Shown: piece after piece, positions 1 through 40,361 of the stretch | Numbering within the stretch: position 1 is the stretch's first letter | How the letters are laid out: each line of letters opens with the position of its first letter | Source of the DNA: a virus | IMG/VR virus record: IMGVR_UViG_3300045988_017739 | Location: 1 to 40,361 of that record | Length of the DNA: 40,361 nt | Reading direction: 5' to 3' (one strand) | Made by a program: the position numbers and the translations under genes | Notes under the pieces: generated by a model | What the model was told of the DNA's origin: nothing | Seen by the model: only the letters and a program-made list of their open reading frames with translations | The model's database searches: none

Positions 1-617
1 CTCTGGCTGGCTGCTGCCGCCCTCTGGCTGGCTGCTGCAGCGCTGGCGCTGTTGGTTGCCGTCTCTTCCAGTGCGTTGATCCGCGCCTGCGCCTCCTTCA
101 GCAGCTGATCTGTGGGGATCCGGGTCACGCTGTCCGACATGACGCCGCACAGGCTCTCGTCCAGCCGGGTGTCCGTGATGTTGCCTGCTGTGATCGCTGT
201 GGAGCCCGCCGGGCGGGTGATCTGGGCAAGGCACAGATCGTACAGCAGATTGGTGCGGGAGATCGCCGGGGCGGTGGGTGTGCTGGCAGGCGTGCCCTCC
301 AGCACCAGCAGATACGACTCCCGGGCTGCTGCATCGTAGCGCAGCACCACGCGGTCAATGCGCGGACGCTGTGCATCTGCCAGCGGTAGCGTCAGGGTAT
401 CGGGCTCCTGCTTGATGATGCTATAGCCCACATACTTCGCCGGGTGTACCCATGCCCGGCCTCCGCTCACCTTTACCGTGTAGCCACCTCCGGGGGTGAC
501 CGTGTAATCCTCCTCGGCACTGTACACGCCGGAAGTCCGTGCGGAGTTGTACCCGGCTGCGTCCGCGGCATCGTAGGTAATGCCGTCCAGCGGGTAGGTT
601 GTAACAATGGCACTCAA
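1..617 (-). CDS. Tail fibre protein, 5' part. The gene runs off the left edge and continues in frame at 40361..39882.
   Basis: TTG start at 617..615, 5 nt after RBS GGAGGTG (rc of 623..629). My translation is LSAIVTTYPLDGITYDAADAAGYNSARTSGVYSAEEDYTVTPGGGYTVKVSGGRAWVHPAKYVGY...RIDRVVLRYD...ITAGNITDTRLDE...INALEETATNSASAAAASQRAAAASQ. It is absent from the ORF track because there is no in-window stop. It sits directly after the tail-tip genes. Confidence 0.75.
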   Translation of the reverse strand, partial: MSAIVTTYPLDGITYDAADAAGYNSARTSGVYSAEEDYTVTPGGGYTVKVSGGRAWVHPAKYVGYSIIKQEPDTLTLPLADAQRPRIDRVVLRYDAAARESYLLVLEGTPASTPTAPAISRTNLLYDLCLAQITRPAGSTAITAGNITDTRLDESLCGVMSDSVTRIPTDQLLKEAQARINALEETATNSASAAAASQRAAAASQ

Positions 618-628
618 ATAAACACCTC

Positions 629-1636
629 CTAGATCTTCTGCCAGACCGGCGTGCCCCAGCGCACCGTGCGCGTGGTACCGTCAGCTTGGCTCTGCGTGAT
701 AATGTTCGCAGCCCGGACTGTTGCCTTATAGCCGAGCTCCGGGAGCGAGCAGATGGCCACATCTCCGGGCTGCAGGCCATCATCTTCCACATTGACCTCA
801 ATGCTGCCTGTCCGGGTCTGATCCAGCAGCTTGTTAAGACCGCGCGCCATCAGGCGCTCCAGATAGGCAGTGCTTTTGCTGGTTTCGCCGTTCGTTTCAT
901 CCGGTTGGAGGTCTCGGGCGTCCACATACATCTCCCGCCGTTCCGATCCGGTGGCATCCGTCAGACCTACCGTAACGGTAGCACGCTCCGCACCTTCTCC
1001 AGAGCCCTGTACAACAGCTACGTTTGCGTAGTTGCTATCACCAAAGGCCCAGCTGGTATTGGTCAGGTTGCCCCACTTACTGGAGAAGCGGTTGTTCGGG
1101 TCCTGTGTAGGCCGGAACACCTCGAACTGCAGGTACTTGTCTGCGTTCTTGCCCTGTACAGTGATACGAAAGCCAAGATCACAGGCAGCCCCCAGCGTGG
1201 CGCAGTAATCGAACACGCTGCTGCCGGAGGTCTGCTGCTCGTACTTGGTATCAAAACCGTACAGCGGCCCCAGACGGAGCCGCGGCCACGGTGCCATGTC
1301 GGACACTAAGCGGCGCATTGCAACCTCCGCGGTCTCGTTCTTGACGATGGCGGTGCTCACCCGTTTGGTGAGGATCCATGTAGCCGGGAATCCTGTGCAG
1401 ACAATGTTGGCGTCCTCGTTAGCGTTTGACCGGTAGCAGATCCGCATGGGCACCTGCCGGTCACTGCGCTTGATCCAGCGCCCTTCCTGCAGCAGGATCA
1501 GGTTTTCCGCTGTGGGGCGAACCTCCAGCGTGAACTCGCCCTCCGTGTTGTACGGCTCGTCCCAGTACAGGCTGACCCATACATCTACGCTACCGACACG
1601 CACCAGAGTGTCCGCGTCCAACACGTCAAGTCGCAT
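629..1636 (-). CDS. Tail tip / tail-associated protein (Tal-like siphovirus tail component)
   Basis: 335-aa ORF with ATG at 1636 and RBS GGAGGTG. It lies third after the tape measure, between the Dit-like gene and the tail fibre. The call rests on synteny. Confidence 0.55.
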   Translation of the reverse strand: MRLDVLDADTLVRVGSVDVWVSLYWDEPYNTEGEFTLEVRPTAENLILLQEGRWIKRSDRQVPMRICYRSNANEDANIVCTGFPATWILTKRVSTAIVKNETAEVAMRRLVSDMAPWPRLRLGPLYGFDTKYEQQTSGSSVFDYCATLGAACDLGFRITVQGKNADKYLQFEVFRPTQDPNNRFSSKWGNLTNTSWAFGDSNYANVAVVQGSGEGAERATVTVGLTDATGSERREMYVDARDLQPDETNGETSKSTAYLERLMARGLNKLLDQTRTGSIEVNVEDDGLQPGDVAICSLPELGYKATVRAANIITQSQADGTTRTVRWGTPVWQKI

Positions 1637-2501
1637 CAGTCATCACCTCCGGGATAATGCCGGTGTACATCGGGTAGAAGCTGATCGTAGCCTGCAGCGC
1701 GTCCGCGCCGGAATCGGCTTCGGCTTTGAGCAGGTTGTCCCCGGCGGGCAGCTCTGTCAGGGTACTGTCCTCGTCCAGATAGGCAAAGAGGTTGCTTTCC
1801 TCGCCTGCCCGGGTGCGCTTTACCGCCAGTCGGTCGGTGGTAGTCCGGTAGAACTCCACCGTATCGCCCGGCTCCAGATCAAAGCCCACCAGTCCGATAA
1901 AGTCCCCCCGCAGCACGTCTATCACCCGCGGGTTCTGCACCGGCGCCGTGCACCGCAGGGTTGCGGTAAAGGGCACCGACAGGCTGCCGGGGTTCTGCAC
2001 GTTCACAAAGGTAGCTTCGTTCTTGGCGCTGTACCGGTGGGTATGGTAGTTGACCGGGAACTTGAACCCCGGTGTAAAGCCGCCCAGCGTGTAACTCTGC
2101 GCCGTTAGGCCGTACCAGAAGGGCTTTTCGCAGTACAGCATGATATCCAGCTGCGGGAAGGGCTCGATCTGCTTTGTGTAGGGCGTTTTGGAGAGGACGA
2201 AGCGGCAGAACCACTTGTCCCCGAAATATAGCGTCCCGCGGGTAAAGTAGGGCAGGGCGTTCAGCCACAGGACGGAATCTGCCTCGCCGTGGCTGCTCCA
2301 GAAGTCAATGATCAACTCCCGATACACGCCTGCAACACTCTGTTGCTCCACAGTAGAACCGGTCTGATTGACGCCCTGCGCCAGCTTCAGATCCACAGAG
2401 ACGCCGTTCAGCGGGTCGAAAGAATAGGGTGCCCCATAATCCCAGCCCGCGTGCAACGTCACGCCCGCGTCTGTAATGAGCATCAGATGATCTTTGCGCA
2501 T
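1626..2501 (-). CDS. Distal tail protein (Dit-like phage tail family protein)
   Basis: 291-aa ORF immediately downstream of the tape measure, overlapping the next gene by 11 nt. This is the canonical Dit position. Confidence 0.6.
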   Translation of the reverse strand: MRKDHLMLITDAGVTLHAGWDYGAPYSFDPLNGVSVDLKLAQGVNQTGSTVEQQSVAGVYRELIIDFWSSHGEADSVLWLNALPYFTRGTLYFGDKWFCRFVLSKTPYTKQIEPFPQLDIMLYCEKPFWYGLTAQSYTLGGFTPGFKFPVNYHTHRYSAKNEATFVNVQNPGSLSVPFTATLRCTAPVQNPRVIDVLRGDFIGLVGFDLEPGDTVEFYRTTTDRLAVKRTRAGEESNLFAYLDEDSTLTELPAGDNLLKAEADSGADALQATISFYPMYTGIIPEVMTDAT

Positions 2502-2517
2502 GGGTCATTCCCTTCTT

Positions 2518-5500
2518 TCATCGTTTCTTTGCCTTGGCGTGATCCGCTTCCCAACGGGTTTCACGGGCAAGGTCAGCCGCCGTCTGCGCCTTGGAGTAGA
2601 TATACTGGTTGACCGTGGTATCTCCCTCCCGGTGGTAGTTGCCGGCGGCTGCGGCCACCTGCGCGGTGCCGGAGGCAGCCACGCGGTTGCTGACCTTCAT
2701 GTTGTCGGACAGCACCAGCGCGTTGGCCTGCCGGACCATCTCGGCCAGCTTTTTGTTGGCCTCTACCAGTGCCGCCGTGTTATCCTCGATCACCTTGTCA
2801 TGATCGGTGTCCGGCTTGGGCACAGGATTGGTGGAGCCAGAAGAACCGGAGGAACCGCCGGTGCCGGAGGATCCAGAGGAGCTGCTGTACTGCCGCTTCA
2901 GCTCGGCCAGTTGTTTCTCGTAGTCAGCCTTCAGGGTGGCCAGCTTACGGTCGTACTCGGCATCTTTGACAGTGCTGTTGTGGTTCAACTCCTGCAGCTT
3001 CCGGTTGTAATCCTGCTCCAACTCACTGAGCTTAGCGCTCAGGCTGTCAGAAGAATTATCCTTTTCGGTCAGCTGCTTCTTCAGTGCTGCCAGCTGCTTC
3101 TCATAGTCGGCCTTCAGATCTGCCAGACGGCGCTCATATTCAGCGCTCTGGGCTTCACCCTTGTTGGTGTAGGTGTTCTTCAGCTCCTGCAGCTTCTGGT
3201 TATAACTCTTTTCCAGATCGCTGATCTTGTTGGCAAGCTCATCCGAGTTGGACGGGCTGGAGCCGGAGGAGCTGCTGCCGGAGCTGGTGTTGTCCTTCTT
3301 GGGCTGGTACTTGGCAATCAGCTCCGCAAGGGACTTCTGGTACTCTACGCCCAGCAGCTGCTTTTCCAGATCCGACATCTGGATGACATTCTGGGCTTCG
3401 TTGATCTGCTTTTCCAGTTCTGCCAGCCGGGCGGCGCTGGTGGTGGTTTTCTTCTCCAGCTGCGCGGATGCAAGCTTGTACCGGGCATCCAGCACCTTCT
3501 TTTCGAGGTCTGCCAGATCCTGCTCATAACCCGCAGCCAGAACCTTCTTTTCGGCCTCCAGCATCCCGGGGTCATCCTTGGTCAGCTTTGCCTTTTCCAG
3601 CTCTGCCAGCTTCTTATTGTACTTCGCGTCCAGCTGCTTCTTTTCAGCCGTGCCGGACTGCTTTGCGTACTGGGCATCCAACTGCGCCTGCGCCTTCGCC
3701 CTTTCGGCTTCGGCCTTCTCAGCAGCTTTCCGCTCTTCTCGTTCCTTGTGTATCTTATCGGCATAGTCAAAGGCAATATTGGATACGGGATCAATATGAC
3801 TGTCCCAGAGCCATGCAACAGCGTTGTAGACCTTGATCAGACCATTGATAATGTTGACAAAGCCTTGCAGATAAGAGCCATAAACGCGCAGCAGGCCCTC
3901 AAAAATGTAGGACATGAAGTCCCCGATACCGCCCCAGATGGACTTGACACTGCTGGATGCGTCCTTGTTGGTAGCGATAAAACTGCCCAGAGCACCCACC
4001 AGCATACCGATCAGGGAGATCACCAGCAGGATGGGGTTTGCGTCCATGGCGATGTTCAGCCCGGTCTGTGCGCCGGTGGCCGCAGTGGCCGCTGGCACGA
4101 ATTGCCCGATAAACCCTGCCGCCAGACTTGCAAGGTTTTTGAACACGCCGGACAGCGAGCCGGACAGCTTGCCAAGCGCATCCATGGCAAAGGTCTGGAT
4201 CTGGGTGCGCTGCTCCTGTGTGCAGGCATTCCAGAAGTAGGCGGCAGACCATGTAGCTATGCTTTCCAGATCGCCGTCCTTGATCGCCTTGAACAGCGTT
4301 TGAATGCTGCCCACGACATCGCTCTGGATCGATTTGTTGATCTGCTCCCAGCTGGAGTTTAGCTTTTCGGTAAACTGGTAGGTCAGCAGCTCTGCTGCGC
4401 TGGAGAACTGCGGTCCGGCGTCCTCGATGGTCTTGCTGACGGTCTTTGTACCGTCAGCGGCGATGGTGGTTACAGTCTTGACCGTGCGCTCTACGCCGTC
4501 AATGATCTCAGTGCCGGTGGAGGTGATGGTCTGCTTCTGCTGGGTGGTACCGTCCTTCAGGGTCTCGGTCACGCTCTGAGTGACCGTTTCAATGCCGTCC
4601 GCGAGGGTTGTTGCAGTGTTGGTGACAGAGGCCACCACCTGCGCTGCGGCGTCCTTGGCCAGTTCTCCGTTTGTGGTCAGGCCCTGTGCAAGACCCTTGC
4701 AGATGTTCATGCCGATCTCGTCAAAAACCTTGGAGGGCGAGTGTATGCCCAGCAGACCCTTGACGGAATCCACCATGCCCGCTACCTTGGACTTGACGCC
4801 GGACACAAGGCCATCCCATGCACCGATGATACCGTTCTTGATACCCAAGACGATGTTGGTGCCGATGTTGCCCCATTCGGTGTAGCTGCCATCCCAGACG
4901 CCCACGATCTTGGCAACGCAGGCAATGGCGGCTTCTCCAAGGTTTGCGATGCCGAGCAGGATGCCGTTCACGATGGCCTGCAGCAGCGATGCGCCGCACT
5001 GGAGCAGGTCCGGCAGATGCGAGATCAGCGCCGCGGCGAACTTCGCCAGCAGCTGTGCGGCCGCGGTGATCAGGGCAGGCAGATTGTTCTGGATGCCCGT
5101 GATCAGGTTCTTCAGGATCTTAATACCGGCGTCAAAAAGATCGTCTGCATGATTGCCCAGATACTGGGTCAGCTTGATGATGATGCCGGTGGCGGCGCTC
5201 ATGATCATCGGGATCTTCTGCGTGATGCCGTTCACCAGACTGCCCATGATGGTCACAGCAGCATCCAGCATGGCAGCAGGACCGTCCTGCGACAGAATAG
5301 CGGTCAGGGTGGAGATCGTCTCTGTTGCTCCCTGCGCCAGCACCTTCAGTGCAGGCTCCATCTTGTCGTAGATCGCCAGCTGCAAGCCTTCCAGCGCGGA
5401 CTGCATGATGGTGACAGCGCCCTGCAGGTTGTCCAGCTGGGTGTCTGCCATCTGACCCATAGCGCCACCGGCGTTGTCGATCTGGGTGGCCAGAGTTTCC

Positions 5501-6393
5501 CACTGCTCACCCTGCGCTGCCAGCAAGCCGTTTACGGCTGCGAGGTCGGTCTTGTTAAACAGCTGGTTGATAATGCTGTCTTTGCCACCCTGCGTCATGC
5601 CAGACATAGAGGTGTTCAGGTCGGTAAGGATATCGTCCAGCTGACGCATATTGCCTTGGGTATCGTAGACCTCCAGCCCCAGCTGCTCCATAACCTCCCG
5701 GGCGTCCTTAGTGGGAGACTGCAGCGACAGAATGATATTGCGCAGGTGGGTGCCGCCTTCGGCGCCCTTAATGCCCACGTTGGCCAGCAGACCGAGGGCG
5801 GTTGTCAGCTCTGTGGTACCACCCTTCAGGTTTGCGGCGGTGCCGCCCACGGTCAGGATCGCTTCACCCAGCTGGGAAACGTTGGCGTTTGCCTTACTGG
5901 CAGCCATGGCGAGTTTGTTACCAAACTCGTCCACATTCTGCTTGTTGGCCTCGATATTCAGCGAGGCCATGGCATCGGTGACCAGATCGGACGCATAGGC
6001 CAGATCCATGCCGCCTGCAGCCGCAAGGCTCAGGACGCTGGGCAAGACCTCGGCGGCCTTGTCTGCATCGTAGCCCGCCAGCGCCAGATAATTCAGCGCG
6101 TCTGCTGCCTGTGTAGCTGTGAACGCGGTAGTCCGGCCCATCTCCTTGGCGGTGTCGGTCAGATTCTGGATCTGATCGATACTGGTGCCCATCGTGGCCG
6201 CCACCTGAGACATGGACGCGTCAAAGCTCATGCCCACGCCGACAGAGGCCTGCGCAAGGCCTGCCAGCTTGCCGGTGGCCGTTTTGACGAGATCCGCGAT
6301 CAGAGTGCCGGCGGCCACCGTCATGCTGCTGAGCCCCTTGTTAAAGCCACCAGCATCCAGTTTGGTGTCGCCAGTTATCGTATAGTCTGCCAA
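2518..6393 (-). CDS. Tail tape measure protein
   Basis: Open frame of about 1,300 aa. It has Gly/Ala-rich membrane-like segments and a long coiled-coil C-terminal half with repeated ADYEKQLAxLK units. The ORF track starts it at GTG 6426, which has no RBS. TTG at 6393 (MADYTITGD...) is preceded by GAGAGGTGG and is preferred here. Confidence 0.9.
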   Translation of the reverse strand: MADYTITGDTKLDAGGFNKGLSSMTVAAGTLIADLVKTATGKLAGLAQASVGVGMSFDASMSQVAATMGTSIDQIQNLTDTAKEMGRTTAFTATQAADALNYLALAGYDADKAAEVLPSVLSLAAAGGMDLAYASDLVTDAMASLNIEANKQNVDEFGNKLAMAASKANANVSQLGEAILTVGGTAANLKGGTTELTTALGLLANVGIKGAEGGTHLRNIILSLQSPTKDAREVMEQLGLEVYDTQGNMRQLDDILTDLNTSMSGMTQGGKDSIINQLFNKTDLAAVNGLLAAQGEQWETLATQIDNAGGAMGQMADTQLDNLQGAVTIMQSALEGLQLAIYDKMEPALKVLAQGATETISTLTAILSQDGPAAMLDAAVTIMGSLVNGITQKIPMIMSAATGIIIKLTQYLGNHADDLFDAGIKILKNLITGIQNNLPALITAAAQLLAKFAAALISHLPDLLQCGASLLQAIVNGILLGIANLGEAAIACVAKIVGVWDGSYTEWGNIGTNIVLGIKNGIIGAWDGLVSGVKSKVAGMVDSVKGLLGIHSPSKVFDEIGMNICKGLAQGLTTNGELAKDAAAQVVASVTNTATTLADGIETVTQSVTETLKDGTTQQKQTITSTGTEIIDGVERTVKTVTTIAADGTKTVSKTIEDAGPQFSSAAELLTYQFTEKLNSSWEQINKSIQSDVVGSIQTLFKAIKDGDLESIATWSAAYFWNACTQEQRTQIQTFAMDALGKLSGSLSGVFKNLASLAAGFIGQFVPAATAATGAQTGLNIAMDANPILLVISLIGMLVGALGSFIATNKDASSSVKSIWGGIGDFMSYIFEGLLRVYGSYLQGFVNIINGLIKVYNAVAWLWDSHIDPVSNIAFDYADKIHKEREERKAAEKAEAERAKAQAQLDAQYAKQSGTAEKKQLDAKYNKKLAELEKAKLTKDDPGMLEAEKKVLAAGYEQDLADLEKKVLDARYKLASAQLEKKTTTSAARLAELEKQINEAQNVIQMSDLEKQLLGVEYQKSLAELIAKYQPKKDNTSSGSSSSGSSPSNSDELANKISDLEKSYNQKLQELKNTYTNKGEAQSAEYERRLADLKADYEKQLAALKKQLTEKDNSSDSLSAKLSELEQDYNRKLQELNHNSTVKDAEYDRKLATLKADYEKQLAELKRQYSSSSGSSGTGGSSGSSGSTNPVPKPDTDHDKVIEDNTAALVEANKKLAEMVRQANALVLSDNMKVSNRVAASGTAQVAAAAGNYHREGDTTVNQYIYSKAQTAADLARETRWEADHAKAKKR

Positions 6394-6441
6394 TGTGTCC
6401 ACCTCTCTTGAAAAGAGCGCGGGCACAAAGGCACAGGCTGC

Positions 6442-6621
6442 TTAGATTTTAATCTCTACTTCCCGGCGGCAGGCCGGGTTTTTGCATTTGACCCACACAC
6501 CCGCAGCAGTGGCTTCAGCAGCTGCCCAAACCGGCAGCGCCTTGCCACAGAAGGGGCAGGGTACGGGGCTGCGCGTATCACTCCCCGGTGTGCTGGAAAC
6601 GGGCAAGGAATGCGGCGTCAT
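6442..6621 (-). CDS. Small cysteine-rich zinc-ribbon protein (Cys-rich KTR / Com-like)
   Basis: CPFCGK...KCKNPACRREVEIKI shows two CxxC-type pairs. ATG at 6621 overlaps the 3' end of the upstream chaperone gene. Confidence 0.4.
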   Translation of the reverse strand: MTPHSLPVSSTPGSDTRSPVPCPFCGKALPVWAAAEATAAGVWVKCKNPACRREVEIKI

Positions 6622-7189
6622 GGTCTGCAACGGTTGCAATGCGTCTACCTCCCTTCACCTCTGCCGGCAGCGCGTAGGCACCCCGCAGCAGCTCATACCG
6701 CTGCCGTTCCTCGCTCTGCATCCCGGACAGATCCGCGGTACGCCAGCACATGATCTTGTGCATCAGCGTGTCCTCCGGCAGGCTCAAAAACAGCGCCCGG
6801 AATCTCCACCAGTGCATGGTAGAGGTGGTCAGGTCGATGCCGTAGGTCTGCTGAAACGCAGCCACGATATAGGGCGCATCGGACGCATAGTCAAAGGCGA
6901 TTTCATGGCTACCGGCAGAAGAGGATACACTGCGCCGGGCTTCCGGTGTAGCTGCTTCACCTCCAACATAGAAGCGGAGCATCGACTGGAACGCCTCCCC
7001 GGACTGTGGTAGGGGGACGTCCTCCCGGAAAAAGCGGTGAAACGCCTCTTGCGAGAACAGAAACGGATCCTTGTCAGGGGTCCCCCGCAGGTACTGGTTT
7101 GCCAGCCACACCATAGGCCGGAAATCAGAGTTGATTTTGCGCCCCTCCCATTCGCCTTCACAGAGAGGGGTCAGCAGAAGATCAGCCAT
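6578..7189 (-). CDS. Tail assembly chaperone, Gp15-like
   Basis: 203 aa, between the major tail protein and the tape measure. The sequence (...YIVAAFQQTYGIDL...MHWWRFRALFLSLPEDT...) resembles the phage Gp15 family as I recall it. The start overlaps the upstream stop (ATGGCTGA). Confidence 0.6.
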   Translation of the reverse strand: MADLLLTPLCEGEWEGRKINSDFRPMVWLANQYLRGTPDKDPFLFSQEAFHRFFREDVPLPQSGEAFQSMLRFYVGGEAATPEARRSVSSSAGSHEIAFDYASDAPYIVAAFQQTYGIDLTTSTMHWWRFRALFLSLPEDTLMHKIMCWRTADLSGMQSEERQRYELLRGAYALPAEVKGGRRIATVADHDAAFLARFQHTGE

Positions 7190-7655
7190 TTTCCAGCGCC
7201 GCCAGCTCTGCCAGCAGCTGCTTGCGGCGCTCGGCCTTGTCCGGCTGTGCTGCCGGATAGCTCACGGGCGGCTTGTGCTTATTATGCTTGCGCTCGGCAC
7301 GGCGCTGTGCACGGTTGCCCTGCGGCGCCAGCGGTACGGTGACAGCAGCCTTTGCCGCGGCCTTCTCGGCCTCGATAGCGGCTTTGAACTCGGTTGCAAC
7401 CTGCGTGCACTTGCCCAGATCGCTGCCGGTCAAGCCAAGACGCTGCGATGCGCCATCGCCCAGCACCGCGTCAAAGTAGTCCATCAGCACACGGCACTGG
7501 CTGCGCAGAATGTCCGAATAACTTGCGTTCTCCTGCTCCAGCCGCCTTGCTTCAGCCTTGGCACGGCTGATCTGCTGCTTGGATGCAGCTTCCATGCGGT
7601 CAATATCGTCCGCGTTCAGCGCGGAAAACTCAAACTCCAGATTGCAGATGATCAT
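7182..7655 (-). CDS. Tail assembly chaperone (gpG-like position)
   Basis: 157 aa, acidic N-terminal part and basic tail, directly after the major tail protein. The call is by position only. Confidence 0.45.
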   Translation of the reverse strand: MIICNLEFEFSALNADDIDRMEAASKQQISRAKAEARRLEQENASYSDILRSQCRVLMDYFDAVLGDGASQRLGLTGSDLGKCTQVATEFKAAIEAEKAAAKAAVTVPLAPQGNRAQRRAERKHNKHKPPVSYPAAQPDKAERRKQLLAELAALENG

Positions 7656-7717
7656 GTGATATTTACCTCCTATAAAAAGAGCCCCCGCCAGCGGGTGACG
7701 AGGGCTGATGTGTGAAG

Positions 7718-8233
7718 TTAGGCGGGGGCGTAGGTGTACTCCGTAGGAGTGCCGATACCCTTGAAATCGCAGGCAAAGGTGGCGTTTGCACCCGCGGCGC
7801 CGCCCTTGTCCGAGGTCAGGATCAGTGCGCCGGTACCCTTCTCACCCTTGCCAGTGCGCAGAGAGAAGTAAATGTACGGCACAACGACAGACTGGCCACT
7901 GCCGAAAGCGATCTTATGAGAGAGCAGGAAGTCCTGAAAATCATCTCCCACACAGCGGTCACCGTTGATGGTGAGGGTGCGCTGGGTGGCACCCTTGGTA
8001 GTACCGGTGCCGGATCGGATGTAGGTGCTGTCGCTGGTGGATACGTTCAGAGCACCGCTGTGCTCCTTAACGTGATCGGCACAGACGATCCAAGTGCCTT
8101 CAGCGGTCTGCTTGGTGGCGTCCGTCTGGACGGCAAACACAAAGTCGTCTGCGGTCTCAATGCCCTTGTAGGCTGCGCTCGGCTCAATGCCAAAAAGTTC
8201 CTTGGCCTTTGCCACTGCTTCGGTAACAGTCAT
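7718..8233 (-). CDS. Major tail protein
   Basis: 171 aa with RBS GGAAGGGAG. It is the first gene of the tail block, Thr/Gly-rich with a beta-type composition. The call rests on synteny. Confidence 0.6.
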   Translation of the reverse strand: MTVTEAVAKAKELFGIEPSAAYKGIETADDFVFAVQTDATKQTAEGTWIVCADHVKEHSGALNVSTSDSTYIRSGTGTTKGATQRTLTINGDRCVGDDFQDFLLSHKIAFGSGQSVVVPYIYFSLRTGKGEKGTGALILTSDKGGAAGANATFACDFKGIGTPTEYTYAPA

Positions 8234-8236
8234 GTG

Positions 8237-8692
8237 TTATCTCCCTTCCTGATAATACTGAAGTTGGAGTTGAATTTGAAAACGGCAGGTGTTTGAATCC
8301 TGCGATAGGATATACCCCGGAGAGAGGCAGACCACCTTCTCAGCGCGTCTGCCAGCCCCCAGAACAGGGAGTTTGCGTGCACGGGACTGGACCTCTACCC
8401 ACTCCGCAAAGTCCTCCCAGAAGGAGGAGTTTGCCGCTTGCTGCACCTGATCCTCGGAATAGCTCATGCGGGATGCCAGTATATAATTCTTGGCCCGGCT
8501 GCTGCCTCCGAAATACTGTGCAAGCAGTGGTGCAGAGGGGGTGCTTTCCAGTGAAAACGGCACCATGTCCGGCTCACCGGTTCCGAGGTAATCAATCCCC
8601 AGAACCACATCACCGTTGTTCAGTGTAGTTATAAGCGGACAGGTTGCGAGCCAGTCCAGCATGGCCTTTACGTCTGCGGTTTTCTGGCTCAC
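8237..8692 (-). CDS. Tail completion / tail terminator-like protein
   Basis: 151 aa. GTG start overlaps the upstream stop (GTGA), with RBS AGGAGG. Positional call. Confidence 0.4.
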   Translation of the reverse strand: MSQKTADVKAMLDWLATCPLITTLNNGDVVLGIDYLGTGEPDMVPFSLESTPSAPLLAQYFGGSSRAKNYILASRMSYSEDQVQQAANSSFWEDFAEWVEVQSRARKLPVLGAGRRAEKVVCLSPGYILSQDSNTCRFQIQLQLQYYQEGR

Positions 8693-9096
8693 TTCAGATC
8701 CTCCTGTGCGCGTGCTTTGACAAACGAGATGAACTCTGTACGGTGATCGTTGATACAGCGCTCACCCCAGTGAGGGCCGCGGCCATCCTCACGGACGCCG
8801 CGCCCCAGTGGCAGGCGGTAGTACTGGGCACCCGCATAAGGGGTGACGTGCATGATCTCGCCGCTGCCCAGTACCGTGTGTGTTTTAGCGCTGTTAGCCA
8901 GCGCACCAGTGCGCAGCGGCACATAGGGCGTTACCAGCCGGATAAACTCCGCGTCTGTTTCCTTCTGCAGCTGTTCAAAGCCGGCAGTGAAACGCCCGCT
9001 CAGGTCTGCCGCCCAGCGGATCCCCAGCCGGATCTTGCCATCCTGCCCCAGATCCACGTCCCGGGGCTGGTTTATGGCGAGCAGCGGGTTTGCCAT
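8689..9096 (-). CDS. HK97 gp10-like head-tail joining protein
   Basis: MANPLLAINQ... start at 9096 (TAATG overlap with the upstream stop). The segment ...FIRLVTPYVPLRTGALANS...VTPYAGAQYY is typical of the gp10 family as I recall it. Confidence 0.5.
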   Translation of the reverse strand: MANPLLAINQPRDVDLGQDGKIRLGIRWAADLSGRFTAGFEQLQKETDAEFIRLVTPYVPLRTGALANSAKTHTVLGSGEIMHVTPYAGAQYYRLPLGRGVREDGRGPHWGERCINDHRTEFISFVKARAQEDLK

Positions 9097-9551
9097 TAGC
9101 TCACCTCCACGCACCAGTGGGGCACACGCCCATCGCGGTTGTCGTGAATGCTGGTCACTGTAGCGGTGCGGCCACTGGGCAGCTGCACCTTATCTGCCAG
9201 TGACAGCGTCCAGTAATCGCTGCGCCGGGACGGGTCGATTGCCTTGAAGGCAGACGCGGGCAGGAAGCACCGGCCTGCGTCCATGGTGGCCTTCGGCCGA
9301 TCCGCAGGTGCTGCAGTAGAGTAGCCCGGGAAGATGCAGATCACCGTTGCATCCCGGCGGGAAAATCCGGGGGTATCGACCTGCGCGCTTTGGACTTCCG
9401 CGCAGCTGACCTTTGACAACTGAAAGGTGTAGCTGGCGTCAGAAGTCCCGGCGCGGACATGGTGGATAAAATTGACGCTCTTGGTAGCCAGAAGAGGCTT
9501 GCCCACGAAAAACACCTCCTCAGCGTCTACGCGGCGGGTGATAAACCGCAC
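9096..9551 (-). CDS. Head closure / head-tail adaptor protein
   Basis: 151-aa ORF with a GTG start overlapping the upstream gene by 32 nt. The call is positional and the exact start is uncertain. Confidence 0.4.
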   Translation of the reverse strand: MRFITRRVDAEEVFFVGKPLLATKSVNFIHHVRAGTSDASYTFQLSKVSCAEVQSAQVDTPGFSRRDATVICIFPGYSTAAPADRPKATMDAGRCFLPASAFKAIDPSRRSDYWTLSLADKVQLPSGRTATVTSIHDNRDGRVPHWCVEVS

Positions 9552-9933
9552 CTGCGTAAATCATCCAGCGGGTAGCCGGAGCGGACAGAACCCGCAGGAT
9601 CAGCTGATCCTGTTGCTGCTGGATCGCAGCCTGTGTGCTCTGCGCTGCGGCATAGCTCTCGGAATAACCGTGGTTGTTGACGCTCGTTACACCGGACAGA
9701 CTTGCCTGTGCGGCGCTGTCGCCGCCCAGACTGCGCATCAGGGTAACCAGCTGCGCCTGACACTCGGCCAGCTGACTGATCTCTTCCGGTAGCGCCGCCA
9801 AAACCGCCCGCCAGTGGGTTGCCCCTTCGATCTCCAGCGCAGCTTTGGCTGCCAGCTGCCGGAACTCTGCTTCTGTCAGAGTGGTGTCGGGGCAGCGCTC
9901 TTGGTAATCGGTGTAGGTCAACCAGCTATCCAT
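9520..9933 (-). CDS. Head-tail connector (gp6-like DNA packaging/connector protein)
   Basis: 137 aa with RBS AAGGAG, first gene after the major capsid protein. Confidence 0.5.
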   Translation of the reverse strand: MDSWLTYTDYQERCPDTTLTEAEFRQLAAKAALEIEGATHWRAVLAALPEEISQLAECQAQLVTLMRSLGGDSAAQASLSGVTSVNNHGYSESYAAAQSTQAAIQQQQDQLILRVLSAPATRWMIYAGAVYHPPRRR

Positions 9934-9943
9934 AGGACGCTCC

Positions 9944-10945
9944 TTACACGGTGAAGTTGGCCTTGGGGATCACGAGCTTACCCATACGGACGTTCTTATG
10001 GTTGAACTTCAGCTTCCAGTTGCTGGAGGTGGTAAACTCGGTGTCAGTCGGGGTCTCCTTGGCGGTCTGATCACCATCGAAAGACAGACCGTTCGGGTGC
10101 AGCACGATGGCGCGGTTGTTATACAGGATATCGGTGCCGCCCGCCTTGGATGCGTTGTACTCGGTATAGTCCGGGGTGATGACCTTGGGGGATGCAGTCA
10201 GGATGGAGCCCTGACCGAACAGCAGAGACTCGTAGTTGTCCGCGGTAGAGGTGCCGCGGTCATTCACGATGACCACCAGACCGTTAATGGTGGGCAGGTT
10301 GACTTCCTTCTCCAGCACGTTGGTGATGACGTACTTGTTGAAGTTTACCAGACCCATCTTCTGGTACTCCGCGTAGATCTTGGAGTGCATCACCAGCAGG
10401 CCGAACTTGCCGGCCATATCGCCCAGAGCGTTCTGCTGAATGTCGATCAGCTGGTTGGCGGTCACGCCGCCGGCGCTCTTTTCGATGGTCATGATGTGGC
10501 TTTCCAGACCGGTGGCGCCCAGTGCGGCGTTTGCCATCGTGGTCATAAGGTTCTGCCAGTACATACGCCAGTAGCGGCCAGTGTTACGCGCTACGGCTGC
10601 CATAGGATCGGCAGCGGTCAGCTCGCGGGTCAGGTCGGTTGCCTTCCATGCCTTCATGCGGTCCAAACGGATCCACGTCTGCTTACCACCGGAGATCTCG
10701 GTGGGCACGTTGTCGTTCACGCCGTCACGCACCAGCGGAGCATCCTCGGCAGGATCCAGCGGGTTGTAAAAACGCAGGGTGCCCATCACACCGCCCTGTG
10801 CGCTCATTGCGTCAGTCAGGGACTGATCGTTGGCAAGGATGCCGGAGGCGTAGATGGAATCGGAGAAAGTGGCTTCCTGATCCACAAAGCCCTGATAAAC
10901 TTCAGGATCGAACGGAAAGCCGCCAAAAGTGCCAGTTGCAGGCAT
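9944..10945 (-). CDS. Major capsid protein
   Basis: 333 aa with a strong RBS, directly after the scaffold gene. Size and position are typical. No protease gene is present, which is an SPP1-like arrangement. Confidence 0.75.
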   Translation of the reverse strand: MPATGTFGGFPFDPEVYQGFVDQEATFSDSIYASGILANDQSLTDAMSAQGGVMGTLRFYNPLDPAEDAPLVRDGVNDNVPTEISGGKQTWIRLDRMKAWKATDLTRELTAADPMAAVARNTGRYWRMYWQNLMTTMANAALGATGLESHIMTIEKSAGGVTANQLIDIQQNALGDMAGKFGLLVMHSKIYAEYQKMGLVNFNKYVITNVLEKEVNLPTINGLVVIVNDRGTSTADNYESLLFGQGSILTASPKVITPDYTEYNASKAGGTDILYNNRAIVLHPNGLSFDGDQTAKETPTDTEFTTSSNWKLKFNHKNVRMGKLVIPKANFTV

Positions 10946-10961
10946 AAGTATCTACCTCTCT

Positions 10962-11591
10962 TTAGTGTCGTGCAGCCCGGATCTGAGCCGAAAGCTGCTG
11001 GAAAAGTGCAGGGTTGCGGGTGCGCAGCGCCATGCGCTCGGCACCGGTCATTGCCAGAAACTCGTTCAGGTTCGGCTGCGCATTGCCGCCCTGAGCACGG
11101 GGCTTCGGGATGATGATCGGGGGAGTGCCCGGCTGGTCCTGATCCTGCTCGTGGTTGTCACCGTCCTGCCCGGCGGGGTCCTCCTGCTGGAACAGATACG
11201 GCTTGCGGGCCTTGAGATCCGCGAAAGCCGCCTTGACGTCCTCGCTCTGGTTTTTGCTGTCACGCAGTGTAGCTCTGTTCGGCAGCAGCGCGATCACGTC
11301 CTCTTCATCCAGCGCGCCGGCCTCCCGGGCAGCGGTACGGAGCACACCGCTGAAGGTGTATTCCGCTGCCTGCGTGGTCAGCTGGTTGGTCAGATCCGTG
11401 ATCTGGTTGCGCAGATCGTTCACGTCCACGCCCTCAAAGGCTGCAAGACCCTGCTGCGCAGTGGTCAGCTGCGCCTGCAAGCCCTGTACAGTGGCCTGAT
11501 GGGCGGTTTCGTCCTGACCGTGCAGGCGCATGATCTGGTTGATCTGCTCTTCGGTCAGGCCTTCAATGGCTCTCAAATCCTCGCGTTTCAT
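10962..11591 (-). CDS. Scaffolding protein
   Basis: 209 aa, helical and acidic with a low-complexity C-terminus. RBS AAGGAGG, immediately upstream of the capsid gene. Confidence 0.65.
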   Translation of the reverse strand: MKREDLRAIEGLTEEQINQIMRLHGQDETAHQATVQGLQAQLTTAQQGLAAFEGVDVNDLRNQITDLTNQLTTQAAEYTFSGVLRTAAREAGALDEEDVIALLPNRATLRDSKNQSEDVKAAFADLKARKPYLFQQEDPAGQDGDNHEQDQDQPGTPPIIIPKPRAQGGNAQPNLNEFLAMTGAERMALRTRNPALFQQLSAQIRAARH

Positions 11592-11737
11592 GGTTTTTCC
11601 TCCTTGGAGAGCTACGGCACTTGGTATCGTGTTGCCTTACACGGGCTCTCTGCCCCTCTTTGTACACCGGGGGCTCGGTGTGATCTGGGTAAAGGATAGC
11701 AGCATCCCGGTCAGAAAAACGAACACGATTAGAAAAA

Positions 11738-11951
11738 CGTCAACCTGTCAACCATGTCAACCATGTCAACGCCGGTTCCCTGTAATCTCTCGCGGGCGCG
11801 CATCAAGCGTGTTCGCGCGGGTGTATTCTTCTTTTCTTCTCTTTCAGGTCTGGATATAGAATTTAAGTTGACATGGTTGACAACTGCCAAAAGCCGCACC
11901 GTTACACGCTTTTTCGTGTCAACAAAAAAGCGCCCCAGAGCATCTGAGGCG
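11738..11951 (+). repeat. Dispersed structured intergenic element, copy A
   Basis: GTCAAC at 11739, 11747, 11756, 11765 and 11918. GTTGAC at 11867 and 11876. Central hairpin 11791..11817, then the pyrimidine tract TTCTTCTTTTCTTC. It aligns over roughly 200 bp with copy C and shares its architecture with copy B. Confidence 0.85.
11924..11951 (-). terminator. Rho-independent terminator (minus strand) after the XRE gene; right edge of repeat copy A
   Basis: On the minus strand, CGCCTCAGA-tgc-TCTGGGGCG is followed by CTTTTTTGTT. The single non-Watson-Crick pair is G-U only on the minus-strand transcript. Confidence 0.65.
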
Positions 11952-11965
11952 CGGCAAAGAACATA

Positions 11966-12172
11966 TTATTCCGGGGTGTATTCAAGCAGATCACCGGGCT
12001 GGCAGTCCAGCAGCTTGCAGATCATCTCAATGTTTGACCACGAAAGCTGCCCGCCGGTTCTTAATTTTTGCAGTGTAGATTGGCTGAACAGCCCCTCCCT
12101 GCGGATCCTTGTAGTGTTGTACCCGGAAGCCTTCAGGGCTTCCAGTACGTCCATTTTGTATTTCAGTGGCAT
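11966..12172 (-). CDS. XRE-family helix-turn-helix regulator of the accessory island
   Basis: Preferred start is MPLKYKMDVLEALKASGYNTTRIRREGLFSQSTLQKLRTGGQLSWSNIEMICKLLDCQPGDLLEY at ATG 12172, after GGAGGAGGG. The HTH pattern is typical. It is divergent from the plus-strand island. Confidence 0.7.
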   Translation of the reverse strand: MPLKYKMDVLEALKASGYNTTRIRREGLFSQSTLQKLRTGGQLSWSNIEMICKLLDCQPGDLLEYTPE

Positions 12173-12208
12173 AATATCCCTCCTCCAGTATATCATAGCA
12201 GAACCATT

Positions 12209-12296
12209 GCACGAAAACAAGTGCAAAAACTCCAGAATTATGCACTAATATTCGTGCAAAACGCCAATATCAATGCACTAATATTCGTGCTATAAT
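12209..12296. promoter_or_regulatory. Divergent promoter/operator region: three GCAC-N8-GTGC palindromic sites plus an extended -10 (TGcTATAAT)
   Basis: Sites at 12209..12224, 12242..12257 and 12275..12290. The last two lie inside an exact 18-nt direct repeat ATGCACTAATATTCGTGC. TATAAT is at 12291..12296, preceded by TGC. Confidence 0.6.
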
Positions 12297-12341
12297 AAAG
12301 CCGTAGAACAAAGCACCCACAAAACAGACGGAGGAAATACC

Positions 12342-12662
12342 ATGGAAATCAAAAACGTGCACTGCGAGAAGCAAGCACTGGAACTCTTCAGGATGATGCC
12401 GGACAACAAGAAGTCAGCTCTCCACAATGCGTTGAGCAGAAACCTTGAGTTTACCACTTCTTGGGGGCTGGAACTTGGCGAACTCCGCGCTTATGAGAAC
12501 GGTGTATACATCACTCTCCAAGGTACCCGCTGCAGCTTTTCCGTGTATGCAGAGTTGGTAAACGGAAATCCTGTTTTCAAGCGCAAGCCCCCTGAAAGCA
12601 AGCTCAACCTGAAATTCAGAAGCGGCCTGCTGTTCGATGCTGGAGATTTCAACGAATTCTAA
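12342..12662 (+). CDS. Hypothetical protein (accessory island gene 1)
   Basis: 106 aa with RBS GGAGGAAA 6 nt upstream. I recognise no motifs. Confidence 0.6.
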   Translation: MEIKNVHCEKQALELFRMMPDNKKSALHNALSRNLEFTTSWGLELGELRAYENGVYITLQGTRCSFSVYAELVNGNPVFKRKPPESKLNLKFRSGLLFDAGDFNEF

Positions 12663-12685
12663 ACAATATTGGAGGACTAAAAACC

Positions 12686-12928
12686 ATGAAAACCCTGAAC
12701 ATCACTTACGACACCACCGAGATCGAGGAGAACGGCAAGCCGATCACCGGCGAGACCTGCTGCAACCTGAAGCTGCGCGATGAGCTTGCGGACCAGCTGC
12801 TCCGCACCGGAAAGTGCGATCCTATCAGCATGATGCACATTGAGCTGGTGCTGCAGGGCGTGGAACTGCTGCAGGGCCGGAAGATCGTACTGGACAGCAT
12901 CAAGCACTTTGAACTGGTAAAGGAGTAA
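12686..12928 (+). CDS. Hypothetical small acidic protein (island gene 2)
   Basis: 80 aa with RBS TTGGAGGA. Confidence 0.6.
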   Translation: MKTLNITYDTTEIEENGKPITGETCCNLKLRDELADQLLRTGKCDPISMMHIELVLQGVELLQGRKIVLDSIKHFELVKE

Positions 12929-12942
12929 GGGAGGACGAGACC

Positions 12943-13344
12943 ATGTTTGAGATCACCGACACCGAGAAGCTGAGAGATGCTTACACCCTGCTGGCATTCA
13001 TCCGGGATGACGTTCCCACCACCACCGCCGAGCAGAAGTCCGGCTTGGCCGCCTTTATGGTCAGCCTCAAGAAGGAGATCCGGGCTTACAACCACCGCCC
13101 GGCACCTGACAGCCGCATTGTCGAGGAGCGCGGCATTGATGGCTACATTGAGCTGGTGCGGCTCCCGGACGAGCTGGACGACCTCAACGAGGACGATGCC
13201 GCCGAGTGGTTTCAGGCAAATCGCTACTATGAGTTTCGCCCCACATACTATGACTGTTCTGGTCAGCGCTTCACAAACTGGTACAAGCTGCACCGCCGCT
13301 GTGGGCACTGGTTCGCATATCATTCGGTCAGCTTTGATGTGTGA
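12943..13344 (+). CDS. Hypothetical protein (island gene 3)
   Basis: 133 aa with RBS AAGGGAGGA. The C-terminus is YYDCSGQRFTNWYKLHRRCGHWFAYHSVSFDV. Confidence 0.6.
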   Translation: MFEITDTEKLRDAYTLLAFIRDDVPTTTAEQKSGLAAFMVSLKKEIRAYNHRPAPDSRIVEERGIDGYIELVRLPDELDDLNEDDAAEWFQANRYYEFRPTYYDCSGQRFTNWYKLHRRCGHWFAYHSVSFDV

Positions 13345-13364
13345 TCAAAAAGGAGGACAAAATC

Positions 13365-13586
13365 ATGAAAACCAGCACCTTCAACCGCATTTTTGAGAAT
13401 GCCCGCACTGTGAACATCCAGAGCAACGAGTGGTTTAACTATGCCGGGTTCTTCTGGATGCAATGCACTGAGAAGCAGCTGGCTCAAATGCGGATGCTGC
13501 TTAAAGCGCAGAACTGCAAGACGACCATGAAGAACGGCGAAGAATGGTACATTCTGAACAGCGGAACGCTGATCAAAGTCCACTAA
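13365..13586 (+). CDS. Hypothetical protein (island gene 4)
   Basis: 73 aa starting MKTSTFNRIF at ATG 13365, after AAAGGAGGA. The ORF-track start at 13341 lacks an RBS. Confidence 0.55.
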   Translation: MKTSTFNRIFENARTVNIQSNEWFNYAGFFWMQCTEKQLAQMRMLLKAQNCKTTMKNGEEWYILNSGTLIKVH

Positions 13587-13598
13587 GGAGGTTTTACT

Positions 13599-14045
13599 AT
13601 GAGCGAGAGCACAAAGAAGATCCGCTGCGCAGCGGTCATCACCAACAATCTTGGGCAGCTGCTGGTGCTCCAGCAGGGCGATATCTACCGGCTGCCTTCC
13701 CGTGAGATCAAGTACACTCAGAACACGAACGAGTGCATAGAAGCCGCGCTGCGGGAGGTGCAGGAGAGTTGCCAGATCCGCGGGGTGCAGGTGGATGTGG
13801 CCACCGGGCTGCTTGAGCTGGATCCCGAAAAGAGCCTGCTGCTGGTGTTCGGCTGGATCACCGAAACGCCGGAGCTGCCTCCGAGCAGCACGCCGGACAG
13901 CGAGCCGCGCCCCGTCTGGCTTGCAAAGAAGAAAGAGCAGCAGTTGACGGCAAACCTGTGGAACGTCTACAGTCACCCCACAGATCTGGCGCTGTCCATA
14001 GCGCTGATGCAGCGCAGTCAGCTGGATATGATGAACGCACAATAA
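13599..14045 (+). CDS. Nudix-like hydrolase with a degenerate Nudix box (island gene 5)
   Basis: 148 aa with RBS AAGGAGG. The segment LPSREIKYTQNTNECIEAALREVQESCQI has the spacing of GX5EX7REUXEEXGU, but with S for G, ES for EE and C for G. Confidence 0.4.
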   Translation: MSESTKKIRCAAVITNNLGQLLVLQQGDIYRLPSREIKYTQNTNECIEAALREVQESCQIRGVQVDVATGLLELDPEKSLLLVFGWITETPELPPSSTPDSEPRPVWLAKKKEQQLTANLWNVYSHPTDLALSIALMQRSQLDMMNAQ

Positions 14046-14052
14046 AACAGAA

Positions 14053-14076
14053 CCCCGGAGGTGCTCCCCTCCGGGG
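14053..14076. terminator. Bidirectional terminator between the convergent island and the MuF-like gene
   Basis: CCCCGGAGG-loop-CCTCCGGGG, flanked by an A-run upstream and TTTTCTTATTTTTT downstream. Confidence 0.7.
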
Positions 14077-14081
14077 TTTTC

Positions 14082-15290
14082 TTATTTTTTCGCCTGTGCT
14101 GCCGCGCTGGCTGCTGCGCTGCGCCCGAAGCCGGGCACGCTTTCGCGCAGCTGATACTGGTGCAGCCCTGTCTGCTGCAGAAAGTCCTTCATCTTTGCAC
14201 GAGAGGCTGCCAGCTTGTCCGCTGCGGCCTTTTCTGCATCCTTCTGGCCACTTTCCTTGGCAACAAGAAACGCCCGCTTGTCAGCCCGGATCTGGCGTTC
14301 CTGTGCACGTTGCATCTGGGTGGCCTTGTACCGCCCGATCTCCTTCCCGTTGTAGGAAACAGTGGCGCTGTTGATCCGCTCCAGACGCTCCGGGGAATAG
14401 CTGCGGGTGCTGGCGCCTTCCCAGTACATACTCCAGTTGTGGGCGCAGTTTGCACCCATAAAGCCCCGCACATCCCCGTAGCCGATATCTGACAGGGACA
14501 GGTACCCGTGCTGCCCGCTGCGGCTGACCAGCTGCCCCTGCCACCAGCTGTGGTTGGTCAGGTTCGGCCCGCCGTTACCGGTACGGGCGCCCACATGGGC
14601 ATCCAGCTCCATCAGATCGCACTCCAGTGTGTCCGCATTATAACGGGTGATCTCCCCGGCGGTCTGGTTTACTCCGGTGCGTGTAGCCCGTAAAACCACA
14701 ACGTCCAGTGTGTCTACATGACCGCTTGGGTAGGTGATCGCACCCAGTCCCTTGGCTGCCAGCTCATTCAGCGCCCGCCGGGCAGCAGTGTCAGAGCTAA
14801 AGGCTCCGCTGATTGCATCCGCGTGCGCCATGTCCAGATAATAGGCCAGCTGCCGCTGGGAGGTCTCTGTCATATTCAGGTTACCCATAAGCGCGTGGGT
14901 CTGGGTCAGGTTGTACAGGGTGTTCATGGTACGCCGGTAGCCGCTCTGGACGATCTGCTGCGCCTCCTCGTTCTCCCCCAGTGTAGGGAGTACCCGGCCA
15001 GCCTTGGCGGCGTCATTCACGTCAATCCCGTAGGCCTGCTTCATGGCTTGCGCGAAAATAGCAGCCTCCTTCGGGCCGATCTGCTGCACGATCAGGTTCA
15101 TCTGCTGGATCAGGTAGGCTTTGCCGGCGCCCAGCGCCTGCGCCCGGTAGCTCTGCCACTCGGCTGTGGCGGTGACGCCGCCCGCTTTCACGATCCGGCG
15201 CACCATATCCCGCAGGATCCGCTCGTTCAGCTCGTCCCACGGGGCAGCCAGCAGCCCGGCATACGCGTTGACCTGCTCCGGCGTCAGCAT
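14082..15290 (-). CDS. Minor head protein (SPP1 gp7 / phage Mu F-like head morphogenesis protein)
   Basis: 402 aa, directly after the portal region. The motif ...GFMGANCAHNW... resembles the G-x-NC-R/H signature of Mu F-like proteins. Confidence 0.7.
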   Translation of the reverse strand: MLTPEQVNAYAGLLAAPWDELNERILRDMVRRIVKAGGVTATAEWQSYRAQALGAGKAYLIQQMNLIVQQIGPKEAAIFAQAMKQAYGIDVNDAAKAGRVLPTLGENEEAQQIVQSGYRRTMNTLYNLTQTHALMGNLNMTETSQRQLAYYLDMAHADAISGAFSSDTAARRALNELAAKGLGAITYPSGHVDTLDVVVLRATRTGVNQTAGEITRYNADTLECDLMELDAHVGARTGNGGPNLTNHSWWQGQLVSRSGQHGYLSLSDIGYGDVRGFMGANCAHNWSMYWEGASTRSYSPERLERINSATVSYNGKEIGRYKATQMQRAQERQIRADKRAFLVAKESGQKDAEKAAADKLAASRAKMKDFLQQTGLHQYQLRESVPGFGRSAAASAAAQAKK

Positions 15291-15478
15291 GGGGTCACCC
15301 GATGCTTGTCGCCTTCCAGCGTCACCTCAAAGCCCAGCAGACGGATTATGCGCTGCGCCTCGTAGTATTTCTCCCACAGCGCCGGACTGCGCAGGATCCG
15401 GGCATTCGCCATCAGCCAGTCCATGCGCTCTGCTGCCCGGCGCAGTTGCGCAGCTTTTGTGCTCTTAGCCATCGCCAT
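15284..15478 (-). CDS. Hypothetical small protein
   Basis: 64-aa ORF filling the gap between the portal and MuF-like genes, with overlaps at both ends. Confidence 0.35.
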   Translation of the reverse strand: MAMAKSTKAAQLRRAAERMDWLMANARILRSPALWEKYYEAQRIIRLLGFEVTLEGDKHRVTPC

Positions 15479-17015
15479 TGTCGATTACCCCCTGCAAAAT
15501 ATCTGTCGCGGCGCTCTCGGTCTGGATCTCCCGGATCGCCTGTGCCGCGGTCTCCTCGTCCTCGCCAAAGAAGTGCTGCCGATACTCAGCCTTACCGCGC
15601 AGCCCCATGGACACATCCTGCCGCCACTGATCCATTTCTGTGATGCGGTCAAGAATAATGCTGTCATCCCAGTGGAACGCGATGTTCAGCTTCCCGCGCC
15701 CGGGCGCGCCCTTAACGTGATCGCCCCAGTAGTCAAGGGCATCAATCAGACCGCGCAGCGCGTCCTCCAGTGCTGCCTGCAGGTCGGAAACGGTTGCATA
15801 TAGCTTCTGGCGGCTGCTCACGATCTCGGTGGCGGTCTTTTCCACGTCTGCCACCTGCGAGATCACGCCAAAGCTCAGCCCGGCGTGGCTCTCCACGTTG
15901 CGCAGATACTGGTTCAGGCCGGTCAGATAGCTAGTGTCACGCAGCGCGGGGGCAAACACCTGATAGAAGGGCGCGTTCTGGGTGATACCGGTGTTCACGT
16001 TCATTCCGTGGAAAAGGCGCTCCCGGTGGTGCGGCGCCGTCCCGGGGATCCCCTCCGGGGGCACACCGTACAGCTTCAGCGCCTGCGCGCGTGAAAGATC
16101 CTCGCCAGCGCTGCCGGGCTTCAGGTAGGTGTCCGGCACGTCAATCGCCATTTCGGCGGCTTCGTATTCCCAGTCAAGCCGGGTGTACTGTTCCTCGGCG
16201 TCAATGATCTGGACGCGGGCAGGCTCGAACATGGCCGCGCCTAACTCGCTGCCGGGATCTACGCTGTTCACGATGGGAGTGACAAAGTAGCCCACCGGCA
16301 GCTTCTCCAGCCCGGACAGGTACGCCACCGGCTGGATCTCGTCCCACTCCGGGCGTATGCTCAGCTCGTCCGGGCTGCCCAGACTGTCCTGCGTAGAGCT
16401 GCGGAAAGCCATGTTCACCACTTTGACGCAGGGGAACTGCGCCGGGGCGTCAAGGTCGTTATCCTCCAGTTGTGCCAGCTCTTCGTCCCGCAGATCCCGG
16501 CGGCTTTCCAGCACATGGAGCCATTCCAGCCGGTGGTAATAGTCTCCGTTGTCCTGTATGGTGTCGATAAAAACACCCTCGGTCAGACTGCCCTCGATGT
16601 CGTGGGACACGGGGAAGTAGCAGGCGGCGTTGCTGAAGGAAATACCCAGCTTGCTGCCGCTCTGGTAGGGCTTCCACACGCCGCTGCCCAGCGCAAGGGC
16701 AACGGCCAGAATACGCCTTTTGCGCGGGGAAATGACCCGCTGCAGCTGGGTGTTGATCCAGTCAGCCCGCGGGCTGCCCTCCACTTTGACCTCCAGCTCC
16801 AGCGTGGTCAGGCGCGCCAGTTCGGAGCAGATCAGGGACGGCAGTCCCAGCGTCAGGGTCTCCGGGTTATGGTTCATCGGCAGGCCGTCAATCGCCGCGT
16901 CATACCAGCCCTCGATTGCCTGCTGCATCCGATCCGTGACCAACGTCTTGCACCCGATCACGTTCTCAATGTCTGCGTGGTTTATCATGCGTTCTGCACA
17001 CCTCTCTTTTGCCAC
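15465..17015 (-). CDS. Portal protein
   Basis: About 510 aa, immediately after the large terminase. The ORF-track start is GTG 17015. An alternative ATG at 16988 forms an ATGA overlap with the terminase stop. Confidence 0.8.
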   Translation of the reverse strand: MAKERCAERMINHADIENVIGCKTLVTDRMQQAIEGWYDAAIDGLPMNHNPETLTLGLPSLICSELARLTTLELEVKVEGSPRADWINTQLQRVISPRKRRILAVALALGSGVWKPYQSGSKLGISFSNAACYFPVSHDIEGSLTEGVFIDTIQDNGDYYHRLEWLHVLESRRDLRDEELAQLEDNDLDAPAQFPCVKVVNMAFRSSTQDSLGSPDELSIRPEWDEIQPVAYLSGLEKLPVGYFVTPIVNSVDPGSELGAAMFEPARVQIIDAEEQYTRLDWEYEAAEMAIDVPDTYLKPGSAGEDLSRAQALKLYGVPPEGIPGTAPHHRERLFHGMNVNTGITQNAPFYQVFAPALRDTSYLTGLNQYLRNVESHAGLSFGVISQVADVEKTATEIVSSRQKLYATVSDLQAALEDALRGLIDALDYWGDHVKGAPGRGKLNIAFHWDDSIILDRITEMDQWRQDVSMGLRGKAEYRQHFFGEDEETAAQAIREIQTESAATDILQGVIDNGDG

Positions 17016-18286
17016 ACATCTTCCAGCGCATACCGGGCCATATCAATGCTGTGGTTTGCAGCATCCACATAGCCGGGCATCACCTCGCCGGTCTTTTTGT
17101 CTATGGCATACTCATACTCGGAAAACTCCCGCGCCGTCCACGGGCAGCGCACCGGGTCGATCACGATCTCTGCACGGCTTTGCAGCCACTTCATGCCGTC
17201 TGTCACGCTGGTGCCGCCGTTGGCTGCGTACTTATGGCAGCCCCGCAGCCCGCGGTACCCCAGATCGCGCAGTGTAGCAATTGAACGGTTGGCCGCGCTG
17301 TCACCCACGATGTCATCCAGCAGGTGGGGCTGCAGCACCTGCGCCAGTGCGGCGTCCGTCTCCCGCTGCGCCCGGTGCTCCTCGAAAATATACACGGTCT
17401 GCCGGGCGTGGTCATAAGACAGCCCGCCGAAATGGTTCGGATCCGGGTACCAGCCAAAGTCCAGCCCGTAGTACCGGCGGTCAAACCCTGCGATCTCCTC
17501 CCGGGTGATAGGCCGCAGCGTGATGTTGGTAAACACCTGCTGCCCGCAGCCCACCACCTCGCCCATGTACTCGTGAGCGTATGCGATGGGATCCCGCTGC
17601 TTCAGGGTCTCCGCGTCATCGAAAAAGCGGGGGCCCAGCCAGTCCGGCGGGGTGGTCAGGTAGGTGGTATGGTGCCGGAATTGCTTGGGCTTGGGCTCCT
17701 GTTTGTACCGGTTGACCCAATGCCGCGCCATGGCCGGACTGTTGAAGGTTTTGAAGGAAAAGCTGAAGGGACCGCCGCGGAAAACAGACTGCTCCACGTT
17801 TCGGATCTCCTCCGGGCCGTCAAACTGATCAAATTCTTCAAAGTGCATCACACCGAAATAACCAAACGGCACCGCAATGGATTTCAGCTTGCCGGGGTCA
17901 TCCAGACCGTAAAATTGGATCGTCTGCCCGGTGGGAATATAGGTCAGGGTGTATGGCTTCTTGGTTTGCTTCCACAAGTGCCGGATCCCCATGCGATCAA
18001 TGACACGGTTATATTCCGGCCAGACGCTGGTGGCAATGGTGTTGCCGACTTTACGCAGCACTACCGCGTGAATGTTCGGGGTGCGCATGACCAGCAGCAC
18101 CACCTCCGTAGCAGCAAAGGTAGACTTCAGGCTGCCGCGCCCGCCATCACCCAGATACTCGTTATACTCGCCGGACCAGATCGCTGTATGGGCGGCGTAG
18201 TACTCCGGGATGATCAGATCACTTAGCTTCAGCTGCTTCGGCGCCAGCAGGTTCTGCTGCGGGCGGGGCCGTCTTTGGGATGTCAT
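16985..18286 (-). CDS. terL: Terminase large subunit
   Basis: About 433 aa with a Walker A-like GGRGSLKST and a nuclease-type C-terminal half. ATG 18286 is preceded by GGAAGGTGG. The ORF track also allows ATG 18310. Confidence 0.85.
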   Translation of the reverse strand: MTSQRRPRPQQNLLAPKQLKLSDLIIPEYYAAHTAIWSGEYNEYLGDGGRGSLKSTFAATEVVLLVMRTPNIHAVVLRKVGNTIATSVWPEYNRVIDRMGIRHLWKQTKKPYTLTYIPTGQTIQFYGLDDPGKLKSIAVPFGYFGVMHFEEFDQFDGPEEIRNVEQSVFRGGPFSFSFKTFNSPAMARHWVNRYKQEPKPKQFRHHTTYLTTPPDWLGPRFFDDAETLKQRDPIAYAHEYMGEVVGCGQQVFTNITLRPITREEIAGFDRRYYGLDFGWYPDPNHFGGLSYDHARQTVYIFEEHRAQRETDAALAQVLQPHLLDDIVGDSAANRSIATLRDLGYRGLRGCHKYAANGGTSVTDGMKWLQSRAEIVIDPVRCPWTAREFSEYEYAIDKKTGEVMPGYVDAANHSIDMARYALEDVWQKRGVQNA

Positions 18287-18623
18287 CCACGAACACCACC
18301 TTCCCGTCATACCCGCGCAGCTCTGGGTGCTCGCTCCATTGCTCGGGTGCTCGATTTTTTAGAAAAAAGCACATCGCGCCCAGATCACCGGACAGTGCTT
18401 TCTTGTACAGCGCGTCCTCCACGGCAGCAACGGCAACTTCCTTGCCGTTTGCAACCGCCTGCGCAATTGATTTGTTTTCGGTACACCAGCGCCGAAACGT
18501 GCGCACAGGCACGTCAATGGCCGCGCAGATCTCGGCCTGCGTCAGTCCCTGCATGGCAAGCCGCTGCAAGCGCAGCAGCCCGGCGGGAGTGTCCCATTTG
18601 CTTATTTTAGACTTGCGGGCCAA
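18219..18623 (-). CDS. terS: Terminase small subunit (HTH N-terminus)
   Basis: TTG start at 18623, 5 nt after GGAGGTG. ...LRLQRLAMQGLTQAEICAAIDVPVRTFRRW... is an HTH. It overlaps the terL start. Confidence 0.65.
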   Translation of the reverse strand: MARKSKISKWDTPAGLLRLQRLAMQGLTQAEICAAIDVPVRTFRRWCTENKSIAQAVANGKEVAVAAVEDALYKKALSGDLGAMCFFLKNRAPEQWSEHPELRGYDGKVVFVDDIPKTAPPAAEPAGAEAAEAK

Positions 18624-18640
18624 CAGATCACCTCCGAAAT

Positions 18641-18706
18641 AAAAACGGCACGCACTGGCCTGCTGTGGGCCATGCGGGAGGAGGTGGCCCGCGTGCGTGC
18701 CGTTTT
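18641..18706 (-). terminator. Long hairpin plus U-tract immediately upstream of the terS RBS (terminator or antitermination target)
   Basis: A perfect 12-bp stem pairs AACGGCACGCAC (18644..18655) with GTGCGTGCCGTT (18693..18704), and A-T pairs extend it. An inner GGGCCA/TGGCCC stem is present. On the minus strand the hairpin is followed by TTTTTATTTCGGAGGTG. Confidence 0.55.
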
Positions 18707-18761
18707 GGCTAAGATGCACCGGGAGCGGAAAGGAGTAGGAAAAACGCCCCCGGCGGGATAG

Positions 18762-18803
18762 CAAAAAGAAAAGCTATCTCCGGTGAGCATACCAGAGATA
18801 GCT
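18762..18803 (-). terminator. Rho-independent terminator after the 92-aa ORF
   Basis: On the minus strand, AGCTATCTCTGG-loop-CCGGAGATAGCT (12 bp, one G-U) is followed by TTTCTTTTTGC. Confidence 0.6.
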
Positions 18804-18821
18804 TTCAGAAAACGAACGGTT

Positions 18822-19100
18822 TTACTTTTTCTTCTTCGGAGCTGCCTTTTTGGCGGCGGTGCGGGTGCTGGCCTGCCCGGTGGCAAAGTTCAGCTTCTTG
18901 GGCTTGTCGGATCCGGTGCCCATAGCGGCGTACATGAACATAGGCTTCACCTCGCCGTTGTTCTTCATCACCACCATGCCGTCCCCGATGCCGCCCGCCT
19001 TGGGAGCAAAGAACCAAGCGTCCCCGTAGTCAAGGCACACAGCGGTTTTAGGATCACGGGCAAGAGCTTTCTTTTTGGCGTCTGCATAGTTTACGGCCAT
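18822..19100 (-). CDS. Hypothetical protein with a Lys-rich C-terminal tail
   Basis: 92 aa with RBS TAGGAGGA. The C-terminus is AAKKAAPKKKK. Confidence 0.5.
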   Translation of the reverse strand: MAVNYADAKKKALARDPKTAVCLDYGDAWFFAPKAGGIGDGMVVMKNNGEVKPMFMYAAMGTGSDKPKKLNFATGQASTRTAAKKAAPKKKK

Positions 19101-19117
19101 TGTAAAATCCTCCTAGA

Positions 19118-19780
19118 TCAGTGCTTGCTGGGCTGTACAAAGATACCCACTTTGTTGGGATCGGGCTGCATATTGTCAATGCGCATCAGGTGCGTCTGGG
19201 ACATGGTGACGTGTCTTGACATGGCTTTTAGATAGCCGGTGGACGGTTTCTGCCAGTTATACGCCTGCGGCTCAACAAAAAGGGTCTGACCGTTCCGGCG
19301 CTCCGCGATAAAAACGTGCCCGCACCTGCCGCCCTTATAGGTGATCTGCACTACTGCGCGGGCACCCTCGCCCCAAGATGCCATCTGCTTCTCTACGGCT
19401 TTCTGCGTGGGAGTGCTTACCAGTGACGCGGACGAACCGCCCTGCATGAAGGTGGTCCACCCGCGGTTGTATGCGGGGTCGGTCATGCTCCGCGTTCTGG
19501 GCTTTGCTTCCACGTCATAGCCGCGGCGGCGCATCTCATACGCCCAGATGCAGCGCTGGCAGTTTGTCTGGTACTCTTCGCCCTTTGCGTAGTTCGGGTT
19601 TGCATCCCGGGCAGCGGGGTCAACTTCCATCGGCTGCCCACGCACACCGGCGTAGCGGCTCAAAGGGTCGTTGGGATCCGGCAGGATGCTGGGCTGCTTA
19701 GGGACAAGCGGATTGATGACGGCAGGCAGAAAACGCTGCCCGCCGCCCTTCTTGGAGGAGGAACTGCTGGACTTTGGCAT
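19118..19780 (-). CDS. Hypothetical protein with a disordered N-terminus and a putative papain-fold (Cys/His) toxin-like domain
   Basis: 220 aa. Ser/Pro-rich N-terminus, then ...TNCQRCIWAYEMRRRGYDVEAKP... and ...GGRCGHVFIAER.... This Cys...His arrangement is reminiscent of papain-fold toxin or deamidase domains. The motif comes from memory only. Confidence 0.3.
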   Translation of the reverse strand: MPKSSSSSSKKGGGQRFLPAVINPLVPKQPSILPDPNDPLSRYAGVRGQPMEVDPAARDANPNYAKGEEYQTNCQRCIWAYEMRRRGYDVEAKPRTRSMTDPAYNRGWTTFMQGGSSASLVSTPTQKAVEKQMASWGEGARAVVQITYKGGRCGHVFIAERRNGQTLFVEPQAYNWQKPSTGYLKAMSRHVTMSQTHLMRIDNMQPDPNKVGIFVQPSKH

Positions 19781-19801
19781 GATGATCTCACTTTCACTAT
19801 A

Positions 19802-20887
19802 TCATTTTCGGATGCGCTTTTCAATGCTTGCACTGAAGGGCGGGATATGGATCAGCGGCCCGGCGCACACCTCCCGGAGCCATTCCGGTGCTGCACCGTA
19901 CCACAGCAGCTGACTGGGGTGCAGGGTATTCAGAACGTACTCCACCTCTTCCCGCAGCTGACTGACCCGGTGCTTTTTGTTCATGTCGCTGACGCTTGAC
20001 ATACAGATCGGCGCGTTGGCGGGGATCCCGTCCAGCGCCCATGCTGCCAGATCCTCCCGGTAGATCACATAGGGCACAACGCGGATCCCGCATTCCTGCC
20101 AGTACGCCGCGCACCACATTTTGCGGTAATGGTTGTAGAGGTTCAGCGCGCCCGGCCAGTCCCCGTACTGTGAGAAGTCCGGGGCGATCACATAGTCAAA
20201 CCGGGACAGCAGATCCAGATACCTGTCCGGGGATGCCCAGACCCGTTCAAACTGGTAATCGTCTAGAAAGAAGTGCAGCCCCTTCCCGGCGGGTGCTGTC
20301 TCGGTGAGTGCGTAATTGAACCCCTCCCACACGATGCCGTCCGGCACGGGCTCCACAGGTGCCATTGCCGGGATGCCGTAGGGGCTGGCGCTGTCGAACA
20401 CAGAGATCTGGGTGTTCTGCCAGCTGCGTTCTGCCTTGTATGGCCGGTCACGTTCCAGCGGATCCTCCTCGGCCTCGGGCTCCGGTTCTTCGGGCTGCAG
20501 CGGGGTCAATAGATCCACCGGCAAACCAAACTTTGCGGGGTCAAAGGTCAGCTGTGCCAGCTCTGCAGACAGCACCGGCAGATCCCACTCGGCCACCTCG
20601 CTGGTGCTGTTGTCTGCGATGCGCAGTTCTTTGGCCTGCTCCGGGGTCAGCTCTGCAGCCACGATCACAGGCACGGTGGACAGCCGCAGCCGCTTTGCTG
20701 CCTTGTACCGGGTATGCCCGGCGATAATCACGCCGTCTCTGTCTACGATGATCGGGCTCTGAAAACCATACTCCCGGATGCTGTTGGCTACCGCGGTCAC
20801 CGCCTTGTCGTTTTTCCGCGGATTCTTCTGGTACGGCTTAATGTCAGCCAGTTTACGATATTCAAGCGCATGATCTGCACAGCGCAT
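19802..20887 (-). CDS. ParB N-terminal domain protein with a DUF4417-like C-terminal domain
   Basis: Preferred start is MRCADHALEY at ATG 20887, after GGGAGGTG. ...IKPYQKNPRKNDKAVTAVANSIREYGFQSPIIVDRDGVIIAGHTRYKAAKRL... is a classic ParB/Srx-fold N-terminal domain. Confidence 0.7.
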   Translation of the reverse strand: MRCADHALEYRKLADIKPYQKNPRKNDKAVTAVANSIREYGFQSPIIVDRDGVIIAGHTRYKAAKRLRLSTVPVIVAAELTPEQAKELRIADNSTSEVAEWDLPVLSAELAQLTFDPAKFGLPVDLLTPLQPEEPEPEAEEDPLERDRPYKAERSWQNTQISVFDSASPYGIPAMAPVEPVPDGIVWEGFNYALTETAPAGKGLHFFLDDYQFERVWASPDRYLDLLSRFDYVIAPDFSQYGDWPGALNLYNHYRKMWCAAYWQECGIRVVPYVIYREDLAAWALDGIPANAPICMSSVSDMNKKHRVSQLREEVEYVLNTLHPSQLLWYGAAPEWLREVCAGPLIHIPPFSASIEKRIRK

Positions 20888-20954
20888 AGAAAAACACCTC
20901 CCGCGGTAATCTATTTTCAAGACTACCGCAAGAGGTGCTTCCGAAACGAACAGG

Positions 20955-21164
20955 TTATAACTGCGCGATCACCCGGGTTGCCATCATGCGCACGCTGTCC
21001 GGGGTGTTGCCGCCACCGATCATGCAGGCCACCTTTGCCCAGCTGACCTTACCGGCACCCAGAAACGCGATCTCCAGCACACGCAGGGTAAGCGGATCCT
21101 GTACCCGCGAAATGTACGCCCGGCGCTCCGCTCTGGAAAGCCGCCGGAAAGCCCGAATACTCAT
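20955..21164 (-). CDS. Small putative DNA-binding protein (sigma region-4-like HTH); candidate late regulator
   Basis: 69 aa with a basic N-terminus and an HTH-like segment ...WAKVACMIGGGNTPDSVRMMATRV.... Weak evidence. Confidence 0.3.
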   Translation of the reverse strand: MSIRAFRRLSRAERRAYISRVQDPLTLRVLEIAFLGAGKVSWAKVACMIGGGNTPDSVRMMATRVIAQL

Positions 21165-21167
21165 AGA

Positions 21168-22526
21168 TTAGCCCCTTTCTTTGATATACGACTTCAGCGC
21201 CTGCATTAAGGCGTTCTGGTTGCGGTCTTTGCTGTTCAATGCTTTTACTACCAGCTCATCCGCGCCGTGCTTCACGATCAGCCGGTGCACGATCACGCTC
21301 TGCTTCTGCCCCTGCCGGTAAAGCCGGGCTTCGCCCTGTGCGTACAGCTCCAAACTCCACGGCATACTGTACCAGATCAGGTGGTGCCCGCCCTGCTGCA
21401 GGTTCAGGCCGTAGGCACAAGAGGCAGGCTGCGCCAGCAGCACATCAATCTCCCCGGCGTTCCACGCTGCCGCGTCCCTGTTATCACGCAGCACAGCCAC
21501 GCGCAGGCCGCTGTGGTGGTGTTTCAGGGTCTCCAGAAGCTGCTCCTCGTCAAAGTGGAAATGGTAAAATACAAGGGCTTTCTGCCCGTCCAGCTGGTCG
21601 ATCAGCTCGTCAAAGGCGTCCAGCTTGCAGCGGTGGATCTGGTGCATCTGGCCGTCATCATCGTACAAGCTGCCATTGCACAGCTGCAGCAGCTTGTTGG
21701 TCAGGGACGCCGCCTGCTGGGCAGTAATGGCTTCGCCGTCCACCTGCAGCAGGCACTTCTTCTCCATGGTTTTATAAGCCGCAGCGGCCTTTGCATCCAG
21801 CACAACGGGCACGTCCTCCACGATCTTTTCCGGCAGCTCCAGCAGATCGGCTGCTTTGAAGCTCAGCACCAGATCAGAGATCTTGCGCCGGATCGCATCG
21901 CCCGCCCCGTCCTTGGCTTCCCAGCTGTATTCTGTGGGCCAGAAATAGGCCTGCCGGTAGTGCGTGATGTACTTGCCCAGCCGCTCCCCCTGATCCAGCA
22001 GATAGATCTGCGCCCAGAGGTCCAGCAGGTTGTTGGGCGCCGGGGTGCCGGTCAGTTCCACCACCTTGGCGATCTTCGGGCGCACAGCCTTCAGCGCCTT
22101 AAACCGCTGGGCGGCATGATTCTTGAAACTGGATGCCTCATCCAGCACCACCATGTCAAAAGGCCAGTGTCTGCCGTAGTGTCTCACCAGCCAGTAACAG
22201 TTTTCGCGGTTGATGATATACACATCTGCCGGGGTGTTCAGGGCTGCAATGCGCTGTGCCTCGGTGCCCAGCACAGTGGAGATCCGCAGGTGCTGGAGGT
22301 GATCCCACTTCTGCGCCTCGTCCTGCCATGTAGCTTCTGCCACCTTCTTTGGCGCCACAACCAGCACGCGCCGGATCTCGGCAGCATCGTAGATCAGGGT
22401 ATCAATGGCGGTCAGGGTAACTACGGTTTTGCCCAGACCCATCTCCATCCACAGCCCAACACTGGGCTTGTCAATGATCGCGTCAATAGCCGCTTGCTGA
22501 TACGGGTGCGGCGTGAAATGCTGCAT
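21168..22526 (-). CDS. SNF2-family helicase
   Basis: 452 aa. Walker A is MGLGKTVVTL and the DEAS box is VVLDEASSFKN. The helicase C-terminal motifs include ...LAQPASCAYGLNLQ.... RBS AAGGAGG. Confidence 0.85.
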   Translation of the reverse strand: MQHFTPHPYQQAAIDAIIDKPSVGLWMEMGLGKTVVTLTAIDTLIYDAAEIRRVLVVAPKKVAEATWQDEAQKWDHLQHLRISTVLGTEAQRIAALNTPADVYIINRENCYWLVRHYGRHWPFDMVVLDEASSFKNHAAQRFKALKAVRPKIAKVVELTGTPAPNNLLDLWAQIYLLDQGERLGKYITHYRQAYFWPTEYSWEAKDGAGDAIRRKISDLVLSFKAADLLELPEKIVEDVPVVLDAKAAAAYKTMEKKCLLQVDGEAITAQQAASLTNKLLQLCNGSLYDDDGQMHQIHRCKLDAFDELIDQLDGQKALVFYHFHFDEEQLLETLKHHHSGLRVAVLRDNRDAAAWNAGEIDVLLAQPASCAYGLNLQQGGHHLIWYSMPWSLELYAQGEARLYRQGQKQSVIVHRLIVKHGADELVVKALNSKDRNQNALMQALKSYIKERG

Positions 22527-22559
22527 AAGGTTTGACCTCCTTTTTTTTTATGGCGTGGG

Positions 22560-22931
22560 TCAGTCGGGGCTCTCTTGACCGGCAAGCGGATCGTCCCACC
22601 AGTCATCATCCCAGTCATCTGAATAAGACGTTACCCGGCCAAGGCTTTCCGTGCTCAGCTGAGACGCAAGCTGCGCTGCCTGCTCGACTGTGCTGATCTC
22701 GCAGCAGGAAAAACCCAGCCCTGCCAGCTTTTCCCGCCACCACTCCTGCAGCCCGCCTGCTTTGACCTTTGCCCCGGGGCGCTTCAGTTCCACAAAAGCA
22801 ATGACGCCGCCGGGAAAGAGGATCATCCGATCCGGCACGCCCGTGTGTCCGGGGCATACCCACTTCAGGCACAGCCCGCCTTCGTCCTCCACGGCCTTCC
22901 GCAGGGCGGCTTCTACCGTTCTCTCTCGCAT
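22560..22931 (-). CDS. VRR-NUC domain nuclease
   Basis: 123 aa. ...GVPDRMILFPGGVIAFVELKRPG... matches the D...E-x-K nuclease core. Confidence 0.75.
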   Translation of the reverse strand: MRERTVEAALRKAVEDEGGLCLKWVCPGHTGVPDRMILFPGGVIAFVELKRPGAKVKAGGLQEWWREKLAGLGFSCCEISTVEQAAQLASQLSTESLGRVTSYSDDWDDDWWDDPLAGQESPD

Positions 22932-22957
22932 TTTGTACTCCTTTACTCGATCCGGCT

Positions 22958-23293
22958 GTCAACCAAACCCGAAAATTTGAAGTTGACGGGAAAAATGCAG
23001 CAGTGGAGCCACTTTTCCGGCATCTGTCAACGTTGTCAACCAAAATGTCTTATATACCCTCGCGGGCACAAGCATACAAGCGTGTGCGCCCTATGCGTGT
23101 GCTTGTTTTCTTCTTTTCTACTTCTTCTAGTAGATTTTATAGTTGACAATGTTGACAGAACCAGAAAAACGGCTTGATTGCTTGCTTTTCAGCGTCAACC
23201 AGTTTGTCAACCAAACGAAAACGCCCGGTTGACAACGTTAACGGATTGCTTGTTTTCTTCGGTTCTTGGGGAAATTCCGCTTTTTACGTTGAC
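22958..23293 (+). repeat. Dispersed structured intergenic element, copy B (expanded)
   Basis: GTCAAC at 22958, 23026, 23035, 23194 and 23206. GTTGAC at 22982, 23142, 23151, 23228 and 23288. CCTCGCGGGC core, hairpin 23068..23106, then TTTTCTTCTTTTCT. Confidence 0.8.
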
Positions 23294-23308
23294 GCGGTTA
23301 ACAGCCGC

Positions 23309-23566
23309 TTATTTCAGCAGCGCCTCGCTCTCACAAAGCGCCCGGCAGACGGTGCACTTCGTCAGCGGCTTATCTAACCAGATATTAAAAAGATCGCATT
23401 TCGGTGCATTCCATTCAGGCGGTGCTTTGCGCCCGTGCGTGCGGTTCCGTACTTTGTAGAACCGGCACAGCTGATAGTAGCCTTCTGAATCTTCGGGAAA
23501 TGCACAGCCCTGTTCCGGCACTAAAACCGGCGAGTGGATTATGATGCCCGGTGTTAGGTCTACCAT
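23309..23566 (-). CDS. Hypothetical Cys-rich protein
   Basis: 85 aa starting MVDLTPG at ATG 23566, after GAGAGGAG. Four or more Cys residues, including a CTVC pair. Confidence 0.45.
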   Translation of the reverse strand: MVDLTPGIIIHSPVLVPEQGCAFPEDSEGYYQLCRFYKVRNRTHGRKAPPEWNAPKCDLFNIWLDKPLTKCTVCRALCESEALLK

Positions 23567-23571
23567 ATTTA

Positions 23572-25992
23572 CTACTCCTCTCTGACCCATACCCGCTGCG
23601 TACCATAGGGGCCGCAGCGGCGGCTGTTCTTCAGGTTTACCCACCCGGAGATATTTGCCAGCACCGCGGAAATGCGCTTGGACTGCTGCCGGTCAAGTTC
23701 CCTGCCGGTGCGGTCGATGCACTCCCGCCAGATCTCGTTGACGCATACGCTGGTGCGTTGCACCGTGTTTTCCGCGCTCTGACCGGAGGTCTCCCAGTAG
23801 CAGATCCGCTGGTCAATGTCGCGCTTCATCCAGTCTGCGGGCACCGGGCGGCTCAAAAAGTCCTCGATCTGACCCTCCCACGGGTCACGTTCCATGTGCG
23901 CCTGCTGCTCTGCCACGGCAGCCGCCAGCAGGTCATCCCGCAGGATCAGCTCCTCACCCTGCTGGTAGCGTGCAACGGCTTCAGCCCAGATCTGATCTAC
24001 CTCTGCAGGGGTCAGATCGTCATGCACCAGCTTCGTCCGGCGCTCAAAACTGCAATCTATGGGCCAGTAACGGCGGTTTCCTGTGGCGTCCCGCAGGAAG
24101 TCGGTGCTATTGGAGGTGCCGAAAAACACACAACGGCGGGGATACTGCACCGTTCTTCGGCCATAAGCCGCCCGGTATCTGTCCTCGGTCTGGCTCAGAA
24201 ATTGCTTGGCGGCTTCGCTCTCAGAGCGGGAAAAAGCGGTCATCTCGCCCAGCTCTACGATCCAGACGCCGCGCAGATTTTCGCGCGCTTCCTTGCCGTC
24301 AAAGCTGGTGATACTGTCGTTGAACCAGTCCCGCCCCAGACGGGAGAGCAGCAGGCTTTTGCCGATGCCCTGCTTGCCGCTCAGAATGCAGATCTGGTCA
24401 AACTTGCACCCCGGACGGAAGCAACGCGCCACGGCAGCCACCAGCATTTTGCGGGTGACGGCGCGAGTGTAGCTGTTGTCCTCGGCGCCCAGATAGTCGA
24501 TGAACAGCGTATCCAGCCGCTCTTTGCCGTCCCACTTCAGCCCGGACAGATAGCTGCGCACCGGATCCTTGGCGTGGCGGCTGCCGGTCAGGGCTACCGC
24601 GTCCGCTGCCTTGGCGGTACCGCTGAAGTGGTAGACCGTTTCCAGATACCAGCGCACACCGGCGTCATCCTCGTCAGCCCAGTCCCGTTCACCGTCACGC
24701 CCCGGCCACGGGAACGGACCGGCACACCGCAGACGATCCGCAAAAGTGTCCTGCCAGATCCTGCCCTTCAGCACCGGGTCGTTCTCAAGGATCACCCACG
24801 CGTTCTGCGTGGTGCACGCCAGCGCGCCCTTCTGGGTGCGGACCAGCTGCTTCTGCCAGTCCTCGGCATCGTCCGCGGCCTTTTCCGGCTCCTGCCGGGG
24901 GTCATCCTCTACCGGGGAGAACCCGGACAGCGCGTTTTTAACGGTCTCGTCCCGCAGCCGCGCCGCAGTCGGGCCGTCACTCTCGGCCAGCGTGCGCATC
25001 TGCTGCCAGCTGGGCAGGGAGGCTGTGGGGGTGCCGGGGGTCACGTCTGTATCGAGATCTCCGAAGCGGTGGATGCGCACCAGATCCCACGCGTTCAGCA
25101 GCTTGCCCCCGGCGGGATCCGTGCTGTGGTGGCTGTAAATAAAGTGATCATCATCATACAGCACAGCGCCCGCGGTGGTGCTGCCCAGCGCATAGGTCAG
25201 GCGCCCGGGGCTGGCGTCCACATAGACGCCCGGCAAAAACTTCTCGATCGCTGCCGGAATGTCGTATTCCCGGCAGAAAGCGCCCACGGCGCCGCCTTTG
25301 GCTGTGGGATCGGCCTGCTTGCCGCCGGGCAGCGTGACCGTCTCAGAGGGGCAGGTGGGCCACTGCCGCACGTCATGCCAGTCCAGATAGGCGTCCAGCA
25401 GCTCCGACACGGCAATGCGCTCACCGTCCGGGGTGTACTCGCACACCCACTTGCTGTCTGCGCTGCGGCTGGGCCAGTACATCAGGCGCTCGTTTTCAAA
25501 GGTGGTGCGGTCAAAGACCACCATTTCGGGATCCAGCATCTGCGCCAGCATCCGGGCGCAGGGCTGGTACTCCTCCGGCTGCATCACGCGATCCGTAGGG
25601 AAGATTGCCCGCAGCCGGGGGTGCTCCGGGTCGTGCTTCCGTGTGGAGTAGACAGCTGCCGTGCCCATGGCCTTAATGGCAGCCACCCACTGCTCCGTGC
25701 TGCCGGGTGCACAGTTGTCCATATCCAGCGTGATCAGGCTGCGCCCGGTGCAGCAGCCGCGGCGGCGTAGGCCGTCCCGCAGGCTGCCGCCCACAAAGCC
25801 GCCCACGTCCTTGCGCCTGTCCTGTTCAGCCTTTGGCAGTGCCATGTACTCTGCGTGGGTCTCGGCGCCACAGTTGCGATCCATCCGGGTTGAGAGGGTA
25901 GCGGTAAAGCCTTTCCAGCTCAGTTCATGCAGTTCCCACTCGGTTTCTGCTCGGCTGCCGCCCACGCATAGCATAATCGGTGTAGCGCTCAT
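23572..25992 (-). CDS. DNA primase-polymerase / helicase (VirE-type, P4/D5-like NTPase)
   Basis: 806 aa. The N-terminal part has an acidic motif LITLDMDNC. Walker A is LSGKQGIGKS and Walker B-like is VWIVELGEM. Confidence 0.8.
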   Translation of the reverse strand: MSATPIMLCVGGSRAETEWELHELSWKGFTATLSTRMDRNCGAETHAEYMALPKAEQDRRKDVGGFVGGSLRDGLRRRGCCTGRSLITLDMDNCAPGSTEQWVAAIKAMGTAAVYSTRKHDPEHPRLRAIFPTDRVMQPEEYQPCARMLAQMLDPEMVVFDRTTFENERLMYWPSRSADSKWVCEYTPDGERIAVSELLDAYLDWHDVRQWPTCPSETVTLPGGKQADPTAKGGAVGAFCREYDIPAAIEKFLPGVYVDASPGRLTYALGSTTAGAVLYDDDHFIYSHHSTDPAGGKLLNAWDLVRIHRFGDLDTDVTPGTPTASLPSWQQMRTLAESDGPTAARLRDETVKNALSGFSPVEDDPRQEPEKAADDAEDWQKQLVRTQKGALACTTQNAWVILENDPVLKGRIWQDTFADRLRCAGPFPWPGRDGERDWADEDDAGVRWYLETVYHFSGTAKAADAVALTGSRHAKDPVRSYLSGLKWDGKERLDTLFIDYLGAEDNSYTRAVTRKMLVAAVARCFRPGCKFDQICILSGKQGIGKSLLLSRLGRDWFNDSITSFDGKEARENLRGVWIVELGEMTAFSRSESEAAKQFLSQTEDRYRAAYGRRTVQYPRRCVFFGTSNSTDFLRDATGNRRYWPIDCSFERRTKLVHDDLTPAEVDQIWAEAVARYQQGEELILRDDLLAAAVAEQQAHMERDPWEGQIEDFLSRPVPADWMKRDIDQRICYWETSGQSAENTVQRTSVCVNEIWRECIDRTGRELDRQQSKRISAVLANISGWVNLKNSRRCGPYGTQRVWVREE

Positions 25993-26264
25993 TTGTCTTT
26001 GTCCTCCTTCAGCGGGCCATATTTGAACGTTTGCCCCATCCAGTGTGCCAGTGCGTCAACCTGTGTCCGTCCACGCGCACCCAGCCGCCCGCAGCGGGTA
26101 CAGCCCACAGAGTACCCACCATCATTGCCGTACTTGCTCTTGCGGTAGCGGATCAGCCCCACGGCGCCGTGTGGACGCTTTTCCGGGTCGTAGGTTTCAG
26201 CACCGCAGATGCAGCGGGCTTTTTCGTCCAGAATGGGCAGGCGGTTGTCTTTTTTCTGGGTCAT
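25989..26264 (-). CDS. Zinc-ribbon protein (Lar-like, tentative)
   Basis: 91 aa with CICG...CTRCG pairs and ...DALAHWM... near the C-terminus. ATGA overlap with the primase start. Confidence 0.35.
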   Translation of the reverse strand: MTQKKDNRLPILDEKARCICGAETYDPEKRPHGAVGLIRYRKSKYGNDGGYSVGCTRCGRLGARGRTQVDALAHWMGQTFKYGPLKEDKDK

Positions 26265-26434
26265 CTTACAGTCTCCCTCCAGTCCTTTGACAGGATCACA
26301 TGGACTTCCAGCCGGCGCAGGATGCGCATGGCTTTGTCCACGCCCTTGGCCTCGTTGTAACGTTTGGCAGCCATCAGGGCGTCATACTCCGTCTGCAAGC
26401 GCCGCAGGCTGCTGTCGAGGGAGACAGCGTACAC
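26261..26434 (-). CDS. Small helical hypothetical protein (start uncertain; see homopolymer finding)
   Basis: Open frame ...YAVSLDSSLRRLQTEYDALMAAKRYNEAKGVDKAMRILRRLEVHVILSKDWRETVR. GTG at 26434 lies 7 nt after GGAGGG. ATGA overlap with the next gene. Not in the ORF track because it is under 60 aa. Confidence 0.4.
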   Translation of the reverse strand: MYAVSLDSSLRRLQTEYDALMAAKRYNEAKGVDKAMRILRRLEVHVILSKDWRETVR

Positions 26435-26484
26435 AGCAGCGCCCTCCAGAATGATGGAATTTTTTTTTTGTTGTGCTCATGGCG

Positions 26485-28488
26485 TTAGTCCTTAGTAAAA
26501 AAACCACCGTACCAGCCCGCCGCGTTCAGGGGCAGACCCTGCGCCCAAGGGGGTACAATGCTCATGATGTCGATAACGTTCTGCAGCGCCCACTCTGTAT
26601 CTGCGGTACGCCGGGAAGGATATTCAATCACCACTTCGTCATGGACATGGAACACCACCCGGTAGTTCGCCCGGCGCAGGTTGTCCAGTGCAAAGGCCAG
26701 ACAGTCACGGCCCACGGCTTGGGTCAAGTTCTCGGTCAGCTTGCCGCCGTAAGTCTCGGATTCAGACCAGTGGCCGTAGTCCCACTCTTTGTAGGTGATC
26801 CGGTCATCCTCGGTGGTGCCGGGATCTGCGTAGAACAGCTTGCGCCCGCTGGGCAGCTGCATGGTCAGGAACGGAAAAGGACACTCCGGGGTCATCTCCT
26901 TGCGGAAGTACACACCCTCCCGCGGGCAGGTGGTTCTGCCGGTGCGGATCGTCCGCACAGCGGCCTGCTGCATCCGGCGCCACAAGGCGCAGATCTTCGG
27001 GTTTTGTCCCCGCCAGCGGTTTACGATATCCTGCAGCCCGGCATCGTCCAGACCCAGCTGATCGCCGCCCATGCGCTTCATGGCACCCACGCCGCCCTGA
27101 TAGCCCAGCGCCAGCGTTGCCACCTTGCCGCGCTGCCGGTACTTGTAGTTCGGATTGCCTTTGACGATGCTTTCAAACGGCACGCCGAAAATACGGGCTG
27201 CGGTGGCCTCGTAAATCTTGCCGGTGGTGCGGAAAACATCCAGCACCCAGTCCTCCCCGGCCAGCCATGCGATCAGCCGCGCCTCGATCGCGGAAAAGTC
27301 CGCATCAATGAAGGTGTACCCCTTGCCGGGTACCAGCGCCGTGCGGATCATCTGACTTAGTGTGTCATTGACGTTACCGGTCAGCAGCTCGATGCTGTAC
27401 GCATCGTGTAGCTTAATGATTCTGCGCCAGTCCTCTTGGTGGTCAAGGTATGTACGGGGCAGGTTCTGCACCTGCAGCAGCCTGCCAGCCCAGCGCCCGG
27501 TGCGGGATGCACCGTAGAACTGCAGGGTGCCGCGCACCCGATCATCCGGGCCCGCACAGGCGGCAATGGTGTCGTACTTGGTGCAGCTGGTTTTGCCCAT
27601 CTGCTGACGCAGCTCCAGCACCCGCCGGGCATCTGCCGGAAGATCCCCGGCCAGAGCGTGCGCCACGGCGTCCTTGGTCAGCCCCGGCAGATCAACGCCG
27701 CGGTTATGCAACCAGCCCAGCAGCTGATCCCGGCTGTTCGGGTTCGCCAGCCCGGTCAGGGTCGTGCACTCAGCGGTCTGCTCCTTCTCAACCTGTGCGG
27801 CGCAGCTTAGCGCACCGTTCACAAGATCCATATCCACTGCCACGCCCATGGCGTTCATCTCCACATCATCCCGCCACTGTTGCATCAAAGCCTCTGGCAC
27901 CGGCCAGTGCGCAAGGCGCCGGTCATTGGCGCGCTCTGCGATCACGTCCATGCCGTTATACTTGCAGAACAGATGCCATTTGGCGGGGTCGTGGCGGGGC
28001 AGGTTGCGGGTGCGGCCTCCGTTGGCCTTTGTGGGCTTGCAGGGTTGGCAGAAATATTTGATGAGCGCTTTGCCTTCCTTCATCTTCAGGGCATCTTCCG
28101 GCTGCTGCAGAACCTGACCCAGTGCGCCCAACTGGGCGGGCAGTCCGCAGTAGAGGGCGTGAATCATGCTGCACTCCCACTGCTGCAGCCAGAGCACCCG
28201 CTGTTCCCAGCTCAGCTCCATGTACTCAGACAGACACCACCACTCGAAGGCGGCGTTATGCGCCCGCTTGGTGTAGCTGGCATCGAACAGCCACGGCATA
28301 CTCACATAGAGGCAGCACCGTGGGTCAGGCTCCAACGTCAGGTCAAGCACTGTCGGTGCAGCTGAATCTTCTGCGCAATAACCGAACAGTAGCACTTGAA
28401 ACTCTGGATCCTGTGCGTACCGGAAAAGCCCGACTTCGCTGATGTCCTGTGGGGAATAGGTCTCAATATCAACCGTGATGATTTTCAC
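26485..28488 (-). CDS. Family A DNA polymerase with N-terminal 3'-5' exonuclease
   Basis: 667 aa. ExoI is VDIETYS, motif B is RQRGKVATLALGYQGG, and motif C is VFHVHDEVVIE. GTG start after AAGGAGG. Confidence 0.9.
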   Translation of the reverse strand: MKIITVDIETYSPQDISEVGLFRYAQDPEFQVLLFGYCAEDSAAPTVLDLTLEPDPRCCLYVSMPWLFDASYTKRAHNAAFEWWCLSEYMELSWEQRVLWLQQWECSMIHALYCGLPAQLGALGQVLQQPEDALKMKEGKALIKYFCQPCKPTKANGGRTRNLPRHDPAKWHLFCKYNGMDVIAERANDRRLAHWPVPEALMQQWRDDVEMNAMGVAVDMDLVNGALSCAAQVEKEQTAECTTLTGLANPNSRDQLLGWLHNRGVDLPGLTKDAVAHALAGDLPADARRVLELRQQMGKTSCTKYDTIAACAGPDDRVRGTLQFYGASRTGRWAGRLLQVQNLPRTYLDHQEDWRRIIKLHDAYSIELLTGNVNDTLSQMIRTALVPGKGYTFIDADFSAIEARLIAWLAGEDWVLDVFRTTGKIYEATAARIFGVPFESIVKGNPNYKYRQRGKVATLALGYQGGVGAMKRMGGDQLGLDDAGLQDIVNRWRGQNPKICALWRRMQQAAVRTIRTGRTTCPREGVYFRKEMTPECPFPFLTMQLPSGRKLFYADPGTTEDDRITYKEWDYGHWSESETYGGKLTENLTQAVGRDCLAFALDNLRRANYRVVFHVHDEVVIEYPSRRTADTEWALQNVIDIMSIVPPWAQGLPLNAAGWYGGFFTKD

Positions 28489-28546
28489 AGGGCAGTCCTC
28501 CTTTTGAAAAGAACCGGGTGCCGTTTCGGGGCACCCGGCGTATTAC

Positions 28547-29098
28547 TTAGCCCAGCATATCGGCTGCATCATCGTCCAGCACGTCAAAGCCTTCCAAGCT
28601 GCTGCCACCGCTCAGACGCTCACCGTCACGCACCTTCTGGATGACCTCCAGCCCGGCGCCGATGCCCTTGTTACCGCTGGCGCTGAAGCTGAACAGACCG
28701 ATCTTCACGTTGGCGTAGCAGCCGCTGTACACCTCGTCCTGATCCAGCACGTCATTGCACTGCCGATCAATGATGCGCGGGTGGCGCTTCTCGCTGGCGT
28801 TGGCGTTGATGAAGTAGCAGCCGGCGTAGTTTTCATCGTCCTTCTCCTCGTCACCATCACGCAGCGGGGACTTGAAACTCTTCTCCGGGGGCAGCTTGCC
28901 ACCCCACTTTGCCAGCGCCACAGGATCCTTCTTGATCCGCTCGATCATGGCCTGCAGACGCTGCACCGTCTTGGTGTCGCTCTTGGGGATCAGCAGGCAG
29001 CAGCTGTACTTGGGATCGCCGGTGCCGTTGACCTGCTTGGGCTCCCAGATGTTGGCGTAAGACAGGCGGCAGGGGATAATAATTTCATTTGCGTTCAT
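28547..29098 (-). CDS. DUF2815-type phage ssDNA-binding protein
   Basis: 183 aa. ...CRLSYANIWEPK... N-terminus and acidic tail DVLDDDAADMLG. It is the usual partner of DUF2800 and PolA in this replication module. Confidence 0.65.
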   Translation of the reverse strand: MNANEIIIPCRLSYANIWEPKQVNGTGDPKYSCCLLIPKSDTKTVQRLQAMIERIKKDPVALAKWGGKLPPEKSFKSPLRDGDEEKDDENYAGCYFINANASEKRHPRIIDRQCNDVLDQDEVYSGCYANVKIGLFSFSASGNKGIGAGLEVIQKVRDGERLSGGSSLEGFDVLDDDAADMLG

Positions 29099-29100
29099 AG

Positions 29101-30258
29101 TTAGTCCTCCTCGGCTTTGAAGCCATCCAGATTGTTATAGGCAGGGCGCGGGTCGCTGTCATTGGCCAGCTTAGGCGCGCCCGGCGCTTTCGTGATAAAG
29201 GCAGACATGGTCTCAGCAAACTTCTTTTTGCCGATCATCTTTTCTGCTACAGTAAGGGAGATGGGGGTGCGGGTGTACAGCATGGCCTCGTCAATGCCTG
29301 CAGCCTGCAACTGCCGGAAAGCCGCGTCCTGATCGCTCCATTTGCGGGTGCTGCGGCCTTCCACCAGCTTCCAGCCGGGGATCTGGTGGCCGTCCAGCAG
29401 AGCCTGCTGCGCGTACTCTTCCAGATCACGGGCATAGTCAGCCAGACCCACCAGCTTCCGCAGCCACTCACCCAGTTCCTTGTCGGAGAGTGTAGCGGGC
29501 TGCGGCAGGGGTTCAAACCCAGCCAGATCGCCGTACTTGTCCTGCCATGCCCGGCAGGTGGGGTACGCCTTGCAGAAGCGGCACTGCTTTTCGCCCGGAG
29601 CAAAGTTACCCTTGCCCTCCCATGCCAGCATGGCCGCTGGCTGCAGGGTCTTTTCAGCCCAGTCCAGCAGATCCGCAAGCGGCATTTCAAAGGTTTCCGG
29701 CTCTTCTTGGATCCGGGGCTGCACGATGCTCATGCGCACGGTCTGGATCTCGTCTGTTGCGGCGAACAGAGCATACGCGCCCAGCGCGTAGTACATCAGC
29801 TGGGGGTTATTCTCGCAGCTGACCGGGACGCCCTGCCCGTACTTGAAATCCACGATATGCAACACGTCGTCCCCGATCAGCAGGCAGTCGCAGGTGCCAA
29901 AACCTCCGGGCACCCACTGCTCCACATTGACCTCCTGCTCAATAAACACGCCGGGGCGGGAGGTAAAACCGACCCACAAATCATAGATAAAAGAGGTGTA
30001 CCGGCAGGCAGCGTTGAACATTTCCGTGGGCATTGACCACTGCGCCCAGTCGGTCAGCAGATCAAAGGGCTTGCCATCCTCCCACTTTTTCAGTTTGTAA
30101 CGGAGGGCGTGTTCACACGCTTCGTGCGCCTTGGTTCCTTCCTCGGCATACTGGCTGGATCCACCTTCCATGCTCTCCGTCAGGCGGGCAGAGGGCGGGC
30201 AGGCGATCCACCGGGCAGCGCTGGACGCGCCCAGCAGCGCGTGTTTAATTGGCGGCAT
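29101..30258 (-). CDS. DUF2800-type PD-(D/E)XK nuclease (Cas4-like Cys cluster)
   Basis: Preferred start is MPPIKHALLGASSAARWIACPPS at ATG 30258. The nuclease core is GTCDCLLIGDDVLHIVDFKYGQG. A C-terminal CRFCKAYPTC cluster is present. Confidence 0.7.
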   Translation of the reverse strand: MPPIKHALLGASSAARWIACPPSARLTESMEGGSSQYAEEGTKAHEACEHALRYKLKKWEDGKPFDLLTDWAQWSMPTEMFNAACRYTSFIYDLWVGFTSRPGVFIEQEVNVEQWVPGGFGTCDCLLIGDDVLHIVDFKYGQGVPVSCENNPQLMYYALGAYALFAATDEIQTVRMSIVQPRIQEEPETFEMPLADLLDWAEKTLQPAAMLAWEGKGNFAPGEKQCRFCKAYPTCRAWQDKYGDLAGFEPLPQPATLSDKELGEWLRKLVGLADYARDLEEYAQQALLDGHQIPGWKLVEGRSTRKWSDQDAAFRQLQAAGIDEAMLYTRTPISLTVAEKMIGKKKFAETMSAFITKAPGAPKLANDSDPRPAYNNLDGFKAEED

Positions 30259-30709
30259 CGAGCTCCTCCTTGATCTTGCACAGCTGCTCCCACACGGCAG
30301 TGTAGCTGTCCTCCGGGATCTTCGACACCATCCGGGCACCGGTGGAGTTGATGACCTTCTGGACTTCCTTGCTCTTGCCCGCAGCGATCAGGGAGCGGGC
30401 AAGGTCGCGGATCTTGGTCAGCTGCTGCTCCGGGGTGATGGCCGGCGCGTCCGTGTTTTCGGGTTCAGCGGGCTGCTCATTCCACGGCATCTGCGGCGGT
30501 TCCTCGGCGGCAGGCTCCTGTTTCTCGGCGGTGGCGGCTGCGGGCGCCGCTGCGGGCTTTTCCGGCGCAGTGGGTGCAGGGCGCTGCTGCTTTGCCGGAG
30601 CCTTTGCGGGCTTGCTCTGGGGCTTCTCCAGCGGGGTGGGGTTCAGCTGCTGCAAAGCAGTCAGCAGCTCGGCGGCGCTCTCGCCGTTGATAGTCAGTGT
30701 AAAAGTCAT
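30245..30709 (-). CDS. Hypothetical protein with a Pro/Ala-rich linker
   Basis: 154 aa. Central low-complexity segment PAKAPAKQQRPAPTAPEKPAAAPAAATAEKQEPAAEEPP. Confidence 0.5.
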   Translation of the reverse strand: MTFTLTINGESAAELLTALQQLNPTPLEKPQSKPAKAPAKQQRPAPTAPEKPAAAPAAATAEKQEPAAEEPPQMPWNEQPAEPENTDAPAITPEQQLTKIRDLARSLIAAGKSKEVQKVINSTGARMVSKIPEDSYTAVWEQLCKIKEELDAAN

Positions 30710-30897
30710 TGTGATAGGTCCTCCTTTTTGATGTGCTCTTTGAAAAATGTGTACTTAGTCCTCTGGCCCAGCGTAGACTGACTGACGGTGCAATAAAAGC
30801 TGTGACGGGTCATGCCAAGGGCTTTGATGCACTCTTGGGCGGTGCCGCTGGCCACGATCTCGTCAGTGTCCGTCAGGTACACTGTGTACCAGATCAC
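30706..30897 (-). CDS. Small hypothetical protein, possible HTH
   Basis: 63 aa with an HTH-like segment ...TAQECIKALGMTRHSFYCTVS.... Overlapping stops and starts on both sides. Confidence 0.4.
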   Translation of the reverse strand: MIWYTVYLTDTDEIVASGTAQECIKALGMTRHSFYCTVSQSTLGQRTKYTFFKEHIKKEDLSQ

Positions 30898-31226
30898 TGG
30901 GCTTTGTCCTCCGGGTATTCAGGGTTGCGGGCGTGATCCCGTTCGATCACGCCGTACTGCCGCTGGCTGCTGCGCCGGTAGTGCTCACTGTCCTTGCGCA
31001 TCTCCCACAAGGACAGCACCAGACCGCCGGCTACCGCCAGAAAGATCACCGGCGCGGCTTTTGCGGCTTCAGCCGCCGCCCAGCCCCCGTGCACAACCAG
31101 CGCGTGCGCAATGCCGTTGACGATCCAGCGTATCACCCGCCCCGCGCCGATCAGCACGAGAATAACCACTCCGTTTGTTACCAGAAGCGCCCCGCCAGAG
31201 GACATCTTAAAAGTGTATCGTTTCAT
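30894..31226 (-). CDS. Hypothetical membrane protein
   Basis: 110 aa with two hydrophobic segments (LLVTNGVVILVLIGAG, PVIFLAVAGGLVLSLW). Confidence 0.45.
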   Translation of the reverse strand: MKRYTFKMSSGGALLVTNGVVILVLIGAGRVIRWIVNGIAHALVVHGGWAAAEAAKAAPVIFLAVAGGLVLSLWEMRKDSEHYRRSSQRQYGVIERDHARNPEYPEDKAQ

Positions 31227-31229
31227 TGG

Positions 31230-31445
31230 TCAACCCTCCATCCGATCCAGCAGGTTTGTTGCAGCCATCATCACGCTGCTAAGATACGCGGCAGGATCTC
31301 CAGCGCCGTACATGGCGGTCACGCCTGCCATAAGCGCGGCACAGAGGCCCATCACCTCGGTACGGCTGCCCCCTAACTCGATCTCCGGGTTACCGTCAGC
31401 ACCGATCTGGATGTGCAGATACGGCGTTTTTTCTTTGTTACCCAT
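31230..31445 (-). CDS. Hypothetical protein
   Basis: 71 aa starting MGNKEKTPYLHIQ at ATG 31445, after AAGGAGGA. Confidence 0.5.
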   Translation of the reverse strand: MGNKEKTPYLHIQIGADGNPEIELGGSRTEVMGLCAALMAGVTAMYGAGDPAAYLSSVMMAATNLLDRMEG

Positions 31446-31698
31446 GCTGTTCCTCCTTTGCAACTTCAGGGAAAAAGTAAAAACCAATTTCGCTTTGCGG
31501 AATGTCAAGCGCAACGCAGATCTTGCAGATCTCGCTGGACAACCACGGCGTCACGCCGCGCATACGGCGGCTCAAGAGCTGGGGCTGCATCCCAACGGCA
31601 GCAGCAACCTCGCTGTCAAGCAGCCCGCGCTCCCGGAACAGGGCACGCAGCTGCCAGAAGGGGCTCTGTCGAAATGTACCGGTCAATGCCGTCTGCAT
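31438..31698 (-). CDS. HTH DNA-binding protein (second gene of the early leftward operon)
   Basis: MQTALTG... at ATG 31698, 8 nt after AAGGAG. ...LLDSEVAAAVGMQPQLLSRRMRG... is an HTH. Confidence 0.55.
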   Translation of the reverse strand: MQTALTGTFRQSPFWQLRALFRERGLLDSEVAAAVGMQPQLLSRRMRGVTPWLSSEICKICVALDIPQSEIGFYFFPEVAKEEQHG

Positions 31699-31703
31699 TA
31701 TGC

Positions 31704-31940
31704 TCACTCCTTTACAGTCGCATCTTGTGCGACATTCTGGGCAAAGAAAATCTGCTGCCCTTCGTCTGCGCTCAGGTGCAGGGCTTTCGTTATAGACAGC
31801 ACTTCACCGATGGTAAAGTCATCGCCACCGGTGTTTATCTTACGATAAAGCGTTGATTTGCTTAACCCAACAGCGTCTGCAAGCTCTACTACGGAAGTCC
31901 CACGCTCCACGATGGCTGCTTTGAACTTCGCTACGTTCAC
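31704..31940 (-). CDS. Cro-like XRE-family repressor
   Basis: 78 aa from GTG 31940, after AAAGGAGTG. ...TSVVELADAVGLSKSTLYRKINTG... is an HTH. It is divergent from the cI-like gene. Confidence 0.7.
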   Translation of the reverse strand: MNVAKFKAAIVERGTSVVELADAVGLSKSTLYRKINTGGDDFTIGEVLSITKALHLSADEGQQIFFAQNVAQDATVKE

Positions 31941-31980
31941 GCTCTTCACTCCTTTCTGTCGCATATCATGCAACACCTGT

Positions 31981-32087
31981 AGTATAGCTTCTCCGTTTCC
32001 AAAAGTCAAGCACTTTTTCGCGCAATACGCGACAAAAGTCTGAACGGCACAGAAAAAAGTTGCAAATTTGCGATTTTGCATTATAAT
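31981..32087. promoter_or_regulatory. Lysogeny switch: divergent promoters and a palindromic operator candidate
   Basis: Leftward promoter is TTGACT (rc of 32004..32009), a 17-nt spacer, then TATACT (rc of 31981..31986). Rightward promoter is TTGCAA (32060..32065), a 16-nt spacer, then TATAAT (32082..32087). Palindrome TCGCG-caata-CGCGA is at 32018..32032. Confidence 0.65.
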
Positions 32088-32109
32088 AGAGGAGAGAGGA
32101 GGCGGTACA

Positions 32110-32895
32110 ATGACGATTGGCAACAGGATCCGGGACAAAAGAATGGCCCTCGGCTTGTCCGTAGACGATCTCGCTGCAATGCTGGGCAAAAACCGGGCAA
32201 CGGTCTATCGTTATGAAAACGGCAATATTGAAAACCTGCCCATCGGCGTGCTGGAGCCTTTGGCTCATGCCCTGCAGACAACACCGGGCTACCTGATCGG
32301 CTGGACAGAGGATGATTACGACTGGGATCGGGATCTGGACAACCGACTGGCTGCCGTGGCGGGGGATCGCTGGGAAGAGCTGGTAAAGCAAAACCACGGA
32401 GATAAGGCAGCCGCGTGGAAGGACTGGAAAAACATCGAGCGCGATCAGGCCGCAGAGGCCGCCAGAAGCAGCGCGCTGCCTGCTGGCGCTACACTGTTCA
32501 ATCCTCAGCAGGTCGCTCCGCTGCTCGGATCCGTCCGGGCAGGGCTGCCGATGTACGTTGAAGAAAACATTGAAGGATACCTGCCCATCATGCAGACCGA
32601 TGGGGCGCGCTACTTCTGGCTGACAGTACGCGGGGACAGCATGACCGCCGCCGGGCTGAATGACGGTGATCAGATCCTTGTCAGAGAGCAGCCCGAAGTG
32701 GAAAACGGACAGCTTGCGGTGGTCATGGTGAATGGCGATGAGGCTACGGTAAAGTATTTCCGGCAGGAGGGCAATCTGGTTATCCTGACGCCCAAAAGCT
32801 TCAATCCTGTGCACCAGCCGCAGATCTATGATCTGAAGCACATTCCGGTCCGGGTGGCGGGGCTGGTGGTAGAGTGCAGAAAAACGTTCAGGTGA
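32110..32895 (+). CDS. cI-like repressor (XRE HTH plus LexA/S24 autopeptidase domain)
   Basis: MTIGNRIRDKRMALGLSVDDLAAMLGKNRATVYRYENG is an HTH. The C-terminal part has VRGDSM (Ser) and ...ATVKYF (Lys). ATG 32110 follows GGAGAGAGGAGG. The ORF-track start at 32068 falls inside the promoter. Confidence 0.85.
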   Translation: MTIGNRIRDKRMALGLSVDDLAAMLGKNRATVYRYENGNIENLPIGVLEPLAHALQTTPGYLIGWTEDDYDWDRDLDNRLAAVAGDRWEELVKQNHGDKAAAWKDWKNIERDQAAEAARSSALPAGATLFNPQQVAPLLGSVRAGLPMYVEENIEGYLPIMQTDGARYFWLTVRGDSMTAAGLNDGDQILVREQPEVENGQLAVVMVNGDEATVKYFRQEGNLVILTPKSFNPVHQPQIYDLKHIPVRVAGLVVECRKTFR

Positions 32896-32907
32896 GGAGG
32901 AACTAAA

Positions 32908-33171
32908 ATGGCATATCGGCGCAGCAAAGGAACCGCGGCTATGACAAAGGCTTTCAAGGACAAAAACAGATCCCGCGATAAAGCGAACGCAAAAGCAATG
33001 ACCGGTCTGATCGGCTTGGTCGGGGCTGCGTGCACCGCTTTTGCCGCCCTGTGTGTGATGCTGCTGAAGTGGACGGTGCTGGCTATGCTGTGGCTCGGCA
33101 AGCAGATCGCAGCGGCAGCCGTGTTCGTCTGGGCGAAGATCTCCGCCGCGTGGCGCTCCCGGCAGCAGTGA
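32908..33171 (+). CDS. Small membrane protein co-transcribed with the repressor (possible superinfection exclusion)
   Basis: 87 aa with a basic N-terminus and two hydrophobic segments. RBS GAGGAGGA. The functional call is speculative. Confidence 0.45.
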   Translation: MAYRRSKGTAAMTKAFKDKNRSRDKANAKAMTGLIGLVGAACTAFAALCVMLLKWTVLAMLWLGKQIAAAAVFVWAKISAAWRSRQQ

Positions 33172-33173
33172 GC

Positions 33174-33421
33174 GTCAACCTGTCAACCATGTCAACGCCA
33201 GATCGTTATTACCCCTCGCGGGCGCGCTTCAAGAATTTCCCCGCGGGTGTATATTCTTCTTTTCTTCCTTTTTAGGTCTGGATATAGAACCTATGTTGAC
33301 ACAGTTGACAGAATACCGAAAAGCCGCATCACTGCTGAACTTCTACCGCGTCAACCGGCTTTGGCGGGTCAGTTGACAAAAGCAAAAGAAAAACGCCCCC
33401 AGTGTTGGTGCACTAGGAGCG
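33174..33421 (+). repeat. Dispersed structured intergenic element, copy C
   Basis: GTCAAC at 33174, 33182, 33191 and 33350. GTTGAC at 33295, 33304 and 33372. Hairpin 33215..33247, then TTCTTCTTTTCTTC. A minus-strand terminator-like hairpin lies at 33394..33421. Confidence 0.85.
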
Positions 33422-33521
33422 TTTGCAATCAGTCTGCCCTTGGCGGGGCGTACAGACCTACACAGCTGTATTGTACCACCACAGGACAGGCTTGTCAAAG
33501 TGTACCTATGGAGGTGTGTAC

Positions 33522-34682
33522 ATGGCCAGAAGAACGAATACAGCCGCATGGCTGCCAAACCAGCAGCGCTGGCAGATCAAAGTGCAAAAGAACGGCGTGC
33601 GCCGGACTTTCACCAGTGCAAAGCCGGGTAGAACCGGTCAGCGGGAAGCGAACCGGAAAGCGGACGCTTGGCTGGATGAGGGCATCACAGATACAGCTAA
33701 ACGCTGCTCCGATGTCTGGGCAGAATTCTTGGTCTCCGCGCAGGCTGCCGCGGGCAGCAGCTACGCAGACCAAATAGAGAAGTTCGGGCGCAATTACATT
33801 CTGCCGGTGATCGGCATGAAACGTATCGGGGATCTGAACACCGGTATGCTGCAGGATGTACTGAACCGATCTTACCGCGAGGGCTGTCTGAACCCGGATA
33901 GTGAACGGAAAAGCAAAGGCAACCTGTCCCGCAAAACGCTGCAGGGGATCCGCGGGGTCGAAGTGGCCTTTGTCAAATGGGCGCGGCAGCATAAGTATAC
34001 CGCCCTGCGCCCGGAGGACGAAAACTTGGCGGTGCCGAAGGGCGCGCGAAACAAGGGCAAGAAGATCCTGCAGCCCGAAGCACTGCGCGTGCTGCTTTCC
34101 ACAGATACCCGTGTGATCCGTGGAAAAATCGTGCTTGATGATAATATCCATGCCTACCGCGTGGCAGTCATGACAGGCTTGCGCCCCGGGGAGCTGCTGG
34201 GGCTGCGTGTGGGTGATGTCGAGGGATCCCGGCTGCATATCGGGCGGGCGATTAACCGTCAGAATGAGGAGACAACCGGGAAGAACGAAAACGCGATCCG
34301 AACGGTGATCCTACACCCGTTGGCTGCTGCCGAGATCCGGGCACAGCTGCAGCAGCGTACCATACAGAGCGGACCCCTCCGGGATGATGATCCCATCTTT
34401 CCGCTGCCAAATCAGCAGAGCCTATACAATTATTGGCGGTTCTATCAGCGCAGTAACGGTATCCCGCCCATAAGCCTGTATGAACTGCGGCACACCTTTG
34501 TCAGCATGATCGAGGACGCGGTGTCCCCGGCAGAGCTGCGCCGCATGGTAGGGCACAGCAAGAGCATGGACACGTTTGGTTGGTACAGCCACGCCGTCAC
34601 TGGCAGGGATAAAGCTGCAGCATTGGCGGTTTATGACGTGCTTGCCGAGTATTCCCCAGCACCAGAAAAACCCACTTTGTAA
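33522..34682 (+). CDS. int: Tyrosine recombinase (phage integrase)
   Basis: MARRTNTAAW at ATG 33522, after GGAGGTG. Conserved residues: ...TGLRPGELLGL..., ...LRHTFVSM..., ...GHSKSMDTFGWYSH... (R, H-x-x-R, H, Y). Confidence 0.9.
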   Translation: MARRTNTAAWLPNQQRWQIKVQKNGVRRTFTSAKPGRTGQREANRKADAWLDEGITDTAKRCSDVWAEFLVSAQAAAGSSYADQIEKFGRNYILPVIGMKRIGDLNTGMLQDVLNRSYREGCLNPDSERKSKGNLSRKTLQGIRGVEVAFVKWARQHKYTALRPEDENLAVPKGARNKGKKILQPEALRVLLSTDTRVIRGKIVLDDNIHAYRVAVMTGLRPGELLGLRVGDVEGSRLHIGRAINRQNEETTGKNENAIRTVILHPLAAAEIRAQLQQRTIQSGPLRDDDPIFPLPNQQSLYNYWRFYQRSNGIPPISLYELRHTFVSMIEDAVSPAELRRMVGHSKSMDTFGWYSHAVTGRDKAAALAVYDVLAEYSPAPEKPTL

Positions 34683-34690
34683 CCCACTTT
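34669..34690 (+). repeat. Candidate integrase arm-type sites, left pair (AACCCACTTT x2)
   Basis: AACCCACTTT at 34669..34678 and 34681..34690, straddling the int stop codon. Confidence 0.45.
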
Positions 34691-34797
34691 TTATAGTTGG
34701 ATAAAATCAGTAGTGACTTTATAAGGCTACTAATAGCCCTATAAAGCCGCTAAAACGCAGGAAAAGCGACCCGGTAGCCCTGTAAATATAATGTACT

Positions 34798-34825
34798 GGT
34801 TGTTCGAATCCACCCGCGCCCACCA
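34798..34825 (+). other. tRNA 3' fragment (T-arm, acceptor 3' strand and CCA) = probable attP core
   Basis: GGTTG-TTCGAAT-CCACC-CGCGCCC-A-CCA is a canonical T-loop with one mismatch in the T-stem. No matching 5' acceptor strand (GGGCGCG), D arm or anticodon arm lies upstream. Confidence 0.65.
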
Positions 34826-34830
34826 AGATA

Positions 34831-34869
34831 AAACACCTAGAAACGTGAGCTTCTGGGTGTTTTTCTTTT
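34831..34869 (+). terminator. Rho-independent terminator after the tRNA fragment and int
   Basis: ACACCTAGAA-acgtgagc-TTCTGGGTGT, then TTTTCTTTTATT. Its single wobble is U-G only on the plus-strand transcript. Confidence 0.65.
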
Positions 34870-34874
34870 ATTGT

Positions 34875-34896
34875 AACCCACTATCAAACCCACTAT
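34875..34896 (+). repeat. Candidate integrase arm-type sites, right pair (AACCCACTAT x2)
   Basis: AACCCACTAT at 34875..34884 and 34887..34896, in the same orientation as the left pair. Confidence 0.45.
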
Positions 34897-34913
34897 TTTC
34901 TCTAAAAAAAAAT

Positions 34914-34949
34914 AAGGGCCGCAGCCCTGTGGTGGGAGCTGCGGCCCTT
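34914..34949 (-). terminator. Terminator hairpin downstream of the lysis cassette
   Basis: AAGGGCCGCAGC (34914..34925) pairs with GCTGCGGCCCTT (34938..34949), a 12-bp perfect stem. The A-run on the plus side gives a U-run on the minus transcript. Confidence 0.7.
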
Positions 34950-34953
34950 GCTA

Positions 34954-35220
34954 TTACTTGCCCTGCGCCTTCAGGCGGTCAAAGGTCTTGTCCGCTTCCA
35001 GTGCGGCGGCGGTGAAAGAGTTATTCTTCCACCACGCCACCAGCGCGGTCACGGTCGTGATCCCCGCCGTGACCAACTGCTCCACGGTGGCGCTCTCGAT
35101 GGGCAGCACGGGCTTGCCCAAAGCGCTGAGCACCTGATTGGTCAGTGCCAGCAGCAGGCAGGCGGTACGGGCGATGGTGCCTGCAGAGATAGTGGGTGCG
35201 TTGTAAGTAGTTGCCTTCAT
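34954..35220 (-). CDS. Holin (phi LC3 / Dp-1-like family, tentative)
   Basis: 88 aa with two hydrophobic segments and ...ALVAWWKNNSFTAAALEA..., typical of small Firmicutes phage holins. It is the last gene of the lysis block. Confidence 0.6.
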   Translation of the reverse strand: MKATTYNAPTISAGTIARTACLLLALTNQVLSALGKPVLPIESATVEQLVTAGITTVTALVAWWKNNSFTAAALEADKTFDRLKAQGK

Positions 35221-35237
35221 GTTTATGGTTCCTTTCT

Positions 35238-35564
35238 TCAGTTGATAATAGCGCGGATCCCGCGCTTTGCGACAAACTCCCGCTGCTGGTGTTTCACGGC
35301 AGCGGCGTAATCTAGGGCGGCGTGCATATCGCCGTTGCAGTGGGCGTCCGGGATGCGCTGCACGGCTCGGGCAGTGGCCTCGCCCAGCGCAATGGCTGCA
35401 AGGGAACTTTCGTACAGGTGGGTTTCGAATTCCTCACGGGCTTTCTCTGCCGCCTCCTGCTGCTTTTCCCGGCGTTCGATGCGCCGCTCAAGCATCCAGA
35501 TGTAGAAGCTTAGCACGCTGGTTGGAATGCCAGCGGCTACGATCACAGACCACACTGGAATCAC
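35238..35564 (-). CDS. Membrane-anchored lysis-cassette protein (possible second holin or accessory)
   Basis: 108 aa with an N-terminal TM segment (IPVWSVIVAAGIPTSVLSFYIWML) followed by a helical soluble part. GTGA overlap with the upstream gene. Confidence 0.4.
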   Translation of the reverse strand: MIPVWSVIVAAGIPTSVLSFYIWMLERRIERREKQQEAAEKAREEFETHLYESSLAAIALGEATARAVQRIPDAHCNGDMHAALDYAAAVKHQQREFVAKRGIRAIIN

Positions 35565-35842
35565 CCCTCCCCCAGATCATCGTCATCCTCTTCGGCGTCC
35601 TCCCAAGCCTGCTGGATCAGCGGGCCATTGGCGCAGATCGCGTCCATGGTGGCGTCTGCCTGAATGTTGGTCGCCACCAGAGCCTTGTCCATGATACTCA
35701 TGTCAAAGTAACCGGTAAAGACCTTGCTGCCGGGCATAGGTGCTGCTACGGCGATCTTGGTGACCTTGTGCTCCTCCAGCGTAGCGAGTACGTCAGAGAG
35801 CCAAGCCGCATAGGGTGCATCAGAAATCAAACAGCTTGCCAT
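35561..35842 (-). CDS. Hypothetical acidic protein
   Basis: 93 aa starting MASCLISD at ATG 35842, after AAGGAGG. The C-terminus is EDAEEDDDDLGEG. Confidence 0.5.
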   Translation of the reverse strand: MASCLISDAPYAAWLSDVLATLEEHKVTKIAVAAPMPGSKVFTGYFDMSIMDKALVATNIQADATMDAICANGPLIQQAWEDAEEDDDDLGEG

Positions 35843-35855
35843 GTAGCTATCCTCC

Positions 35856-36275
35856 TTACAGCGCCCACCGGCTCTTGTTGGGCCGGGTGTCGATGTGTAC
35901 CCATCCGGTCTTACGGCTGGGGTGCGCTGCGTCCTTCGGGTAGCGCCCGATGCCGCCACGCCCGGGCAGCAGCTTCTCAGCGTAGTCGGCTACGGTAGCT
36001 ACCGGTACACCCTCCACCCAGAAGTCTGCGGCTCTGCCCTGAATGTGCTGGCTGGTTTTGCTTGCACCCGGCAGTGTAGCGTTATACGCTGCCGTGCGGT
36101 AGCCGCTGGTGATGTGCACCTTTGCGCCGAAGTGCTCCCGGATGCACTGCAGCAGCACCACCAGCTCGTCATCAATCAGGATGGTGTCAGCCGCCCGGCA
36201 GGCGAACTCTTTCACCTGAAAGCAGGGCGCCAGATAGGTTTTACCGTGCTGCTTCAGGCTGTACGTTCTGATCAT
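35856..36275 (-). CDS. Endolysin, peptidase M15 (zinc D,D- or L,D-peptidase) family
   Basis: 139 aa. ...ITSGYRTAAYN...SQHIQGRAADF...WVHIDTR... matches the H-x6-D...H zinc site of the M15 family. Confidence 0.75.
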   Translation of the reverse strand: MIRTYSLKQHGKTYLAPCFQVKEFACRAADTILIDDELVVLLQCIREHFGAKVHITSGYRTAAYNATLPGASKTSQHIQGRAADFWVEGVPVATVADYAEKLLPGRGGIGRYPKDAAHPSRKTGWVHIDTRPNKSRWAL

Positions 36276-36418
36276 AGTTGTTTTCTCCCTTCAGGATTCT
36301 GCAGCCCTGCGCGCTGCAGCTTGCTACAAGAGTGGCAAACCGGCTGCGGGCGGTGCTCGTGTCCGCGCCCAGTGTCTCCAGCTGCGTCAGCAGCTCCTCA
36401 CACAGGGCAGGCCAGCAA

Positions 36419-36571
36419 TCAGGCCACATACTTCTCGCCGGTGATCTCCTCATACTCGGCGGCGGTGATGCGGCCTGTTTTGCAGGCTTTCTTTACAGTG
36501 GTTTTGCGCCAGATATGGTGATCGTAGTAGAACTTGATGTCATTAAATTTCTTGCTGTGTTCGGTTTCCAT
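36419..36571 (-). CDS. XkdX-family small protein
   Basis: 50 aa: METEHSKKFNDIKFYYDHHIWRKTTVKKACKTGRITAAEYEEITGEKYVA. The ...ITxxEYxxITGE motif is characteristic. Under 60 aa, so absent from the ORF track. Confidence 0.6.
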   Translation of the reverse strand: METEHSKKFNDIKFYYDHHIWRKTTVKKACKTGRITAAEYEEITGEKYVA

Positions 36572-36572
36572 G

Positions 36573-36905
36573 TTACATATCCTCCAAATTCACATCCGTA
36601 CTCATGGCGAGGTAGTCCAGCTGGGCCTGCACTCTGGCGCGGAAAATCTCGGCCTCGGACAACTCGCGCAAGACGAACCACCAGCGACCGTCCGGGGTGA
36701 CAGAGCCGGGCAGGATCTGTACCAGCTCCGCGTTGGTCATCGTGTAGCTCCGCTTGCCATCGGTACAGGTTACGCTGGCCAGCTTGCCCTCGAACTGGGC
36801 TGCGGTCAGCTCCTTGTCGGAGCAGAAGTTGTTGCCGTTGAGGGTCAGGCTGCTGATTTTGGAGCCATCAGCCAGCGTAACCTCCCATAACCTTTTTTCT
36901 TCCAT
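36573..36905 (-). CDS. Hypothetical tail-fibre-associated protein (XkdW-like position)
   Basis: 110 aa starting MEEKRLWEVTLADGSKISSLTLNGNNF at ATG 36905. The C-terminus is ...RARVQAQLDYLAMSTDVNLEDM. It overlaps the RT 3' end by 61 nt. Confidence 0.5.
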   Translation of the reverse strand: MEEKRLWEVTLADGSKISSLTLNGNNFCSDKELTAAQFEGKLASVTCTDGKRSYTMTNAELVQILPGSVTPDGRWWFVLRELSEAEIFRARVQAQLDYLAMSTDVNLEDM

Positions 36906-38074
36906 GTTGGGTCCTTTCCGAACAGCTCTCTGTACAGGCTGCTCATGTGCTGGATCTGCTGCCGGGACATATACCGGTAGTGGGCGCAGATCCATGACTT
37001 ATAAGCGTTCTCTATCTCTTGGCAGGTGATTCTCCCGACATCCAGTAGCCGCTTGTATGCTTTGAGTTTGCGCCGCTCGCGGGTGATCGACTTGGGATTG
37101 ATCCGGCGTGTGATCGTGCCGTCCTCCTTCAGGGAATAACACACCTGCAGGTGCCGGTACTCATCGGACAACCGGCAGATCCGGGTCTTGTGCTCGTTGA
37201 GGATAAGGCCCTGCGCCTTGCAGAGTGCCCGGACGGTGTCCAGCAGATCTACAAGGGTCTGCTTGTCCTTGCTGAGGGCGTAAAAATCATCTGAATACCG
37301 GCCATGCTCCGGGATGCCGCAAACAATCTTGATGTAATTATCAATCGGCAGCGGCAGGAAGATCCCGGCGTTCTGGGATACCTGATTCCCGATGTCAGCG
37401 CCCTTGCGCAGCATCTTCTCGCCGGTCAGGGCGGTCGCTGGTACGCCGCAGTTGAGCGTTGGGCTGACCTTGGTTTGATACATCCGGGCGATCTCCTTGT
37501 CGGAGAAGCGGGACACATCCAGCTCAAACGTCTGGAACGTACCGCGCAGATGCCCGTTGACCTCGGCCAACTCGGCAGGATCGGTGATCTCACGGGCAAG
37601 ATACCGGTCAAACTGATCAAGGCAGATGTCGTGATGGATGTTCGGGTAATAGCCGGAGAAATCGGCAAAGAGGCCAAAGCCTTCATTGGTGCCCTCCCGT
37701 TCGTAATACCGCCGCAGATGGATCTCAAACCGCCTGCGTTCAAGGTCAACACCTTTGCCCACCTGAGAGGCCGTGTTGTCGTACTGCAAATACTTCTGCA
37801 ACAAAGGGGTCAGGTACTCGTCACAGGTAACGTGATTCACCGCTTTGTCCCTTGTGGCGGCGCTGGTGATATACCGCTCGTGCCCGCGTTCCCGGATGGT
37901 AAAGCGGGTGCCCACCTTCGGGGTGTAGGTTCCGTTCTGGAGATCCTTCTGCAGCTTTGCTGTTTCCCTCAGCTTGTTGATCTCAAACAACTGCGTGTTG
38001 TACTTGAACTTTGAGCCCTTCATGGCCTTGGAACCGGCGTGGTATAAAATATTTGCGTCAGTGTATTTGCTCAT
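36845..38074 (-). CDS. DGR reverse transcriptase
   Basis: 409 aa. It carries the RT motifs, including ...GADIGNQVSQNAG... (the DGR-typical [I/L]GxxxSQ) and the catalytic RYSDDF (YxDD). It lies immediately downstream of a TR with a cognate VR. Confidence 0.9.
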   Translation of the reverse strand: MSKYTDANILYHAGSKAMKGSKFKYNTQLFEINKLRETAKLQKDLQNGTYTPKVGTRFTIRERGHERYITSAATRDKAVNHVTCDEYLTPLLQKYLQYDNTASQVGKGVDLERRRFEIHLRRYYEREGTNEGFGLFADFSGYYPNIHHDICLDQFDRYLAREITDPAELAEVNGHLRGTFQTFELDVSRFSDKEIARMYQTKVSPTLNCGVPATALTGEKMLRKGADIGNQVSQNAGIFLPLPIDNYIKIVCGIPEHGRYSDDFYALSKDKQTLVDLLDTVRALCKAQGLILNEHKTRICRLSDEYRHLQVCYSLKEDGTITRRINPKSITRERRKLKAYKRLLDVGRITCQEIENAYKSWICAHYRYMSRQQIQHMSSLYRELFGKDPTWKKKGYGRLRWLMAPKSAA

Positions 38075-38252
38075 TGCTTCTTACTAAAATTCCGCGTAAA
38101 AACAGCACAATAGGTTCATCAGTCGTAACCGGAGCCGTCACTGTTGACACCCACACAGGGGTATTTATCATGGGTCTACCATGAAAGGACAGTCTTTCCT
38201 TTCGCAGAGCTTCAAGGGGTCAAACCCCTATCGCGGGGAAGTTGCGAAATCA
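38075..38252 (-). ncRNA. DGR RNA spacer region between TR and RT (structured)
   Basis: Hairpins AGGGGT-caa-ACCCCT (38215..38229) and GAAAGGA-cagtctt-TCCTTTC (38183..38203). No ORF. The position corresponds to the Sp segment of DGR RNAs. Confidence 0.5.
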
Positions 38253-38927
38253 ACCCCCGACCGGACGCACGCCGTTGACATTGGAGGCGTTGTTGTAGTT
38301 GGCATTGCCATTGTTGTTGGCGTTGCCAAAATACGTGGCCGAAATAGTATGCAAAAACTGCCCTAATTCAGTAACTAAGGACTGAAGAGAAGATTCATCA
38401 TCAAACTTGCCGAAGCGCTTTTTGTCAGAGGCGCGCAGGCTCTTGGTGCAGGCTATGATCGTTTCGATCTGCAGCGCCAGCTCTGTATAGCGGTTGATGT
38501 TTACCGGGAGCGATTCCACAATATATTGCAGTTCATCGTGCAGCTGCCAGCTGGCAGAGATCGCATAATCCAGCTCTACCCGGCGGGCGTGATACTCGTC
38601 CGCGCAGGTGGGCCAGATGGAATTTGCGGCTCTCAGCCGCAGCGGGATCTGCCGGAACAGATCCAGCACACGATCACTTTCCCGGTCAATCATCCGGTGC
38701 ACAAAGGCGGTCTCCTCGTCCCTGATCCGCTGGATCTCGGCATCATACTCCGGCCCATAAGGCAGGGTAACGGTGCGGATCCGCTGCGCAATCCGGGCTT
38801 CCATCTTCTGCTTGCTCAACCCCAAAGAGCGGGACAGCAGATCCGTCAGGCTACGGCCAAGAGCCAAAGCCAGATGGTGGGCTTCCAGCCGGGACGGCTT
38901 GCGCTGACTTACAGGGACAGAGGACAT
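38250..38927 (-). CDS. avd: Avd-like DGR accessory protein. The ORF reads through TR.
   Basis: ATG 38927 (MSSVPVSQRK...) after GAGAAGG. The protein is helical and basic and lies between the target gene and TR, as avd does in BPP-1. The frame stays open through TR, ending ...ATYFGNANNNGNANYNNASNVNGVRPVGG. Confidence 0.55.
   Translation of the reverse strand: MSSVPVSQRKPSRLEAHHLALALGRSLTDLLSRSLGLSKQKMEARIAQRIRTVTLPYGPEYDAEIQRIRDEETAFVHRMIDRESDRVLDLFRQIPLRLRAANSIWPTCADEYHARRVELDYAISASWQLHDELQYIVESLPVNINRYTELALQIETIIACTKSLRASDKKRFGKFDDESSLQSLVTELGQFLHTISATYFGNANNNGNANYNNASNVNGVRPVGG
38253..38346 (-). repeat. DGR template repeat (TR)
   Basis: The 94-nt TR matches VR at 84 of 94 positions. Every mismatch is at a plus-strand T, which is an A on the coding strand. 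The region is rich in AAC/AAT codons. Confidence 0.9.
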
Positions 38928-38953
38928 AGAAAAACCTTCTCTCTTACTCACTC

Positions 38954-38976
38954 CCGGCGCGGACAAGCCGCGCCGG
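38954..38976 (-). promoter_or_regulatory. GC hairpin/cruciform just 3' of VR (DGR retrohoming-associated structure and/or terminator)
   Basis: CCGGCGCGG-acaag-CCGCGCCGG, a 9-bp perfect stem located 9 nt after the target gene stop codon. Confidence 0.55.
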
Positions 38977-38984
38977 ATTCAGGA

Positions 38985-39869
38985 TTAACAGATACCCCCG
39001 ACCGGACGCACGCCGCCGACATTGGAGGCGCCGTTGTAGTCGGCATTGCCATAGCTGTTGGCGATGCCAAAAAACGTGGCCGAAACAACGTCACGCAGCC
39101 AGCACCAGTAGGAGCGGGTAAAACTGTACTGCGGTGCGAGCCGGAACAGCGGCAGCTGCGACTTACAGACTGTGTAGTTCTGCGGGATGGTGCTGCCGTC
39201 AGACGCAGGAGCAAAGATATGGCTGCCGTACATCATGTTTTCGTTGGGCAGCTCGATGGTGCTGTCAAACCATGCGCCACCGGACGGCTTGCCGTTGCTG
39301 ACCGCGTTGACCAGCCACTCACGGTGGTTCAGGATGTGCGCCGCGCCAAAGGCGTTTGCAAAGGTCTGCTTTGCCTGATCCAGACTGGTCTTGTACATCT
39401 GAGAGCCGGCATAGCCGCCCTCGGAGGTGTTGGTCTCGTTCATGGCTGCGGTGTACAAATGGTTCTGCGGGATGACCACGACATGATGCTTGGTGCAAGG
39501 CGTGTCGCCGGTGTTCAGCCAGTAGTCAAAGCCCGCGATCAGGTAGTTTACGCCGCCGATAGACCAGTAATCGCCCAGATACAGATCCTGAAACGTGCCT
39601 GCGCTGATCTGCGCGGCCTGTGCAGACGTCAGACTGCCGCCCAGATTCTTGCCGCGGAACGTGGCGTTATGCGCGCCTGCGCCGTTGGGCACCATAATGC
39701 GGAGCATGGTGTCCTGCGCCATATCCGGGTTTACGATGCTCAGATCAGACAGGATCTTTGCCAGCGTTGCGCGCTGGGTGCTGTTGCCCTGCACAAGCAG
39801 CTGATCCGTCTTGGATACAGTGCCTGCAACAGGAAGCTGTGTGATAGGAATACGAGTGTCGCCTGCCAT
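38985..39869 (-). CDS. DGR target protein (Mtd-like receptor-binding / tail-fibre tip protein with a C-terminal variable region)
   Basis: 294 aa with RBS AAGGAGG overlapping the tail-fibre stop. The C-terminus ...YWCWLRDVVSATFFGIANSYGNADYNGASNVGGVRPVGGIC carries VR. This kind of C-terminus is typical of C-type-lectin-fold DGR targets. Confidence 0.8.
   Translation of the reverse strand: MAGDTRIPITQLPVAGTVSKTDQLLVQGNSTQRATLAKILSDLSIVNPDMAQDTMLRIMVPNGAGAHNATFRGKNLGGSLTSAQAAQISAGTFQDLYLGDYWSIGGVNYLIAGFDYWLNTGDTPCTKHHVVVIPQNHLYTAAMNETNTSEGGYAGSQMYKTSLDQAKQTFANAFGAAHILNHREWLVNAVSNGKPSGGAWFDSTIELPNENMMYGSHIFAPASDGSTIPQNYTVCKSQLPLFRLAPQYSFTRSYWCWLRDVVSATFFGIANSYGNADYNGASNVGGVRPVGGIC
38994..39087 (-). 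repeat. DGR variable repeat (VR)
   Basis: Counterpart of TR, offset +741 nt. Substitutions fall at VR positions 39016, 39017, 39031, 39032, 39041, 39053, 39055, 39064, 39073 and 39086. Confidence 0.9.
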
Positions 39870-39881
39870 AAAGTAACCTCC

Positions 39882-40361
39882 TTAGGCAAATTGGATTTTT
39901 CGGGTAGCGAGAAGTGCGGATCCGTCAGAAGCGCACAAAAGGGAGCCATCGGTCAGGGTGACATGATACTGCACCTCGCCGGTGATCAGCATATTGTGTA
40001 GCCATGCCATCATATCGCCGGATGCTTTTGCATCAGCGGGGGCGCTGTCCATGGACAGGGTTTTGTCCGTGCCCGCCTTCGTGCCGGCTTCTGCTGCAGC
40101 CTTCTTTGCCGCGGCTTCGCTGGCAGCTGCCGCACTTTGCGAGGCTGCCGCTGCCTTCTGGCTGGATGCTGCTGCGCTGGCACTCCCGGACGCGCTGGAC
40201 GCACTGGAGGCTGCTGCGCTCTGGCTGTCTGCAGCTGCCTTCTGACTGGATGCTGCGGCGCTGGCACTGTTGGCGGCCGCGCTCTGGCTTCTGGATGCTG
40301 CATTGGCACTGTTGGCAGCGGCGCTCTGGCTGGCTGCTGCCGCCCTCTGGCTGGCTGCTGC
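39882..40361 (-). CDS. Tail fibre protein, 3' part (continuation of 617..1 across the circular junction)
   Basis: The frame is open from the window end to TAA (rc of 39882..39884). My translation is AAASQRAAAASQSAAANSANAASRSQSAAANSASAAASSQKAAADSQSAAASS...AAKKAAAEAGTKAGTDKTLSMDSAPADAKASGDMMAWLHNMLITGEVQYHVTLTDGSLLCASDGSALLATRKIQFA. It is in phase with the left-edge ORF once the 38-nt overlap is collapsed, giving 1,059 nt or 352 aa in total. Confidence 0.75.
   Translation of the reverse strand, partial: AAASQRAAAASQSAAANSANAASRSQSAAANSASAAASSQKAAADSQSAAASSASSASGSASAAASSQKAAAASQSAAAASEAAAKKAAAEAGTKAGTDKTLSMDSAPADAKASGDMMAWLHNMLITGEVQYHVTLTDGSLLCASDGSALLATRKIQFA

Follow-up and report, generated by a model that had tools for sequence, protein, structure and literature searches.

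Dispersed TGTCAAC iteron elements as candidate replication origin sites of a VapE-family primase-helicase in a temperate gut phage

The window analyzed here, a stretch of 40,361 nucleotides (IMG/VR record IMGVR_UViG_3300045988_017739), contains three dispersed copies (A, B, and C) of an intergenic element built from TGTCAAC iterons. We consider copy B to be, with a probability of about 0.7, the lytic replication origin of this gut phage, and A and C to be paralogous origin-type sites for the same initiator. The protein that binds TGTCAAC would be the VapE-family primase-helicase encoded beside copy B, acting through the wing of its C-terminal winged-helix domain. Since a blastn comparison of the A and B regions to the GenBank phages in INPHARED produced no match, the phage does not correspond to a described isolate.

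Architecture and genomic context of the three copies

Both strands taken together, the window contains 44 GTCAAC/GTTGAC sites, compared to 16.3 ± 3.75 expected from 100 dinucleotide shuffles (shuffle maximum of 25). More than half of them (24 of the 44) fall in three clusters, A (7 sites, 11739 to 11923), B (10 sites, 22958 to 23293), and C (7 sites, 33174 to 33377), which cover ca. 2% of the window, where about one site would be expected. A previous sequence-only reading had noticed this clustering of 24 hexamers, in line with the enrichment over shuffled sequence, and had described three copies in the same orientation with a single architecture, which is also what we found. The distance from the start of the left iteron pair to the start of the right pair, put earlier at about 111 to 116 bp, measures 112 bp in A, 117 bp in B, and 114 bp in C. 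Each copy has the motif YCTCGCGGGC exactly 17 nt past its last left iteron, and the three have in common the sequence TTCTTTTCT, part of a longer pyrimidine tract (TTCTTCTTTTCT). The inverted iteron pairs flank cores of 95 to 101 bp, the right halves of which (26 to 30% GC, versus 58.8% for the genome) are among the lowest-GC stretches in the window, and each copy has its own GC-rich, hairpin-prone stretch of alternating purines and pyrimidines. These inverted pairs could pass for TIRs. The similarity between A and C had been described as almost base for base over roughly 200 bp, which was overstated, as 78% of ca. 147 aligned columns are identical, a value that drops to 67% when the full spans are compared. 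The suspicion that the copies might be assembly duplications can be discarded, because they differ from one another and the same three recur in several independent IMG/VR contigs.

Copy B is the most elaborate. Its Unit 1 (23025 to 23157, plus strand) consists of the left iteron pair TGTCAACGTTGTCAAC (23025 to 23040), a core (23041 to 23141) with the TATATACC box, CCTCGCGGGC, the GC-rich hairpin-prone stretch, the pyrimidine tract, and a right half of 26% GC, and the right inverted pair GTTGACAATGTTGACA (23142 to 23157). Of all 40-nt segments in the window, the one with the lowest GC (0.25) is found within this unit. A gap of ca. 36 bp separates it from Unit 2 on the VapE side (23194 to 23293), with GTCAAC at 23194 and 23206 (plus strand) and GTTGAC at 23228 and 23288 (minus strand), and two outlying iterons are located on the VRR-NUC side (22957 to 22987), namely TGTCAAC at 22957 to 22963 on the plus strand and GTTGAC at 22982 to 22987 on the minus strand. 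Unit 1 of copy A (11738 to 11882, plus strand) has four left iterons (GTCAAC at 11739, 11747, 11756, and 11765, plus strand), a core (11771 to 11866) with an AT-rich right half of 30% GC (11822 to 11865), and the right inverted pair GTTGACATGGTTGACA (11867 to 11882). As described before, TGTCAACCATGTCAAC (11755 to 11770) and its exact reverse complement (11867 to 11882) stand on either side of this core. The right flank of A (11883 to 11951, plus strand) comprises a spacer homologous to the one between Units 1 and 2 of the putative origin, one iteron (TGTCAAC, 11917 to 11923), and, at the right edge, the minus-strand terminator of the HTH gene (11930 to 11952). Finally, Unit 1 of copy C (33173 to 33310, plus strand) has three left iterons (GTCAAC at 33174, 33182, and 33191, plus strand), a core (33197 to 33294) with a right half of 30% GC, and the right inverted pair GTTGACACAGTTGACA (33295 to 33310), followed by further iterons between 33350 and 33377 (GTCAAC at 33350 to 33355, plus strand; GTTGAC at 33372 to 33377, minus strand). 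A full Unit 2 is missing from both A and C, a point against reading these two as origins.

Identification of the neighboring genes showed that all three copies are located at genuine module boundaries, as had been proposed. Copy A has the scaffold gene (PF06810) on one side and the HTH gene plus a plus-strand island on the other, B is flanked by the VRR-NUC homologue and VapE, and C is flanked by a cI-like repressor operon (HTH_3 and Peptidase_S24) and the integrase. Only copy B is immediately downstream of the putative initiator gene, with 279 bp between its outermost iteron (23293) and the end of the VapE gene (23572), whereas A is found 11.6 kb below the 3' end of that gene and C 7.2 kb above its 5' end.

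Such positions might be expected of operator or activator arrays with a promoter, by which a phage transcription factor bound to TGTCAAC would switch on or insulate the boundary operons (middle or late control, stoperator-like). Copy A is upstream of the scaffold-capsid operon and B of the operon that runs from VRR-NUC through terminase, and in a single relative (L020) a TGTCAAC composite is located directly upstream of terS. TATA-like boxes appear 8 to 17 nt inside both arrays, and the −35 consensus is contained in GTTGACA. However, in agreement with the earlier reading, a sigma-70-type promoter was found inside none of the three copies, and the TATA-like boxes are not at a constant distance from the arrays. 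The VRR-NUC start codon of phiCDKH02 and L014 is located ca. 25 to 30 nt past the outer iteron, too close to accommodate a promoter. Copy C has the opposite orientation relative to its local genes. Insulation, which had also been suggested, or promoter activity may be a side effect, but relatives without copy A have an unchanged leader of the scaffold gene right after the upstream terminator. Moreover, the iteron type co-varies with the wing of VapE (see below) and with no regulator. The only other protein common to the window and phiCDKH02, a Cro-like HTH, has no sites in its own intergenic region and was rejected as a second shared DNA-binding protein. Altogether, we give little credence to transcriptional control as the function of the arrays.

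A related proposal, that of stoperator-like repressor sites, fared no better. In cluster A mycobacteriophages, the immunity repressor binds 20 to 30 stoperators per genome, which are single sites that follow the direction of transcription and also form the operator of the repressor gene; the L5 site contains TGTCAAG. The window resembles these phages in having a short asymmetric motif at several intergenic places of a temperate phage, but the sites are gathered in three arrays with inverted pairs, in both orientations, and co-vary with a replication protein. None is found in the cI-cro region; GTCAAC sites are absent between 31234 and 33174, an interval that covers the repressor gene (32068 to 32895) together with its upstream intergenic region. 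Centromere-like sites for the ParB-domain protein had been suggested as well. Homologues of the ParB_N-DUF4417 gene (19802 to 20920) were detected only in close relatives, and the element is present in phages without that protein; one of them is phiCDKH02, which has neither a ParB_N-DUF4417 homologue nor any ParB-annotated gene in the 50 kb examined.

A small RNA or a plus-strand intrinsic terminator, formed by TATA box, hairpin, and U-rich tract, appears very improbable. Copy A does fold better on the plus than on the minus strand (−29.7 versus −13.1 kcal/mol, z = −3.0), copy B looks terminator-like on the plus strand (a 13-bp stem followed by TTTCTTCTTT), and C comes after the plus-strand cI operon. 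Against this, folding of B is comparable on both strands (−27.0 versus −25.3 kcal/mol, z = −3.2 versus −3.3), C folds no better than its shuffles (z = −0.7), and the whole window has zero Rfam matches. There is no plus-strand transcript at A to terminate, and the cores of A and C gave no terminator-like call. The cores of AT-rich relatives are symmetric. RNAalifold recovered neither a common structure nor compensatory pairs from 13 homologous cores. The hairpin reported for the conserved core therefore holds as a hairpin-prone stretch in each copy and not as a shared fold. Promoters, RNA genes, and centromeres were accordingly rejected as the identity of the elements.

The putative initiator and similarities to known origins

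The VapE-family gene (23572 to 25992, minus strand) codes for a protein of 806 amino acids with the VapE-like domain at residues 482 to 700. It matches Pfam PF05272 (E = 1.6e-84), with only a subthreshold match to DUF5906, and PDB 7pds, the PriRep5 protein of SaPI5 (E = 1e-86 with the single sequence and 1.7e-124 with a profile). The alignment to PriRep5 begins at the helicase N-domain and takes in the C-terminal domain, in which the predicted winged helix occupies ca. residues 745 to 806 (coding part 23575 to 23760, minus strand). Judging from these similarities, the initiator is a homologue of PriRep5 and not a P4-type D5 protein. We infer that it acts both as initiator and as self-loading SF3-type helicase, and its last ca. 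25 residues (the wing, ...RRC-G-PYGTQRVWVREE) would be the part that reads the iterons.

In SaPIs, the ori is found immediately downstream of rep and has 6 to 12 short iterons and an AT-rich center, with at least two iterons on each side in opposite directions that are read by the C-terminal winged helix (PMC9371898). The window presents much the same picture: the initiator gene is followed on its 3' side by copy B, the numbers of iterons are 7 in A, 10 in B, and 7 in C, each AT-rich center has at least two iterons per side in opposite directions, and specificity would likewise reside in the C-terminal winged helix of a VapE-family initiator-helicase. There are also differences. SaPIs are satellite islands and have been described with one ori, while the genome here is that of a complete temperate phage with three dispersed copies. 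Its iterons, repeated every 9 bp, are heptamers of the TGTNNNN family, and the main group of them is accompanied by another (Unit 2).

The best precedent, by analogy, for a small replicon with iteron regions at separate places would be the ori and crr of phage P4. Both are bound by the alpha primase-helicase, a D5_N/Pox_D5-type protein with a C-terminal winged-helix origin-binding domain, and the P4 iteron (TGTTCACC), which also begins with TGT, is found in two separate cis regions several kilobases apart. The window similarly has one iteron (TGTCAAC) in separate cis regions, and copy A switches along with the origin (see below). The number of regions is three instead of two, the initiator is of the VapE type (PF05272) and not D5_N/Pox_D5, and A and C keep the entire unit of iterons, AT-rich stretch, and iterons, unlike crr, which has no full ori-like core. 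Besides, the existence of relatives without A or C speaks against a strict cis requirement for a second region. Thus, two of the roles formerly listed as candidates are favored by our analysis, iteron-like arrays for a phage DNA-binding protein, most likely VapE, and ori/crr-type sites for the primase-helicase, with the correction that the latter, which had been called P4-like, resembles PriRep5 and not a P4-type D5 protein. A looser analogy is found in viruses with SF3 helicases, the origins of which (the GAGGC pentamers of SV40 large T and the papillomavirus E1 sites) assemble two helicase rings. Inverted pairs of short sites beside an AT-rich tract are common to both, but the origin-binding domains are unrelated, and those are eukaryotic viruses with a single origin each.

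Homology to PriRep5 and the covariation described below are consistent with binding, melting, and initiation by VapE at the copies. With respect to transcription, the gene comes shortly before copy B, and the wing of its product would recognize the TGTCAAC heptamers. Facing iteron pairs on either side of the ca. 100-bp core could position two helicase assemblies around its AT-rich half (26 to 30% GC in a genome of 59% GC), which would melt as the helicase loads itself, after which the primase part of VapE would begin synthesis. Copies A and C, which match B in their iterons, inverted arrangement, spacing, and core, would load the same protein and might act as secondary origins or as cis partners of the main origin, like P4 crr.

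Distribution in other phages and covariation of iterons and wing

The co-occurrence of the element with a particular gene, proposed earlier as a check, was borne out. Unit 1 is found between VapE and VRR-NUC in 22 to 25 loci, and the composite of Unit 1, spacer, and Unit 2 at this position in phages that span 28 to 63% GC. More generally, among ca. 80 diverse VapE loci, a lineage-specific TGTNNNN heptamer appears in 5 to 12 copies in the 650 bp 3' of VapE, and Clostridium tetani phage phiCT453A and Staphylococcus aureus phage 47 have an equivalent layout with other iterons. In the L010 lineage only, TGTCAAC composites also accompany a D5_N/Pox_D5 primase-helicase without detectable similarity to VapE, which, like the composite beside terS in L020, counts against our reading. 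A scan with the core alone (CTCGCGGGC-N25-55-TTCTTTTCT) gave mostly chance matches and no relatives with other iterons, and the matches in L039, Polyangiaceae, and Cenarchaeum were dismissed as chance palindrome patterns or unrelated repeats.

The covariation signal could be obtained only by comparing nearly identical pairs of proteins; with plain mutual information, columns of high entropy dominated. In VapE pairs with different iterons and a body divergence of 1.2 to 4.7%, residues 778 to 803 diverge by 27 to 50%, versus 0 to 8% in pairs of equal body divergence that have the same iteron. At the DNA level, divergence is confined to the last ca. 100 codons of VapE and the iteron arrays, with VRR-NUC and SNF2 remaining 93 to 100% identical. 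This statistical (not biochemical) evidence suggests that the iteron sequence is specific to its cognate initiator. In principle, the joint divergence of wing and iterons, which are adjacent on the DNA, could reflect a recombination hot spot instead of recognition, but L063 and L083 differ by single-base iteron changes in a conserved backbone, which argues for recognition. No simple code from residue to base emerged; at residue 798 of the wing, 8 of 11 TGTCAAC-type proteins have R but the VapE of the window has T, and at a resolution of 30 to 50 residues no block separates TGTCAAC-type VapE from that of phiCT453A. Judged by its TGT end, the iteron of the TGTATGC and TGTAGTC relatives is reversed with respect to the core, which makes the iteron register uncertain, and we draw no conclusion as to head-to-head or tail-to-tail loading.

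Orthologous A copies in relatives bear the iteron type of their own genome (TGTCAAC, TGTATGC, or TGTAGTC). Those that share contigs with TGTATGC-type origins carry TGTATG(C/T), and TGTAGTC-type A copies also exist. Across iteron types, A-type cores are 0.72 to 0.83 similar, compared to 0.61 to 0.66 between each of them and the B core of its own genome, indicating that the iterons were changed in place. That copy A kept its core while its iterons switched with those of the origin suggests that VapE binding at A has been maintained, though some relatives are without A or C.

These patterns also bear on whether A and C are functionless duplicates of the origin, decaying or selfish, that arose by illegitimate recombination or MITE-like spread, B being the only copy that matters. 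Presence is certainly polymorphic. L238 has no copy A, a point against the need for it, and C was found only in the five closest relatives and is missing from 75 of 80 phages with a related integrase. The lack of a full Unit 2 in both copies and their tolerant intergenic locations, directly past terminators, also fit with decay. Three complete reference phages that carry this module have one cluster each, so the extra copies are not needed for such replication, and the window would have one primary origin and two extra origin-like sites. On the other hand, the position of A is occupied across lineages with scaffold proteins only 41 to 44% identical, and its orthologous cores have iterons switched to match their own origin, which is not expected from neutral decay. 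Furthermore, both A and C retain their iteron pairs at the usual spacing, an intact pyrimidine tract, and YCTCGCGGGC at its 17-nt distance. As for a MITE-like insertion, which had been among the earlier candidates, the one comparison of a filled (L212) with an empty (L238) site showed no target-site duplication. We therefore regard functionless duplication as unlikely and favor A and C as secondary origins or P4-crr-like sites.

Implications for phage replication

We propose a concrete and testable origin for a replication module (DUF2800, DUF2815-type SSB, PolA, VapE, VRR-NUC, and SNF2) that is very common in Bacillota phages. In the searchable literature, we found no described origin for this module and no paper uniting VRR-NUC, VirE, SNF2, and an origin, and whole-word searches for TGTCAAC and GTTGACA retrieved nothing relevant. 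The finding would extend the PriRep scheme of SaPIs to full phages. Three co-evolving origin-type sites are unusual in a 40-kb temperate phage, and P4 ori/crr is, to our knowledge, the only close precedent.

A more speculative, although possible, extension is a multi-origin replicon. Its three complete loading sites for one primase-helicase would have stayed at the same module boundaries while specificity changed at least three times, and the code formed by the ca. 25-residue wing and TGTNNNN would be rewritten rapidly and at all copies together. In that case, initiator loading might also be coupled by the extra sites to the expression or recombination of adjacent modules. If they fire, the phage would be a small natural model of multi-origin control. 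The VapE wing and the TGTNNNN heptamer would form a compact specificity pair of protein and DNA, for which over 20 natural variants and near-isogenic pairs are available. It might lend itself to the study or engineering of origin specificity, as well as of replication incompatibility between phages and satellites or between phages.

Three iteron clusters at module boundaries

Counting both strands, the window contains 44 GTCAAC sites, compared with 16.3 ± 3.75 expected from dinucleotide-preserving shuffles (maximum of 25), and 24 of these sites are concentrated in cluster A (positions 11739 to 11923, 7 sites), cluster B (22958 to 23293, 10 sites), and cluster C (33174 to 33377, 7 sites), confirming the dense clustering noticed in the sequence-only reading. 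The three stretches also matched its description when the sequences were re-read. Their common unit consists of two to four TGTCAAC heptamers (iterons) with a 9-bp period, a core of 95 to 101 bp, and an inverted GTTGACA-N2-GTTGACA pair. All three contain YCTCGCGGGC, offset by exactly 17 nt from the last left heptamer, and the pyrimidine tract TTCTTCTTTTCT. The right halves of the cores (26 to 30% GC versus 58.8% for the genome) are among the regions of lowest GC content in the window. Copies A and C had been described as aligning almost base for base, but their identity is lower (78% over ~147 columns and 67% over the full spans). Within the window, the full composite of two iteron groups (Unit 1 and Unit 2) is found in copy B, and A and C consist of Unit 1 with one or two additional sites. 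Since several independent contigs carry the three copies as well, these are not assembly artifacts.

Nucleotides 1 to 38 are identical to nucleotides 40324 to 40361, and the window is thus a circularly closed assembly of ~40.3 kb; this overlap sits within a 21/42-nt periodic, GCTGC-rich coding repeat (about 40117 to 40361 and 4 to 59). The minus strand carries nearly all of the genes. The location of the copies at module boundaries was backed by Pfam and homology assignments of the boundary genes (scaffold and capsid; an HTH gene and a plus-strand island; a VRR-NUC homologue and VapE; a cI-like repressor and the integrase). The island beside copy A (12342 to 14045, plus strand) comprises five small opposite-strand genes with no Pfam match that break the head-morphogenesis genes; its equivalent in other lineages carries an Amidoligase_2 gene (L011, 3581 to 4561; L002, 1822 to 2820), and the position has the appearance of a conserved hot spot for insertions. 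Genes for a ParB_N-DUF4417 fusion protein (19802 to 20920, minus strand) and a papain-fold glutamine deamidase (PF15644; 19118 to 19780, minus strand), both found only in close relatives, lie between those for the SNF2 helicase and the terminase region.

A promoter or operator is a weak explanation for these elements. As the sequence-only reading had already noted, none of the three copies has a sigma-70 match; besides, the spacing between array and TATA box is not constant, AT-rich phages leave no space for a promoter ahead of VRR-NUC, and copy C is oriented against its neighboring genes. The scaffold-gene leader stays the same where copy A is absent. This leader of ~140 nt (11592 to 11737) contains the hairpin CACACCGAGCCCCCGGTGT, has homologues in four relatives (L212, L220, L232, and L238), and may be a structured 5' UTR. 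Near copy C, a near-consensus minus-strand promoter (33498 to 33470; TTGACA-17-TACAAT with TG, 11/12, directed leftwards) is followed by a terminator with a 14-bp stem (33424 to 33391, minus strand), which suggests a possible small transcript of ~75 nt between the integrase start and copy C (33385 to 33498, minus strand). The elements themselves could be read as RNA genes or terminators, given that plus-strand folding is clearly better than minus-strand folding for A and that B has a terminator-like score, but each signal is restricted to that one copy. For B the two strands fold similarly, C folds no better than shuffles, Rfam gave no match, and no structure was common to 13 homologous cores. 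Two other proposed roles were not supported: stoperator-like repressor sites, since none of the GTCAAC sites is near the cI-cro region, and a ParB centromere, given the restriction of the ParB_N-DUF4417 protein to close relatives.

A conserved layout with lineage-specific repeats

The element is present in related phages. When IMG/VR was scanned for the double inverted pair, 39 loci were found, some of them close relatives that share the three cores of the window and others phages of 28 to 63% GC with quite different inner sequences. The outer plan was shared: in Unit 1, an iteron pair, a hairpin-prone, AT-rich core of ~100 bp, and an inverted pair; then, after a spacer of ~35 bp, Unit 2 with an iteron pair, ~15 bp, and an inverted pair. 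Where a locus is AT-rich, its GTCAAC sites are all confined to this single cluster. The B-type copy is always located between the VapE/VirE-family primase-helicase gene and the VRR-NUC and SNF2 genes, within a module of DUF2800, Enc34-type SSB, PolA, VapE, VRR-NUC, and SNF2. Clostridioides phage phiCDKH02, to which one locus is 99% identical, has just one cluster, at this position (50 kb examined of the 56-kb record). The same module is present in two annotated phages, phiCT453A (Clostridium tetani) and Staphylococcus aureus phage 47, that have no TGTCAAC cluster but conserve layout and place with the repeats GGGTACA and GGGAACA in the former and TGATGCAACA in the latter. At one locus (L020), the element sits upstream of terS. 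The exact pattern was also found in species-representative genomes, with hosts including Ruminiclostridium, Clostridium magnum, Veillonella, Anaerovibrio, and further Clostridia and Bacillota. Matches of the palindromic search pattern at five places in one Polyangiaceae MAG (L269 to L272 and L279) and in a tandem array of a Cenarchaeum MAG contig (L276) are probably unrelated repeat families.

The core center of AT-rich clostridial and staphylococcal phages has a conserved inverted repeat, ATTAGGC...GCCTAAT (TTAGRGG...CCYCTAA), at L042 (15585 to 15710), L040 (13091 to 13220), L041 (42030 to 42075), L004, L006, L007, and L035. It is retained despite differing outer iterons, e.g., in phiCDKH02 versus phiCT453A, and could serve as a second recognition element. 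In its place, the window copies show an alternating purine/pyrimidine stretch that is rich in GC. At locus L014 (3797 to 3900), the iteron array is expanded upstream of Unit 2 by four additional direct TGTCAACaaagt repeats, recurring every ~21 bp.

In 80 further VapE loci (L043 to L122), we surveyed 650 bp on the 3' side of the gene. Nearly all had 5 to 12 copies of a lineage-specific TGTNNNN heptamer, with more than 20 different heptamers arrayed at this one position (TGTCAAC, TGTAAAC, TGTAACA, TGTCTAC, TGTCCAC, TGTTAAC, TGTATGC, TGTTCCG, TGTTTCC, TGTTGCC, TGTTAGA, and TGTAAGA, among others). A lineage-variable repeat at a fixed position and in a fixed layout is the pattern expected of a replication origin whose iterons are specific to its initiator.

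The VapE wing and the iterons

The 806-amino-acid product of the gene adjoining copy B (23572 to 25992, minus strand) contains a VapE-like domain (PF05272; E = 1.6e-84). Its one match among solved structures was 7pds (E = 1e-86), and a profile of ten VapE proteins aligned with this structure through the C-terminal domain (E = 1.7e-124). The deposition, a 477-residue chain in six copies, is titled only "Similar to D. nodosus vapE"; we take it to be SaPI5 PriRep5, described in PMC9371898 as a self-loading initiator-helicase. According to that paper, the ori of SaPIs directly follows rep on its downstream side and has six to twelve iterons of five or six nucleotides, an AT-rich center, and at least two iterons in opposite directions on each side, which are read by a winged-helix domain within the C-terminal domain of the initiator. 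Copies A, B, and C match this description. Primase-helicases of the D5_N/Pox_D5 type include P4 alpha, which binds TGTTCACC via a C-terminal winged helix. Another lineage with this type of enzyme also has TGTCAAC composites, 3' of the operon, and the enzyme has no detectable similarity to VapE; by analogy, a related iteron reader is plausible there.

A coarse comparison showed no swapped VapE block tracking iteron type; TGTCAAC-type proteins are scattered over the VapE tree, and their nearest relatives have other iterons. The signal emerges among near-identical VapE pairs, in the wing of the C-terminal winged helix. Divergence in residues 40 to 744 and 778 to 803 was, respectively, 1.3% and 36% for L107/L114 (TGTTTAC/TGTTAAC), 1.9% and 50% for L096/L118 (TGTTAGA/TGTAACA), 2.0% and 50% for L092/L093 (TGTTAGA/TGTAAGA), and 4.7% and 27% for L063/L083 (TGTCAAC/TGTAAAC), versus 0 to 8% in residues 778 to 803 for same-iteron pairs of equal body divergence. 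At the DNA level, divergence in the near-identical pairs is limited to approximately the last 100 VapE codons and the iteron arrays, with the downstream VRR-NUC and SNF2 remaining 93 to 100% identical. Between L063 and L083, the intergenic backbone is conserved and every heptamer is changed at one identical base. In two independent association measures the highest-ranking column was the same and corresponds to residue 798 of the window protein, within the wing. A simple code linking residues to bases was not apparent. We conclude from this statistical evidence, to which linkage contributes because wing and iterons are adjacent, that the heptamer is probably read by the VapE wing.

Copies A and C and the proposed origin

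Close relatives (VapE 76 to 79% identical) have TGTATGC/T or TGTAGTC/TGTCTAC origin iterons, and their origins retain the purine/pyrimidine tract, GC-rich stretch, and TATA box of the core; how the heptamer is registered and oriented with respect to the core is uncertain. The scaffold-proximal copy of these relatives has the iteron of their own origin: ACATACA...TGTATGC in L212 (same contig as L043), GCATACA...GTATGC in L232 (same contig as L051), and two GACTACA followed by three TGTAGTC in L220. Because A-type cores are closer to each other across iteron types (0.72 to 0.83 identity) than to the B core of their own genome (0.61 to 0.66), copy A predates the specificity switches, its iterons having been altered in place and kept matched to the initiator. 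The main rival explanation for A and C, selfish or decaying duplicates, is at odds with this in-place switch, which is hard to explain unless there is selection for VapE binding at A.

Copy A is missing in L238, where the upstream terminator runs straight into the conserved scaffold leader, and probably also in L236 and L240, in which no iteron cluster was seen. The comparison of filled and empty sites (one comparison, L212 versus L238) showed no target duplication, and a MITE-like insertion, also suggested earlier, was not supported. Of 80 phages whose integrase is 77 to 99% identical, only the five closest relatives have copy C. Three complete reference phages have one cluster apiece, the L015/L019 contig has two full composites, and scaffold-position copies also appear in lineages whose scaffold proteins share only 41 to 44% identity.

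Among the roles initially proposed, iteron-like arrays acting as ori-type sites of the primase-helicase are supported by both the SaPI ori description and the wing-iteron covariation. With high probability, copy B would be the lytic origin of a PriRep-type replicon, and A and C would be origin-type loading sites for its initiator, kept in step with that protein; they may act as secondary origins or crr-like partners. The kind of system is already known from the SaPI ori and P4 ori/crr, but the setting is new and the three-copy form, a feature of the window, is unusual. A useful by-product is a natural specificity series of near-isogenic pairs, in which VapE wing and heptamer are the sole differences.

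Follow-up and report, generated by a model that had tools for sequence, protein, structure and literature searches.

A candidate self-repressed accessory operon in a hypervariable site between the minor capsid and scaffold genes of a Faecalibacterium prophage

Introduction

Five small genes stand, on the strand opposite to the structural genes, between the minor capsid and scaffold genes of a temperate phage: what kind of unit do they form, and what could it be for? The window analyzed here is a viral DNA of 40,361 nucleotides, positions 1 to 40,361 of the IMG/VR record IMGVR_UViG_3300045988_017739. The initial annotation of this DNA described the region as a horizontally acquired accessory cassette with a regulator of its own, which was thought to interrupt the late operon and to serve defence, anti-defence or lysogenic conversion.

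In Mu-like Pseudomonas phages an acr locus lies between head genes, and the morons of lambdoid phages are promoter-plus-terminator units between late genes. Early expression from acr promoters is capped by Aca repressors, which recognise inverted repeats there (PMC13551039, PMC12282945), and Streptococcus elements carry Aca-regulated operons (PMC13551039, PMC12282945, PMC7648647). The iLund4u survey described hypervariable phage hotspots, including the Toutatisvirus tail–integrase hotspot of Faecalibacterium phages (bioRxiv 10.1101/2024.10.15.618418). The region under study is best explained as a self-contained accessory operon at the minor-capsid/scaffold boundary of a temperate siphophage of Faecalibacterium, from the human gut.

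Layout and composition of the cassette

The coordinates of the open reading frames (Table 1) agree with the initial annotation of five close-set plus-strand genes of 106, 80, 133, 73 and 148 aa, here called g1 to g5. They are tightly packed, with intergenic gaps of 12–23 nt, and the strong ribosome-binding site claimed for each is indeed present, as a GGAGG 6–9 nt upstream of every start codon. All five products (73–148 aa) are soluble. The regulatory gene xre, divergent from the cargo, has the orientation of the structural genes. On the far side, the hairpin that closes the cassette is recognised as a terminator in either direction, as had been proposed; its folding energies are −24.6 and −26.6 kcal/mol (z about −5). 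The region is thus an accessory cassette between head genes with its own regulator, its own terminator and a predicted promoter of its own. The gene on the right flank does encode a minor head protein, but of the Phage_min_cap2 family; the label "MuF-like" is not supported, no other minor-head family being matched at E ≤ 1.

Table 1. Features of the cassette and of its flanks (positions in the window; a point in the strand column means no single strand)
Feature	Positions	Strand	Evidence
Scaffold gene, left conserved flank	10962-11591	-	Pfam Phage_scaffold, E 1.9e-23
Intrinsic terminator closing the xre transcript	11930-11952	-	Terminator scan; hairpin -18.2 kcal/mol, then U-run
xre, 68-aa Cro/C1-type HTH regulator	11966-12172	-	Pfam HTH_26, E 8.4e-13
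Divergent control region, 169 bp, with three operators and two predicted back-to-back promoters	12173-12341	.
Predicted xre promoter, extended -10 TGcTATGAT, 8 nt from O1	12192-12200	-	Motif scan
Operator O1, GCACGAAAACAAGTGC, adjoins the predicted xre promoter	12209-12224	.	Pattern search
Operator O2, GCACTAATATTCGTGC, 33 bp from O1	12242-12257	.	Pattern search
Operator O3, same sequence as O2, abuts the -10 of the cargo promoter	12275-12290	.
Predicted cargo promoter, extended -10 TGcTATAAT	12288-12296	+	Own motif scan
g1, 106 aa, first cargo gene, facultative	12342-12662	+
g2, 80 aa, commonest cargo family at the site	12686-12928	+
g3, 133 aa, widespread in gut phages	12943-13344	+
g4, 73 aa from ATG (81 from an upstream GTG), basic, pI 9.4	13365-13586	+
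g5, 148 aa, divergent Nudix fold, distal gene conserved in XRE-type cassettes	13599-14045	+
Bidirectional intrinsic terminator of both the cargo operon and the minor-capsid operon that converges on it	14049-14080	.
Minor capsid protein 2 gene, right conserved flank	14082-15290	-	Pfam Phage_min_cap2, E 4.8e-78

The region had also been described as richer in AT than its surroundings. There is a dip at 12001–12500 (GC 0.466, versus 0.588 for the whole window), which has its origin in two genes, xre and g1 (GC3 0.62–0.65), and in the intergenic DNA, whereas the GC3 of g2–g5 (0.74–0.83) matches that of the structural genes (0.75–0.79). Similar dips occur elsewhere in the window, at 23.0–23.5 kb and 38.0–38.5 kb. 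The argument for a recent acquisition that is based on composition is hence weak, while the accessory nature of the proposed cassette stands.

The regulator, its operators and the predicted promoters

The divergent gene ahead of the cargo does encode an XRE-family protein: it belongs to the Cro/C1 (XRE) HTH family according to Pfam (HTH_26, 48.8 bits for a cut-off of 22), and it also matches a PHROG of transcriptional repressors (E 6.7e-5). It is called as a 68-aa protein in most sources and is preceded by the ribosome-binding site GGAGGAGG.

The control region contains three inverted repeats of the form GCAC-N8-GTGC, which start at 12209, 12242 and 12275 and are therefore spaced by exactly 33 bp. 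In the whole window this pattern gives five matches over the two strands, at three sites that are all in the control region, and none of 100 shuffled sequences reaches five. The operators accompany this XRE in every related locus that carries it and are found in none of the loci without it, which encode a different HTH protein (family F4). Across 14 alleles and in the more distant locus L122 the half-sites do not change, while the spacers vary. In L122 the operators are kept at the same spacing despite a replaced cargo and an XRE of only 82% identity.

The two outer operators, O1 and O3, adjoin predicted extended −10 promoters that face outwards, and O3 both abuts and overlaps the predicted cargo promoter. 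The latter has a perfect TATAAT (6/6) with TG at −15/−14 in our own scan, and it is kept, or nearly so, among the alleles. A generic two-hexamer sigma-70 scan did not report the predicted promoters, whose −35 elements are poor; it missed the cargo promoter because of this weak −35. The locus therefore combines an inverted-repeat operator overlapping a predicted cargo promoter with a small HTH protein encoded beside the cargo, as acr–aca loci do.

This architecture suggests the following sequence of events. When the phage enters a cell that is free of XRE, the host RNA polymerase would fire the extended −10 promoter at 12288–12296, and transcription of g1–g5 would run to the bidirectional terminator. 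The 68-aa HTH protein, transcribed divergently, would build up and bind the identical operators O2 and O3; since O3 overlaps the spacer and the extended −10 of the promoter, the cargo operon would then be shut off. At a higher concentration the protein would also bind the weaker site O1 and repress its own promoter, so that the cargo would be expressed only briefly, in a burst at entry. Its level would stay low in lysogens and at later stages of infection, which would limit collisions with the converging late transcription. The early timing is suggested by the architecture and by the positions of homologs in other phages.

A hypervariable site in related phages

The comparison set consists of 52 related loci in which the minor capsid protein is 83–99% identical to that of the window. 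A cassette of 2.3–3.7 kb is present at the site in 52/52 of them; this phage is therefore no exception in having one. These loci represent 49 distinct sequences, with about 27 cargo architectures made from about 22 small-gene families. The order of the cargo is broadly colinear, and relatives whose minor capsid proteins are 97–99% identical differ by whole genes. The swaps start exactly at the first ribosome-binding site, and the nucleotide identity within the island equals that of the flanks. Two types of regulator are found, XRE and F4, some relatives have a cargo reduced to g5 and two tiny genes, and in many a predicted lipoprotein of 169–177 aa (family F2) is encoded at the same site. Conserved flanks around variable cargo are the mark of a hypervariable hotspot. 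The presence of the same genes in all relatives, which the initial annotation had set against its own reading, is not what we observe.

The gene g5 is present in all 17 loci that have this XRE, including L122, where g1–g4 are absent. The XRE, its operators and g5 thus form a conserved backbone, while g1–g4 come and go; it may be that XRE and g5 are linked through nothing more than recombination anchored at the ends of the cassette.

A comparison with island-free relatives had been suggested to define the boundaries of the island. Only distant relatives are free of a cassette: in a Bacilli prophage the minor capsid, scaffold and capsid genes are adjacent, and in the phage FP_Lugh two small co-oriented genes occupy the site. 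Contrary to the initial annotation, the cassette probably interrupts no late operon. The site is probably an operon boundary rather than the split of a single operon, because conserved promoter-like motifs (read by eye, unscored) precede the scaffold gene by no more than about 140 nt; these motifs are kept also in relatives without the repeat element. The best explanation is that this boundary separates the packaging genes (terminase, portal, minor capsid) from the head genes (scaffold, major capsid).

The cargo proteins g1 to g4

None of g1–g4 matched a known family or a solved structure. The search with g1 covered Pfam, PHROGs, NCBIfam, PADLOC and PDB sequences; its family is narrow, with 16 matches, and in the loci L015 and L017 an unrelated acidic protein of 70 aa stands in its place. 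The gene g2 is found in 39/52 loci and encodes a protein with conserved ends and a mosaic middle, which matched nothing in the family databases or the PDB. The family of g3 comprises 206 clusters in gut phages and has an invariant C-terminal motif, YDC.G..FT...R...W.AYH.V..D; its AlphaFold2 model (pLDDT 78.6) has no fold match in the PDB or BFVD, and a homolog that is 55% identical lies near the resolvase of the Faecalibacterium phage Pioen. The gene g4 is found in 30/52 loci, and the search of its product against families and the PDB gave no match.

The five products together gave no match to defence, structural or replication families, nor to validated Acr proteins in the PDB (single sequences or profiles) or PHROGs. 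An origin of all five from ordinary structural or replication functions, the other outcome that the initial annotation had set against itself, is thus not what these searches suggest. The single match in the PADLOC search, of g4 to Cas2 (E 0.02), is at chance level. All five genes evolve under purifying selection, with dN/dS ratios of 0–0.04 for g1 and 0.05–0.15 for g2 (close alleles), 0.2–0.7 for g3, 0–0.24 for g4 and 0.07–0.26 for g5.

g5, a degenerate Nudix protein

The degenerate Nudix-like box noticed in the last gene is real, and sequence comparisons indicate that g5 is homologous to the Nudix fold. Among 1.84 billion representatives, the g5 profile retrieved its own cluster, the NUDIX protein P0020 (E 2.4e-4; confirmed in Pfam, NUDIX 9e-19) and one protein of 1115 aa, disregarded for its odd composition. 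BLASTP aligns g5 to the Nudix protein with 28% identity over 120 aa, hhalign gives a probability of 97%, and the best three matches of the profile in the PDB are all MutT/Nudix proteins, if weak (E 0.27–0.42). By itself g5 falls under every threshold, with no NUDIX match in Pfam (E ≤ 1) or NCBIfam (E ≤ 0.1).

The intact Nudix box, GX5EX7REUXEEXGU, is required for catalysis. That of g5 is not intact: it reads LPSREIKYTQNTNECIEAALREVQESCQI, with G replaced by R, E by Q, an insertion of three residues in the helix, EE changed to ES (EN in relatives) and the last G changed to Q or R, while R52, E53 and E56 of the REUxEE helix are kept. This suggests that g5 is more likely to bind a nucleotide, e.g. 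ADP-ribose or an NAD derivative, than to hydrolyse one, but ligand binding is speculation, since the structure prediction has a pLDDT of only 38. The NrtR proteins, ADP-ribose-sensing regulators cited in PMC13464706, belong to the members of the Nudix superfamily with degenerate boxes, which bind and do not hydrolyse. Likewise, g5 aligns across the core of the Nudix fold; unlike NrtR, it has no fused DNA-binding domain.

A bolder and decidedly improbable proposal is that the XRE, the three operators and g5 form a new counter-defence module, in which g5 would bind an immune signal or by-product derived from ADP-ribose or NAD, produced e.g. by Thoeris or by Sir2- or TIR-type NAD-depleting systems. 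It could be a sponge, or else a partner that senses the ligand and thereby tunes the XRE switch, i.e. a split NrtR-like sensor. The swappable g1–g4 slots would then be a recombination-driven platform for new inhibitors in the phages of a dominant gut commensal. If g5 is a non-catalytic Nudix protein that binds immune nucleotides, the mechanism would be new.

A gene pool shared with other phages

Homologs of g3 and of the cargo families F24, F12 and F5 are found in a second prophage lineage from gut metagenomes, in an operon divergent from the integrase module, which also holds genes for LPD11, PemK, Lar and PAPS_reduct proteins. In a third lineage, again from gut metagenomes, copies of g4 that are 92–95% identical lie in a lysis–integrase hotspot, next to F25, F29, F38 (a Lar homolog) and an ADP-ribosylglycohydrolase. 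Thus one pool of small genes moves among three lineages, in the head module of the first, the integrase-proximal operon of the second and the lysis–integrase hotspot of the third. At the head-module site itself, L017 has a restriction-alleviation gene between g4 and g5 (Lar_restr_allev, Pfam E 1.2e-11). Lar, seen in L017 and also in the wider gene pool, is the only known anti-defence family that was found; the window has none. The Lar family, PemK and the ADP-ribosylglycohydrolase are weak indicators of anti-defence. Early or moron regions also house many genes of other roles.

Comparison with known systems

The cassette resembles acr–aca operons in being a short operon of small proteins without known relatives, with a strong (here predicted) promoter overlapped by inverted-repeat sites and a small HTH repressor, in its location inside the structural gene region, in cargo that varies between near-identical phages, and in clustering with genes of anti-defence type (the Lar homolog). 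It differs in that the HTH gene is divergent and has its own predicted promoter, whereas most aca genes are last in the operon, in that three operators spaced by 33 bp take the place of the usual one or two inverted repeats, and in that the host is a Gram-positive gut anaerobe. None of the cassette proteins resembles in sequence a solved Acr or Aca structure of the PDB (for the XRE, the best matches have E ≥ 0.03 and are unrelated). The Aca comparison made in the initial annotation is apt as far as the mode of regulation goes.

With the iLund4u hotspots the site shares conserved flanks and highly variable cargo, and with what appears to be a Toutatisvirus-type hotspot it shares g4, F25, F29 and Lar homologs. 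Its position at the minor-capsid/scaffold boundary, its orientation opposite to the flanks and its dedicated repressor–operator module are different, and so is its content, which consists of small genes only and lacks diversity-generating retroelements as well as resistance and defence systems. Like a moron, the cassette is a (predicted) promoter-plus-terminator unit between late genes with a lower GC at its 5′ end. Unlike a moron, it has several genes and a dedicated repressor, most of its genes have a host-like GC3, and it is present in every close relative with different content.

In the papers searched, anti-defence proteins of Faecalibacterium phages are not described. The hotspot, with about 22 families and two types of regulator, offers screens for anti-defence or host takeover a compact and well-delimited set of candidates, and the XRE with its operators, or the F4-type regulator with its promoter, might be used as bait for further cassettes.

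Function of the cassette and alternatives

We consider it moderately probable that the cassette is a self-repressed accessory operon of the entry phase, located in a hypervariable hotspot, probably serving counter-defence or host takeover and under Aca-like control. The cargo would be small soluble proteins from an accessory pool that circulates among Faecalibacterium-type phages, and its most likely role is suggested by analogy, the swapping of small genes at one site being typical of counter-defence or host-takeover loci. Of the options raised initially, we favour anti-defence, by association only. It is possible, if unlikely, that the region is instead a generic early region like nin/ea of lambda, whose cargo tunes replication, recombination, nucleotide metabolism or host physiology with no specific tie to host immunity, the HTH protein timing its expression. 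The homologs found in long operons of many small genes beside the lysogeny module would fit this idea, as would the colinear order with presence/absence variation known from nin-type regions and the failure of g1–g5 to show anti-defence homology in the searches; a Nudix-fold protein could serve nucleotide housekeeping. However, the catalytic box of g5 is degenerate, and the phage already has a replication module elsewhere (PolA, VapE, DUF2800 nuclease, SNF2 helicase). Moreover, whole-gene turnover between relatives that are 97–99% identical is more typical of conflict loci, and the same gene pool carries the Lar homolog and the ADP-ribosylglycohydrolase.

Expression from the prophage for the benefit of the lysogen, as a lysogenic-conversion moron or a defence/exclusion cassette, is quite unlikely. 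The autonomous unit between late genes is a classic moron layout, the lysis–integrase hotspot that houses g4 homologs is typical of morons, the F2 lipoprotein could be an exclusion factor, and the prophage is highly prevalent, at least 1000 assembled contigs carrying g1 and g4 proteins of exactly this sequence. But the F2 gene is absent from this window, and where it occurs it has the opposite orientation and stands apart from the HTH-controlled operon; a defence function finds no support, given the lack of PADLOC matches and a cargo (47–190 aa, soluble) without ATPase, nuclease or membrane domains. As for lysogenic conversion, the layout speaks for it, but the operator layout argues against constitutive expression from the prophage: the strongest predicted operators overlap the cargo promoter and the regulator would be autoregulated, which predicts steady-state repression. 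A secondary immunity region comparable to immI of P22, which lies in a similar place, is very unlikely. In that case the XRE would be a Mnt/Arc-like repressor of an antirepressor, or of another lysis–lysogeny modulator, among g1–g5. A temperate phage (tyrosine integrase at 33423–34682) with an independently repressed operon among its late genes would fit, and three operators between divergent predicted promoters do resemble a genetic switch. Yet g1–g5 match no antirepressor or other named family (Pfam E ≤ 1, PHROG E ≤ 0.1), and no further copies of the operators are present in the genome, which argues against cross-talk with the main immunity region. Last, in relatives the cargo is freely exchanged, or cut down to g5 and two tiny genes, which would be unexpected for a component of a switch.

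Genome context and layout of the cassette

The window, at about 40 kb, is essentially the complete genome of a temperate siphophage. Almost all its genes lie on the minus strand, including those for the tail, the head, the large terminase, ParB_N/DUF4417, a SNF2 helicase, VapE, PolA and a DUF2800 nuclease. Relatives whose minor capsid protein is 84% identical are found in contigs of Faecalibacterium metagenome-assembled genomes, and among cultured phages the closest is Faecalibacterium phage FP_Lugh, whose minor capsid protein is just 33% identical.

The gene layout between the scaffold and minor capsid genes matches the contents that the initial annotation had described, namely five plus-strand cargo genes (g1 to g5) behind a divergent HTH regulator gene (xre), closed by a bidirectional terminator. 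On the evidence set out below, we are highly confident that this region is a self-regulated accessory hotspot operon. Each cargo gene is preceded by a GGAGG ribosome-binding site, the intergenic gaps measure 12–23 nt, and comparison among alleles indicates purifying selection on all five, which are therefore real genes. Two further reading frames were discarded: the 56–76-aa ORF that is called downstream of xre in some contigs is spurious (it runs across the terminator, its GC3 is low and the window's copy is disrupted), and the 126-aa plus-strand ORF that overlaps xre is an antisense artefact. An Rfam scan of 11400–14300 gave chance matches only.

Features of the cassette, its flanks and the integrase and reverse transcriptase regions
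Feature	Position	Strand	Remark
Scaffold gene	10962-11591	-	left flank of the cassette
Terminator of xre	11930-11952		directly 3' of xre
xre	11966-12172	-	68-aa HTH_26 regulator
Control region	12173-12341		169 bp, between xre and g1
g1	12342-12662	+	106 aa
g2	12686-12928	+	80 aa
g3	12943-13344	+	133 aa
g4	13365-13586	+	73 aa
g5	13599-14045	+	148 aa
Bidirectional terminator hairpin	14049-14080		predicted, both strands
Minor capsid protein 2 gene	14082-15290	-	right flank of the cassette
Tyrosine integrase	33423-34682
Reverse transcriptase (RVT_1)	36845-38074	-
491-aa ORF	38526-40001	+	adjoins the reverse transcriptase; no Pfam match

The region had been taken for an AT-rich island of foreign origin. 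The dip in GC content is real (0.466 at 12.0–12.5 kb), but it comes from intergenic DNA, xre and g1, while the GC3 of g2 to g5 (0.74–0.83) is indistinguishable from that of the structural genes. For most of the cassette, composition is therefore no proof of a recent foreign source, and for g2 to g5 an argument from GC content to recent horizontal acquisition is ruled out. Comparable local dips (0.48–0.50) occur at 23001–23500, 34501–35000 and 38001–38500, and may mark further accessory or regulatory regions.

A predicted divergent switch with three operators

The control region holds three 16-bp GCAC-N8-GTGC sites, at 12209, 12242 and 12275 (O1, O2 and O3), spaced by exactly 33 bp. The motif is absent elsewhere in the window, and none of 100 shuffles reached the observed count. 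O2 and O3 are identical in sequence, and O1 differs from both at inner bases. O3 abuts a predicted extended -10 element directed into g1 (TGcTATAAT, 12288–12296), and 8 nt from O1 another is predicted on the other strand, directed into xre (TGcTATGAT, 12200–12192).

The half-sites are unchanged across 14 alleles, in which the spacers between operators vary. Every locus with this XRE has the three sites; loci without it have none of them and use a different HTH protein. In one related locus, L122, the XRE is just 82% identical and the cargo is different, yet neither the spacing nor the half-sites of the three operators have changed. These comparisons strongly support XRE and the GCAC-N8-GTGC sites as a regulator–operator pair; we infer that XRE acts as a repressor and that the predicted promoters are active. 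The possibility that g1 codes for a second, Cro-like regulator was rejected, since the protein has no HTH and is replaced in relatives by an unrelated acidic protein.

Cassette exchange across the lineage

Scanning IMG/VR with the minor capsid protein gave 52 loci, 50 of them at 83–99% identity, and an exact look-up of the g3 protein added ten further contigs. In this combined set, the scaffold and minor capsid genes are both covered by the window and by 51 further loci, and in every one of them 2.3–3.7 kb separates the two genes. The 51 loci and the window hold 49 distinct cassette sequences; their cargo falls into some 22 families of small genes in about 27 architectures, both counts being approximate because a simple greedy ORF picker miscalled a few loci (the window's own xre, L014 and L035 among them). 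At the hotspot, g2 is present in 39 loci, g4 in 30 and g3 in 24; g1, g5 and this XRE are confined to the closest group and L122. The remaining loci have a different HTH protein of 75 aa (F4) and a conserved predicted TTGACT-17-TAAYAT promoter.

Whole genes differ even among relatives that are 97–99% identical in the minor capsid protein, one of which (L014) lacks g3. A 70-aa acidic protein stands in place of g1 in L015 and L017, the latter also having a Lar-family gene, and L013 and L060 have an additional 79-aa gene. Hypermutation would be another source of such variability, but it is ruled out: among close relatives the nucleotide identity of the island equals that of its flanks, and the cargo swaps begin exactly at the first ribosome-binding site, which argues for cassette exchange.

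The minor capsid, scaffold and capsid genes are adjacent in a distant Bacilli prophage, and in FP_Lugh this position is taken by two small co-oriented genes. In the roughly 140 nt that precede the scaffold gene, conserved promoter-like motifs can be recognised by eye, and are kept even in relatives without the TGTCAAC-type repeat element described below. If these motifs are a real promoter, the cassette would sit at an operon boundary.

Several observations concern the relatives rather than the window. In F4-type cassettes (e.g. L037, gap positions 674–841), inverted half-sites AAAGTCAA / TTGACTTT flank the near-consensus TTGACT-17-TAAYAT promoter, and a small hairpin (CCGGAAG..yCCGG) is conserved in the 5' untranslated region ahead of the first cargo gene. 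Many relatives encode a predicted lipoprotein (F2, 169–182 aa, with a signal peptide and an LTAC lipobox) that is not found in the window; its gene follows the minor capsid gene directly, on the strand of the structural genes and outside the HTH-controlled operon (L019:7271-7780, gap positions 2755–3264; L122:5519-6067), and the protein could be a superinfection-exclusion factor. In the Bacilli prophage (L072:6974-8530), minor capsid protein 2 reaches 518 aa through a C-terminal domain without assigned function, and the genes next in line are those for scaffold and capsid, without an intervening cassette.

The cargo proteins

All five products are small and soluble, without membrane segments. 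Searches of Pfam, PHROGs, NCBIfam and PADLOC returned nothing significant for g1 to g5. PDB sequences gave no match for any of the five as single proteins, nor for the g2, g3 and g4 profiles, and tblastn with g2 and g4 as queries found no match among 50,697 phage records. Of the other families of the hotspot, only F7 (DUF7678/phrog_4709), F23 (phrog_28578) and F38 (Lar) matched PHROGs or Pfam. The g3 family comprises 206 clusters and has an invariant C-terminal motif; its confident AlphaFold2 model (pLDDT 78.6) has no fold match in PDB or BFVD, where Foldseek returned nothing with an E below 0.02 and the top matches were unrelated or uncharacterised. Homologs of g2 (L029, L030, L046) conserve about 25 N-terminal residues (MKxLNITYDT..GETC) and a C-terminal SIKHxELVKE, and in some alleles a different stretch stands in for the roughly 35 residues between them, which makes the gene an internal mosaic.

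The sequence of g5 identifies it as a divergent Nudix-fold protein. Against 1.84 billion representatives, its profile retrieved its own cluster, the Pfam-confirmed NUDIX protein P0020 (28% identity across 120 residues, hhalign probability 97%) and one compositionally odd 1115-aa protein, which we disregarded; the best three profile matches in PDB, all weak, are MutT/Nudix proteins. The AlphaFold2 model, built from a shallow alignment, was not usable (pLDDT 38). Its catalytic box has degenerated: the Gly and Glu that should come first are missing, three residues are inserted, and EE is changed to ES or EN. In MutT-type enzymes the second Glu of this pair is needed for metal binding, so that weak or no hydrolase activity would be expected of g5. 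In L122, XRE, the operators and g5 are kept together while g1 to g4 are replaced, perhaps because they are functionally coupled, or else because recombination is anchored at the ends of the cassette.

Homologs of the cargo occur elsewhere. Faecalibacterium phage Pioen has a g3 homolog (55% identical) in a plus-strand operon, beside an XRE-like gene and a resolvase. In a lineage of prophages (L074–L078), g3 and homologs of the hotspot families F24 (76%), F12 (70%) and F5 (48%) lie in a long operon divergent from the integrase module, together with LPD11, PemK, Lar_restr_allev and PAPS_reduct genes. A third lineage (L084–L104) carries g4 (92–95% identical), F25, F29, a g2-like gene and Lar in the interval from the GH25 lysin to either the repressor or the integrase, adjoined by DUF6908 and ADP-ribosylglycohydrolase genes; this appears to be the Toutatisvirus-type hotspot of phages (bioRxiv 10.1101/2024.10.15.618418). 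The cargo of the island therefore belongs to a mobile pool of small accessory genes with three niches. The ADP-ribosylglycohydrolase that accompanies the shared genes in this third-lineage hotspot (which spans L094:4297-8228 and L097:4574-8185) is full-length (Pfam E 2.6e-61), and its presence, along with that of the Nudix-like g5, hints at a conflict around ADP-ribose or NAD.

Possible function

Our tentative proposal, to which we give slightly less than an even chance, is that the cassette serves in counter-defence or host takeover at entry. The predicted strong promoter would produce a burst of cargo at entry, which the small HTH protein would then shut off at the promoter-overlapping sites. 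In these respects, and in its fast-exchanged small cargo, the cassette would resemble an Aca-controlled operon (PMC13551039, PMC12282945, PMC7648647). The HTH gene is divergent, however, unlike most aca genes, the HTH protein is unplaced among Aca families, and no cargo gene resembles a known Acr, so that we did not adopt the acr-aca label. A defence function, one of the options of the initial annotation, found no support, including no significant PADLOC match; nor did Pfam and PHROG searches support a structural or an antirepressor role for the cargo. Hotspots of this kind and HTH-regulated anti-defence operons are already known; to these the cassette adds a new case from the phages of a major commensal of the gut, with an unusual divergent three-operator switch and a degenerate Nudix protein as conserved cargo.

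Other non-coding and variable elements

Between the scaffold gene and xre lie 374 nt of non-coding DNA (11592–11965) with TGTCAAC / CCATGTCAA heptamers at 11746–11770 and 11867–11882. Two or three of these are direct repeats, and about 100 nt from them is a perfectly inverted pair (GTTGACATGGTTGACA), around a conserved AT-rich core. In relatives the layout is the same but the heptamer differs (TGACTACA, CATACRAA or GTATGCAA), and L020 and L026 lack the whole element of about 250 nt. It has no Rfam match and is distributed independently of the HTH type. These repeats could be binding sites of swapped specificity, for a late activator or as iterons, or else an optional non-coding module.

Diversity-generating retroelements have been described for many Faecalibacterium prophages, and the RVT_1 gene of the window suggests that this phage also carries one.

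Follow-up and report, generated by a model that had tools for sequence, protein, structure and literature searches.

The mechanism of diversity-generating retroelements (DGRs) is already well documented in gut phages, and the locus described here is a clear further example. The DGR of Bordetella phage BPP-1 has the order mtd-avd-TR-brt. According to PMC3240598, BPP-1 needs a hairpin/cruciform downstream of the variable repeat (VR), and a preprint (10.1101/2023.10.23.563531) places an avd:Sp duplex at Sp59–70 ('cPRT Stop'). An (I/V/L)GxxxSQ motif in domain 4 is characteristic of DGR reverse transcriptases (RTs) (PMC3521204), and Avd proteins typically have a pI of ~9.5 (PMC5758913). DGRs are also found in the Faecalibacterium prophages Mushu, Lagaffe, Roos, Pioen and Lelie (PMC11792537, PMC5883640). 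The closest cultured relative of the phage studied here is Acutalibacter phage Fontainebleau (ON453893), in the record of which the RT alone is annotated, with no DGR annotation. For the tip of the target protein, the closest systems are ORF23/ORF474 of Lactobacillus phage JCL1032 and the LL-H antireceptor Gp71. In PMC3870949 (reference B12 therein), the C-terminal region of JCL1032 ORF474 and its counterpart in LL-H Gp71 are linked to adsorption specificity, and LL-H host-range mutations are placed in the C-terminal part of Gp71.

Phage genome and comparison with known systems

The whole stretch of DNA analysed (the window; 40,361 nt) represents a circular genome whose ends overlap by 38 nt. 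The flanking genes are identical to Faecalibacterium prausnitzii proteins and the junction lies at tRNA-Tyr; judged from these sequences, the host is F. prausnitzii and the phage is temperate and integrates at tRNA-Tyr. F. prausnitzii is a keystone gut commensal linked to health, and few of its phages have been characterised. The region between the tail and lysis genes is best read as a canonical, functional DGR of a temperate F. prausnitzii siphovirus, with a probability of about 0.9. The original prediction of a complete DGR is supported, as every defining sequence feature that could be tested is present.

As in BPP-1, a fibre gene is followed by a target gene with a 3' VR, an accessory gene, the template repeat (TR), the RT gene, lysis genes and att, and the order proposed earlier from tail fibre to RT was correct. 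The two systems also share a TR that abuts the accessory gene, TR-to-VR differences at adenines only, the SQ motif of the RT and a hairpin after the VR. Unlike BPP-1 Brt (328 aa), the RT here has 409 aa, and the two are 25% identical only over the N-terminal 137 residues (fingers region). The accessory protein (225 aa, near-neutral pI) also differs in lacking sequence similarity to bAvd. At 94 nt, the TR is shorter than that of BPP-1 (134 nt), and it lies in frame inside the accessory ORF. The target is unrelated to Mtd by sequence, and the host, in this case, is a Gram-positive anaerobe of the gut.

The Faecalibacterium prophage DGRs resemble this locus in host genus, temperate lifestyle and structural/tail targets, some of which have DUF6273-type similarity. 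However, their RTs are only 26–27% identical to the RT found here, and megablast of the genome against deposited phages revealed no nucleotide similarity; the phage therefore belongs to a lineage distinct from the Faecalibacterium DGR prophages. Phage Fontainebleau carries the same cassette between tail and lysis genes, encoding a 311-aa target, an accessory protein and an RT that are 45%, 38% and 52% identical, respectively, to those in the window. It differs in its host, the mouse gut bacterium Acutalibacter muris, and in an accessory ORF (184 aa) that stops ahead of the TR.

The TR/VR repeat pair

All features with coordinates are on the minus strand. The TR (38253–38346; 94 nt, 24 adenines) and the VR (38994–39087; residues 262–292 of the 294-aa target) form a direct repeat at an offset of 741 with exactly 10 mismatches, located in the TR at 38275, 38276, 38290, 38291, 38300, 38312, 38314, 38323, 38332 and 38345. 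All 10 fall at T on the plus strand, i.e. at A on the minus coding strand, and none of the 70 non-adenine positions differs. The chance of 10 random mismatches all hitting the 24 adenines is C(24,10)/C(94,10) = 2.2e-7. Every figure given for the repeats in the original prediction (coordinates, mismatch number, adenine restriction and the 24 TR adenines) was reproduced, as were the peptides encoded by both repeats and the recoding of Asn codons to I, S, Y, D and G.

The TR adenines are confined to the first (12) and second (12) codon positions, with none in the third. Rather than being intergenic, the TR constitutes the last 31 codons of the accessory ORF, read in the frame that matches the VR. 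The A-to-G difference at 38345 is shared by 11 of 12 related genomes, and in the twelfth the TR itself carries G. This mismatch probably represents a fixed difference, situated on the 5' edge of the homing tract or outside it, and nine variable TR-VR differences remain in this genome. The two repeats have a common GC-rich 3' end, GTGCGTCCGGTCGGGGGT, beyond which the copies diverge. No BPP-1-style IMH/IMH* pair of near-identical sequences was evident.

Reverse transcriptase

The RT gene (36845–38074) encodes a protein that matches PHROG 1423 (reverse transcriptase; 3e-41) and Pfam RVT_1, the latter at 32.9 bits and barely over the threshold. The predicted motifs are present, IGNQVSQ at residue 228 and YSDD at residue 260, and [IL]GxxxSQ is retained in 106 of 120 RT homologues. 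By its (I/V/L)GxxxSQ and YxDD motifs, the protein is assigned to the DGR type of RT. Its best NCBIfam and PDB matches are to group II maturase, a group II intron maturase being the sole match in a sequence search of solved structures, and matches to DRT and retron models are weak. The score against TIGR04416 is 40 bits (cut-off 300), retron and Drt models lie far under threshold, and an Rfam scan of the window found no RNA of any family, including intron or retron RNA. Assignment as a group II intron, retron or defence RT was rejected given these low scores and the lack of a cognate Rfam RNA.

Accessory protein

Public assemblies give the accessory gene (38250–38927) a length of 225 aa, and its product belongs to a family of at least 246 clusters at 50% identity. 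Sequence searches against Pfam, NCBIfam, PHROG and PDB gave no match, hhalign against bAvd found nothing (probability 0.2), and PF05635 was touched by just one of 67 family members (E = 0.015). An AlphaFold model (pLDDT 80) has a disordered tail and places an Avd-like helical bundle at residues ~11–176; residues 195–225 are encoded by the TR. The highest-probability Foldseek matches of the model are Avd-family four-helix bundles with E-values that are not significant: 2gsc and 2rld (PF05635), with a target-length-normalised TM of 0.79–0.80, probability 0.99 and E ~0.9, and an 'Avd-like protein' from BFVD, with probability 1.00 and E 0.09. The pI of ~7–7.8 is near neutral, not basic. The designation 'avd-like' is thus supported at the level of the fold, by matches with non-significant E-values, and finds no counterpart in any sequence match to Avd; from the model, the protein would be Avd-like in role. 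Since Avd sequence models fail to detect this family, surveys may score the accessory protein as absent from DGRs of this type.

Hairpin and RNA structure around the TR

A GC-rich hairpin with a 9-bp stem and a CTTGT loop (38954–38976) begins 17 nt past the VR. All relatives have it at an equal distance from the VR; its stem covaries, the sequence differing between relatives, whereas the CTTGT-type loop is conserved. By analogy with BPP-1, it is a putative target-recognition hairpin/cruciform.

The spacer between the TR and the RT gene (38075–38252) is a structured RNA supported by RNAalifold covariation. Compensatory changes occur in 22 of 33 pairs, and pairing holds in 92.3% of cells as compared with 40–54% when the 3' partners are slid; none of 500 shuffles reached the observed values. 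The spacer contains a conserved GAAAGGA and a helix formed by 38243–38249 with 38200–38206. A long-range 12-bp duplex pairs an arm upstream of the TR (38353–38364), which corresponds to the avd-side strand of 'cPRT Stop' in BPP-1, with an Sp arm at spacer nt 56–67 (38186–38197). This TR-bracketing duplex is uninterrupted (11–13 bp) in six divergent relatives, each with a different sequence, and has one internal mismatch in four more, so covarying across 10. Beyond it lie a stem-loop (38168–38184) followed by GAUAAA, and a bulged 9-bp stem capped by a UACG tetraloop (38113–38136) that is enclosed by a helix of 38139–38143 with 38103–38107. BPP-1 likewise has an 11–12-bp duplex between TR-upstream sequence and spacer nt ~56–70, then a short stem-loop with adenosines and a further bulged stem with a tetraloop. 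By this correspondence, the RNA elements would have cis-priming and stop functions.

Target gene and tail fibre

The tail-fibre-like structural gene (352 aa; PHROG structural and tail-fibre families) spans the circular junction, with its 3' part at 39882–40361 and its 5' part at 39–617. The protein obtained from the joined ends after removal of the 38-nt overlap is identical (353/353) to that of the L001 gene. Its shaft is repetitive and rich in Ala/Ser/Gln, with periodic repeats of 21 and 42 nt, and the gene comes after those for TMP, Dit and Sipho_Gp37. The 294-aa ORF of the DGR target (38985–39869), a putative receptor-binding tip protein, is the last gene of the tail module, directly after TMP-Dit-Tal-fibre.

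Over its C-terminal 232 aa, the target shares 51% identity with the C-terminal domain of JCL1032 ORF23/ORF474, and the match spans the VR-equivalent stretch WLR..VSA...GVRP..IC. In JCL1032, this domain is fused into a 474-aa fibre with no adjoining RT or TR, and on sequence grounds ORF474 represents a non-diversified version of the same tip. Because of the gene position and this homology, a location of the target at the fibre tip is supported; a role as the receptor binder is inferred. The prediction of a tail-fibre-tip target therefore stood in these two respects, while a C-type-lectin fold was not confirmed, the AlphaFold model being unusable (pLDDT 39). A Pfam search with the 294-aa protein gave no match, and neither a PDB profile search nor hhalign against Mtd found anything. 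DUF6273, described as C-lec-like (PMC10743442), gave weak matches in 4 of 29 target homologues (E = 0.02), and these are the sole hint of a C-type-lectin-like domain in the target.

Turnover of the VR and decay among relatives

The VRs of 12 near-identical genomes from independent samples, compared as one consensus sequence per sample, comprise 11 distinct sequences. TR-to-VR differences are at TR adenines in 164 of 165 cases, and 23 of the 24 adenines are hit at least once. The expectation that VR variation would be confined to positions of TR adenines is therefore borne out by cross-sample comparison. Over the same genomes the TR is nearly invariant (three variants, each one SNP off), the TR-containing ORF is 96–99% conserved between samples, and the target protein is close to invariant outside the VR codons. 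More widely, 31 related loci were compared, and in 28 of them adenines account for at least 92% of the mismatches between TR and VR. As the data comprise consensus sequences rather than reads from a single population, recent activity of the DGR in this particular genome is inferred from the between-sample differences.

In one relative, a clean 1.9-kb deletion has removed the accessory gene together with the TR and the greater part of the RT gene. The VR of this relative is a single sequence over at least 11 cluster representatives and at least 49 contigs, and the relative serves as a natural control in which the VR is frozen once the cassette is gone. Nine ancestral adenine positions of the TR are mutated in a further sample lineage of this phage, and in two more distant relatives a TR in the canonical position has no adenines at all. 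Tentatively, these relatives could represent successive stages of DGR decay (intact, partly eroded, burnt out and deleted), a scheme that we regard as possible rather than probable. The copy in the window is of the intact type, with all cassette ORFs intact and all 24 TR adenines kept.

Alternative explanations

The adenine-centred spectrum of mismatches in the window, the related loci and the 12 genomes effectively refutes an ordinary duplication with random divergence, accompanied by a retron, group II intron or defence RT. The marginal RVT_1 score, the maturase matches and the weak DRT and retron matches are what such an origin would have in its favour. Against these stand family scores far under their cut-offs (40 vs 300 bits), the Rfam result, the DGR-specific SQ motif (PMC3521204) and mismatches exclusive to adenines here and in most of ~30 relatives, and its probability is negligible. 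That the DGR no longer works in this genome, being silent or relict, and that the VR differences go back to past activity or to recombination between alleles, is improbable but carries more weight. Relatives do decay, through partly eroded TRs, adenine-free TRs and cassette deletion; several Faecalibacterium prophage DGRs were invariant after induction, according to PMC11792537; and the data provide only one consensus per sample. However, the ORFs are intact with 24/24 TR adenines, and 11 of 12 VRs differ, at adenine positions only, between flanks that are otherwise almost identical, which indicates a turnover faster than background divergence. Recombination between alleles would not respect adenine positions.

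Somewhat less remote, though still unlikely, is that the diversified protein binds a ligand other than the host receptor, such as mucus, environmental glycans or a secondary receptor, in which case diversification would leave the host range unchanged. PMC11792537 and PMC10743442 contain such proposals for other gut-phage DGR targets, modelling gave no reliable fold for the target, and a separate 352-aa fibre-like protein is encoded upstream of the target. On the other side, the target is the final gene of the tail module, with a domain homologous to the JCL1032 fibre C-terminal tip, and the adsorption and host-range data on the C-terminal regions of JCL1032 ORF474 and LL-H Gp71 in PMC3870949 argue for the host receptor.

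Proposed mechanism and implications

In a functional DGR acting on the tip, a single transcript over the accessory gene, TR and spacer would fold into a structured RNA, in which the 12-bp duplex of spacer nt 56–67 with the sequence that immediately precedes the TR would, along with the adjacent stem-loops, bracket the TR as in the BPP-1 ribonucleoprotein. The RT, probably with the Avd-like helical-bundle protein, would copy the TR into cDNA with misincorporation opposite adenines. In the 294-aa gene, the cDNA would take the place of the 3'-terminal VR, its targeting relying on the identical GC-rich 3' end of the repeats and on the hairpin that starts 17 nt past the VR. Randomisation would affect 14 codons, most of them AAY (Asn), and would alter the surface of the receptor-binding tip and therefore adsorption specificity.

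The element is a clean natural case of a DGR directed at a putative receptor-binding tip. That an RNA architecture like that of BPP-1 recurs in a distant gut phage of a Gram-positive host lends support to the generality of the cis-priming and stop mechanism. Should TR erosion stem from mutagenised cDNA that occasionally retrohomes into the TR itself, these DGRs would gradually become inactive by their own action, and as the TR encodes the C-terminal tail of the Avd-like protein in this lineage, erosion would alter the accessory protein too. Public metagenomes contain the element in intact, eroded and deleted form, a built-in comparison set that could be used to gauge the rate of tail-tip diversification in the human gut and the host range once diversification stops.

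Genome organisation

The window spans an entire circular phage genome, the two ends of which overlap by 38 nt (1-38 and 40324-40361); the true length is hence ~40,323 bp. On the minus strand, genes for a tape measure, Dit, a Sipho_Gp37-type tail protein, a 352-aa fibre-like protein and the 294-aa target protein are followed by those for the 225-aa accessory protein, the reverse transcriptase (RT), a 110-aa ORF, XkdX, an M15 peptidase and a holin. An integrase gene lies after the holin gene on the opposite strand. The gene arrangement around the diversity-generating retroelement (DGR) is the same as in Bordetella phage BPP-1. Scanning the window for tRNAs and against Rfam gave no match.

The gene for the fibre-like protein (39882-40361 and 39-617, minus strand) is split by the window ends and crosses the circular junction. 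Periodic repeats of 21 nt and 42 nt at 40117-40361 encode an Ala/Ser/Gln-rich, heptad-like shaft (AAASQxA...), which is likely to be a coiled-coil stalk of variable length.

Template and variable repeats

The template repeat (TR, 38253-38346) and the variable repeat (VR, 38994-39087) are 94 nt each and align in register with 10 mismatches, as in the original prediction. Each of the 10 falls on a plus-strand T, i.e. an adenine of the coding (minus) strand. Of such adenines the TR has 24, and the two copies agree at the other 70 positions. Under a random-placement model, the chance of such adenine-only placement is 2.2e-7. The predicted TR and VR peptides were also confirmed, with AAC/AAT codons recoded to I, S, Y, D and G. 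The 24 adenines are confined to codon positions 1 and 2. Rather than lying between genes, the TR makes up the 3'-terminal 31 codons of the ORF for the accessory protein and is read in the frame of the VR. The repeat pair stands as first observed, and its interpretation as part of a DGR is supported.

Variation among related cassettes

To assess activity, 12 cassette copies that are nearly identical and come from independent samples were compared. These carry three TR variants, each one SNP apart, and 11 distinct VRs. The adenine-restricted variation expected of a DGR was borne out, as TR adenines account for 164 of 165 TR-to-VR differences; 23 of the 24 are altered in at least one VR. At 38345, an identical A-to-G difference is present in 11 of the 12 copies, and the TR of the remaining genome already has G; the difference is probably a fixed one, located at the 5' boundary of the homing tract. 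Outside the VR codons the target protein shows almost no variation across samples, and the accessory/TR ORF is 96-99% conserved. Among 31 more distant RT-anchored loci, 28 have at least 92% of TR-VR mismatches at adenines.

A natural control is provided by a related Faecalibacterium prausnitzii prophage integrated beside tmRNA/smpB, the target gene of which is 84% identical (contig L043:10001-11030, also L044-L046). A clean 1.9-kb deletion begins just past the VR hairpin and has taken out the TR together with the accessory gene and the bulk of the RT gene, of which the last ~150 nt, ending in the stop codon, remain; the VR and its hairpin are retained. The VR of this cassette-deleted lineage is frozen. 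Its peptide, SATLFAGVDCFSGADRLSASAVSG, is shared without change by 11 or more cluster representatives with differences elsewhere, and the exact target protein was found on at least 49 contigs.

Two further forms of decay were observed. In three contigs of the same phage lineage as the window (L056:3582-3675, L057 and L058; ERZ28658806, SRR12159144 and SRR12159141), the TR is substituted at 9 ancestral adenine positions, leaving 16 adenines compared with 24 in the window, and just 4 of the 9 substitutions are also present in the VR of the same genome. This TR appears to have been adenine-mutagenised, through self-homing or VR-to-TR conversion, and is visible among the protein clusters as accessory-protein variant P0149. 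Two other loci, L025:4738-4835 (UViG_3300045988_010864) and L020:4739-4837 (UViG_3300045988_057662), with RTs 66-68% identical to that of the window and short-form targets of ~294 aa, have a TR without any adenine in the usual position, with normal upstream and spacer flanks. Lacking TR adenines, these DGRs would no longer be able to diversify.

Reverse transcriptase

The RT (36845-38074, minus strand) carries the predicted motifs, IGNQVSQ at residue 228 and YSDD at residue 260, and is a divergent RVT_1 member. An SQ motif at this site is of the DGR type (PMC3521204). The N-terminal fingers region is 25% identical to that of Brt, the BPP-1 RT. Matches of the RT to group II, retron and DRT models were far under threshold, and Rfam revealed no intron or retron RNA in the window.

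Cis-acting RNA and DNA elements

A GC hairpin (38954-38976) with a 9-bp stem and a CTTGT loop starts 17 nt past the VR. In relatives, the hairpin lies at an equal distance from the VR and has the same loop core and a different stem sequence. This pattern is like the requirement described for BPP-1 (PMC3240598).

Between the TR and the RT gene lies a 178-nt spacer, which is a conserved structured RNA with compensatory changes at 22 of 33 pairs. Pairing holds in 92% of cells, as compared with 40-54% when the 3' partners were slid, and none of 500 shuffles matched the observed values. Prediction of RNA duplexes over the whole region was noisy and was dropped in favour of an ungapped local-duplex search. 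A long-range 12-bp duplex joins 38353-38364 (7-18 nt upstream of the TR) to 38186-38197 (spacer nt 56-67). It is unbroken, at 11-13 bp, in six divergent relatives, each with its own sequence, and has a single internal mismatch in four more.

In the BPP-1 RNP, as described in 10.1101/2023.10.23.563531, an 11-bp duplex of avd 369-379 with Sp 59-70, followed by a short stem-loop and adenosines, is the 'cPRT Stop' element at which cDNA synthesis ends. Likewise, in the present phage a stem-loop (38168-38184) comes after the duplex, and then a conserved GAUAAA. Still further downstream, at 38113-38136, is a 9-bp stem with a bulge and a UACG tetraloop cap. It is similar to stem-loops of many DGRs that are putative Avd-binding sites; unlike those, which lie directly after the TR, it is ~115 nt into the spacer. 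By analogy with these systems, the spacer elements may have the corresponding functions.

Accessory protein

The product of the 225-aa ORF had been called 'avd-like'. Sequence searches (Pfam, NCBIfam, PHROGs, PADLOC and PDB profiles) revealed no family and no match to Avd, and hhalign gave no similarity to BPP-1 Avd. The AlphaFold model is confident at residues 11-176, which form a helical bundle, and the TR-encoded tail is disordered. The highest-probability Foldseek matches included the PF05635-family structures 2gsc and 2rld (TM 0.79-0.80, target-length normalised) and a BFVD 'Avd-like protein', all with non-significant E-values. The pI is 7-7.8, compared with ~9.5 for a typical Avd (PMC5758913). 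Support for the name comes from fold resemblance and not from sequence, and the protein is regarded as an enlarged, highly divergent Avd-like protein and a candidate member of the Avd family. Its own family comprises at least 246 representative clusters at E <= 0.001.

Read-through into the TR gives the protein an Asn-rich C-terminus that is an undiversified copy of the VR peptide, predicted to be disordered. This tail was considered as a conserved, possibly functional feature, and the first homology search found it in 24 of 29 family members. However, the tail had itself contributed seed words to that search and so biased it. The fusion of accessory gene and TR is absent from RT-anchored relatives at 66-69% identity, and when only the N-terminal 187 aa were used as a phmmer query, which avoids this bias, the tail was recovered in ~19 of the top 150 representatives (~13%). 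The tail was rejected as a conserved feature on these grounds. The tail is most likely incidental read-through where the TR abuts the accessory gene, as it does in BPP-1. Read-through representatives (38250-38346 in the window; relatives in alignment A3 and P0405-P0528) use the VR frame.

Target protein

No Pfam family matches the target, and sequence and profile searches of the PDB and hhalign comparison with Mtd gave no match. An AlphaFold2 model from a 29-sequence alignment reached a pLDDT of 39 and was rejected. About 4700 homologues were found, in two sizes of ~294 aa and ~442 aa. Over its C-terminal 232 aa, the target shares 51% identity with the C-terminus of phage JCL1032 ORF23/ORF474, annotated as a tail fibre. 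According to PMC3870949, ORF474 and LL-H Gp71 have a conserved C-terminal region with an implicated role in the specificity of adsorption, and mutations affecting the host range of LL-H lie in the C-terminal part of Gp71. This homology, together with the implicated role in adsorption, supports the prediction that the target is a receptor-binding tip. Weak matches to DUF6273, a C-type-lectin-like domain (PMC10743442), hint that the target may include such a domain.

Host and related phages

The host was assigned from prophage-host junctions in public assemblies rather than from MAG labels. The phage sits at a tRNA-Tyr(GTA) gene, and the flanking genes encode proteins identical to IlvD, KARI, PFK and an alanine symporter of F. 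prausnitzii. The MAG labels Barnesiella, Ruminococcus bromii and Duodenibacillus were judged unreliable, the contigs being short and binned. They derive from three short GTDB genome contigs with related DGR cassettes (L002, L004 and L005; bins Barnesiella intestinihominis, Ruminococcus bromii and Duodenibacillus), which were probably mis-binned.

The prophage was found beside tRNA-Tyr(GTA) at L047:8397-8481, L050:8395-8480 and L053:8395-8479. The junctions fall in at least three distinct chromosomal contexts (near ilvD, the alanine symporter and PFK), which suggests that integration makes use of multiple tRNA-Tyr copies or of multiple host strains. Contig L054 has serine recombinase and RelB/ParE genes beside the prophage instead.

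The genome is already public in IMG/VR, and the accessory protein is deposited as DAM26765.1. The window has no nucleotide-level similarity to deposited phages; the nearest cultured relative is Acutalibacter phage Fontainebleau, with 52%, 45% and 38% identity for the RT, target and accessory protein, respectively. The 67-kb contig L037 (ENA ERZ1743991 NODE_80) contains a second, related phage region, which has an integrase identical to that of the window and matches the window in its complement of lysogeny and replication genes. The tail tip of this region is different, comprising a 434-aa protein and three Gp10_C-domain proteins; the region also has a GH25 lysin and no DGR. Either the receptor-binding module has been swapped in modular fashion, or the contig is chimeric through assembly.

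Significance

The locus is a BPP-1-type DGR in mechanism and architecture. There is ample documentation of DGRs in temperate phages of the gut, Faecalibacterium prophages among them (PMC11792537, PMC5883640, PMC10743442 and PMC6199706). The present locus adds activity shown at the population level with a natural deletion control, an RNA architecture like that of BPP-1 in a distant lineage, and an accessory-protein family that is missed by Avd sequence models.
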